Shown: positions 1 through 39,318 of the stretch, piece by piece
Numbering within the stretch: position 1 is the stretch's first letter
How the letters are laid out: each line of letters starts with the position of its first letter
Virus record (IMG/VR): IMGVR_UViG_3300017700_000487
Span: 1-39,318 of that record
Strand: one strand, 5' to 3'
DNA length: 39,318 nucleotides
Origin: a virus
Lineage: Duplodnaviria > Caudoviricetes
Notes under the pieces: generated by a model
Told to the model about the DNA's origin: nothing
The model's input: the letters and a program-made list of their open reading frames with translations, nothing else
Database searches by the model: none
Position numbers and translations under genes: made by a program

Positions 1-835
1 AAAAACCTTGCTGTTGCGCCGAACGGGTCTGGTAGTTCTGGTTCTGCTGATTCAGCGACAGCGAGTTAGCGCCAAGCACGTCCGTTTGACCCACGCCAGT
101 CGGGCTGTACTGGATGCCTTGCGGCATACCGACTTGACCCGTCCCTAGAAGGGCTTGCAGTTGCTGAAGCGGCTGGTTCTGGACGTAAGCGCGCTCTTGC
201 AGGCCTTGCGTCCGCGCCTGATTACCGAATGTCCCACCGGCAATAGCGTTTTGAACAGCGCGAGATTGCTCCGCCCCACCGGCCTGAATGGCCTGATTGG
301 CTGCGTTGGAATAGGCGTCAGTTCTATCACGAGAGAAATCCTCTCGCAGATTGCGTGTAGCTTCGCTATTCGCGCCAAGACCTTGTGCGGCCAAACGTGC
401 GTCTTGAGACCTTTCCATCCGGTCAAACTGCGGGTCAAGGCGACGGGTCTGGCTCGCATATACCGAATCCTCAAACCGTTGGCGGTCAAAGTCAGGCGCG
501 TTATAGCCTTGCAGTTCCGGCAGGCCCTCGGTGTTCAGCCCTTGGCCAAGCGCCTCATTCACGCGGCCAATCTGCTGGCCAGCCGTGTCCAGCGCGGAGC
601 CGTAAACCGACGTGGAGCGGTCGTAGTTCTGCTGTTCACCGGGTGAAAGCGTCGTCTCTTGGCGGTAGCCACCGGGAGCGGACGGGTCAGCGACATACCG
701 AACGGAACCACTAGGCCCGCTGGCATTGACCATGTTTAGCCTCTGCTGCTCACGGGCAGTCGCGGTATTAGCCGCGCCTTGAGCGTTAGCTAGCTGGACG
801 GGATCGGGGGCTGCGGGAGGGCGGGGCTTAGAGAT
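1..835 (-). CDS. Virion ejection/DNA-pilot-like protein, 5' part; runs off position 1 and probably continues at 39226..38988
   Basis: Not in the ORF track. Open frame read by hand: (I/M)SKPRPPAAPDPVQLANAQGAANTATAREQQRLNMVNASGPSGSVRY...QQNQNYQTRSAQQQGF. Q/A/G-rich, directly after the GNAT gene. Start is ATC at 835 (GGAG 8 nt upstream) or ATG at 733. Confidence 0.75.
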   Translation of the reverse strand, partial: MSKPRPPAAPDPVQLANAQGAANTATAREQQRLNMVNASGPSGSVRYVADPSAPGGYRQETTLSPGEQQNYDRSTSVYGSALDTAGQQIGRVNEALGQGLNTEGLPELQGYNAPDFDRQRFEDSVYASQTRRLDPQFDRMERSQDARLAAQGLGANSEATRNLREDFSRDRTDAYSNAANQAIQAGGAEQSRAVQNAIAGGTFGNQARTQGLQERAYVQNQPLQQLQALLGTGQVGMPQGIQYSPTGVGQTDVLGANSLSLNQQNQNYQTRSAQQQGF

Positions 836-1278
836 GGGGAACGCTCCCGAGAGACATTGAACCTGTGTTCAGACCACTCAGAGGCCAGCAAACCGGATAT
901 GATTGTGTGGTCATCACCATAGCCGAATCTCACAGTCCCCTCGTGCTTGAAGCCGAACTTCTGGAGGAACTGGCGAGCCCGACGATTCCGCTTGGGGGTC
1001 TGGCTGGTGATCCGGGCGCACTTCAACTGATCGAAGGCGTACTGCATGATGCCCGTAACTAGCTTAGGCGTCAACCAGTTGGCCCGAATCGCGGCAAAAC
1101 TGACCTCTATGTTTCGGTGATGGGGTTGATAGTTGGAAAAAACCACCCCGCCGATGAGATTATCGTTCTTATCGACAACCCCGATGGCCTCGCATGGCCC
1201 CCAGTCAAGTCCATGCCCGATCTGGTCTGCTACCCATTGAGCGACAAGCGGAGAGAACGGGCCGGAGACTAGCCTCAA
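790..1278 (-). CDS. GNAT-family acetyltransferase-like protein of the podovirus structural module
   Basis: GGVVFSNY...IEVSFAA...YAFDQLKCARITSQTPKRNRRARQFLQKFGFKHEG matches the RimJ/RimL-type GNAT pattern. Lies between the nozzle and ejection genes. Confidence 0.75.
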   Translation of the reverse strand: MRLVSGPFSPLVAQWVADQIGHGLDWGPCEAIGVVDKNDNLIGGVVFSNYQPHHRNIEVSFAAIRANWLTPKLVTGIMQYAFDQLKCARITSQTPKRNRRARQFLQKFGFKHEGTVRFGYGDDHTIISGLLASEWSEHRFNVSRERSPSLSPALPQPPIPSS

Positions 1279-2963
1279 AGCTGGCCGCCCGTCTGGTTCT
1301 GGTACTTCACGTTGAAGGCGATAATCTCACACGGCGCATTGGTGTTGCGAGCCGCTTGGACGGCCAGAAACTCGTCTTCAGCGTACTCGACTGACGTATC
1401 CTCATCCACGGCAACGTCCGTATAAAGAACCGGAGAAGGCGAAACCCGCATCCGCACCGCGCCGCAGTAGCCAATCCCGGTCACGCTGGTCCAGCTATCG
1501 CGCGTCTGAACGCTAGGCGACCACAAGGCTTGGTCCCACAGTCCAGTGTCCCACTGACCACCTGTGACAGAAATAGTCGTAGGAACCGCAGTCGGTACGC
1601 TTTCCTTGAAGTCCGTTACAATCTCCACAGCCGGGGCAAGCGCGCTGGCAATGCGGAGAATCGGTTGCAGCATCTCAAACTTTTTCAGGCTTCCGCGTGA
1701 GCCGAAATAGTTAAACGCCGTCTTGATGTCCCCGACGATAGCGCCCGTGTTGTCAGCGTACCCAGTGTCCCAAAGATAGATCGCGTCAGCGCCGCCGAAG
1801 TACATTTGGTCATTAGCGACAGCCCAACAGAACGCATTGATGCCCGTAAACCTGCACCATGCGCCCGTCTGGACATTCTGGACGTATTGCTCTGAGCGGG
1901 AAAGGCTCGCTATCGGGACATTGAAGACCGCCAGCGTCCCTTTGGGATAAAGCGTCCCCTCCCATCCGAAGTTGCCACGATACCGCTGTGTGGCCGTCTG
2001 AAACGCATTCTGGATACGCTGCGTCAAGGCAACGAGGTTCTCTTGCGCGCGGTCCAGTTTGAGAGCTTGCGAGAGAGGCACAACGCCGTCAGTCGTCAGC
2101 AGAACAAGGTCAGAGCCGTACTTGATGAGCGACCGGCGCGAGAGGGGCAAGCCAAGGTCATAAACCCCGACCAGCGCCCAGTTGTTCGCATCCGAGGGAT
2201 CAAGCCCCTGATAGACCGCCACCTGACCTTGCGTGGTGACGAACACCGCCAAATCATCCGCACCGGAACCTCCGTCCAGCGTCCAAGTGGCTTGGCAGAT
2301 AATGGAGCCGCCCTTGTCAAAGATCGGGCCAAGGTCCAGCAATTCCGCCTCGCCCTGAATGGCGAATGGCGCGAGGAACCAGACCCTCAGACTGTCTTCC
2401 TGCACAAAGAACAGCCGTCCCTTGTGATCCATCACGTCAACCAGCGTTCGCGGGTCAAGCGTGATAACCCCTGACGTTCCGGTAATCACCGTGTCAGCAA
2501 AAGCCGTTCCGTTGTAATAGACCGGCGCAACAGCCCCGTTGGCCGCAATCAGGAACGTCCCCGCGTCATTCGCGAAGTTGATCCATTGCCAGCGGGGATT
2601 GCCCGCACCGTTATAGACCTCAACCGGGGCTTCATTCTGGTTCGTCACGTCGAAAATCGAACCGCCGCAAGCCGCGAAAATATCATCCGCCGTCGCCTGC
2701 ACATGGCCGCGCCAGACCAAGATAGTCTCAGTCGGGAGAACCAAGCCCTCTTGCCATGGCACATAGCCCTTCCGCAGCTCCACATATCCAGCGCGCGGGA
2801 TGAAGTTGTCGAGAATGACCGCGTTTTCCGGCGGCATATTGGCAAGCGGGGACTGTGCATCCCATCCACCCACCGGGGCAGGAACCGCCTTGCCGATAGT
2901 CACGCGGTGCTGGTTGACAGGCTGAAGGGCTTGACGCCCGTAACCCCTAACGGCCTGCCTCAT
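1275..2963 (-). CDS. Tail nozzle / packaged-DNA stabilisation protein (P22 gp10 / T7 gp12-like position)
   Basis: ~560 aa and beta-rich. PAPVGGWDAQSPLANMPPENAVILDNFIP N-terminus. Follows the adaptor gene. Start set at ATG 2963, overlapping the upstream stop. Confidence 0.7.
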   Translation of the reverse strand: MRQAVRGYGRQALQPVNQHRVTIGKAVPAPVGGWDAQSPLANMPPENAVILDNFIPRAGYVELRKGYVPWQEGLVLPTETILVWRGHVQATADDIFAACGGSIFDVTNQNEAPVEVYNGAGNPRWQWINFANDAGTFLIAANGAVAPVYYNGTAFADTVITGTSGVITLDPRTLVDVMDHKGRLFFVQEDSLRVWFLAPFAIQGEAELLDLGPIFDKGGSIICQATWTLDGGSGADDLAVFVTTQGQVAVYQGLDPSDANNWALVGVYDLGLPLSRRSLIKYGSDLVLLTTDGVVPLSQALKLDRAQENLVALTQRIQNAFQTATQRYRGNFGWEGTLYPKGTLAVFNVPIASLSRSEQYVQNVQTGAWCRFTGINAFCWAVANDQMYFGGADAIYLWDTGYADNTGAIVGDIKTAFNYFGSRGSLKKFEMLQPILRIASALAPAVEIVTDFKESVPTAVPTTISVTGGQWDTGLWDQALWSPSVQTRDSWTSVTGIGYCGAVRMRVSPSPVLYTDVAVDEDTSVEYAEDEFLAVQAARNTNAPCEIIAFNVKYQNQTGGQL

Positions 2964-3154
2964 AGCGCAACCCAAGCCCCTGAACGGTTTTGATAACCTT
3001 GCGACCCGATGTAGAACAGCGCGCCGTCTGGCTTGTCTAGCGGGTCAGGAAGCGCCGAACCATAGCTAGGCCCATAGACAGACAGCAGCGCATTGATACG
3101 CTTGCGCTGCGTCTCTTGGTTCTTCGTGTCCGAGATGGTCAGGAAAAGGATCAT
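2960..3154 (-). CDS. Small hypothetical virion-module protein
   Basis: 64 aa ORF abutting both neighbours. Confidence 0.6.
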   Translation of the reverse strand: MILFLTISDTKNQETQRKRINALLSVYGPSYGSALPDPLDKPDGALFYIGSQGYQNRSGAWVAL

Positions 3155-3862
3155 CTACGGGCCGGGGAATCCGCCGACCGGCAGGTTGGGAGACAACAGA
3201 AATTGGCCGTCTCCTGTGGTCGTAATCATGCCATTACCGCCGTCACGAGCTTGACGCTGCGTCCGCTCGCTCATGTAGGTTCTGTAATCTTCGCTATATT
3301 CCAACCCCTTGGACTTAAGGAACCGCCAGCGAAGGCCAAGAACGATAATCTTTTCATCAAGATATGCTGTATCGCTATCCGCCTCATAGTCTGAGCGCGG
3401 CACCGGAACCTCATCGGAACTGTAGCACCAGTCCGTCGTGACGTACTCGTAAGCGATAGTTTCGCCAGCGGCAGGCGTCGGGGTAATCAAAAACTGCCCG
3501 TCGCGTTCGATAAACGCCAGATACACGCGGTTTAGCTGCGGCTGGGCTTGGATCGCTTGCCACTGCTGCGGCGTAATCGGGCCGATAACCGTCCGCTGCG
3601 TGGATCGGTTGAAGAAGGTGTTGGCGACGAACCGATCCCAATCAGCCGGAACCGCCGTTGTCTGATCCGCCGTGGCCGTGGTGACAAACGTATGTTGCCT
3701 ACGCATGACCTGCCAATCATACGACCCGGCAAGCTCGTTTCCCTCTTCGTTGGCCAGCGCGTAAAGCTGCTGAACCTGAATGTCAGTCGAGTTGACGACT
3801 TCCGTAGGAACCGGGATGGAAAGCAGACGACAAGCGCGCTGCACGACTGTAAGCAAACTCAC
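3155..3862 (-). CDS. Head-to-tail adaptor (P22 gp4 / T7 gp11-like position)
   Basis: MSLLTVVQRACRLLSIP...YDWQVMRRQHTF...LGLRWRFLKSKGLEY; size and synteny fit. Confidence 0.7.
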   Translation of the reverse strand: MSLLTVVQRACRLLSIPVPTEVVNSTDIQVQQLYALANEEGNELAGSYDWQVMRRQHTFVTTATADQTTAVPADWDRFVANTFFNRSTQRTVIGPITPQQWQAIQAQPQLNRVYLAFIERDGQFLITPTPAAGETIAYEYVTTDWCYSSDEVPVPRSDYEADSDTAYLDEKIIVLGLRWRFLKSKGLEYSEDYRTYMSERTQRQARDGGNGMITTTGDGQFLLSPNLPVGGFPGP

Positions 3863-3867
3863 CGGCG

Positions 3868-4215
3868 CTAGTCCTTCAGTTTAGGCGGGCGACCCCGACG
3901 CGGGGCCTCCGGCGTTGTCGCTCCTCCAAGCTGTTCGTAATCGGCGGGGGCGTGAACGTGATCCTCGCTTACTGGGCGAAGGGGCTTTGACCCACCCGGA
4001 GCACCGTCCCCGTCTCTGTCCAGTTGCGGCAAGCGCCCTTCGTTGAAAGCCTCCCACGCGCCTTGATGCTCTGCCCGATCAGCCTTCGTCGCTTTACGCG
4101 GGCCGATGATGTTGCCCGAGTCGATGACGAACCGGAACATGGTCACGCCGTCAATCTCTAGGAACTGAGGGCCGATAGACGGGCGGGCGTCCCGCTCAAT
4201 GGTCGGGGCAGTCAT
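3868..4215 (-). CDS. Hypothetical protein with DRDGDG motif and basic C-terminal RRGRPPK
   Basis: 115 aa ORF coupled to upstream gene. Confidence 0.65.
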   Translation of the reverse strand: MTAPTIERDARPSIGPQFLEIDGVTMFRFVIDSGNIIGPRKATKADRAEHQGAWEAFNEGRLPQLDRDGDGAPGGSKPLRPVSEDHVHAPADYEQLGGATTPEAPRRGRPPKLKD

Positions 4216-4751
4216 GCGGCTTGGTCCTGTTTACGGGGGAGGAGGGCGGAAAGCTCTTGAACCTGACGCTCAAGGGCCTCACGCTTGGCCGTCTCGCTTG
4301 CCAATGCGGCCTGCATCTCCGCCAGCGGGGCCATCTCTTCGGATTGCTTGAGCCACGCCCTAGCCTTGTCTCTGAGCGCATTACCGCCCATCGGCATGAC
4401 CTTGGAAAGCTGAAGGTCTGATAGATCGGCCAATGCCTCAACCGTCCGCACGTTGGAACTGGAAAGCTGCATGGCGATAGCGCGGCTTACCGGAGGCCAA
4501 TCGTCTAGCGGCGTCCCATCGGTCGGGGCTTCCTGATTGGCTTGGAACGCAGCCCACTTGTCAGGCCAACGCTCTTTGTGATGGTCCTTCACCTTCTCGT
4601 GGACCTCCGAGAGTTTATCACCCGGAATCATGATCTCGACATAAGGGACTTCCTCCCAAATGGCGCGGCCATGCTTTTCGCTCTCAAAGTTGTTCTGAAC
4701 GGCCTTCATGTAGAAGACGGGGATCAGGTTGTCTCTCACGGCTTCGGCCAT
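4212..4751 (-). CDS. Phage protein with C-terminal coiled coil
   Basis: YVEIMIPGDK...RWPDKWAAF...GTPLDDWP...VRTVEALADLSD; GGAGG RBS. Confidence 0.75.
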   Translation of the reverse strand: MAEAVRDNLIPVFYMKAVQNNFESEKHGRAIWEEVPYVEIMIPGDKLSEVHEKVKDHHKERWPDKWAAFQANQEAPTDGTPLDDWPPVSRAIAMQLSSSNVRTVEALADLSDLQLSKVMPMGGNALRDKARAWLKQSEEMAPLAEMQAALASETAKREALERQVQELSALLPRKQDQAA

Positions 4752-4800
4752 TCATTCCTCCAAGGTTGGCGCATCATAGGGGAAAACTTCGCCGTTGTCG

Positions 4801-5010
4801 CTACCGGCGGGAAACGGCGAGCGGACCAGTCAAAGGGCATCCTCTTGCATCGTAGAGGTGATACTTAGCATCGACCGGAGCGAAGAAGTCGGGACGCTCT
4901 TTGACGAGCAAAGCCCGGTCTTCCTCGGTCACATCGTCTGGAAACCACTTGGCCCGAGCAAAGGCCAGACGACGGCGATTGGCGTTCCGTTCATGATACT
5001 GGCCACTCAT
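4801..5010 (-). CDS. Hypothetical protein
   Basis: MSGQYHERNANRRR...; ATG 5010 overlaps the stop of the upstream peptide gene. Confidence 0.55.
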   Translation of the reverse strand: MSGQYHERNANRRRLAFARAKWFPDDVTEEDRALLVKERPDFFAPVDAKYHLYDARGCPLTGPLAVSRR

Positions 5011-5087
5011 CGGCGCGTGTTCACGAACAGGCCGACAACGGCAAGCCAAAGCAGCCAGACGGCGAGAAGGCCAAGAGCGAGAATCAT
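5007..5087 (-). CDS. 26-aa single-TM membrane peptide
   Basis: Read by hand: MILALGLLAVWLLWLAVVGLFVNTRR; ATGA overlaps at both ends. Confidence 0.5.
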   Translation of the reverse strand: MILALGLLAVWLLWLAVVGLFVNTRR

Positions 5088-5548
5088 TGAGGCCACGCTT
5101 TCCCCTTCACGATCCTAGAGATGAGCGAGTGCGCCACTCCATACTGGCGAGCAATTGGCCTGTAGCCTACGCCAGACGAATAGATGCGCCGGATTTCCTG
5201 CACTTCTCTCTCGGAGAGCTTTGTGTTGGTTGGCTTGCGTCTGTCCGCACCTACGGGCGCGCGCCCTTTCCGATACATATCGACTATGTTGTCGCGATTG
5301 GTTCCAAGGAACAGATGGTTCGGATTTACACAAGCTGGCGTGTCGCACTTGTGGCAAACAAACAGCCCTCCCGGAATGGGGCCGTTTTCCATCTCCCATG
5401 CAACGCGATGCGTGGACCGCGCATATCCCTTGCGGATTGTAATCAGACCGTAGCCTTTATGGTTGGTCACTCCTCCCCACAAAAGACAGCCGGTATTCAG
5501 TTCCGGTTCGACTTTTTCTAAAAACCGATCCTCAAGAGGCCTAACCAT
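5084..5548 (-). CDS. HNH homing endonuclease with C-terminal HTH
   Basis: GCLLWGG...GYG...HRVAWE...VCHKCDTPACVNPNHLFLGTNRDNIVDM, then KLSEREVQEIRR...IARQYGVAHSLISRI. Confidence 0.9.
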   Translation of the reverse strand: MVRPLEDRFLEKVEPELNTGCLLWGGVTNHKGYGLITIRKGYARSTHRVAWEMENGPIPGGLFVCHKCDTPACVNPNHLFLGTNRDNIVDMYRKGRAPVGADRRKPTNTKLSEREVQEIRRIYSSGVGYRPIARQYGVAHSLISRIVKGKAWPQ

Positions 5549-6977
5549 TGAGACGTCTCCAAATGTCTGGAATCAATCCGCGTCCGTGCGTCCAAATCTT
5601 TATGCCTTGTTCTCGCAAGGCTAGATAGTTTTCCTGAAACTCCATAGCCTGCCGAGCCATCCAAGGCGCGCAAACGTATGTCTTGTCATCAAGGGCAATC
5701 GTCAGGGTCGAGTCCGTGTCGTTGAGGGCCTGCGAATATGCGTGGTGATTGCCGTCCTCATACGAGCTGTCAAAGCCGTACAGGTGGATTTTCTTGTATC
5801 CCGACAGCCACGCCAGATTGAGAGCGCGAAGGCCCACAGTCCCGCCGCCCGGCACGAATACCACCGGTTTCTGGTCCGGCCCTTCCTCAAACCACGGCTT
5901 TACGATGGAGAACAACTCTTCGCCGTCGTGCATCCCGTTATGCCAGACGACTACATCATGCCCCGAAAGCGCATCAAACACGCACGGATGAACCTGCGAG
6001 GCGAGGAAATAGCGGGTTTTCTTCGGCGCATCTTGCACAAACGCGGCGTTTTCTTCCCGCGCGTCCAGCATGACGTGAGAGTCAGGAGTAAGCCCCCGTT
6101 CCGTCAGGTAGGCCAGCGCATTGTTTACGGTGATGATCTTAGCGCCCCGCCGCCTATGATCCTTGATTGCCTGCACATGATCCTTCATCGACGGACCACC
6201 GCCCACGATGACGCAAGCCTTGTCCTGCTTGTCGAACCCGGAAAACCATTCCAGATCGCGCGTGACATTGGCTCTGATATTGTCATACGCATAATCAGCG
6301 GAGACGTTCATTCCGTCCATTTTGGGCGGGCAGGTGAAGCCTCCGACCTTCCAGACACCCGGAACCCACCCCTCAGTCACTTCATGGGGATTAGGCCTAC
6401 CGTGGAAGACGACCGCCTTGCAGCCCTCCGGAGGCCATGCGACCGCATCACGGTAGGACACGAACCAGTTAGCCGGGAACGTCTCCCATGCGCTGACTTG
6501 GCTAATCCATTCCTGATCGCCGCCGTTGATCTGGCCAGCCGGAAGAAGGCCCACAAGGCTCTCCGTGGGGCGGTCGATTACGGCAGTCGTGAACCGATCC
6601 CAAATGTCCCGATGGTCGCCATGCCGCCAGCGCATCACAGACGAGTTGTAGCAGGGCCAGTTCCAGTCTTTGATGATGCCGTGCGGAAGACCCTCAAGAC
6701 GGCCCGTCACGCATACGTCGAGGTCCATATAAAGAACCTCAGCGCCGGTTTTCCAAGGCATCGTATCGGCGTCGAATAGCTGGACCTTCGCCCACCAACC
6801 GGGCAACGACGGGTCCGCCAAGATCGGCTCTACACCCTCCGGCAGTTCGTCCGGCCTGTCCGTCAGACAATAGTGCGCTTGTTCTTCGCCTAGATGGCGC
6901 ACAATGCCATCATGAAGGCGGTGGACGTACTCAGGGCCGTATTTTGTGCCGACGCGGACGGAGACGACGTTAATCAT
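5541..6977 (-). CDS. Two-domain protein: N-terminal GT-A glycosyltransferase-like domain plus C-terminal DUF115/MptE/Maf-like domain
   Basis: N-terminal GTKYGPEYV...GWWAKVQLF...YMDLDVCV (DxD)...NSSVM...GDQEWI...VFHGRPNPH; C-terminal IVGGGPS...VNNA...GGGTVGLRALNLAWLSGYKKIHLYGFDSS. True start is ATG 6977 (MINVVSV), not 7211. Confidence 0.8.
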   Translation of the reverse strand: MINVVSVRVGTKYGPEYVHRLHDGIVRHLGEEQAHYCLTDRPDELPEGVEPILADPSLPGWWAKVQLFDADTMPWKTGAEVLYMDLDVCVTGRLEGLPHGIIKDWNWPCYNSSVMRWRHGDHRDIWDRFTTAVIDRPTESLVGLLPAGQINGGDQEWISQVSAWETFPANWFVSYRDAVAWPPEGCKAVVFHGRPNPHEVTEGWVPGVWKVGGFTCPPKMDGMNVSADYAYDNIRANVTRDLEWFSGFDKQDKACVIVGGGPSMKDHVQAIKDHRRRGAKIITVNNALAYLTERGLTPDSHVMLDAREENAAFVQDAPKKTRYFLASQVHPCVFDALSGHDVVVWHNGMHDGEELFSIVKPWFEEGPDQKPVVFVPGGGTVGLRALNLAWLSGYKKIHLYGFDSSYEDGNHHAYSQALNDTDSTLTIALDDKTYVCAPWMARQAMEFQENYLALREQGIKIWTHGRGLIPDIWRRLNG

Positions 6978-7474
6978 TTGTGTGCTTCCTCGCGACGCGG
7001 CTGGATTCCCCAAAGCTCTTTCTCTGCCTTCAGGCGAGCGGCTATGGCTTCTGCCTTGGTTTTGAACGAGCCAAGATACATCGGAACATTGTTCACGCCG
7101 ATAGTCGCTTCCCACCGCGTTTCGGTTCGCTTGTATATGCCAAGCGCACCGCTCTTGTTGTTGGCGTAGGGTCCAGCAATGTTCCGCTGATTTAGCGCGC
7201 GGTCTAGCCACCGAAGATTGGCGCGGCGGTTGTCCAGCGTGTCGCCGTTGATGTGGTCAACGTGGCGTTTTCCACCCGGCCCGTAAGCCCGCTCCGCGAT
7301 AGCCCGGTGCATATACTCGTGCGAGGAAGCCCCACGCGGCCCCCACTGACGAACCGCATAAGGCTTCGCGCTTGGGTGCGGCCCGATGTTCGCTCGCCAG
7401 CGCAGATCAGCCAAATCAGCGTCATCATCGTCAACGACGGCGACAAAGCCTCGGGATAACGGTATCTCTTTCAT
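6974..7474 (-). CDS. HNH-AP2 homing endonuclease
   Basis: MKEIPLSRGFVAVVDDDD...YMHRAI...VDHINGDTLDNRRANLR, then AP2-like WEATIGVNNVPMYLGSFKTKAEAIAAR. Confidence 0.9.
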   Translation of the reverse strand: MKEIPLSRGFVAVVDDDDADLADLRWRANIGPHPSAKPYAVRQWGPRGASSHEYMHRAIAERAYGPGGKRHVDHINGDTLDNRRANLRWLDRALNQRNIAGPYANNKSGALGIYKRTETRWEATIGVNNVPMYLGSFKTKAEAIAARLKAEKELWGIQPRREEAHK

Positions 7475-7507
7475 GCAAACACAATCGCACTGTATTTGCG
7501 TGGTGTC

Positions 7508-7542
7508 AAAGAAAGACCCCGCCAGACGAATCCAGCGGGGCC
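7508..7542 (-). terminator. Rho-independent terminator after the capsid genes
   Basis: Minus strand GGCCCCGCTGGA-TTCG-TCTGGCGGGGTC followed by TTTCTTT. Confidence 0.85.
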
Positions 7543-7572
7543 ATCCTTGCCTTTCAGACCGTGGAGGCGGTC

Positions 7573-7869
7573 TTAGAGGAAGTTGCTACGCGCGAAGAAA
7601 CGTTGGCCGGTGACCACGCCTCCGCTGGTATTCACGTTGAACGATTGCGCGACCCCGGCAGACGCCGCAGCAGCGGCGGAACCGGCGGCACCGAGCGTCA
7701 CATTAGCGGTTGAGGCGAGAGTGCCTTGAGCCAGCGCAACGATGTGCTGGCGACCGTCGTTAGCGATAACCGACATAAGAGCCGGGAAGGCGAACGTAGA
7801 GCCTTTCGAGTCCAGATCAGCCCCAAGGACGGGATTGACCGAGAAGATAGTTGCGGCAGTCGATGCCAT
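7573..7869 (-). CDS. Probable capsid decoration/cement protein
   Basis: 98 aa, Ala/Gly/Thr-rich, immediately after the capsid gene; AGGAG RBS. Confidence 0.6.
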   Translation of the reverse strand: MASTAATIFSVNPVLGADLDSKGSTFAFPALMSVIANDGRQHIVALAQGTLASTANVTLGAAGSAAAAASAGVAQSFNVNTSGGVVTGQRFFARSNFL

Positions 7870-7893
7870 ATCGGTTGCTCCTTTCTAGGGGGC

Positions 7894-8898
7894 TTAGTCT
7901 TGGAAGAGGACGCCTTGCAGGAAGGCGTTGGAAAGGGTCATGTTGCCTGCCCACACGATAGGCTTGACCGTGGCGTCTTGGTTGATCGAGTTGACCGACT
8001 CAAGAGGAACGATGTTGCGGTTCGTGTGCGGACGCCAATGCAGATACTTGGTGTTAAGCATGTACATGTGGTTAGTCGGAGTACCGCCAGCCGACGACGC
8101 AGCCACACCAGCCGCACCAGCACCGAAGCCGTCCAGAACCACGTCAGCGTCCATGTACTTCAGCGAGGTAAAGCCCGCCGAGGCCATTTCATCCGAGGTG
8201 ATGCGCTGGATTGCCTGAAGGCTGTTCAGGTAGAACCCGTAGTAGTTCGAGTCCGCCAGAATCAGGTCAGGACGATCAGTGCCGCGAACCAGCTTGAAGT
8301 ACAGCGAGTTCATGAAGCGTTGGATGTTCGCAGCCGAAGCAGCCGAACCGCCATCCGCCGTGGCTTGGAACTTCTGGTTACGCCAGAACGACCAAGTAGC
8401 GCGGTTGATGCCGCCGACAGTACCCGTGGTCGGATCGTCAGCCACAAGCAGTTGCAGACCACCGATCTGTTTGCCGCCAGAGGCCGTGCCGTTGGAGTAC
8501 ATATCCAGCCACAGGTTGTTCTTCATCGTGTCTTCGGCGTTCTGAATACGCGACGCCAGCAGGTCGATGATAGCTTCCGTGCCGGTGTTGATAACCGAAC
8601 CCTCAAGGCCCGAAATCGTCACGTTGACGGCGGCTTGCTTCCAGTCGAACTCAGCAGCGGTGAACACGTCGCTAGGCGAGATGTTCAGCACTTCATAGCC
8701 GGAGTAACGCTGGTAAGTGACGTTCTCGGCGTATGCGAGTTCCTGAACGATGGTGCGGCCACCGTCCACTTTCTTGATCGTACAGCGCTTGTTCATTCGG
8801 TTAAGGAGCGCGATGTTTTTGGTCATGTTGTCGGCCAGCTTACCCGTGCGCGAGCGCAGGGTAGTGGTTACGAGTTCACTAAGATTGGGCGATGCCAT
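7894..8898 (-). CDS. Major capsid protein
   Basis: 334 aa, MASPNLSELVTTTLRSRTGKLADN...YSGYEVLNISPSDVFTAAEFDWKQ...YSNGTASGGKQIGGL...WAGNMTLSN; follows scaffold; AGGAG RBS. Confidence 0.9.
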   Translation of the reverse strand: MASPNLSELVTTTLRSRTGKLADNMTKNIALLNRMNKRCTIKKVDGGRTIVQELAYAENVTYQRYSGYEVLNISPSDVFTAAEFDWKQAAVNVTISGLEGSVINTGTEAIIDLLASRIQNAEDTMKNNLWLDMYSNGTASGGKQIGGLQLLVADDPTTGTVGGINRATWSFWRNQKFQATADGGSAASAANIQRFMNSLYFKLVRGTDRPDLILADSNYYGFYLNSLQAIQRITSDEMASAGFTSLKYMDADVVLDGFGAGAAGVAASSAGGTPTNHMYMLNTKYLHWRPHTNRNIVPLESVNSINQDATVKPIVWAGNMTLSNAFLQGVLFQD

Positions 8899-8908
8899 TT
8901 GTTAGCTC

Positions 8909-9937
8909 CTAGGCTTGACCCGCTAGCTCGCTCAGAGCGTTGCGAATGTCATCCTCGATTGATCCGGTTGCATTCGTGGAGGCCACACGCATATTAGCGG
9001 GTGACCCGGTTACGCTGACAGCCGCAGCCCTCGCCCTAGTCGCTTGCGCCGGGTCTCTCACAATCTGCGGCGTTTGCAGCAGAGGGCGAATGTCCGGCCT
9101 CATCCAGCAAGCCATCTCGTAGGCTTCCTTCAAATCCTTGGCCTTACCGTTATTCAAGAGCACCGCCATATCGTCGCGGACGTTCTCGAAATACAGGTTG
9201 GCCGGATCGTTCTGGAAAGCCTCGATCTGGCTGACGATAGGCGCGGTTTGCGCCGTCTGGACTTGAGCTTGTAGGGTCTGAAGTTGCTGCTTCAGCGCGG
9301 CAATCTCTGGATGGCTGTCCGGTGCGGGCTGGGCCTGTGGCTGTCCCTGCGGCTGGGCCGATAGATTCGCGATGTTGACGCCATACGCACGGGCTAGATG
9401 CTGAATCGCCTCTGCTGGCTTCGTCTCCAACATATCCTGAGCCGCAAGCAGCGTTCGGATTGCAGAAACTTCGTCCATTCCCGCCATCGTCCACTTGGAA
9501 CGGTGCGGAGCGATCAGTTGCTCTAGCGGTTCGTACCGCTTCATTTCCTCAGACTTGCGGCGAAGCCCGTGGTCGATTTCCTGCTCTCGCTTTGCAACGG
9601 CCTGTTGCACTTCGGGAGGAAGGTTATCGAACGTGGCCTTAGCCGCAGGTGACCATGAAGCCGGGGCGCGGATGGCGAGCTTTACAGCAGGGTCCGCGAC
9701 TGCCTCCGAGGGCTGGTCGGTAGTATCTTGCGCCGTTTCGTCGGGTTTGGCAACAAACTTGCCGTCTGCACCACGAACGCGCCCATCAACGGGCTTTTCA
9801 GGATCTTCAACGGCAACCTCTGCCGGAATCTCCGCTTCTGCGGCTACCTCGACCTGCACGGCCTCAGGCTCATCCTCTAGGGAGGAGAGCGCCTTGCGAA
9901 TGTCCTCGCCAATATCGTTATCACCGTTATCCAACAT
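8909..9937 (-). CDS. Capsid scaffolding protein
   Basis: Acidic N-terminus, RGADGKF and APASW motifs, coiled coil, directly upstream of the capsid gene. Confidence 0.8.
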   Translation of the reverse strand: MLDNGDNDIGEDIRKALSSLEDEPEAVQVEVAAEAEIPAEVAVEDPEKPVDGRVRGADGKFVAKPDETAQDTTDQPSEAVADPAVKLAIRAPASWSPAAKATFDNLPPEVQQAVAKREQEIDHGLRRKSEEMKRYEPLEQLIAPHRSKWTMAGMDEVSAIRTLLAAQDMLETKPAEAIQHLARAYGVNIANLSAQPQGQPQAQPAPDSHPEIAALKQQLQTLQAQVQTAQTAPIVSQIEAFQNDPANLYFENVRDDMAVLLNNGKAKDLKEAYEMACWMRPDIRPLLQTPQIVRDPAQATRARAAAVSVTGSPANMRVASTNATGSIEDDIRNALSELAGQA

Positions 9938-10262
9938 AGCCTGCCTCCACTTGCTCGATTGCTGTTTTGATGTCTTGCTTCATATCGCCAACGTCAGGGA
10001 CGGACGGCGACGCCACGTCAGGAATATCGTTCCCGACAATCACACACCCCGCATCCTTCACGGCCCGCTCGTAAGCTGACCGGGAATCGTACATCAGCCC
10101 GTTGGCGTGGTTCACTATCGGGTCCATGCCGTCCGACCGAATAGCGGGCATAGGCAGATGCGAGCGCGCCTTGCGGAACTGCTCTAGGCAATCACGCGGC
10201 CATGCGGCAACGTCGTGAATGTCCCCGCAAGACTGACACTTTCGGTAGGTTGCCCTGCTCAT
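9927..10262 (-). CDS. Hypothetical protein with CxxC
   Basis: MSRATYRKCQSCGDIH...YDSRSAYERAVKDAGCVIVGND; start set at ATG 10262. Confidence 0.65.
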   Translation of the reverse strand: MSRATYRKCQSCGDIHDVAAWPRDCLEQFRKARSHLPMPAIRSDGMDPIVNHANGLMYDSRSAYERAVKDAGCVIVGNDIPDVASPSVPDVGDMKQDIKTAIEQVEAGYVG

Positions 10263-10263
10263 T

Positions 10264-10755
10264 CTAGGCGAAGTACGTGGCTGTGACGTAGAACGACGAG
10301 CTGTCCGTAATGTCCGTGGCCGCAAGCGAGCCGCCCACCGCATTGTACAGCAGGATGGTCGTGGTCGCGTTGTTCACCCGGCAGACGTTCGTGTAGCTCG
10401 TGGCGAAGGCTCCAATCTGGATCGAAGACGCGCCGTTCTGGCCAGCCGTGACAGGCAGGTCCTCAATCGTCACCGCGCCCGACAAGCCACCCCGGCTAGA
10501 CAGAATGATACGGAGCGAAACCACAACCACATCGCCAATGCGTTGCCACGATCCGTTCTGTGCCGTGTACGTAATGCCCGTACTAGACCCGCCGATAGCG
10601 AGGCGAGGCGTCCACGATGCCTTTGCGCCAGCAATGAACGTCTTGAGCTGGGTTCCGGTGACCTTGACGCTTGCCGCGCTCTGCGAAGCCTCAAACAGAT
10701 CAGCCGCCGCAACAGCAGCGCCAGCAGTCAGATCAGGGATTGTCTTGTTGGCCAT
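10264..10755 (-). CDS. Small fibre/appendage-like virion protein
   Basis: N-terminal KTIPDLTA module; C-terminal SWTPRL...YTAQNGSWQRIGDVVVV...IEDLPV beta domain resembling fibre tips. Confidence 0.6.
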   Translation of the reverse strand: MANKTIPDLTAGAAVAAADLFEASQSAASVKVTGTQLKTFIAGAKASWTPRLAIGGSSTGITYTAQNGSWQRIGDVVVVSLRIILSSRGGLSGAVTIEDLPVTAGQNGASSIQIGAFATSYTNVCRVNNATTTILLYNAVGGSLAATDITDSSSFYVTATYFA

Positions 10756-10758
10756 GTC

Positions 10759-11094
10759 TTATCCAGTCGTGATGCGAGTTGAACCGTCTGACGTAACGCG
10801 AGTATCTCCCGCGCTGGTGATGCGGACGTTAGTGATCGTGCCAGCCGTCAGCGCCCCAAGGCTTGACCAGTTCGTCGCGCCAGAGGCAGTCGCAAACGCC
10901 TGCATGGCCTCGTTGATGTTGAGGAACGCGCGTCCCAAGCGGGCATTGATGAACATCAGTTGCCGCTCATTGAACGTCCCCGCAGGAACGGCCTCCGAAT
11001 CAAACAGCCGCAACAGGTCTTCGTTGTAGTTCGACCCGGTAGCAAAGCCGCTCAACGTCCGCGCGCTGGCCTGTCTTAGCCCCTGCTGGCTCAC
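10759..11094 (-). CDS. Hypothetical virion protein with C-terminal RxTxxG repeats
   Basis: Ends RITSAGDTRVTSDGSTRITTG. Confidence 0.65.
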   Translation of the reverse strand: MSQQGLRQASARTLSGFATGSNYNEDLLRLFDSEAVPAGTFNERQLMFINARLGRAFLNINEAMQAFATASGATNWSSLGALTAGTITNVRITSAGDTRVTSDGSTRITTG

Positions 11095-11882
11095 TATACG
11101 GCCTCCACCAATATCAGGTCATATCCAGCAACAACCTCAAGATTGTTTCCGTTCGTTGCGATGCAGCGAATCACGATGTCCGTCTTTTCCGCGAAACTGA
11201 TAGGAACCGCCAACGTCTCGTTGCTCGAATAGTTGGAGCTAATCATAAACGGCCTGCGATAGCGGAACACGCCGCCGAAACTACGGACGGCAAACACACA
11301 ATCCGCCGACCCGGCGTTAGCGCCCCTCAATGCCGAAGAAGTCGCCATGAGATACCCGGTTGTGCCCGCCGGTACAGTGTAGGCCGTGGACGCCGTTTGG
11401 TTCGTGCTTGGAAGCATCACAAGAAACACATTGGCTTCAGTCGTCGCGTGACGAACCGTGATCGTCCCTACATTGAACCCGCCTGATCCCGCTGACTCAC
11501 CCCGCATCGTGTGAACGCGACGATACGAATTAACCGATTGAACTGGCGTTGTCCCGTTGAGCGTAAGGGTCTCGCTAGTTTCGATCCAGTCGCCGTTAAG
11601 TCCTTGGATAACCACCGTCCGCAGGCCTGTCCCAGCCGACGTATCATTCGCGCTGGACGATAGAATCTCTACAGGCTCAAGCGTATTTACCGGAAAGCCC
11701 GTGTAAAGCCCACCGCCGCCCCAAATGTCTTCCGGCGTGGTCGCTGTATCAATATCCAGATTGTTGCCAAACTTATTAACCGTCGAATAGCCATCAACCA
11801 GACCTGCCGAAATCCAGATTGGCGTTGACCGATAAGTCGCTTCCGCACCTATCATTAGCCATTCGTTGATGGACCTAGACAT
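11094..11882 (-). CDS. Hypothetical beta-rich, probably virion, protein
   Basis: NKFGNNLDIDTATTPEDIW...SSSANDTSAGTGLRTVVIQGL...YTVPAGTTGYL. Confidence 0.65.
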   Translation of the reverse strand: MSRSINEWLMIGAEATYRSTPIWISAGLVDGYSTVNKFGNNLDIDTATTPEDIWGGGGLYTGFPVNTLEPVEILSSSANDTSAGTGLRTVVIQGLNGDWIETSETLTLNGTTPVQSVNSYRRVHTMRGESAGSGGFNVGTITVRHATTEANVFLVMLPSTNQTASTAYTVPAGTTGYLMATSSALRGANAGSADCVFAVRSFGGVFRYRRPFMISSNYSSNETLAVPISFAEKTDIVIRCIATNGNNLEVVAGYDLILVEAV

Positions 11883-13993
11883 TACGCACTCGCCTGCGGA
11901 GTTGGGTCGCGGTTAAGGGCTTCACGCTTCACGCCAAGCTCTTGCATCTTCACTTGCGCGTCGATCTGGCTGATCTGACCGTCCATCTGCGTCCGCTGCA
12001 TCTCAACCTGAGCCTTCATTTGCTCGGTCTGCGCCTTCATTTGCTCCGCTTGCAGCACGGCAGGATCAACAGGCGGTGGTTGCGGCGGACCTTCTGGCTG
12101 GGCAGGCGGTTGCGCCTCGGCAGTCTCAAACACCTTGTCAATCGTGTCCTCAAGCGTCCGGCTGACCTTGAACACACGCGCCGACTGCTTGAATATTTCA
12201 GCGAACAGCGGAGCCACATAAGGCGCGGCGGGGAGGATTGTGCTGGCCACCTGAAGCAGTTGGGTAATGGACCCCACATACTCGGTGAACGCCTGCTTTT
12301 GCGCCGTCTCGTCAGGCTCAATCGTGGAGTCAGTCTCAATGTCGATGCGGAACGAACGCATGGCGTCATTCGACAGAAGACCTTTCACGTCCTCCCATGA
12401 CGGCTGCTTGAGCAAGTCCATGATTTCAGGATCAGGCTGCGGCTGGGGCGGTGGTTCCTGACCTTGCATCTGAGCGGCCTGCGCCTGACCTTGCCAGATC
12501 ATCGCCTGTTGCTGCATCTGCATCTGAGCCATCTGCTTCTCGGCATTGGTCATGAGCTTTACGTTCGTCATGGCCTTCAGCGTCTTGATGCTGAAATGCT
12601 CCGCGATGATCTCGGCCTTGATCTCGATAGCATCCCGCGCGAACCGCTGAACGTCCTTCTGCCGGTCACGAACCCGCAAGCTGCCCCATTGAGCCTTGAT
12701 GCCCTGCGCGGTCGCCGTCTCGTTCGGATCGCTGTCGCCCCGCAGAATGTCAGACAGGCCGGTGATCTGGTAGATGTCCGAGATGACCTGTGCGCGGGCC
12801 TCGTAGCACCCCTTGAGGCACTGCATGACCATATCAATAGGCACCCATTCGATCAGCCCCTTGATCCCGCCCTTCTCTTTGAACAGGTCGTAAGCGTCGA
12901 TAGGAATGAGCGCGTTCTCATTGCCCGGCGTGAACACGTTTTGCAGCGTTACGTTCTCTTCGCCCGCGTACACACCCACCATGCGGAGAGCGTTCTGTAG
13001 CTTGGCGATGCGCTGCGTCAGGTCGTCAAGCTCGTTAGCCTGATCCTGATACTGGACGTAATCAGGGACCGGGATCGTGCTATCAGGCCCGACCGTCGCA
13101 TTGAGCGGAGGCGGGCAAGGAAAGAAGTCCTTAAGCCCCAACGGGTCATCCCGAACGTCAAGACATTGGACCGGGTAGGACTTGGACACCCAATAGGCTT
13201 TGCGGGTCGTTACGTCCCAAATCTCGTAAACCTGAGCCTTCTTGGACGCATCCCGCTCCCCATCACGATCAGCGCCGTCCTCGCCCGTCTTGGACGCCCC
13301 ATCCAGCGGAACCTGCTTGCCAACCTCTTCGCCAAACCGCTTCTTGAGTTCAGCCCGCGTCATGAACACACGACGGCTAACCCACCGCGTCTCGGCCCAT
13401 TCACGCGTCGGGTTGGTCAAAAAGTCTTTCCACGCAACGTGGTCGCACAAGACCTCTTCGTACTCGACCTCTTCCCCCGGCTCCGACCCATCAGAACCGT
13501 TCTGGTCCTCTACGCCTTCGTCTTCGTCAACGTCGCCAGCCTCGACCTCGCGAATGGTTGGGACGTACCTAGCCCACAACTGACCACGGCCTGACAGAAG
13601 ATAGTCATTCCGGCAAAGCTGCATCCGACCGTCAAAGTCATACGACTCAAGGCTATAAGCCAACGCCCTTTCCAGAACGTCAGCCGCGACCTTGCCTACC
13701 GGGTCAGGGTCATTGAACCGGCGCGAGACTTCAGGGACAGGACGCTTGGCATAGATCGCCGGGGCCAGCGTCTGCACATTGGACCACAGGATAGCAAAGC
13801 GCCGGATCGGATTGACGTTAGCGTTTGCCCCGCCCCGCCCGTTGCGAATCTCGTTCTTGTAGCGGCGAATGATTACATCACCAGAACGCCACCACGACGC
13901 ACAGCCTTTCTCAGCCGCCTCGATTTCCTCAATCCAGCGCGCGCACAGTTTGTTGGCGTCCGTGGCCTCGGTGGTCAGTTCTTTGGAAGCCAT
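11882..13993 (-). CDS. Portal protein
   Basis: ~700 aa downstream of TerL; ILWSNVQTLAPAIY, FFPCPPPL, IYQITGLSDILRG, ETATAQGIK, FRIDIETDSTI; Q-rich C-terminal coil. Confidence 0.9.
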   Translation of the reverse strand: MASKELTTEATDANKLCARWIEEIEAAEKGCASWWRSGDVIIRRYKNEIRNGRGGANANVNPIRRFAILWSNVQTLAPAIYAKRPVPEVSRRFNDPDPVGKVAADVLERALAYSLESYDFDGRMQLCRNDYLLSGRGQLWARYVPTIREVEAGDVDEDEGVEDQNGSDGSEPGEEVEYEEVLCDHVAWKDFLTNPTREWAETRWVSRRVFMTRAELKKRFGEEVGKQVPLDGASKTGEDGADRDGERDASKKAQVYEIWDVTTRKAYWVSKSYPVQCLDVRDDPLGLKDFFPCPPPLNATVGPDSTIPVPDYVQYQDQANELDDLTQRIAKLQNALRMVGVYAGEENVTLQNVFTPGNENALIPIDAYDLFKEKGGIKGLIEWVPIDMVMQCLKGCYEARAQVISDIYQITGLSDILRGDSDPNETATAQGIKAQWGSLRVRDRQKDVQRFARDAIEIKAEIIAEHFSIKTLKAMTNVKLMTNAEKQMAQMQMQQQAMIWQGQAQAAQMQGQEPPPQPQPDPEIMDLLKQPSWEDVKGLLSNDAMRSFRIDIETDSTIEPDETAQKQAFTEYVGSITQLLQVASTILPAAPYVAPLFAEIFKQSARVFKVSRTLEDTIDKVFETAEAQPPAQPEGPPQPPPVDPAVLQAEQMKAQTEQMKAQVEMQRTQMDGQISQIDAQVKMQELGVKREALNRDPTPQASA

Positions 13994-14058
13994 AGCCCCT
14001 CGCAAGCATTAGCGGGACAATAACTTGCGCGAGGCGGCTTGTCGAGGGAACGTCTATG

Positions 14059-14217
14059 CTAGAAACCAAGGCCAAGCGCAGCCCAACACGAAAAGGCTCG
14101 CAAGCGGGCCTCTTGGGCCGTCAGCGGCTTGTTTGTCCACCAAACGTTCTCTGGACCGTTACGCTCAATCCGGTCCGCGTCTCTCTCGTAAGCCCGCGCT
14201 GCGTATAAGTGCACCAT
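14059..14217 (-). CDS. 52-aa hypothetical protein between TerL and portal
   Basis: Read by hand: MVHLYAARAYERDADRIERNGPENVWWTNKPLTAQEARLRAFSCWAALGLGF; TAATG coupling to the TerL stop. Confidence 0.5.
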   Translation of the reverse strand: MVHLYAARAYERDADRIERNGPENVWWTNKPLTAQEARLRAFSCWAALGLGF

Positions 14218-15764
14218 TACGCCCTCTCATAACCCGTTGTAGCGGGCTGCATCCGCATGACGTCGTTCCACGTCGTGTCTTTAAGCGTAGGGATTGGCTT
14301 CTCAGGCTCAACGACCTCAACCGGCAGCTCCTTGTAACTCATAGCCAGATACCGCTCTGCGTCCGCGCCGTGAGAGGCCCAGTCATGTCGGGGCCTGTCC
14401 TTCCAGACGCCCAAGTCCTCATCCCATTCCTTGCGGTAGTTACGCAGGCACTTAAGCCCCTCCGCGCACTCTTCCTCATCAAACACGCTGATAGCCAGAA
14501 CCTCACGCACTGCGTTGATCCCATCATCGACATTGCCTAGCGGGACCATGCGCGTATTGGGGTATTCCTTCATGAACTGCTCAATGCGCGTCAGGCCGGT
14601 TCCCCACTCCTTCACCCGCACGTCGTGGGGCATGAAGTTACGGCCCACAATCCAGCCCAGCCGCTCATAGATCGCCCGCATGTTCTTGACGATGTGAGGC
14701 ATCCCCTCGCCCGTGCAGGACCAATAGCCCACATGGCGAACCTGACCCGGCAGTATCTGGAAGAACCAGATTGCGTGCCGATCCCCCACCCCAATGTCAT
14801 GGGCCGCATGGACAGGGTAGCCTTGAACGGCCTTGAACGCACCTACGCGCTGTTCGGAGTCAGCCTTGGCGAGTTGCTCGGCGTAGTATGCGCCTTCTAC
14901 ACTGGCCTCAAAGGCCTCTTCCGGCGTAGACGGGAACTCGCGCTTCATATCCGCGCCTTGGACCTCAGCCTTCTTCGCGTACCACGCCTCCTTGCGGGGG
15001 TTGAGCGGTATGCCTTGGTCAATCAGCTTGTCGAAGTAGGTCCGCATGGTCTGCGTGATGACCACATCAGCCGGGTCCATTTCATAAGCAGGCTCGCGCC
15101 ACCACGAATAGAAGTGAAACCGCCAGTCCAGTTCAGTGTCTGCCACGCCCTGACGCTTACGGGCCTGCGCTGTCTGGCACATGTCATAGAACTTGCCCTC
15201 TTGCCCCTCAGCGGTGCTTTCAATGAAGGCGATCTGTCCGGCCTGAAGCGTGTTCAAAGCCCCGGTGACAATCTCTCGCGCCTTGTGGGGCATCTTGGCG
15301 CATATCTTGCCGAACTCGGAGATGTGCAGAAACTGAAGCGTTCCAGACCGCAGCGATGTGCCGACGCGAATCACGCTGTTGTTGGCTAGCTCCAACTCAG
15401 TCGTGTTGTTCTTCCTGATCGGATTCGCCGCCTTGATCTGGTCAGGCAGGTTGTCATACGGGAACTTGATCTTGTCCCGGAAGATCACCGTCGCATCGTC
15501 CAGCGTGTGAGCGATCACTCCGCAGCGCGTGTCCGGGTAGAACACAGCCATATCCAACATGTAAATCTGGATGAAGGTTGTAAACCCTAGCTGACGGGCC
15601 TTCAGGATGATGTTGAGGTAATGCAGCTCGTCTAGCAGCTCGGCCTGCGCCCAGTTCATCTGGAACTTGACGCGCTTACCCTCTTTGTCCGTGATCCAGT
15701 AGAGATTGTTCAGCCGCCATCGCTGGTCGGTGAAGCAATCAAGAACTTGGGCGGGGACGGCCAT
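14217..15764 (-). CDS. terL: Terminase large subunit
   Basis: Walker A region ILKARQLGFTT, Walker B LHISEFG, coupling motif ESTAEG, nuclease motifs HDIGVGD and HDWASHGADA. Confidence 0.95.
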   Translation of the reverse strand: MAVPAQVLDCFTDQRWRLNNLYWITDKEGKRVKFQMNWAQAELLDELHYLNIILKARQLGFTTFIQIYMLDMAVFYPDTRCGVIAHTLDDATVIFRDKIKFPYDNLPDQIKAANPIRKNNTTELELANNSVIRVGTSLRSGTLQFLHISEFGKICAKMPHKAREIVTGALNTLQAGQIAFIESTAEGQEGKFYDMCQTAQARKRQGVADTELDWRFHFYSWWREPAYEMDPADVVITQTMRTYFDKLIDQGIPLNPRKEAWYAKKAEVQGADMKREFPSTPEEAFEASVEGAYYAEQLAKADSEQRVGAFKAVQGYPVHAAHDIGVGDRHAIWFFQILPGQVRHVGYWSCTGEGMPHIVKNMRAIYERLGWIVGRNFMPHDVRVKEWGTGLTRIEQFMKEYPNTRMVPLGNVDDGINAVREVLAISVFDEEECAEGLKCLRNYRKEWDEDLGVWKDRPRHDWASHGADAERYLAMSYKELPVEVVEPEKPIPTLKDTTWNDVMRMQPATTGYERA

Positions 15765-16155
15765 TGCTAGACACCGCCTCCATCAGCGCGCCGAAAGGAT
15801 TGTTGCCGTCCGGGTCTTCATGGACGGTCGTGGCCTTATCGCCAAACTGCTTGTGAGCCAACTTGGACGCCAGCCACTTACGGGCATCGAACTGAAGCCT
15901 GCCAAGCTGTGCGTCTTTGGCGTTGGTTGCTTCCTTCACTCCACGGTGAGCAACAAACACGCCCAAATCCTCTCGCGCACGTGCGTACATGTCCGAGAAC
16001 TCTTTGTGCTGCGACAGCCACAGATACACGCTTGAACGTGCTGGCATGTCATCGGCCTTGCAAACCTCTACAAGCCCTCCCTCTTCTTCGGATAGGCGCT
16101 CGCAGATAATGGCCGCTAGTTCTGGCGTGTAGTCAGAAGGGCGACCGCCTGCCAT
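15739..16155 (-). CDS. terS: Terminase small subunit (Sf6 gp1-like)
   Basis: GRPSDYTPELAAIICERL...MPARSSVYLWL...FSDMYARARE...DARKWLASKL; upstream of TerL. Confidence 0.9.
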   Translation of the reverse strand: MAGGRPSDYTPELAAIICERLSEEEGGLVEVCKADDMPARSSVYLWLSQHKEFSDMYARAREDLGVFVAHRGVKEATNAKDAQLGRLQFDARKWLASKLAHKQFGDKATTVHEDPDGNNPFGALMEAVSSNGRPRPSS

Positions 16156-16229
16156 GTGTCCTCAGTCTGGTTTGCGTCTAGCCTTACGCCGTGGCTGGGG
16201 CTTAGAGCGATTGAGAGTATGCCTTGGGG

Positions 16230-16406
16230 CTATGCGTCGGTCAAGCCGTGAGCGAGGGCCATTAGGATAGCGCGTTGGGCTGGACCGCTGGGGCCTTTGG
16301 TGGCGTAGTTCTGTGCGGTCTTGGGGCTTACCATAAGCCAACGACCCGCCGCTTGTTGCGACAGGCCGAGGGTTGAGAGGGCGGCGCGGTATTCAGCGGG
16401 GGTCAT
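16230..16406 (-). CDS. Small XRE-type HTH protein
   Basis: MTPAEYRAALSTLGLSQQAAGRWLMVSPKTAQNY. Confidence 0.75.
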   Translation of the reverse strand: MTPAEYRAALSTLGLSQQAAGRWLMVSPKTAQNYATKGPSGPAQRAILMALAHGLTDA

Positions 16407-16627
16407 CGAACCCACATTCCTTGTGGCTCACTCCAATTGACCCATACGGTGCTTGTCCGAACCCCCGGAGCCTTTGCAGTCGCTTTGGCGGCTATGCGCT
16501 TCATCCCCACCCACTGATGGCCTTTGGGGTATCTGCTCGCTTTGCAGAACGTCCACTCAAGGGTGAGGCCGGGGTTCTTGGCGGAGAGGGCTGCGGTCGC
16601 TTTAGCTTTCAGCGTCCGCGTGTTCAT
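16403..16627 (-). CDS. Small basic hypothetical protein
   Basis: MNTRTLKAKATAALSAKNPG...; ATGA coupling to the HTH gene. Confidence 0.55.
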   Translation of the reverse strand: MNTRTLKAKATAALSAKNPGLTLEWTFCKASRYPKGHQWVGMKRIAAKATAKAPGVRTSTVWVNWSEPQGMWVR

Positions 16628-16677
16628 GGCTTCGTTTCCGTTCCGGCTAGTGCTTGATTGCCCTGCGCCGGTAGCTA

Positions 16678-16711
16678 TGGATAGCACATATTACGCACCG
16701 CGCAACGTCAA
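16678..16711 (-). promoter_or_regulatory. Putative sigma70-type promoter for the 16627/16406 gene pair
   Basis: Minus strand TTGACG...GTGCTATCC in an AT-rich intergenic stretch. Confidence 0.5.
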
Positions 16712-16736
16712 AAATGCATTTAGGCAAAAAATAATG

Positions 16737-17081
16737 TTAGGCCATCAACCCCGCTCGCAATGCCGCGTCTAGCTCCTCGCTCATTTCTGCCGGGAACGTA
16801 CGGATCGGCTGCTTTTTGCCTACTTCCGTAAAATGCTTCAGCCAGATCGTCGCGGCCTTTTCCTCGCGCGTGGCTCGCTTTTGTTGGTCCTTCGCAAATC
16901 GGCCTAGCTCACGGTTTGCAGCCCAATACGCAACCTCACCAGCGGCTTTGCGGCGAAACTCTATCAGCGCGTCAACAAACTGATCTGTGATGGTCAGATA
17001 CCGTGCGCCGCCATTGTCATAGACCTTGACGGGCGGACTACCCCTTGGGGCTTCCGGGTTGTGATAATCGATCATCATCAC
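16737..17081 (-). CDS. Hypothetical protein
   Basis: 114 aa ORF in the leftward early arm. Confidence 0.6.
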   Translation of the reverse strand: MMMIDYHNPEAPRGSPPVKVYDNGGARYLTITDQFVDALIEFRRKAAGEVAYWAANRELGRFAKDQQKRATREEKAATIWLKHFTEVGKKQPIRTFPAEMSEELDAALRAGLMA

Positions 17082-17101
17082 TCAGCCGATGGTATACACG
17101 C

Positions 17102-17299
17102 TTATAGGCCCAACGCTGCCAGCTCATCCGCAATCGACGGGCGATCACCCATTGGCGCACGATGCCAGTCTGCGGCTTTCAATGCGGCCTCCCGGCTTTT
17201 GTAGTTAGCCATGCGCGTATGAACCACGCCGTTCTGTGTCAGCGTGAAGGACCAGCGGTCGCCGTCTTGTGTTAGCTCGGTGTGCCATGCATCCGTCAT
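17102..17299 (-). CDS. Hypothetical protein
   Basis: 65 aa, coupled to upstream ORF. Confidence 0.6.
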   Translation of the reverse strand: MTDAWHTELTQDGDRWSFTLTQNGVVHTRMANYKSREAALKAADWHRAPMGDRPSIADELAALGL

Positions 17300-17508
17300 T
17301 TGCGAGCTTTCTCAAACTGCCGCATGAACACAGCCGGGGCCTCGCCATGCTTCCCGGTCATCTGCCTTACAGGCTTCCCTTGGCTTTCGCGGTAGGAGAG
17401 CCAAGAATCCCTAGCCTTTTGGCTTTTCGGGCAAGCGTAGGTTCTGACTGCGAATAGCGGATCATGACCGTCATTCATCGGCTGTAGTCCTGCTTTTGTA
17501 CCGTCCAC
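17296..17508 (-). CDS. Hypothetical protein (start uncertain)
   Basis: ORF in a contiguous operon. Confidence 0.5.
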   Translation of the reverse strand: MDGTKAGLQPMNDGHDPLFAVRTYACPKSQKARDSWLSYRESQGKPVRQMTGKHGEAPAVFMRQFEKARK

Positions 17509-17551
17509 GGGGTCCAGAATATCGCTCGGATAGGCTTTGGCTTGTCAGGGG

Positions 17552-17878
17552 TCATCCTACACGCCCCATTGCTCTCATATCCGACTGCTGCGTTCGCCAA
17601 GCATCGATGACCGCCACCGCCGCCTCACGCTTGTCCCGCTCCCGATAATAATTCTCCGCGAGGGAGCGCCATTCGGTCAGGGCGGATTCGTATTCCGGCG
17701 AGGTTAGGGCGGTTGCTTGCCTCTCCCCCACCGTCTTTCCGTTGGCTTGCATCTCAGCGCGAGCCAGCGTGACCTTAAGCTGCTTTTCGGCCATTTCATA
17801 CCCTGCGCGGGCCAAGGCGTGATCGGTTGAGCGGAGGCGTTCAAACGCTTGCTCAACGAGGCGTTCTGAAATGTGCAT
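17552..17878 (-). CDS. Helical hypothetical protein in the recombination module
   Basis: GKTVGERQATALTSPEY...IDAWRTQQSDMR; coupled to Gp157-like gene. Confidence 0.7.
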   Translation of the reverse strand: MHISERLVEQAFERLRSTDHALARAGYEMAEKQLKVTLARAEMQANGKTVGERQATALTSPEYESALTEWRSLAENYYRERDKREAAVAVIDAWRTQQSDMRAMGRVG

Positions 17879-18384
17879 CAGGCCCTCCGCATCGTAAGGC
17901 CGACGCCGCCGTTCGACAGCGACAAGCCGGGAATGGTCTCGCCCGCTTCTAGCGCCGCCTTGATAGACGGTTCATGCTTAACCCGCTGGAACTTCACGCA
18001 ATGGTCGGGAAGGTCAGCCGCAGCCGGAATGTCCCCGACGATTTGAGGGCCTGTGTGACGCCATGAAATCGTTGCCTCTGGCAGCCGCAAAGACTTCTCC
18101 CCGACTTCCTGAAGGAATGCCGCCGCCGACTGGCGATAACGCTCCGCACGGCCCTCTAGCAACTTCTGACGGTCCCTGTAGTCAGACGCCAGCGCCTTGG
18201 CCGCAAGCGCGTTGGCCTCGCACTCAATGGCCAACCGGACAGCATAGCGGAGGCCCTGAATCGCATCCCCCTCGCCATCCACCGTGTCGATCAGGGCTTG
18301 ATCGTCATCCTCGCCAACGATAGCGCGGACAGACTGCCAAAGCGCCGCCGTCTCACGGCCTCGCGCCTCTAGGTCAGCACTCAT
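17878..18384 (-). CDS. Siphovirus Gp157-family protein
   Basis: IDTVDGEGD...coiled coil...IKAALEAGETIPGLSLSNG; start at ATG 18384. Confidence 0.8.
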   Translation of the reverse strand: MSADLEARGRETAALWQSVRAIVGEDDDQALIDTVDGEGDAIQGLRYAVRLAIECEANALAAKALASDYRDRQKLLEGRAERYRQSAAAFLQEVGEKSLRLPEATISWRHTGPQIVGDIPAAADLPDHCVKFQRVKHEPSIKAALEAGETIPGLSLSNGGVGLTMRRA

Positions 18385-18850
18385 AACTGAACGCCTGACG
18401 AATGAACGGTACATCGTCGTCCAGATCGAAACTGGCGCGGGAATCCGCCTTACCGGCAGGCCCGCTAAACTCATCATTGGTGCTCCCGCCGCCACTGGCA
18501 GGCTTGCCGCCAAGCAGCGTCAGCTCGCCCCGGAACTTGCCGATGTGGATTTCAGTCGCGTACTTCTCAACGCCGTTTTGCTCATACTTCCGCGTTTGGA
18601 GAGCGCCTTCGATGTAGAGTGTCGTTCCCTTTTTCACGTAGCTCTCGACCGTCTTGACGATGTTATCGTTGAAGATCGTGACGCGGTGCCATTCCGTCTT
18701 TTCCTTCTTCTCGCCGGTCGCCTTGTCGCGCCAGCTTTCCGACGTGGCCAGTGACAGGTTAGCGACACGCTCGCCGCTATTGAGCGTCCGAATCTCCGGG
18801 TCTTTGCCGACGTTGCCGACGAGGATAACTTTATTAACGCTTCCGGCCAT
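18374..18850 (-). CDS. ssb: Single-stranded DNA-binding protein
   Basis: MAGSVNKVILVGNVGKDPEIR...SLATSESWRDKATGEKKEKTEWHRV...LDDDVPF. Confidence 0.97.
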   Translation of the reverse strand: MAGSVNKVILVGNVGKDPEIRTLNSGERVANLSLATSESWRDKATGEKKEKTEWHRVTIFNDNIVKTVESYVKKGTTLYIEGALQTRKYEQNGVEKYATEIHIGKFRGELTLLGGKPASGGGSTNDEFSGPAGKADSRASFDLDDDVPFIRQAFSYEC

Positions 18851-18859
18851 GATGGCTCC

Positions 18860-19585
18860 TTAGTTGACGGGGGCTAGGTCGGTCAGACCCTTGTAAAGCT
18901 CTTCAAGTTCCACCAGCCGTTCAGGCATGGCGGTATCAAGTTGCGCGCATAGTTCGGAACCCTTGGCCCAAGCCTTCGCCAGATCGTCGGGTTTCGTTTT
19001 CCGCAGCACGTCCTCAAAGCGGTTGGCGCGGTCTGCAAGCGTCAGCGTTGTCTTTGGCGGTTCGGCTTGCTCAACGGAGACAGATACCGAAATCGCCGGA
19101 TGCGACGCGGGGACAGCCTTCGTCAACAAGGCTCGCAGTTTCTTACGGTCAGCCTCAGTGATTTGCTCGCGTTCGTCCAGATCGCACCAAGGCGAGGAAA
19201 CGGCATACAGGTAGCGGCCAATACCCCAACGAACCGCAGCGCGCTTGAAGGCATCACTGAGAGCGCCTTTCTCAGCTTCAATGTCGGAATCACCCGCCCC
19301 GTCCGCCTTCCAGACCCATTCGTCCCCGACCTTGACGCCAATGTCACAGACGGTCTTTCCTGCCGTGTGGCTATAGCGGTTCTGCCACCCGCCGGGGCCG
19401 CAAACGTCATCCAGACGGCCCATCACGTCGCGGGCGTCCAGATAGGCGAGGGCGATACCTTTAGTGGCCTTGGCGAAGTTGTCGCCGGTTTCCTTCTGGC
19501 GCTTTTTCTTGTTGCTGGTCCCCACTCGCCACGACACCGCATCAGGCGGGAACGGTGCGGCCAAGGCGTCAAAGTCGATTGTCAC
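18860..19585 (-). CDS. Rad52/Rad22-family (Sak-like) single-strand annealing protein
   Basis: LAAPFPPDAVSWRV...LAYLDARDVMGRLDDVCGPGGWQ...EAEKGALSDAFKRAAVRWGIGRYLY; GTG start 19585 with GGAG. Confidence 0.9.
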   Translation of the reverse strand: MTIDFDALAAPFPPDAVSWRVGTSNKKKRQKETGDNFAKATKGIALAYLDARDVMGRLDDVCGPGGWQNRYSHTAGKTVCDIGVKVGDEWVWKADGAGDSDIEAEKGALSDAFKRAAVRWGIGRYLYAVSSPWCDLDEREQITEADRKKLRALLTKAVPASHPAISVSVSVEQAEPPKTTLTLADRANRFEDVLRKTKPDDLAKAWAKGSELCAQLDTAMPERLVELEELYKGLTDLAPVN

Positions 19586-19806
19586 GCTTTCTCCATTTCG
19601 TGTTTCTCGTAAGCCTCTAGGGCCGACTGACAATCAGCCGCGTACTGTGCAGAGAGCGGAGCGGGCATACCCTCAACCTCTCTTGTTCTTTCTAGGAAAT
19701 GCTCCCGGAGGATGACGGCGCGAAACCGGGTTGTAGGTTCGTAAACGCCTGCGTCGTCTATCCAGAGCTGGCCGTCGCGGAAAATGACAAGGGGACGGCT
19801 GGTCAT
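19582..19806 (-). CDS. Hypothetical protein
   Basis: MTSRPLVIFRDGQLW...; coupled overlaps. Confidence 0.6.
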   Translation of the reverse strand: MTSRPLVIFRDGQLWIDDAGVYEPTTRFRAVILREHFLERTREVEGMPAPLSAQYAADCQSALEAYEKHEMEKA

Positions 19807-20033
19807 TGGGCTGGTCCGCATTGATGGACGCGGGGCCTTTTGGCCTCTATCACCCATGCATCCGCCTCTTCTTTGCTTTCAAAGCGGCGGTTTGGGATGT
19901 GGGCCGGGTGGATAACACACCTGTAATCCTTCACCGTAGTCCACCCGAAAAGCCCCTTGCGCTCAACAGACCACCAATCTCCACAATGAGGAGCTTGATT
20001 GAAGCAAACGCGATAGATCGGAACCTTCATCAT
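19803..20033 (-). CDS. Hypothetical protein
   Basis: 76 aa; coupled overlaps. Confidence 0.6.
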   Translation of the reverse strand: MMKVPIYRVCFNQAPHCGDWWSVERKGLFGWTTVKDYRCVIHPAHIPNRRFESKEEADAWVIEAKRPRVHQCGPAQ

Positions 20034-20227
20034 TTAGCCCCTTTGGATTGTTTGCGCTCGCAGTTACTCAGACGGATGACGGCCTGACGCAAACGATCAA
20101 GCTGGCCCGGTTCCAGATCGGTAAGTCTCTCGGTGTTACCTATTGCGACGGTAAGGGCGCTCATCGCCGTTTCGAAGTTCAGAGACTGGTTGCGCAGCCC
20201 GCGCATGGAGTCGATTACGTCGGTCAC
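20030..20227 (-). CDS. Hypothetical protein
   Basis: GTG start overlapping upstream stop; GGAG RBS. Confidence 0.55.
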   Translation of the reverse strand: MTDVIDSMRGLRNQSLNFETAMSALTVAIGNTERLTDLEPGQLDRLRQAVIRLSNCERKQSKGAK

Positions 20228-20400
20228 AGGTCGCGCTCCTTCCATGCGTCTTTGGCGCGGTCTGCCATATCGGCTAGGCGATCCGTCATGGCGTCGTAAG
20301 CGTTGGCCTCAGCCATTGCCTGCGCTTCGTCCTCTCCCATGCCTTGATCTTCGTAGAGGCCCTGAAGGCGCTCTAGCTCTTCGATGTAAAGCTCCTTCAT
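20224..20400 (-). CDS. Small acidic helical protein
   Basis: MKELYIEELERL...DRLADMADRAKD. Confidence 0.6.
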   Translation of the reverse strand: MKELYIEELERLQGLYEDQGMGEDEAQAMAEANAYDAMTDRLADMADRAKDAWKERDL

Positions 20401-20636
20401 CACACCGCTCCCGTAATCTGGCCTGCAAGGTGCAGCCAATCCGTCTTAACGGGCTTGGCGAGGGAGAGGGGTTCGTCGTCATCGTCGTCGCTAGGCTGGT
20501 TGCCGAGTTCGTCGGCGCAGTCCTCACAGACAAACAAGCGACCGTGAGCAAACAGGTCTTGCTCGTTGTCACGGACCGTTCGTCCGCAATGGTCGCACTC
20601 ACCAGAGTGAACTTCGGTCGGGTCGTTGTAGGTCAT
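20400..20636 (-). CDS. Small Zn-finger-like protein, first gene of leftward operon
   Basis: CDHC...CEDC; GGGAG RBS before ATG 20636. Confidence 0.65.
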   Translation of the reverse strand: MTYNDPTEVHSGECDHCGRTVRDNEQDLFAHGRLFVCEDCADELGNQPSDDDDDEPLSLAKPVKTDWLHLAGQITGAV

Positions 20637-20644
20637 GTGTCTGC

Positions 20645-20739
20645 TCCCTTGTTGACCCGATAGAACCACGGGAGCGGACATGGCGTCAAGCTGTTTTATT
20701 CGCTTGCGCGACCGGATTTGTTCGGTCTATGGTTACGTC
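20645..20739. promoter_or_regulatory. Divergent early promoter/operator region
   Basis: Rightward TTGCGC-N18-TATGGT ending 6 nt before ATG 20740, with GACCG-N8-CGGTC as the spacer; leftward TTGACG on the minus strand near 20690. Confidence 0.6.
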
Positions 20740-20967
20740 ATGCAAGAGACATTCGCCCAACTACTGCGCCGCCTTCGCAACCGCGAGGGCCTGTCGCTGT
20801 CCCAAGCTTCCCTCCAGACCGGGCTTGCCAAAGGCAACCTGTGCGACATGGAAAAGGGGAACCGGACCAACCCCACCGTCTCGACTATCGGGGCGCTGGC
20901 TACCGTTTACAACACGGCTCCGGCTACATTGCTGCGAGCCGCATTGAGGGGGGAAACCAATGCTTAA
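20740..20967 (+). CDS. XRE/Cro-like HTH regulator
   Basis: LRRLRNREGLSLSQASLQTGLAKGNLCDMEKGNRTNPTVSTIGALA. Confidence 0.9.
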   Translation: MQETFAQLLRRLRNREGLSLSQASLQTGLAKGNLCDMEKGNRTNPTVSTIGALATVYNTAPATLLRAALRGETNA

Positions 20968-21244
20968 CTGGTTCAAACGCCTTATGAAGCGATACAGCTT
21001 CAGCCTTGAACGCCGTGATGAATGGGCGGCCTACTTTCGTGCCAAGGACGACAGCCGGGCTGCGTGGATGCGCGAGCAAGCGGCCATCTCCAAGAACTGT
21101 CACCTTGCCCTGATCGTGCGGGAACGGAACGCACTCAAGGATGAGTTAGCAAAGGCTATCCGTCAGAAGAAAGCCCGCGCTCCGATCTATGCCAAGCTGC
21201 GCGCGCTCTCGATTGAGGAGCTTAACGTGGTGGCGGGTCGGTGA
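20960..21244 (+). CDS. Hypothetical protein
   Basis: 94 aa with RBS. Confidence 0.65.
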   Translation: MLNWFKRLMKRYSFSLERRDEWAAYFRAKDDSRAAWMREQAAISKNCHLALIVRERNALKDELAKAIRQKKARAPIYAKLRALSIEELNVVAGR

Positions 21245-21561
21245 AGGCCCCCAAGTTTCGCAACCGAAAGACTGAGTTTGATGGCCTGTCCTTTGATTCA
21301 GCGAAGGAGGCTCGGCGGTGGTCAGAGCTTTGTCTGCTACAGCGAGCGGGTCAGATTTCCGATCTTGCTCGTCAGGTGCGAATGCCGCTTGTCGTCAACG
21401 GACAACTCGTCTGCACCTTCATTCCTGATGCTACCTATGTCGAGAATGGGAAGCAAGTGATTGAGGACACGAAAAGCCCGATCACCCGCAAGCACCCCGT
21501 TTACCGCATTAAGGTCAAACTGCTGAAGGCGCTGACCGGCGCGGAGGTTCGGGAGACGTGA
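21241..21561 (+). CDS. DUF1064-family PD-(D/E)xK nuclease-like protein
   Basis: KFRNRKTEFDGLSFDSAKEARRW...FIPDATY...IEDTKS...YRIKVKLL. Confidence 0.85.
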   Translation: MKAPKFRNRKTEFDGLSFDSAKEARRWSELCLLQRAGQISDLARQVRMPLVVNGQLVCTFIPDATYVENGKQVIEDTKSPITRKHPVYRIKVKLLKALTGAEVRET

Positions 21562-21929
21562 GAAAATCCTTCAGCGCAAAGGACCGCGCTCGCATCTTCG
21601 CGGCCCACGGCGGCGTCTGTGGCCTGTCTGGCGTCAAGATCAAGCCGGGCGAAGCATGGCACATAGAACACCGCGTACCCGTCGCTCTAGGCGGCTCTAA
21701 CGATGATGAGAACCTTTACCCGGCTCTTGTTAAACCTCACGCCTTGAAGACGAAAGACGACGTTAAGCGCATCGCCAAGGCCAAGCGTCAGAGCGGCATT
21801 GAGGGCGGTCAGGCAGCGCGGAGAGCCAAGCGAGGCTTTGGCCTTATCCAGTCTCGAAACGAATGGCCCAAAGGGGTCAAGATTCAATCACGTGGTTTCC
21901 AGCGGAAGCCCAAGGGGAGAGAGACATGA
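21558..21929 (+). CDS. HNH endonuclease
   Basis: WHIEHRVPVALGGSNDDENL...H..KT..D. Confidence 0.85.
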   Translation: MRKSFSAKDRARIFAAHGGVCGLSGVKIKPGEAWHIEHRVPVALGGSNDDENLYPALVKPHALKTKDDVKRIAKAKRQSGIEGGQAARRAKRGFGLIQSRNEWPKGVKIQSRGFQRKPKGRET

Positions 21930-22834
21930 AACACCGAAACCCGCAGTTTATTCAGATGAAGAAGGCTGGCAAATCTCACGAAGAGATCGGAGCCGCTTTC
22001 GGAGTACGACCGCGCACCGTTGATTGGTGGGTTACGTCTGCCATCAAAGAGGGCCTGTTAGTCCCCACAAAAGGCCGCGCCCCGACCCCCTCCGCCGTTA
22101 TTGAGCGCCTGCGAGAAATTTGGTTGTCGGGCCTTCACATTGACGATGTGATGAAACAGGTTGGCATGAGCCGTTTTGCCATCCGTGGCCTGCTTAACCG
22201 TAACAACATTGTGCGCGAACTCCCGCCTGTTCGGAAAAAGCGTGAGAACGATCCGGCTTGGCTTCCCGCCATTGAGCAGATGAAGAAGGACGGCAAGACA
22301 GACAAACAGATTGCCGAAAAGCTCGGTATTAACGAGGCTCGGGTCGCGCGGATCAGAAAACAATCGGGCGTTACTGCGCTGGCCCCCAAGCCCGCCTCTC
22401 CTTGGACGCCAGAGAATGAGGCTACGCTGAAGCGTCTATGGTTTACGGGCGCGTCCTGTCACTTGATCGGGCAGCAAATGGGCGGGCGTTCATCCTCTCA
22501 AATCCTCTCCAAAGGGAGCCGGATGGGGCTTCCAAACCGTGGTTTCCCCTTGCGCCGGAAGGTTGCTGATCGGGATTACGAGTCTGTTAGGCTTGCCGCT
22601 ATGGCCCGCAAGGGGACAACGCTTGGCCCGAAGGCCCGGCCCGGCCCGAAGGAGGAACCGACTATCATCCCCGGTTTTGCCCGTCCGTGGCTTACTAGGG
22701 CGCTTGGCGAGTGCAGCTATCCTTACGGCGAGCGCCACAATATCCATTACTGCTGCAAACCCGTTTTCGGGGTTAGCCAATGGTGCGAATCCCATCACGC
22801 TCTTTGCACGGTAGAACGGAAGGTTTCGGCATGA
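21926..22834 (+). CDS. GcrA-like regulator with extra N-terminal HTH repeats
   Basis: C-terminal half WTPENEATLKRLWFTGAS..IGQQMGGRSSSQILSKGSRMGL...ECSYPYGE...YCCKPV...WCESHHALC resembles GcrA; three preceding HTH-like units. Confidence 0.75.
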   Translation: MKHRNPQFIQMKKAGKSHEEIGAAFGVRPRTVDWWVTSAIKEGLLVPTKGRAPTPSAVIERLREIWLSGLHIDDVMKQVGMSRFAIRGLLNRNNIVRELPPVRKKRENDPAWLPAIEQMKKDGKTDKQIAEKLGINEARVARIRKQSGVTALAPKPASPWTPENEATLKRLWFTGASCHLIGQQMGGRSSSQILSKGSRMGLPNRGFPLRRKVADRDYESVRLAAMARKGTTLGPKARPGPKEEPTIIPGFARPWLTRALGECSYPYGERHNIHYCCKPVFGVSQWCESHHALCTVERKVSA

Positions 22835-23013
22835 CCAAAGCAGTCAAAGGCCCCGGAATGTGGACAGACGAAGAGGATAAGAAGCTACGCCGCTGCGTCG
22901 CTTGTGGCTACTCCGCTCCGGAGGTTGCGGTCAGATTGAACCGGCTAGAGCGTTCGGTCGTAACCCGTGCCGTTGTCCTAAAAACACCGTTCCCGGTGGT
23001 GGCTGGTGGATAA
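22831..23013 (+). CDS. Small Myb/GcrA-N-like HTH protein
   Basis: WTDEEDKKLRRCVACGYSAPEVAVRLNRLERSV. Confidence 0.65.
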   Translation: MTKAVKGPGMWTDEEDKKLRRCVACGYSAPEVAVRLNRLERSVVTRAVVLKTPFPVVAGG

Positions 23014-23176
23014 GGACGTGCTGATTACCAAAATGGTCTCTACGGGCGCATCCAGATCAGAGATTCAGGAACGCACCGGCTTGAGCAAGTCCGGTGTTCG
23101 CAAAGCCCTCTTCCGTCTCGGTCTGGTCGCTGCGTATGGCGGCAACGGGCCTAAGCCTAGGCGGGTGACGGCATGA
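23006..23176 (+). CDS. Small HTH protein (56 aa)
   Basis: Read by hand: (M)DKDVLITKMVSTGASRSEIQERTGLSKSGVRKALFRLGL...; fills the gap with overlaps at both ends. Confidence 0.6.
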   Translation: MDKDVLITKMVSTGASRSEIQERTGLSKSGVRKALFRLGLVAAYGGNGPKPRRVTA

Positions 23177-23523
23177 ACGCGCTAGAACGCCTTGGGCTTC
23201 TGTGTGCCGCTGAGAGGCTTCTAGGCCATAGAGGGTGCGGAGCGGTTCTGTTTGCCTTGATCGAGGCCAACGGAAAGCCCGTCAGTCACCTTCAGTCGGC
23301 TAAGACTGTCTCACGTCGCCAGCCAAAGACCGATTACGGTGACAGCGCTGCACAAGCCCGAAGAGCTAAAGACACCTTCCGCACCCGCATTTGCTGGACG
23401 CGCGAGGCTTTGCGTGATGTTGGGCTAGACACGTCGATTGAGACTGTCGCAGGTCAGGGCTATGCGCTTCCTGCTGACGCCAGATCGAAAGTGATTGATC
23501 GTCTGATAGCGGAAGCAGGATAG
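23173..23523 (+). CDS. Stand-alone OmpR/CtrA-type winged-helix domain protein
   Basis: RTRICWTREALRDVGLDTSIETVAGQGYAL resembles the Trans_reg_C recognition helix and wing; no receiver domain. Confidence 0.7.
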   Translation: MNALERLGLLCAAERLLGHRGCGAVLFALIEANGKPVSHLQSAKTVSRRQPKTDYGDSAAQARRAKDTFRTRICWTREALRDVGLDTSIETVAGQGYALPADARSKVIDRLIAEAG

Positions 23524-23560
23524 AAAAAGGCCCGGTGGGAACGAGTCAACCACCGGGCCT
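23524..23560 (-). terminator. 11-bp hairpin with T-tract on the minus strand
   Basis: AGGCCCGGTGG-N11-CCACCGGGCCT, preceded by AAAAA on the plus strand. Confidence 0.55.
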
Positions 23561-23767
23561 ACGTCTTACGCGGCGAGTACAAGAGGGAGCAAATCCCCGC
23601 CGCGCCTCCCCTGTTCCCCGCCTTGACCTTTTGGGTCCGGTGGCGGATAACATTCGGTGCGGATCAGGGCTGAGTCTGAACCGCAGAACGCCAACGGCTT
23701 ACACGGAGCCATCGACTATGCGGTTTTACCGCCACCAGACAGATCGCGCAAGCCTCCGGTGTATTCC

Positions 23768-24580
23768 GTGAGCGCGCCGTTTATGCAGCTCTATGTCGCT
23801 GACTACCTTGGCGACACGCGACACCTGACAACCGAGCAGCACGGGGCGTATTTGCTCCTCCTCATGACCATGTGGCGGTCTGAAGGTGTCTTGCCCGACA
23901 ACCCCGTCAAACTGGCCAGAATCGCGGGTGTCACGCCGTCTCGCTGGTCGAAAATCTGCGCCGAGGTTTTGGAGTTTTTCACGCCGTGCGAAGGCGGATT
24001 TACACAGAAAAGGCTCTCCGCTGAACTCTCAATTGCTGAAGAAAAATCGCAAAAAAGATCGCAGTCAGGAAAAGCAGGCGCGCGAGCTAAGGCGTTGAAA
24101 TCTAACAAACTGGCGTCAGCAAATGCTTCACGATTGCTTAAGCATTCTCCAGAACCAGAACCAGAGTTAAAGAAAGAGAAGGTTTCACCTTCTCCAAAGA
24201 AAGGCTCTCGACTGCATCCGGATTGGAAGCCAACGGAAGCCGACCTGACATTCGCCGCCAGCCAACACATGACCCCCGAGGAGACAAGACGTGAAGCCGA
24301 TCAATTCCGTGATTTCTGGATTAGTAAGCCGGGCGCAGGCGGATGCAAACTCGACTGGCCTGCAACATGGCGGACGTGGTGTCGCAACCGTCGCGGCGCT
24401 GGCCAAGCTGGAAAGCCAAACGCCGGAGGACACAGACCGAAACCTGCTTCAATGGTTGACATCATCCTTGGGGATCGTGCCGCAGCCGCAAATCAGCCTG
24501 ACCTATCCGGTGACGGGTGGCTACCAACGGACAGTGACGGGGTTTACGTTCGAGGGCCTGACACCGGACAACCGTTCTGA
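23768..24580 (+). CDS. DUF1376/YdaU-family replication initiator
   Basis: PFMQLYVADYLGDTRHLTTEQHGAYLLLLMTMW; PEPEPE linker; C-terminal RLHPDWKP...FRDFW...KLDWPATWRTW. Confidence 0.85.
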   Translation: MSAPFMQLYVADYLGDTRHLTTEQHGAYLLLLMTMWRSEGVLPDNPVKLARIAGVTPSRWSKICAEVLEFFTPCEGGFTQKRLSAELSIAEEKSQKRSQSGKAGARAKALKSNKLASANASRLLKHSPEPEPELKKEKVSPSPKKGSRLHPDWKPTEADLTFAASQHMTPEETRREADQFRDFWISKPGAGGCKLDWPATWRTWCRNRRGAGQAGKPNAGGHRPKPASMVDIILGDRAAAANQPDLSGDGWLPTDSDGVYVRGPDTGQPF

Positions 24581-24881
24581 AGCTCTACGGGCCGTCCAGA
24601 GCGCCATGACGCCGCCAAGCGTCCAGCGATGCGAGGAACACGTCTCGACGCTCCACGCGGTCACAGCTCACCGTCAGGATAGCGAGAACAGTCTTAGGCT
24701 TATCCTGCGGCTCTACAGCGATTGTCTGGCCAAGTATCCGGCTGACGTGGCTAAGGCGGTGGTTGAGCGGTTCATGTACCGACCCGAAAAGCCCAACTTT
24801 TTCCCGACGCTCTCCGAACTGAAAGAGGCTTGCGACCGGGCAGCAGCACAACGAGAGCAGCTTCTAAGGAGCCTACAATGA
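24291..24881 (+). CDS. Putative helicase loader-type replication protein; start uncertain, probably downstream of 24291
   Basis: YSDCLAKYPADVAKAVVERF...FFPTLSELKEAC; follows the initiator. Confidence 0.55.
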   Translation: MKPINSVISGLVSRAQADANSTGLQHGGRGVATVAALAKLESQTPEDTDRNLLQWLTSSLGIVPQPQISLTYPVTGGYQRTVTGFTFEGLTPDNRSEALRAVQSAMTPPSVQRCEEHVSTLHAVTAHRQDSENSLRLILRLYSDCLAKYPADVAKAVVERFMYRPEKPNFFPTLSELKEACDRAAAQREQLLRSLQ

Positions 24882-25072
24882 CCAACCGTTATCCGCGAAC
24901 GCACCACGCTCATATTCAGAATTATTCGGTTCCGACCGCCAACCCGAACGTCTGGATAGACGGGTGGGAGTTTGCTCACCGAGTTAAATGCGGAAAGGAG
25001 TCCGGCGAGATTGCTGCCGCTCAGATGGAGGCGATTTTGCTTTCAAAAGCTAAGCCCACGGAAGCCCAATGA
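24878..25072 (+). CDS. Hypothetical protein
   Basis: AGGAG RBS; ATGA overlap. Confidence 0.6.
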   Translation: MTNRYPRTHHAHIQNYSVPTANPNVWIDGWEFAHRVKCGKESGEIAAAQMEAILLSKAKPTEAQ

Positions 25073-25248
25073 CAATCTCTCACCAGATAGAGGAAGGGGA
25101 CAAGCCGATCAGCAATGCACGTCTTGCCGCCGAGCTACAGGCCATTGCTCTGACCATCCATATGTTCGGTTTGGAGGGATTATCGAACATGACGGCAGGA
25201 CGTGCATACAAAACACCAGAAAACGAACATGACGAAAATAATGGTTGA
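25069..25248 (+). CDS. Hypothetical protein (59 aa)
   Basis: Read by hand: MTISHQIEEGDKPISNARLAAELQAIAL...; ATGA overlap. Confidence 0.5.
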   Translation: MTISHQIEEGDKPISNARLAAELQAIALTIHMFGLEGLSNMTAGRAYKTPENEHDENNG

Positions 25249-25426
25249 CCACCGCTGCGAAAGGTGTAGGTTGACCACATGAACAAGCGCCCGCCAATCA
25301 TCGCCGTGCGGCCCCGCAAAGGGTCTGTTTTGGAGGCCCAACAAAAGGCCCTCAACAACGACATGGCAGACACTATTCACCAATGGGCTGAAGCCTTCTC
25401 TATGGAGAAGGAAGGGGAGAAGAACG

Positions 25427-25618
25427 ATGCGACCGAATAGCTTTAAGACGGGACAGACCGTCAAACACATCCAGACAGACGGAAGCCTCAGAGACGAAAA
25501 GCTGACCGTCATCGGCGTTCACAAGCACGCTGTCTGGTGCCGCAAAGACTACGCGTGGGAAGGCGTCGCGCCGAGTTTCGTGACGTATGGCGCAAATGAG
25601 TTGGAGTCGGTTCGATGA
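25427..25618 (+). CDS. Small SH3-like hypothetical protein
   Basis: FKTGQTVKH...LTVIGV...VWC...ELE. Confidence 0.55.
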   Translation: MRPNSFKTGQTVKHIQTDGSLRDEKLTVIGVHKHAVWCRKDYAWEGVAPSFVTYGANELESVR

Positions 25619-25815
25619 ACGACACCCATACCCACCGAGACCATCGCCGTGAAGCCGCTATGGCGACAGACCAAGGCTCTTCGCGCGGGTGGAACTTCGA
25701 CGCCGCCGTGGACGATGGCCCGATCTGGCTTCGCGCCCTTTCCGAATGCTTCCGTATCCGCAGTCTGGTTATCTTTGCGGTTATGGGTGCGGTTCTGGCG
25801 TTGTGGTGGTTGTGA
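25615..25815 (+). CDS. Small membrane protein
   Basis: Hydrophobic C-terminus; coupled overlaps. Confidence 0.55.
   Translation: MNDTHTHRDHRREAAMATDQGSSRGWNFDAAVDDGPIWLRALSECFRIRSLVIFAVMGAVLALWWL
25626..25641 (-). repeat. Cassette motif copy 1 (partial, no clear hairpin)
   Basis: CCATACCCACCGAGAC, exact reverse complement of 26013-26028. Confidence 0.8.
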
Positions 25816-25991
25816 TGGGCTGGGATATTCTTGCTACGGCGCTCCCGGCCTTTATCGTCGGTCACGCTGCGATCATGATGAGTTGGCTCGATGAGCCCCG
25901 CAAACGCCTTTGGACCGTTCTGACGGTGCTAGGCTATGGCTCTAGCGCTGCCTGTCTGGTTGTCGGCGCGCTGTGGGTGATTTGGTCATGA
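25815..25991 (+). CDS. Two-TM small membrane protein
   Basis: MGWDILATALPAFIVG...LWTVLTVLGYGSSAACLVVGALWVIWS. Confidence 0.55.
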   Translation: MGWDILATALPAFIVGHAAIMMSWLDEPRKRLWTVLTVLGYGSSAACLVVGALWVIWS

Positions 25992-26016
25992 CTACCACAG
26001 AACGAAGCCACAGTCT

Positions 26017-26053
26017 CGGTGGGTATGGAGCCGCAAAGCGGCGGAATGAACAA
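26017..26053 (+). repeat. Cassette motif copy 2
   Basis: CGGTGGGTAT-GGA-GCCGC AAA GCGGC-GGA-ATGAACAA. Confidence 0.85.
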
Positions 26054-26071
26054 TCAAAATGGACCCGACCA

Positions 26072-26506
26072 ATGACTGACAGCCTGATAGCCCGTCTTGA
26101 AGCTGCGGAGGTGGGGAGCCGGGAGTTGGATGCGCTGATCACCGCCCATTTCGTCGGCGCTGAACTTCGGCCTTATCCGCCAGCAACCGACTTTGGACCG
26201 TCCGCCAAGTGGCAGTTCTGGTCCGCTGACGGAAAGCACTTCCTCGGCAACGAGTCCAAGTTCCCGGTCCCGCCCGTCACCACCTCCCTAGACGCTGCTC
26301 TTGCTCTGGCGGAGCGGGTGCTGCCGGGGTGGTACGTCGGCGTTCAGGCCAATCGGTACGAACTGCTCATCGCGCCGGAAGACTGGTCCGCCTACCTCTC
26401 TGCGCCAAAGGGCCACCAGTTCACGGACGAGGTCGAGGCGTCCGCCCCAACCCCCGCGCTCGCTCTCTGCATCGCCATCTTGAAAGCCAAGGAAGCATCT
26501 CAATGA
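26072..26506 (+). CDS. Phage accessory protein
   Basis: LIARLEAAEVGSRELDALI...TTSLDAALALAERVLPGW...APTPALALCIAILKA. Confidence 0.7.
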   Translation: MTDSLIARLEAAEVGSRELDALITAHFVGAELRPYPPATDFGPSAKWQFWSADGKHFLGNESKFPVPPVTTSLDAALALAERVLPGWYVGVQANRYELLIAPEDWSAYLSAPKGHQFTDEVEASAPTPALALCIAILKAKEASQ

Positions 26507-26952
26507 CTGCATTAACGGAAGACTTGGGTGCATCGCTTCGCGATACCCAGCCAGTAGCGGAAACGCCGGTTGTGTCAGGTCATACGCCGGGGCCGTGGGT
26601 GGCGTGTGGATCTAAGAGGGGCGGATGCTCCTGCGGTCAAGTTTGGAGCACGGCGGTCGATATGCCCGTCGCCACGGCCAACGGGATTTGGGGCGACGAC
26701 CTTGCCCATCCCTACGGAGAAATCCCGGCTGCGCACAAACTCGCCAACTCCCGCTTGATCGCCGCCGCTCCTGACCTTCTCGCCGCCCTAAAGCCGTTCG
26801 CCGAAGCAGCAGCCGCCCGTGACGGGATGGGCGAGTGGGAAATAACAACGACTGTCGTCGGCTACCTCCGCGCCGCCGCCGCTGCCTACGCCAAGGCTAC
26901 CACAGTCGCCGAAGCGGTCTCGGTGGGTATGAGCGAAGGGGCTGACCAATGA
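26503..26952 (+). CDS. Phage accessory protein (HTPGPW...NSRLIAAAPDLLAAL type)
   Basis: Recognisable motifs; both termini are encoded by motif copies. Confidence 0.7.
   Translation: MTALTEDLGASLRDTQPVAETPVVSGHTPGPWVACGSKRGGCSCGQVWSTAVDMPVATANGIWGDDLAHPYGEIPAAHKLANSRLIAAAPDLLAALKPFAEAAAARDGMGEWEITTTVVGYLRAAAAAYAKATTVAEAVSVGMSEGADQ
26527..26552 (-). repeat. Cassette motif copy 3
   Basis: Minus strand GGCTGGGTAT-CGC GAA GCG-ATGCACC. Confidence 0.85.
26921..26948 (+). repeat. Cassette motif copy 4 (3' half diverged)
   Basis: CGGTGGGTAT-GA-GCGAAG, then GGGCTGACC. Confidence 0.75.
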
Positions 26953-27224
26953 CTGTCGAAATCACCGTGGATCGGGACGGCTTGACCAACGGCCTACAAC
27001 TCAGCATCGGCGACAGCAGCGGCGGCTTCCGACTTTCTGGCCCGAAGTTCAACGGTAGCAGCAAGACGCTCCTGCGCTTCCCACTCACCAACGCCCGCGA
27101 TCTGGACGAGATCGAGGCCTACTGTCGAAAAGCGAGAACAGCCCTGAAAGCATCCGCGGTGGGTACGGACGGGCGCGAAGCGTCCGGTAGTGAAACCAAA
27201 TCCCTTCCTACAGGTGACGCATGA
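26949..27224 (+). CDS. Hypothetical protein
   Basis: GLQLSIGDSSGGFRLSGPKFNGSS; coupled overlaps. Confidence 0.65.
   Translation: MTVEITVDRDGLTNGLQLSIGDSSGGFRLSGPKFNGSSKTLLRFPLTNARDLDEIEAYCRKARTALKASAVGTDGREASGSETKSLPTGDA
27157..27197 (+). repeat. Cassette motif copy 5
   Basis: CGGTGGGTAC-GGA-CGGGCGC GAA GCGTCCG-GTA-GTGAAACC. Confidence 0.85.
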
Positions 27225-28111
27225 GCGGGGTAGAGGGGTGGATTGAATGGCATGGGGGAGAGAACCCGGTGCCGTGCCCGATTGTGGAGACGCGCCGTCG
27301 CGATGGCCTGTTTAGCGAAAGCTGCGCCAGCGATCTGATCTTCTGGGACCATCAAGGGCGGGGCTCCGACATCATCGCCTACCGCGTCGTCACGCCTGCC
27401 CCATCCGCACTACAGCCTTCGGCTTCCGTCCCTGCCGAGCAAGCGGATGGGGGTGGGCCTGCGGATGTCAGCGCGACCCCGCTAGGGTGGGTCAAGCGAA
27501 TAAATGAAGATCATCCCATCGGCCTCATGCAGCCCTCGGATTGGCGGTTTTCCCCGCACAAGCCAACGCTGGAAGAAGGCTTGAAGGCGGAATGGTTCGA
27601 CGTTCTTCCGGTGTACGCCACCCCTCCCGCCACCCCCATAGCCGAGGGTTTTGGTTCATCTTCGCCCAAGAGCGAAGATACCCACCGTGCAGCTGAGACG
27701 GCTGTTCCGTTCGACTGGACAGATCAGGAGCTGATCGACCTGATCGGCGACGCCATCAGCGACAGTATGGATATGGATTGGACCTCCACGGACGGAGCGA
27801 AAGCCGCGTTGGCGGCGCTCCAGAAAGAAGGCCTGCTCCGCACCGACGTTCCGCCGCTGCCGGTCACCTCTGACAGATGGGCTGACCTTGAGCGGCTGGC
27901 GAAGACCGCGATTCAGGCTCGAACGGCGCTCGACAGCCAAGACGCCAAGGATGACCTTCACGACGCCATTGGCCCACACAAGGTTCTGGAACTGATCACC
28001 GCTGCCAGACGTGCTGGGGAGCCGGGAGCCATCTCTTCCGCCGAACTGATCGCCCGGACTGACTACGCCAAGGACGCGATTGATGATCGTGGCGGAGGTC
28101 GGGGCGCATGA
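27221..28111 (+). CDS. Mosaic accessory protein
   Basis: N-terminal WIEWHGGENPV...DIIAYRVV module followed by other modules separated by hairpin-encoded linkers. Confidence 0.65.
   Translation: MSGVEGWIEWHGGENPVPCPIVETRRRDGLFSESCASDLIFWDHQGRGSDIIAYRVVTPAPSALQPSASVPAEQADGGGPADVSATPLGWVKRINEDHPIGLMQPSDWRFSPHKPTLEEGLKAEWFDVLPVYATPPATPIAEGFGSSSPKSEDTHRAAETAVPFDWTDQELIDLIGDAISDSMDMDWTSTDGAKAALAALQKEGLLRTDVPPLPVTSDRWADLERLAKTAIQARTALDSQDAKDDLHDAIGPHKVLELITAARRAGEPGAISSAELIARTDYAKDAIDDRGGGRGA
27653..27687 (-). repeat. Cassette motif copy 6
   Basis: Minus strand CGGTGGGTAT-CTTCGC TCTTGG GCGAAG-ATGAACC(AAAA). Confidence 0.85.
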
Positions 28112-28350
28112 GCAAGCGCATGGACTACGGTAAGCCGGGCGATCCCTCGGGCTGCTACTTCCCGAGAGAGTGGCGGTCACCGTGCCGCTCCTGTCGGGGG
28201 CTTGGCTACTTGCCCGCGACTTACTCTCGCGGGGCCATCCCGTGCGGCTGTGATGAGCCGTCCGAGGATGACGACAAACAGCCGGGTACGCCGGAAGGCG
28301 TGACCCCTAAAAACCCCGTACCGCAACCCAATAGGGAGCCGAACCCATGA
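28108..28350 (+). CDS. Small Cys-rich protein
   Basis: CRSCRGLG...CGC; C-terminus encoded by motif copy 7. Confidence 0.6.
   Translation: MSKRMDYGKPGDPSGCYFPREWRSPCRSCRGLGYLPATYSRGAIPCGCDEPSEDDDKQPGTPEGVTPKNPVPQPNREPNP
28281..28306 (+). repeat. Cassette motif copy 7
   Basis: GCCGGGTAC-GCC GGAA GGC-GTGACCC(CTAAAAA). Confidence 0.75.
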
Positions 28351-28592
28351 CCCGTTGTTCTTGGCTGGGCCTCGCCGCCCTTCTGCTCACGTCCGCTTGC
28401 GCTGATCCGTCGCCACCCTCGCCCGAGCGAGAGACGATGCTGAAAAGCCTCGATCCCGTCCGCGTCTGCCCGAACGGCGTCCAGCTATTTGTGGTGGACG
28501 GGCGTGTCGCCACCCTCACGGAGGACCACCTGAGTCAACGGCGCGTCAGCCTTTATTTCGCTGAAGGCGTAACGCCACAGGAGGCGTGCTGA
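28347..28592 (+). CDS. Putative lipoprotein
   Basis: Signal peptide with lipobox-like LTSAC. Confidence 0.65.
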   Translation: MTRCSWLGLAALLLTSACADPSPPSPERETMLKSLDPVRVCPNGVQLFVVDGRVATLTEDHLSQRRVSLYFAEGVTPQEAC

Positions 28593-29197
28593 TGACCGAA
28601 CAACAAACACCGGCAAGCGTTGTGGAGAGGCTGTCCCTGATCGTGAGCGAGCTTCGGGGCTTGCCTCATGTGGTCGAGACGTGCCGCGAAGCCGCCGCCC
28701 TGATCGAACGCCTCTCAGCGGAACGGGAGGGGCTGCGGGAGGCGTTGGAGAAGGTCCGCAATACCACGCACCAATCGACAGGCTATTCGGACCTGTCCGC
28801 CAGGCGCGCGGCGTTCGGTGTTTCCGAAGCCGCCCTCACTCAGGGAGAGAGCCGACAGTCGGGGTGGCAGGACATTGCGACGGCCCCGAAGGATGGGACG
28901 GTCATCGACTTGTGGATGACGGACGAAACGGGGGCGGAGTGGCGTGAATCAGACGCCTACTACGTCACCGATTGTACTGACGACACCATAGTCTACCAGC
29001 CAGACGGCTCTTGGACGACGCCGTGTAGAAAGCGCGACGGATGGTTTGCGCCCGGCCATGACTACGATGGTCACGGCTTTTGCGATGTGCCCAAGCATTT
29101 CAACCCGCATCCGCGCCAGCAAAAGGTGTTTTTCACGCTGCCGACCCACTGGATGCCCCTCCCTGCCGCCCCTACTCCTGCTGGTGGAGGGGAGTGA
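28592..29197 (+). CDS. DUF551-like accessory protein
   Basis: WQDIATAPKDGTVIDLW...PTHWMPLPAAP. Confidence 0.75.
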   Translation: MTEQQTPASVVERLSLIVSELRGLPHVVETCREAAALIERLSAEREGLREALEKVRNTTHQSTGYSDLSARRAAFGVSEAALTQGESRQSGWQDIATAPKDGTVIDLWMTDETGAEWRESDAYYVTDCTDDTIVYQPDGSWTTPCRKRDGWFAPGHDYDGHGFCDVPKHFNPHPRQQKVFFTLPTHWMPLPAAPTPAGGGE

Positions 29198-29766
29198 TGG
29201 CGCATTCCGCTTCGCTCCATACCCAGCCGGGCACCGCAAAGACCGTCGCTGACCTTCAGCCTTGGGCGCTAAAGGGCGACCGATACAGCCCCAACCTCGC
29301 GCGTTGGACAAAAAAGAACTGCCAACACTGGAAGCCCGAGGTGTTTCATAGCGCGGACGGAACTCTGTGGGTCGGCTACATTGACGAAGGTCGGTTCTTC
29401 ATCGGTTCCAGAATGGCGCGAGTCCTGACCTTTGGCGGGCGGGCAGAGATGGGGTGCTGGACGTTCCCCGTCAGCGACCTGACGCTGCTCACGTCGTTTT
29501 GGAGCGACTACGCCAGCCGGGGCCGCTGCGCCATCGACACAGACCATTCGCGCGGCTTCATCGGGGGCGAAACCCGATGGACGGAAAACGGCGACGCGCG
29601 CTCCTGCAACTGGTGCGGCTCTCACACGCAGACGCGCCGTCGCTGGACAGAGCGTGTGAAGCGCGAGCGATGGGAAGCTACCACCCCTGCCGAAACTGTC
29701 GCGGTGGGTACGGAGACGCAAAGCGTCGGAGTGCACCAAAACTCCAGCGAAGGAGTGAAACAATGA
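29197..29766 (+). CDS. Hypothetical protein; both termini encoded by motif copies
   Basis: ATG 29197 with GGAG RBS; FWSDYASRGRCAIDTDH...CNWCG. Confidence 0.7.
   Translation: MAHSASLHTQPGTAKTVADLQPWALKGDRYSPNLARWTKKNCQHWKPEVFHSADGTLWVGYIDEGRFFIGSRMARVLTFGGRAEMGCWTFPVSDLTLLTSFWSDYASRGRCAIDTDHSRGFIGGETRWTENGDARSCNWCGSHTQTRRRWTERVKRERWEATTPAETVAVGTETQSVGVHQNSSEGVKQ
29199..29228 (-). repeat. Cassette motif copy 8
   Basis: Minus strand GGCTGGGTAT-GGA-GC GAA GC-GGA-ATGCGCC. Confidence 0.85.
29702..29737 (+). repeat. Cassette motif copy 9
   Basis: CGGTGGGTAC-GGA-GACGC AAA GCGTC-GGA-GTGCACC(AAAA). Confidence 0.85.
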
Positions 29767-29975
29767 CCCGCGATGAACTGTCTGAACGTGGCCCGTCCCC
29801 GAAAAGCGCTCCCGCCCCTGACGGGATGCTCCGGGAGGCGATTGCGTACGTTATTCGGACGCGCACTCAGGTCGGCGGGACCGATTGGAACCGGCTCACT
29901 CTGGCAGGCGACCTAAACGACGAAGAACTAGCCGACGCCATTCTCGCCCTCATAGGGAAGGAACAAGGCCGGTGA
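29763..29975 (+). CDS. Hypothetical protein
   Basis: AGGAG RBS; LREAIA...LADAILAL. Confidence 0.6.
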   Translation: MTRDELSERGPSPKSAPAPDGMLREAIAYVIRTRTQVGGTDWNRLTLAGDLNDEELADAILALIGKEQGR

Positions 29976-30055
29976 CCGAACTTTACCTATTCCTGTTCTT
30001 CATTGCCGTGGCCGTCGCGTGTCAGGTTTGGCTGGCTACACACCGGAAACACTAA
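29972..30055 (+). CDS. 27-aa membrane peptide ending the rightward operon
   Basis: Read by hand: (M)TELYLFLFFIAVAVACQVWLATHRKH; GTGA overlap. Confidence 0.45.
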   Translation: MTELYLFLFFIAVAVACQVWLATHRKH

Positions 30056-30357
30056 AACAGTCCGAGGAAGCGTCTCCGCGTGAGTCGTTGGTTCTCAACC
30101 CCTACCGCATCGCAAATCTCAATCACGGTGTTAGCGCGGTTGTTGGCCTTGTCCGTGTCCGCATGGCGAGCGTCGGCAACCGTCACCCACCCGCCAATAA
30201 GGTTCTCTTCGGGAGGAGGCGTTACCGGAACGTCAGCGCGGAGGGACGGGCCGATCAGCTTGGAGCAATCCAGCGCACTTTGGATGGTCGTTCCGCACCC
30301 GGCGACAGTAAGCAACCCAACCCCTACGGCCAGCTTCGCCAGCATCTTGATCCGCAT
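30052..30357 (-). CDS. Putative o-spanin lipoprotein (Rz1-like)
   Basis: MRIKMLAKLAVGVGLLTVAG-C lipobox; Pro-rich; overlaps the Rz-like gene. Confidence 0.7.
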   Translation of the reverse strand: MRIKMLAKLAVGVGLLTVAGCGTTIQSALDCSKLIGPSLRADVPVTPPPEENLIGGWVTVADARHADTDKANNRANTVIEICDAVGVENQRLTRRRFLGLF

Positions 30358-30619
30358 TGTCCGCTCCGTCGATGAAATCCGCGTTAGCCTTGGTTTGCGC
30401 ATCCGTAGCCGCATCCCGCTCGTAACGCCCCTCAGTGGCCCGTACAGCGGCAGAACCGGCGCTCGCTTGCCCTGTAGCCTCCCGAGCCTTTGCATTGGCT
30501 GTAGCAGCGTCTTTTCGGGCTTGGCACATGGTCAGTACAGCCAACACGAAGCATAGAATGACAACGATAGCGCCGATCTGGACGATGCGGGTAGCGGTCT
30601 TATCGAGGCCGAACATCAT
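30233..30619 (-). CDS. Putative i-spanin (Rz-like)
   Basis: N-terminal TM plus Ala-rich helix; follows the endolysin. Confidence 0.7.
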   Translation of the reverse strand: MMFGLDKTATRIVQIGAIVVILCFVLAVLTMCQARKDAATANAKAREATGQASAGSAAVRATEGRYERDAATDAQTKANADFIDGADNADQDAGEAGRRGWVAYCRRVRNDHPKCAGLLQADRPVPPR

Positions 30620-31167
30620 GCGCTCCCATACATAGCCGCTTCCGCAGCCCTACGCCGCGTCAGGCCGTTCATCACCTTGCCGTCGTTCTTATTCCAGCGT
30701 GAAAACTGGTCTTTAGCGCCGACGTAGTTTCCCGCCTTGTGCAGCCGGAGAAGTGTGCTGTCATTCAACGCCGCCAGACCCACATTGTAGGCAAACGACA
30801 CAAGCGCATCGAACTGACTTTGCGTGGTTACCGGGGCCATCAAGGCTACAGCCTTTTCAAACCGAGCAAGGTCCGCAGCGAACCGTTCATCTGCCTGTGA
30901 TTGCGTCCAGACAACCCCCTTAGCGATACCGGGGCCGGTCGAACCCCAACCGATAGTCCACGGCTTGCCGTCAACCGATCCGGGGTCTGGATAGGCGGTC
31001 AGCTTACAGGACTCAAACGAGTGAATCAGCGCAATGCCCGCAGCACTAACGCGCTTGCCCGTAGGAGCCGCTACGGGGGCTATTGCAGCGTTTATGGCGT
31101 CAACGTCCGCTTGCGTCAGCGGAGCGCCCTTAATGGCCCTTACAGCGTCAAACAGAGCCTTGCTCAT
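30616..31167 (-). CDS. Endolysin, GH24 phage lysozyme
   Basis: IHSFESCKLTAYPDPGS..KPWTIGWGST...QFDALVSFAYNVG...GLTRRRAAEA. Confidence 0.95.
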   Translation of the reverse strand: MSKALFDAVRAIKGAPLTQADVDAINAAIAPVAAPTGKRVSAAGIALIHSFESCKLTAYPDPGSVDGKPWTIGWGSTGPGIAKGVVWTQSQADERFAADLARFEKAVALMAPVTTQSQFDALVSFAYNVGLAALNDSTLLRLHKAGNYVGAKDQFSRWNKNDGKVMNGLTRRRAAEAAMYGSA

Positions 31168-31469
31168 GGCGTTGTGGTTCCTGCGGTTACAGCGGCCACG
31201 TCAACGTCACGACGGGCGCGGGTCTGGTTGATAGCCTCGATAGCCTTGGCTCCGTACAAGGTCGCTACGCCAAGGAAATAAGCCCCCGCAAAGATAGCGC
31301 CGTCATTTCCGTTCTCAACCTTGCTGGCAATGACAACAGTGGCATGAGCAGCGGCGTAGGACGTAGCGATAATGGCAAAAGGTCGGGCCAAATCGCCAAT
31401 AAACGCCTTGACCATTTCCGACGTTGGAATGGGCGGAACCTCGCGCGGGACGACTGGCGTGTCTGTCAT
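31164..31469 (-). CDS. Putative holin
   Basis: Two hydrophobic segments; directly upstream of the endolysin. Confidence 0.55.
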   Translation of the reverse strand: MTDTPVVPREVPPIPTSEMVKAFIGDLARPFAIIATSYAAAHATVVIASKVENGNDGAIFAGAYFLGVATLYGAKAIEAINQTRARRDVDVAAVTAGTTTP

Positions 31470-31657
31470 TACGTCAGCCCAAGGACGTTAGAGATTTTTG
31501 GAAGCAATAGCGTCAGCACCACGCCAAACCCGACCGCCGCGCCCATCTGCCAACGCTGCAAGGCCATCACTGCATCCATTTGCTTTTCTAGGTCGTCAAT
31601 CCGCCTTGTCAGCCGGTCTACGCGGTCCGCTACTACCCCGAGGCTTGGGACGCTCAT
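31469..31657 (-). CDS. Coiled-coil plus C-terminal TM protein (XhlA/holin-like)
   Basis: VDRLTRRIDDLEKQM...GAAVGFGVVLTLLL. Confidence 0.6.
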   Translation of the reverse strand: MSVPSLGVVADRVDRLTRRIDDLEKQMDAVMALQRWQMGAAVGFGVVLTLLLPKISNVLGLT

Positions 31658-32148
31658 TTGCGAGCATCCGCGACAAGACCCGAACCCCGGCGATTAGACA
31701 GATGAGCGCGAAGCCGATCCAGACCATGACCCACTCCGACACACCCAAGGGCCAGAAGCTGAACGATGAAAAACGCATTTACCGCCACGACGTACAGATA
31801 AAGACCCTGCTGCGTGAGGCCCCCAAGCTTCCACATAGAAATAGCCACTACGTGTAGCATAAGCTGCGCGACAAGGCTTGCCACCATGACGACTTTCCAG
31901 CCCTCACGGCTTTTCTGCCACGCCCTGTAAATCATCCCGGCAAGGAAGAAGTCGAGAACCGGGGCGGCTAGAATGACCTCTGGAAACCCGTACAGCGTCA
32001 CCAGCAGATTATTGATGACGAACACGACGGCCAACAGAGCGCTAACGCCCATCAGGTCCGCGTACTTCTCAGGCTTGGACCGATAGGCCAGAAAGCAAGC
32101 AAGGAAGACGGCGGCTGTGGCGACTGTGTACGCTATCATGAGGCTCAC
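31654..32148 (-). CDS. Multi-pass membrane protein
   Basis: About five hydrophobic segments. Confidence 0.7.
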   Translation of the reverse strand: MSLMIAYTVATAAVFLACFLAYRSKPEKYADLMGVSALLAVVFVINNLLVTLYGFPEVILAAPVLDFFLAGMIYRAWQKSREGWKVVMVASLVAQLMLHVVAISMWKLGGLTQQGLYLYVVAVNAFFIVQLLALGCVGVGHGLDRLRAHLSNRRGSGLVADARK

Positions 32149-32384
32149 GGCTTGATCGGCTCGTCAGGATCGTCAACCGGAGGCTTATCATTCCCTCCAC
32201 TAAACGGGACGATGTTGTCTCCATCCCGCGATGCGGCATAGGCTTTCTGAGCCTTATCTAACCGAGCGTGCAGGATGGCGTGATGTTCCTCAACCAGCTT
32301 GAGAGCTTTTCGGGTAGCCTTCACGGCTTCCTCCGACTTCATCAAGGCACGGCCAATAGCGTCGATATGGTCTTGCGGCGTCAC
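32145..32384 (-). CDS. Hypothetical coiled-coil protein
   Basis: 79 aa; coupled overlaps. Confidence 0.65.
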   Translation of the reverse strand: MTPQDHIDAIGRALMKSEEAVKATRKALKLVEEHHAILHARLDKAQKAYAASRDGDNIVPFSGGNDKPPVDDPDEPIKP

Positions 32385-34087
32385 AGTGCGGCTCCCGTTC
32401 TGTAGTCAAAGAGTAGCGTACCCGTTCGGATGTTAGGCGCAGACGGGCCTTGCCAATCTGCCAGATAGATTTCGCCAAGAGAAGCGCCGGTTTCTTCGTC
32501 GTTCCAGTTGGAGAAGTGATACTGGCCAGACGAAACCGCGTCACCGTTGCCGCCAATCACGATCATCTTGGCTCCCGCTGAACCCTCGCTACCCAGACGC
32601 TGATACCAGTAGTTATTCTGATAGAGAGCAGAACCGCCCGCCGTGCTTTGCGAGGGCGTGACGCCGAAGTTGAAGGAGTAGCAGCCGTTCACGTCAGCAA
32701 GGAACGAGTTGGGTATGTTGTAGCCACCCGGATTGACGCGCCAAAGGTGGTACCCTCGGTGGGCCGTCGTCAGGTTGTTTGAGTTCGACGCCGTGGGGTT
32801 CTGACGCCAAGTGTAACCAGCGTCATGGCCAAAGCAGTTGTCTTCATACACCGTAGCCCATTGGGCCTGTGTGCCGGTGCTGATGAAGCTCGCATAGTTG
32901 AAAATGTCGTAATAGCAGAACGCGCCGTAGCACTCTTGAAGCGCAATCGTATGAGCGTCGTAAATCTGGAACGCGTTTCCAGATGCGCCGAACGCCCGCA
33001 CGTTTTTAGCCGCGACCCTGATCGAGTTAGCAACACCCGCAGTCACCGGGCGGAAACGAAGGCCCTGCACGTCCGCAGCACCGCCGTTATAAGCGCAAGT
33101 GATGTTCTCAAACGCAATGTCTGCATCACTGATGAACGACATATTGGAGAATGACGTAATAGGCACCCACCCGTCAGCCGGGTCCGGCGTCCGCCCGTCG
33201 ATCATGTGAACGGTCAGGGTCGTGCCATCCCAGTTCCAGCTACCCGGCGTCGCTATAGCGGTCGCGCCAGAAGCAACGTGCGGCATGGCCAAGGGCAGAC
33301 CATAGCGGTCTTGATAGTTGTTATCCGCCATCGCCATGACGGTCGAGAGGTTGGCGGATGCCGTGGACGTGAACGCCGAACCAGACGCAGCCCATGACAT
33401 ATACGCTGCGGTGTAGGTTTCCCGCCAACCAGAGAACAGCGTAGGGCCGTTAGCGTTATCGCCGAGAACCTTGATGCGTCGCGTTCCAAGCGTGTGCCCG
33501 CCGTTCGTTGACGACAGATAGCCAACGCTAGGATTCATCAAGTGAATGGTCGTCTTGTCGGGCGAGTTTGCAATGGCATAGTCAAAGGTCTGCCATGCGT
33601 TGCCCGAGCCGGGGGCCGTGCCCGTGTTGCCGTTGTTCCCCAGAAGGTAATCGACATACCGATCCGTCTTGCCGGTAATCGTCGGGTCTTGCGTCCAGTC
33701 CGTCAGATCATACGGACGTTCGTTAAACGCAAAGTCCACCCCGTCGCAGTCCACCCAAACCTTGAGAGGATTATTCATCCCCGTGGGAGCCGTGTAGCGG
33801 GCCGGGACGTAACTAACCCTTGTCACCGGAACCAGAATACCAAGCCCCAGCATATTCAAAGCTTCCTGAAGGGTAACGCCGCTGGCCGTGCCGACAAGCT
33901 CCGCACCAGTGTCAGCCGCGAGGGCTGCGGATTGCACTACGCCCGTTTGAGCGTAGGTCTTCACAACAGAGGCGGTCGTGCGCCGAAGCGGCCCCGGAGT
34001 GCGGTAAACAGCCACCACATCGCTATCAACGATAGGGGCCGAAAGGGCGGTAAGTTCAGGGTATGTTTTGCGAGGCGGAATAGCCAT
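32381..34087 (-). CDS. Tailspike / receptor-binding protein, probable beta-helix
   Basis: YVDYLLGNNGNTGTAPGSGNAWQTFDYAI (beta-helix N-cap type motif); Asn/Gly/Tyr-rich body; follows the tail fibre. Confidence 0.7.
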   Translation of the reverse strand: MAIPPRKTYPELTALSAPIVDSDVVAVYRTPGPLRRTTASVVKTYAQTGVVQSAALAADTGAELVGTASGVTLQEALNMLGLGILVPVTRVSYVPARYTAPTGMNNPLKVWVDCDGVDFAFNERPYDLTDWTQDPTITGKTDRYVDYLLGNNGNTGTAPGSGNAWQTFDYAIANSPDKTTIHLMNPSVGYLSSTNGGHTLGTRRIKVLGDNANGPTLFSGWRETYTAAYMSWAASGSAFTSTASANLSTVMAMADNNYQDRYGLPLAMPHVASGATAIATPGSWNWDGTTLTVHMIDGRTPDPADGWVPITSFSNMSFISDADIAFENITCAYNGGAADVQGLRFRPVTAGVANSIRVAAKNVRAFGASGNAFQIYDAHTIALQECYGAFCYYDIFNYASFISTGTQAQWATVYEDNCFGHDAGYTWRQNPTASNSNNLTTAHRGYHLWRVNPGGYNIPNSFLADVNGCYSFNFGVTPSQSTAGGSALYQNNYWYQRLGSEGSAGAKMIVIGGNGDAVSSGQYHFSNWNDEETGASLGEIYLADWQGPSAPNIRTGTLLFDYRTGAAL

Positions 34088-34096
34088 GATTGTCCC

Positions 34097-35254
34097 TTAG
34101 TATTTGATAATGAACATCAAGGCGATGTTGCGGGGGCGTGTCTCGCTGCCTCCGGTCGATGCCGTGTTGTAAGGCGTAATGGTTTCCGCCCCGCCCGTGC
34201 CCGTTGTCGTCAGGCCAGACGAAGTGTCGTCGCTCGCTGCCGGGGGCTGGACGCTGTGAACGTGTGCCTCAAGTTCGTCTGCTTGAGCCGAACCGAACGC
34301 ACGGGCCGGATCAATCCCGCGTCCGTTGTCCCAACCACGGGCAAACTCTCCGCGCATATCAGGGAGGTTAAACGTGGTCGATCCGTCACCTACGCCGAAC
34401 ACTGTCCCAATAGCCGCGAACAGCCCGGCATAGGTCGTGCGGGAGACCGCCGCCGCGTTACACTCCAACCAGCCAGCCGGGGCCGTGTTAGCCGCGTACA
34501 TCGTAACAGACCCAACCGGGACCGCAGCCACCCACGTTCCCGCAGCGCTCAGGAACCGCAGCGCCGCTGCATCACCCGCAGCCGGGGCCGGAACAAGCCC
34601 CTTAGTCCCGCCCGACCCACTATCGCCCACAACCGCATTCAGGATCGTGGTCGCTTGCGTAGCGGTCAGGTCTTCCGGGACGCCCGCTCCGGCAGTCACA
34701 CGGCCTTTAATGGTCGCGGTCGCCATGTTGGCCAGTTTGGCGTTTGTGAACGATGCGTTAGGGACCGTAAGCGTCCCCAAGAACGTCTGGTCTCCCGTGA
34801 ACGTCCCCGTAGCGGCAACCGTCAGCGTGTCAGAACTGGCGTTGCCAATCGTCGTGTTGCCGTTGACGATCAGGTTTCCCGAGACGGTCTGATTGCCCGC
34901 AAACGTCACGCCAAGCGGGAACGTCACGCCGGATGAGGTAGCCGTCAGAACAGCGATGCCGCCGCAGACAAGCGCCGATTGATCCGCTGCTGGGAAATAC
35001 CAACCCGTATTCGCATCACCAATCACTGCAATCGACGGGGCAGACAGAGAGCCGCTGGAAACCGTGATGCCTTGCGAGAACGGAATGACCGTTGACGCCG
35101 TAGTCTGACCGTCCGACGAAAGCGACTGCGTAATCGCAGTGGACATATCGTCAAGCGTGTCGTTCCAGTCGTCCGACAGAATAGCCGTGTCGGGCGTGGC
35201 CGGGTTCCATGTGTTTGAAGGGGGCGAGTATTGCCCTGCACCGTTCCTAGGGAT
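34097..35254 (-). CDS. Tail fibre with tail-collar domain; probable ATC start at 35254
   Basis: VPVGSVTMYAANTAPAGWLECNAAAVSRTTYAGLFAAIGTVFGVGDGSTTFNLPDMRGEFARGWD...ETRPRNIALMFIIKY; frame extends 36 codons upstream of ATG 35146. Confidence 0.9.
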   Translation of the reverse strand: MPRNGAGQYSPPSNTWNPATPDTAILSDDWNDTLDDMSTAITQSLSSDGQTTASTVIPFSQGITVSSGSLSAPSIAVIGDANTGWYFPAADQSALVCGGIAVLTATSSGVTFPLGVTFAGNQTVSGNLIVNGNTTIGNASSDTLTVAATGTFTGDQTFLGTLTVPNASFTNAKLANMATATIKGRVTAGAGVPEDLTATQATTILNAVVGDSGSGGTKGLVPAPAAGDAAALRFLSAAGTWVAAVPVGSVTMYAANTAPAGWLECNAAAVSRTTYAGLFAAIGTVFGVGDGSTTFNLPDMRGEFARGWDNGRGIDPARAFGSAQADELEAHVHSVQPPAASDDTSSGLTTTGTGGAETITPYNTASTGGSETRPRNIALMFIIKY

Positions 35255-35257
35255 GGC

Positions 35258-37525
35258 TTAGTCCTCCTGTCCAGCCGAAAGGGTCACGCCCGCACGGATG
35301 CGGTTAGCCCCACGGGGTCGATTGAGCGCACGGGTCAGCCGGGCGTTAAAATCTTCTGATCTGCCCATAAGAACCTCCGCCAAGGCGTCCGCATTCCGGC
35401 GGGCGGTCCAATCGTCAATCCCACGGGCTAGTCGTGCCGGGATGCCTACAGGGTTCGTAATCGACTGAGCCGCGCCCGTCGCCAGATTGCCGCCGCGAAG
35501 GTTCTGGATAGCCTCTGCGTTGAAGGCGGTTTCAGACCCGCCACGATGGCGCTGGCCTGTCGCTTGCAGAACCTCAACGAGTTGGGCCATCGGATCAGAC
35601 GGCATAGGCTGCGGAGCGTTCGGATTGAGCGGCGGGAAGGTCAGCGGACTAGGAGGCGGTGCAACAGCGTCGATGGCGCCCATGACAGTACGGCGCTGTT
35701 CTGGATTGCCGAAAGCGCGAGCGGCGAAGTTAGCCCCGCCGAACTGGTTGTCTCCGGTCGCAAGCTGTTGTTGCGACTCCATCGACTGCCGAGCCAGATG
35801 CTGACGGACAAGCGGACCTCCCACTGACGGGTCAATCTCGCCCATCAACTCAAGAGCGCGAGCGGTTTCCGCCGCTTGGCCTTCAAATGGCTGCGCAGGG
35901 AACAAAGCTTCGGTCTGGCCAGCGAGGCTAGGCTGTACGTCAGATTGGCCAGCAATCGCACCGATAGGCCCACGGCGAAGTGGGTCAACGAACGCCTCGC
36001 GGCCCGTGGCTACCGTCTGGCGAGCAGCGGCAAACTCCGGCGACGTATCGCCAGCGAGTTGACGCGCGAGCGCCGCCGCTTGGTCGCGTTGAGAGGCTAG
36101 TGTGTTGTTGCCGGTAGGGTTCATCACCCCCGGGCGGGCTTGCTCCCCCATCGTGTCGAGTTGCTGGATAACACGATTGACCGTCGAAAGGTCGTCGGGG
36201 CCTCCGCTGACAAGGGCGGCCAGCTCCGGATTTCCCATAAGCTGTTCGGACGCAGCGCTATACGACGGGTTGGCTTGCAGGCGAGCAAGGTCAGCGGGGT
36301 CCAGCGCTTGGCCCGGAAGTTGATCGTAAAGCGGCTGCGCGCTTTCGTTCACACGACGGCGCATCGTGTCCAGAACGCCGGTTGCGGCCTCTTGAGATTG
36401 GCCCGCAAGCGCGGACGGCTCAACGCTAGGGCCAAGCCGGTCTAGTTCCGCCCCAATAGCCCGCTCAACCTGTCCCGGTCGGTTAGCCATCATCGGGGCC
36501 ATACGGCTGGACTGGCCTTCCACAACCCGCTGCATACGGCCCATGCCGGTCCCGCCTCGCGTGGCCTGTTGCAGCGCCTCCGCGTTCGTCAGGTCAACGC
36601 CAAGCAACCCACCGCGTTGGCGAAGGGCTGCGGCCATCTGCATTTGCTCAGGCGTCACGCCTTGCGCGGCGTTGCGGAGTGAAATATCAGCACCGCCGCG
36701 AATCGCATTCACGCCGCCGACGCCAAGACCGCCAACCAGACCGCCGCCAAAACGCGCCAAGCCTTCAGCCGTAGTATCGCGCTGTCCGCCATTCATGCCC
36801 CGCGCAATCTGACCTCCGGTTTCGCTGGCGGCGGCAGGAACAAGCCATGATGCGATTTTGGCCCCCGGTCCGCCCGGAGCGACAAGGCCGGGAAGAAACT
36901 CCCCAGCCGTGCGAGCGTACTCACCCGCTACGCTTTGCGGCTGGTAATAGTCGCGGCCAAGGCTTTCGCGAAGCTGGTCATTCAGTTGCTCTCCGGTAGG
37001 TCCAACAATGCCAAACCCCGGAAGGTTCTGACCCGGCTGGCCACCCATCATCTGGCCAATCGCGCCCTGCATACCGACAAGGCCCGTTGCGCCCTCAACG
37101 ATGCCAGTCGGAATGGACTTGGCAATGTCCTCTGCAACCGAGAACGGGCGGGTATAGACCCCCGGCGACTCCTCAACGTCACCCAAGCGACTAGGGGCCG
37201 TGCGGGCGTCCTCAGGAAGCTGATAAACAACCCCTTCCCGATTGATAACCCAAGCGCCTTTGCGAAGGTCTTGAGGGTTCGGATTGGCGTTCAAATCAAT
37301 GGGGCTGGACTGCGTAGCGCCGGGGCGCATCACTGGATAGATGCCATTATCGCCCGCTTCAGAAAGCGGAATCCATTCGCCGTTTTCCAGCACGACAGTT
37401 TCACCCGCCGCGTTGGTAGCAGTCGGAGCGGGTTCAGGCGGCGCATCCGCAGGAACCCACGCACCGTTACGGAGAACAAGCGTCTCGCCGGTCTGCGGGT
37501 TCGTGGCTGTTACCTCTTGCGGCAT
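35258..37525 (-). CDS. Large internal virion/ejection protein
   Basis: 755 aa, Ala/Gly/Gln-rich with Gly-rich hydrophobic stretches; third gene of the ejection cluster. Confidence 0.7.
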   Translation of the reverse strand: MPQEVTATNPQTGETLVLRNGAWVPADAPPEPAPTATNAAGETVVLENGEWIPLSEAGDNGIYPVMRPGATQSSPIDLNANPNPQDLRKGAWVINREGVVYQLPEDARTAPSRLGDVEESPGVYTRPFSVAEDIAKSIPTGIVEGATGLVGMQGAIGQMMGGQPGQNLPGFGIVGPTGEQLNDQLRESLGRDYYQPQSVAGEYARTAGEFLPGLVAPGGPGAKIASWLVPAAASETGGQIARGMNGGQRDTTAEGLARFGGGLVGGLGVGGVNAIRGGADISLRNAAQGVTPEQMQMAAALRQRGGLLGVDLTNAEALQQATRGGTGMGRMQRVVEGQSSRMAPMMANRPGQVERAIGAELDRLGPSVEPSALAGQSQEAATGVLDTMRRRVNESAQPLYDQLPGQALDPADLARLQANPSYSAASEQLMGNPELAALVSGGPDDLSTVNRVIQQLDTMGEQARPGVMNPTGNNTLASQRDQAAALARQLAGDTSPEFAAARQTVATGREAFVDPLRRGPIGAIAGQSDVQPSLAGQTEALFPAQPFEGQAAETARALELMGEIDPSVGGPLVRQHLARQSMESQQQLATGDNQFGGANFAARAFGNPEQRRTVMGAIDAVAPPPSPLTFPPLNPNAPQPMPSDPMAQLVEVLQATGQRHRGGSETAFNAEAIQNLRGGNLATGAAQSITNPVGIPARLARGIDDWTARRNADALAEVLMGRSEDFNARLTRALNRPRGANRIRAGVTLSAGQED

Positions 37526-38985
37526 TAGTCGATCTCAAAGCCGGGGGGAGGCGGGGGAACATTAGGGCGAGACTGACGCGGCGCTGCGGGCGCATTCGGA
37601 CGAGCTGGACGCGGATTGCGCGGTTGCGGACGCGGGGCTTGCGGAGCCGTTGCATCACCACCCCAACCGAACGCCTCACGGGTCCGCGACGGAAGCACGT
37701 TATCAAAAGCGCCGGGGCCGAACGATTCAGTAACCAGCGGCTCATACGAAAGCACACGGTCGCGATAGACCGCGTTCATGTTCCGATAAATGTCCTCGCC
37801 GGTCGCTAGAAGCTGCGCACGGATAGCCGGACTGAACCGACCCGACGACGTGATGTAGCCTTGAAGACCAGCAATGCCGCCGTTGATGCCTTGGGCTTGC
37901 AGTTGCAGCGCAACATCGCCCTCGCGCACCACACCCTCATCAATCAGCTTCTGAAGGCCGTTAATCATGGCAATGTCGCCAGCGCCGTTCTGAGCACGAG
38001 AGCCAGCGCGGAGGGCTTGAATATTGCGTTGCAGCAGGGTCGCGGAGTCAATCACCGGGTCAATCTCCTTGCGAAGATTGGTCAGTTCAGCAAAGCGACG
38101 TGTCGGGGAGTTAAGGTCTTGCGGACCTCCGCGCTCCGGAGCCAGACCACCGCCTGCCTCACGGCTAAACCCTTCAGGCGGTCGCCCGACGATCTGAGGA
38201 CGGTTGAACGGGTCCAGAGAGATACCCGTACCGCCCGCGACGCCATAAGGGTTGTCTTCCCCAACGGTCGCATTTTGCGCCATCGCCGCCTGCGGCAAGC
38301 CGCCTTCAAATGCCTCGCGCATATTGCCGAACTGGTCGCGGAGATACGGAACGCCGTTGACCGAAACGTCCTTCCATTCGGGAGGCGCGGACATACGGCC
38401 TTCAATCTCACCAATGACGCCTTGCGCCCATGCGATTTGGCCGGGGTCACCACTCGACAGCGCACGGCGAACAAGGTCAGTTTCGCCCGGCGTAATGCCT
38501 AACGGATTGCGCGGAGCCGAAGCGGGTGCCGCTTGAGCCGCTGGTTGTGCGGGCGGAACGTCTGCCATCGGGACAGGCGCTGGCGCCATTCCAGCCGGAG
38601 CGGCGGCAGGCATAGGCGAACCCGCAACCGCAGCAGCAGGGGAAATCGGGGCCTCTTGCGGCTCCATCGTATTGGTAACAGGCGGAGCCATAGGCGTAGG
38701 CGCGGGAGACTCACTGCCACCACCAAGCAAGCGAGCAAGCGCAAGATTCCCCGCTTCTGCTTGTCCAGCGAGGCGCTGTTGGCCCTCTTCCTTCACCGCC
38801 CGATCAGCACGGTTGGCGCTAAACTGCGTGATGCCTTGGCCAAGCAGACGGGCCGCAAGTTCGCCGTAACCGCCCGTGATTTGCGTGGGCTGACGGCTTT
38901 GCTCAAGCATTTGAGCCAGCAGCGCGCTACGGCGCATTGCCGGGGTTTCGATCATCTGAGGGGCAGGCATGGGAGCGCGGGCCAT
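37525..38985 (-). CDS. Internal virion/ejection protein
   Basis: 486 aa, Pro/Ala-rich linker, GDIAMINGLQKLIDEGVVREGD, C-terminal PPPPPGFEID. Confidence 0.7.
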   Translation of the reverse strand: MARAPMPAPQMIETPAMRRSALLAQMLEQSRQPTQITGGYGELAARLLGQGITQFSANRADRAVKEEGQQRLAGQAEAGNLALARLLGGGSESPAPTPMAPPVTNTMEPQEAPISPAAAVAGSPMPAAAPAGMAPAPVPMADVPPAQPAAQAAPASAPRNPLGITPGETDLVRRALSSGDPGQIAWAQGVIGEIEGRMSAPPEWKDVSVNGVPYLRDQFGNMREAFEGGLPQAAMAQNATVGEDNPYGVAGGTGISLDPFNRPQIVGRPPEGFSREAGGGLAPERGGPQDLNSPTRRFAELTNLRKEIDPVIDSATLLQRNIQALRAGSRAQNGAGDIAMINGLQKLIDEGVVREGDVALQLQAQGINGGIAGLQGYITSSGRFSPAIRAQLLATGEDIYRNMNAVYRDRVLSYEPLVTESFGPGAFDNVLPSRTREAFGWGGDATAPQAPRPQPRNPRPARPNAPAAPRQSRPNVPPPPPGFEID

Positions 38986-38987
38986 TC

Positions 38988-39226
38988 CTAGAGCTTCCCG
39001 TAGTCAACCATGAGGAAGCCCGTCCAATGACGGACAACCGCGTCAATCCCCATCGCCAGCACGTCTTGAGCCATCACCCCGACGTGGCGCTTACGGCCCC
39101 AAACGTATCGGAACTCATAGACAGGCAGGCCATTATCCATCGTGCCGACGCGGATAATATCGCGCTTCAGGCGACGATCAGAAGCGGCCTGAAGGCCAGC
39201 CGAGCCTAGCGAAAACAGGCCATTCA
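38988..39226 (-). CDS. C-terminal part of the 835..1 gene, with peptidase S74-like intramolecular chaperone domain
   Basis: NGLFSLGSAGLQAA-SDRRLKRDIIRVG...LPVYEFRY...GVMAQDV...LMVDYGKL. Confidence 0.8.
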
Positions 39227-39318
39227 GGCCGGTGGGGCGGAGCAATCTCGCGCTGTTCAAAACGCTATTGCCGGTGGGACATTCGGTAATCAGGCGCGGA
39301 CGCAAGGCCTGCAAGAGC
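39216..39318. repeat. Exact 103-nt inverted copy of 193-295 (probable chimeric contig end)
   Basis: Base-by-base reverse complement match. Confidence 0.95.

Follow-up and report, generated by a model that had tools for sequence, protein, structure and literature searches.

Integron gene cassettes carry one attC site each and are arranged in a direct array. Several other arrangements have been described. The fun gene of P2-like phages is a swappable accessory gene with flanking inverted repeats, exchanged by site-specific recombination (PMC8987985, summarising Nilsson et al. 2004). T4-type phages carry PeSL cassettes, where a repeated stem-loop marks the places in hyperplastic regions where modules are shuffled (PMC2839356). 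The TnpA-REP protein cleaves on the 5′ as well as the 3′ side of its hairpin, on one strand only (PMC8266576), and Rad52-like recombinases generate mosaics from divergent homology (PMC3945230). DNA mini-hairpins with GNA or GNNA loops are far more stable in DNA than in RNA, withstand 3′ exonucleases and bind SSB poorly, and both the G4 origin and ssiA contain such hairpins (PMC13037366).

The window, which is the whole stretch of 39,318 nucleotides analysed, is a 39-kb phage that carries a set of sites with the layout GGTAY, a variable stem-loop, and RTG(A/C)ACC. It is likely that genes are swapped at these sites, in many uncultured phages, by a system not described before; no prior account of them was found in the main text of mostly openly accessible literature. 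A sequence-only reading of the window had listed nine structured motifs in inverted pairs. All nine left boxes were recovered at the positions and on the strands it gave, and seven of the motifs have the complete layout, whereas the one at 26921 is truncated and the one at 25626 is a half-site only. Left-box matches number ten in the window against 1.67 expected, with nine lying within 25628-29711, and full-pattern matches number six against 0.77 expected, a count of at least six being reached in none of 100 shuffles. Sites were called with a heuristic scanner (284 hits versus 1 in reversed sequence at a threshold of 2.5), which returned seven complete sites (26017+, 26552-, 27157+, 27687-, 28280+, 29228- and 29702+) and none elsewhere in the full window. 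The earlier statement that no copy lies elsewhere in the window is thus borne out for complete sites, the tenth left box, at 37147, being without a hairpin.

Of the four two-ended units that had been proposed, three have two recognisable ends and the first has no recognisable left end. The left-box half-site at 25626..25642 (minus strand) shares a 16-nt perfect inverted match with 26013-26028 and 26916-26931, has neither hairpin nor right box, and lies inside a conserved small gene; it is a doubtful cassette end. Because four homologous genes are collinear across 25626, the first unit is unsupported at its left end. The site at 26017..26052 (plus) is complete, with GGA pads and a 5-bp stem. 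It is followed by an accessory gene between units (26072..26506, plus), a look-alike of phage ABA-sandwich clusters that is enclosed by sites in other phages; PF18066 is found on 13-16% of the cluster members, which serves as a lead only. The left end of unit 2 is a complete site at 26527..26552 (minus) that codes the N-terminal peptide of its cargo gene (26503..26952, plus; phrog_1273). At the right end (26897..26938, plus), an inner box at -24 precedes a truncated site that ends after the first hairpin arm, and a co-occurring relative has a complete hairpin at the same place. A further inner box and complete site (27133..27196, plus) lie at the C-terminus of gene 26949-27224, and the stretch 26930-27210 is missing from one relative. 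Unit 3 starts with a complete site inside the chimeric ORF 27221-28111 (27653..27687, minus) and ends within the next ORF at a complete but weaker site (28280..28306, plus). The cargo gene of unit 4 (29197..29766, plus) receives its N-terminal peptide from a complete site at 29199..29228 (minus) and its C-terminal peptide from an inner box and complete site at 29678..29737 (plus), and has homologues both with and without site-derived termini. The claim that motifs code the first and last residues of a single gene therefore holds for units 2 and 4. Assembled contigs from one public sequencing run, which may be the source sample, are identical to the window over 25394-27237, 27209-28733 and 28829-30120.

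Sites of this family recur across about 60 locus clusters, nearly all of them viral; three Caulobacteraceae genomes have them too. Matches were found in 5 of 81 host genomes of the genus, against 10 control matches, and in 5 of 401 of the family. Cultured phages and plasmids gave only short coding or chance matches to the region and the site, and a search for related loci with the unit 4 protein found none, while the small shared gene at 20030-20245 returned no usable match in a protein-cluster atlas. Locus L149 was treated as the window itself and left out, the unpublished G541 was used for no claim, and loci L315-L317 (host gene matches) and L095 (a tandem repeat) were excluded from the invariant-base, orientation, hairpin-variant, truncated half-hairpin and empty-site counts, as was outer family 12 from the outer-flank comparison. 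Genes in other loci were called with our own simple codon model in place of a standard gene finder. The copies are related to each other, so that the counts below are of non-independent events.

The sequence between the boxes folds in 100 of 199 matches selected by pattern only, versus 11 in shuffles. Among the 100 folding sites, 93 show covariation of the Y-R pair, compared with 57 of 99 matches that lack a hairpin. There are 128 distinct hairpins among 195 copies, and covariation predicts an imperfect single-strand hairpin with a variable tip and unpaired bases; no guide-target covariation was found outside the stem. Half of the distinct loops (34/68) are GNA or GNNA, the DNA mini-hairpin type, and 18/68 are pyrimidine-rich. 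Several base positions outside Watson-Crick pairing are 95-100% invariant across 166 copies, which suggests that a protein reads them. The mini-hairpins known from the G4 origin and ssiA (PMC13037366) raise the idea that the sites are single-strand priming signals of the ssi or G4-origin type, an inward pair priming both strands and so promoting module spread, and Microviridae-like contigs, L326 among them, do have a similar inner hairpin in the space separating two genes. We consider this quite improbable, because no primase is common to the phages and priming alone would give neither crossovers at two boxes nor swaps of the hairpin only.

Orientation follows a strand rule. Reverse sites lie near gene starts (42) and forward sites near gene stops (39), with 12 in the opposite placement, such that 81 of 93 fit; neighbouring pairs alternate in orientation in 96 of 115 cases. 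The non-random orientation noted in the window therefore extends to other genomes. Inward pairs (n=57) are never closer than 200 bp and have a median spacing of 378, defining modules of about 200-480 bp with the hairpin-forming strand at each 3′ end, one site per strand; outward-pair spacings are broader. Placement within 90 nt of starts and stops would also suit motifs that act in mRNA, by translational coupling or as RNase III stems across gene junctions, particularly as outward pairs could form a stem enclosing a ribosome-binding site and both strands fold under RNA parameters. That the motifs act in mRNA is nevertheless scarcely probable at all: both orientations occur in one transcription unit, the G-A pads and GNA loops are confined to one strand, Rfam has no match, and no promoter or terminator lies at the window sites, with the reservation that the sigma-70 consensus may miss alphaproteobacterial promoters.

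Comparison of relatives indicates that cargo is exchanged between the sites. Cargo differs in 25 of 26 outer-flank families, one of which (outer family 3, with the site 27653..27687) comprises four phages with four cargos and four hairpins; the left end of unit 4 belongs to outer family 2. Three cargos occupy one slot in the window, L179 and L164, and one cargo family occupies two slots in the window and L169. Homologues of the unit 4 cargo protein are wrapped by sites in three cases and unwrapped in four, and of the 22 units for which homologues exist, 15 have a homologue that lacks sites. Speaking against cassette ends, many cargos have a site at one end only (44 of 106 homologue hits). Among pairs with both flanks alike, 3 of 6 differ in the hairpin alone, an exact swap that needs two crossovers within 7-10 nt. 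Cargo, hairpin and outer flank thus reassort at the two boxes, and truncated half-hairpins fused to unrelated DNA also occur. In none of 164 approaches did homology cross a site, compared with 918 of 3045 intragenic control windows. Gene content therefore changes at the motifs, as had been predicted of the breakpoints, but site-free gene junctions are barriers as well (homology crosses 30 of 805), and other short conserved joints likewise break homology. The sites themselves show no excess of alignment ends (42 versus 45 expected); a 2.7-3.8 fold enrichment of these ends appears instead at the junction that lies 31-60 nt outside the sites. Barriers at other joints and junctions would be in keeping with passive homology linkers in a very mosaic region, where relaxed homologous recombination of the Rad52-like kind (PMC3945230) operates and the hairpin is incidental. 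This is improbable, as it leaves unexplained the covarying stems of the 128 variants, the strand rule and the alternation.

Excision and insertion had also been anticipated. No empty site was seen among the matches listed, where the shortest gap is 122 nt. The joints listed, which come from contigs of one public run, include neither a circle nor an inversion, and no target duplication was seen in these matches and joints. The units therefore look replaced and not excised and inserted. An outward-facing pair as the inserted unit was rejected, with only two candidate empty sites, which are related and pieced from two phages.

The search for a catalyst covered proteins shared by the phages and the recombinases previously suggested to co-occur. 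The most widely shared protein families reach no further than 13 of the 19 phage records, and no primase is shared among the 19. A Y1 transposase was found in 0 of 37 phage records and in 2 of 61 Brevundimonas genomes, with no site beside either, and sites were present in none of 32 host Y1/Y2 transposase loci. None of the nine integrases adjoining sites exceeds 37.6 bits on TIGR02249, for which the cut-off is 265, and no integron integrase is in the window; these searches gave no catalyst. The window encodes a Rad52/Sak-type single-strand annealing protein (18860..19633, minus; PF04098, E 2.7e-18; phrog_1097), which is a possible helper, next to a single-strand binding protein (18374..18850, minus; phrog_44). 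Exchange might need no dedicated enzyme, if stable mini-hairpins halt a 3′ exonuclease or polymerase so that both strands of a module are left with 3′ ends at the boxes, which Sak, Erf or RecT would help to anneal to another copy and so replace cargo. Such annealing would explain why the layout is inverted, why cargo is replaced with no empty site to be seen and why the phages have no enzyme in common. The truncated half-hairpins favour it too, and it suits the resistance of mini-hairpins to exonucleases and their poor binding by SSB (PMC13037366). It is nonetheless unlikely, though far from negligible: Rad52, ERF or RecT genes occur in 13 of 22 records besides the window, but these families are absent from the other 9, including the complete G003 with its seven sites, and the pyrimidine-rich loops, the invariant mismatched bases and the double crossovers of hairpin-only swaps all speak against it.

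Very probably, the motifs are cassette ends that face inwards, and the gene cassettes they close are non-autonomous and undergo replacement between phages. The original proposal of mobile or recombining cassette ends stands insofar as the motifs border changes in gene content, but the units look replaced and not excised and inserted, the searches above gave no catalyst, and breakpoints are not limited to the sites. The case for a dedicated enzyme acting at the sites is evenly balanced. A joint reading, which we hold tentatively at somewhat below even chances, combines replaceable cassette ends with folded single-stranded sites that are cut and rejoined by an enzyme in trans. The sites would fold when DNA is single-stranded during replication or recombination, and the enzyme would break strands to the left or right of the hairpin and join them anew, possibly by nick-and-join chemistry like that of REP/IS200-type HUH transposases. 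Replication or phage annealing proteins would complete the exchange, and the replaced cargo would gain new in-frame N- and C-terminal peptides. It is rather doubtful that this amounts to a new class of site-specific recombination, in which an enzyme reads 26-40-nt ssDNA hairpins, captures pieces of foreign phage genes, 200-480 bp long, between two inverted sites and fuses them in frame. If true, Caulobacteraceae phages would share integrase-free shuffling of protein domains across unrelated phage lineages. How tiny phage genes and domains are swapped at precise borders is a long-standing question, with relaxed or illegitimate recombination the usual answer; in the present case, a defined signal that covaries and is strand-specific marks the borders in phages of unrelated types, and this opens the question to direct testing. 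The sites may also lead to a single-strand DNA recombinase of a new kind, or reveal mini-hairpins in a new role.

As the sequence-only reading supposed, the motif falls outside the known elements compared: an Rfam scan of the window matched no family, and tests for attC, REP, IS91 ends, PeSL and Chi all failed. An integron cassette array was rejected on the alternation of pairs and on integrase scores far below the TIGR02249 cut-off, and a REP/REPIN/RAYT system on the lack of a cognate Y1 transposase flanked by the repeat and of high host copy number. For IS91/ISCR ends, a Y2 transposase was present in 19 of 151 Caulobacteraceae genomes and a site in 0 of 30 loci. A putative resemblance of the sites to relaxase nick sites and to XerC arms gives leads only, and the one to ISCR origins was negative in this IS91 comparison. 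As PeSL units, the window sites would need promoters and terminators, and 0 promoter-like and 3 terminator-like signals (6.6 expected) were detected, none at a motif, although the sigma-70 consensus may miss alphaproteobacterial promoters. An AddAB Chi role was rejected since the phage octamer has 38-86 copies per genome in five genomes, fewer than its reversed control (134-246); the Caulobacter Chi word (PMC5443536) has 276-388 copies in the same five.

Likenesses to described systems are partial. Like attC, the site is an imperfect single-strand hairpin with a variable tip and unpaired bases that borders gene-sized cassettes, and an integrase may be absent nearby (PMC8946536). Unlike attC, there are two inverted sites per module, which are 26-40 nt long and strongly conserved in sequence, and neither an integron integrase nor excision was seen here. 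REP/REPIN elements share a strand-specific hairpin, inverted pairs and possibly two-sided cutting (PMC8266576). Their GTGG/GTAG word 5′ of the hairpin has an uncertain counterpart in our sites, in which GTGG or GTAG is common yet variable and five extra bases stand before the variable stem. In contrast to REP/REPIN, the sites are not high-copy or intergenic in hosts and have no Y1 transposase nearby, coding cargo of 200-480 bp lies between the two sites of a pair, and beyond the hairpin there is another conserved box. PeSL elements are promoter-terminator units (PMC2839356), whereas these sites alternate in orientation and lie in coding sequence. Relaxed recombination by Rad52-like proteins in temperate phages resembles the present case in replacing modules between short homologous borders, and the window has a Rad52-type protein, but that process needs neither the conserved structure nor the orientation seen here. 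The P2 fun locus likewise has inverted borders around variable accessory cargo in phages. Unlike the P2 repeats as described, the present sites number up to nine per phage in many slots and are hardly ever found in host chromosomes; placed within reading frames, they supply protein termini, and each carries a variable, covarying hairpin.

Beyond the replication genes of the phage lies a series of short, overlapping accessory genes that holds the sites, each made up of a left box (GGTAY), a variable stem-loop and a right box (RTG(A/C)ACC). The clustering noticed in the sequence-only reading is borne out: all nine left boxes fall within 25628-29711, and the whole window has 10 where 1.67 are expected. 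The full pattern also exceeds chance (6 matches versus 0.77 expected), and seven sites are complete. Of the four inward-facing units originally proposed, three stand (26527-26948/27197, 27653-28306 and 29199-29737); the remaining one (25626-26053) is not supported at its left end, because 25626(-) is only a half-site that sits in a conserved gene. The copy at 26921(+) ends after the first hairpin arm. In a relative the site is intact and the gene at 26949-27224 is missing: a contig from the only public run containing the region connects 26930 with 27210 through a full hairpin and right box.

Scanning viral and metagenome contigs for the pattern yielded some 195 distinct copies, with a strong site in 63 locus clusters, a few of which may be one contig or chance. 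When matches are selected by the two boxes alone, 100 of 199 fold between them (shuffles average 11), and the stem-closing pair covaries in 93 of these 100. The loops of 68 distinct hairpins are GNA (22), GNNA (12), pyrimidine-rich (18) or other (16), and 95 of 166 copies have G...A pads on either side of the stem. GNA and GNNA mini-hairpins are much more stable in DNA than in RNA form (PMC13037366). A weaker inner box accompanies 55 of 155 copies (0-4 in controls), usually on the 5′ side at a distance of 23-24 or 15 bases, and in some cases overlaps the terminal codons of the cargo, the module between paired sites. Sites in end-to-end phage records are mostly grouped within a few kilobases, and the phages bearing them are unlike one another in packaging and replication modules. 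Six Microviridae-like contigs (L325, L326, L328, L331, L333, L334) carry a hairpin with matching inner architecture (GTAT, GGA pads, GNA loop, ATGC) and different outer boxes; that at L326:3446-3465 is intergenic, on the strand opposite to the genes.

Orientation was counted over 167 copies whose coding strand is clear; 93 of them lie near one gene end only, 72 near neither and 2 near both. Among the 93, reverse copies near starts (42) and forward copies near stops (39) outnumber the opposite arrangement (12). Orientation alternates in 96 of 115 neighbouring pairs. Inward pairs, of which there are 57, always lie at least 200 bp apart (median 378; 36 inside 200-480), and the 39 outward pairs are more widely spaced (median 571). 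The hairpin-forming strand thus stands at both 3′ ends of each module.

Homology was not seen to run across the sites. Sorted by the 45 bases just outside the site, the copies fell into 27 families; with one host-gene family excluded, unrelated sequence was found 30-130 bases inside the site in 25 of 26 (one member having a very short inner flank). In 30 accessory regions, homology that came up to a site continued past it in 0 of 164 instances; for control windows, which overlap, the figures were 918 of 3045 within genes and 30 of 805 at gene junctions. The slot of unit 2 (26527-26948/27197) holds three different cargos and three different hairpins across the window and two other loci (L179, L164), and at a further locus (L169) the window's cargo family sits, with its ends, in another slot. 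Of the homologues of the unit 4 protein (29199-29737), three have termini derived from a site and four do not, one of these four being from Novosphingobium; two loci (L217, L324) have unit 4 cargo in common at the DNA level with other ends, joined at almost the same codon. Homologues in the studied loci exist for 22 of 54 units, a site-free one for 15 of the 22, and the matches carry no site (52), one (44) or both (10). DpdA-like, Lar-like, dATP/dGTP pyrophosphohydrolase and Nmad5 domains among array genes or their neighbours (L260:6839-7642, L186:7241-7996, L194:7664-8725, L001:4404-4982) hint at anti-restriction and DNA-modification cargo.

The hairpin is itself uncoupled from both flanks, being the same in 33 of 104 pairs that share an outer flank and 8 of 34 that share an inner one. 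Three of six pairs alike in both flanks differ between the boxes only, and one hairpin-only difference lies within some 300 bases of ~95% identity. Half-hairpins fused to unrelated DNA occur at L340, L186 and L225:4068-5070, the last with two near-duplicate copies.

Several observations argue against a simple mobile element. There is no empty site among the matches listed, where slots take new content that carries two sites, one or none, and no circle or inversion among the contig joints listed from one public run. Compared with the region, the sites show no excess of alignment ends, which are most frequent at the adjoining gene junction on the outer side. Many short joints make the region a mosaic, so the sites represent one kind of joint among others. 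Junctions outside the sites (window 27197-27230, 29150-29198 and many loci) are themselves conserved modules of 35-60 bases, frequently including a C-rich segment that could base-pair with the ribosome-binding site.

The window is a complete virus record of 39,318 bases with terminase, portal, major head, lysis and SSB genes, a Rad52/Sak-type annealing protein and a GcrA-like regulator; PHROGs gave no integrase. We infer a host within Caulobacteraceae, since among 185,579 genomes the strict pattern matched only one Brevundimonas and one Phenylobacterium, and another member of the family (G346) carries a hairpin copy. A lambdoid-like divergent early region (20400-24881) combines an HTH regulator and the GcrA-like gene without an integrase, which is also missing from 14 of 22 related records. 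Small genes of no assigned function at 20030-20245 (-) and 20400-20681 (-) occur in 11 and 9 of 19 records, across phage types that are not related in other respects; the former has neither a family nor an atlas match. HNH endonuclease genes lie at 5084-5548, 6974-7474 and 21558-21929, and a glycosyltransferase (5541-7211) and an acetyltransferase (790-1278) among the structural genes.

The search for a catalyst found none, no protein family occurring in more than 13 of 19 records. Y1 transposases are in 0 of 37 records and 2 of 61 hosts, Y2 transposases in 19 of 151 hosts at loci that hold no site, and tyrosine integrases in 8 of 22 records; the 9 integrases tested include none of integron type. 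Within one motif array, two sites enclose a TnpB/IS605 OrfB gene (L332:2028-3209), TnpA being covered only by a Pfam scan of long ORFs. The left box was rejected as a host Chi-like word.

Folding, catalysis and direction of transfer are matters on which we infer rather than observe. In the main rival account, which we consider less probable than the favoured one, no dedicated enzyme acts: hairpins would bring nucleases or polymerase to a stop, leaving 3′ ends that would anneal to other copies. GNA and GNNA mini-hairpins bind SSB poorly and resist 3′ exonucleases (PMC13037366), and Rad52, ERF or RecT genes occur in 13 of 22 records. We tentatively favour an enzyme that would act in trans to nick and join strands at folded sites, the exchange then being completed by replication or annealing, because crossovers occur at both boxes, the sites are strand-specific and there are invariant unpaired bases, all of which fit a protein reading a folded strand. 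There is also a precedent in TnpA-REP, the known enzyme that cuts both sides of such a hairpin (PMC8266576).

The literature searched holds no description of the motif, and it has no Rfam family. IS91 ends and PeSL were rejected on their defining tests. REP and attC elements resemble the sites in anatomy but differ from them in their defining properties. We regard the system as a new form of inverted-repeat-bounded phage cassettes, with a fair chance that it is a new recombination system. It works in the manner of the inverted repeats that border the fun gene of P2 (PMC8987985).
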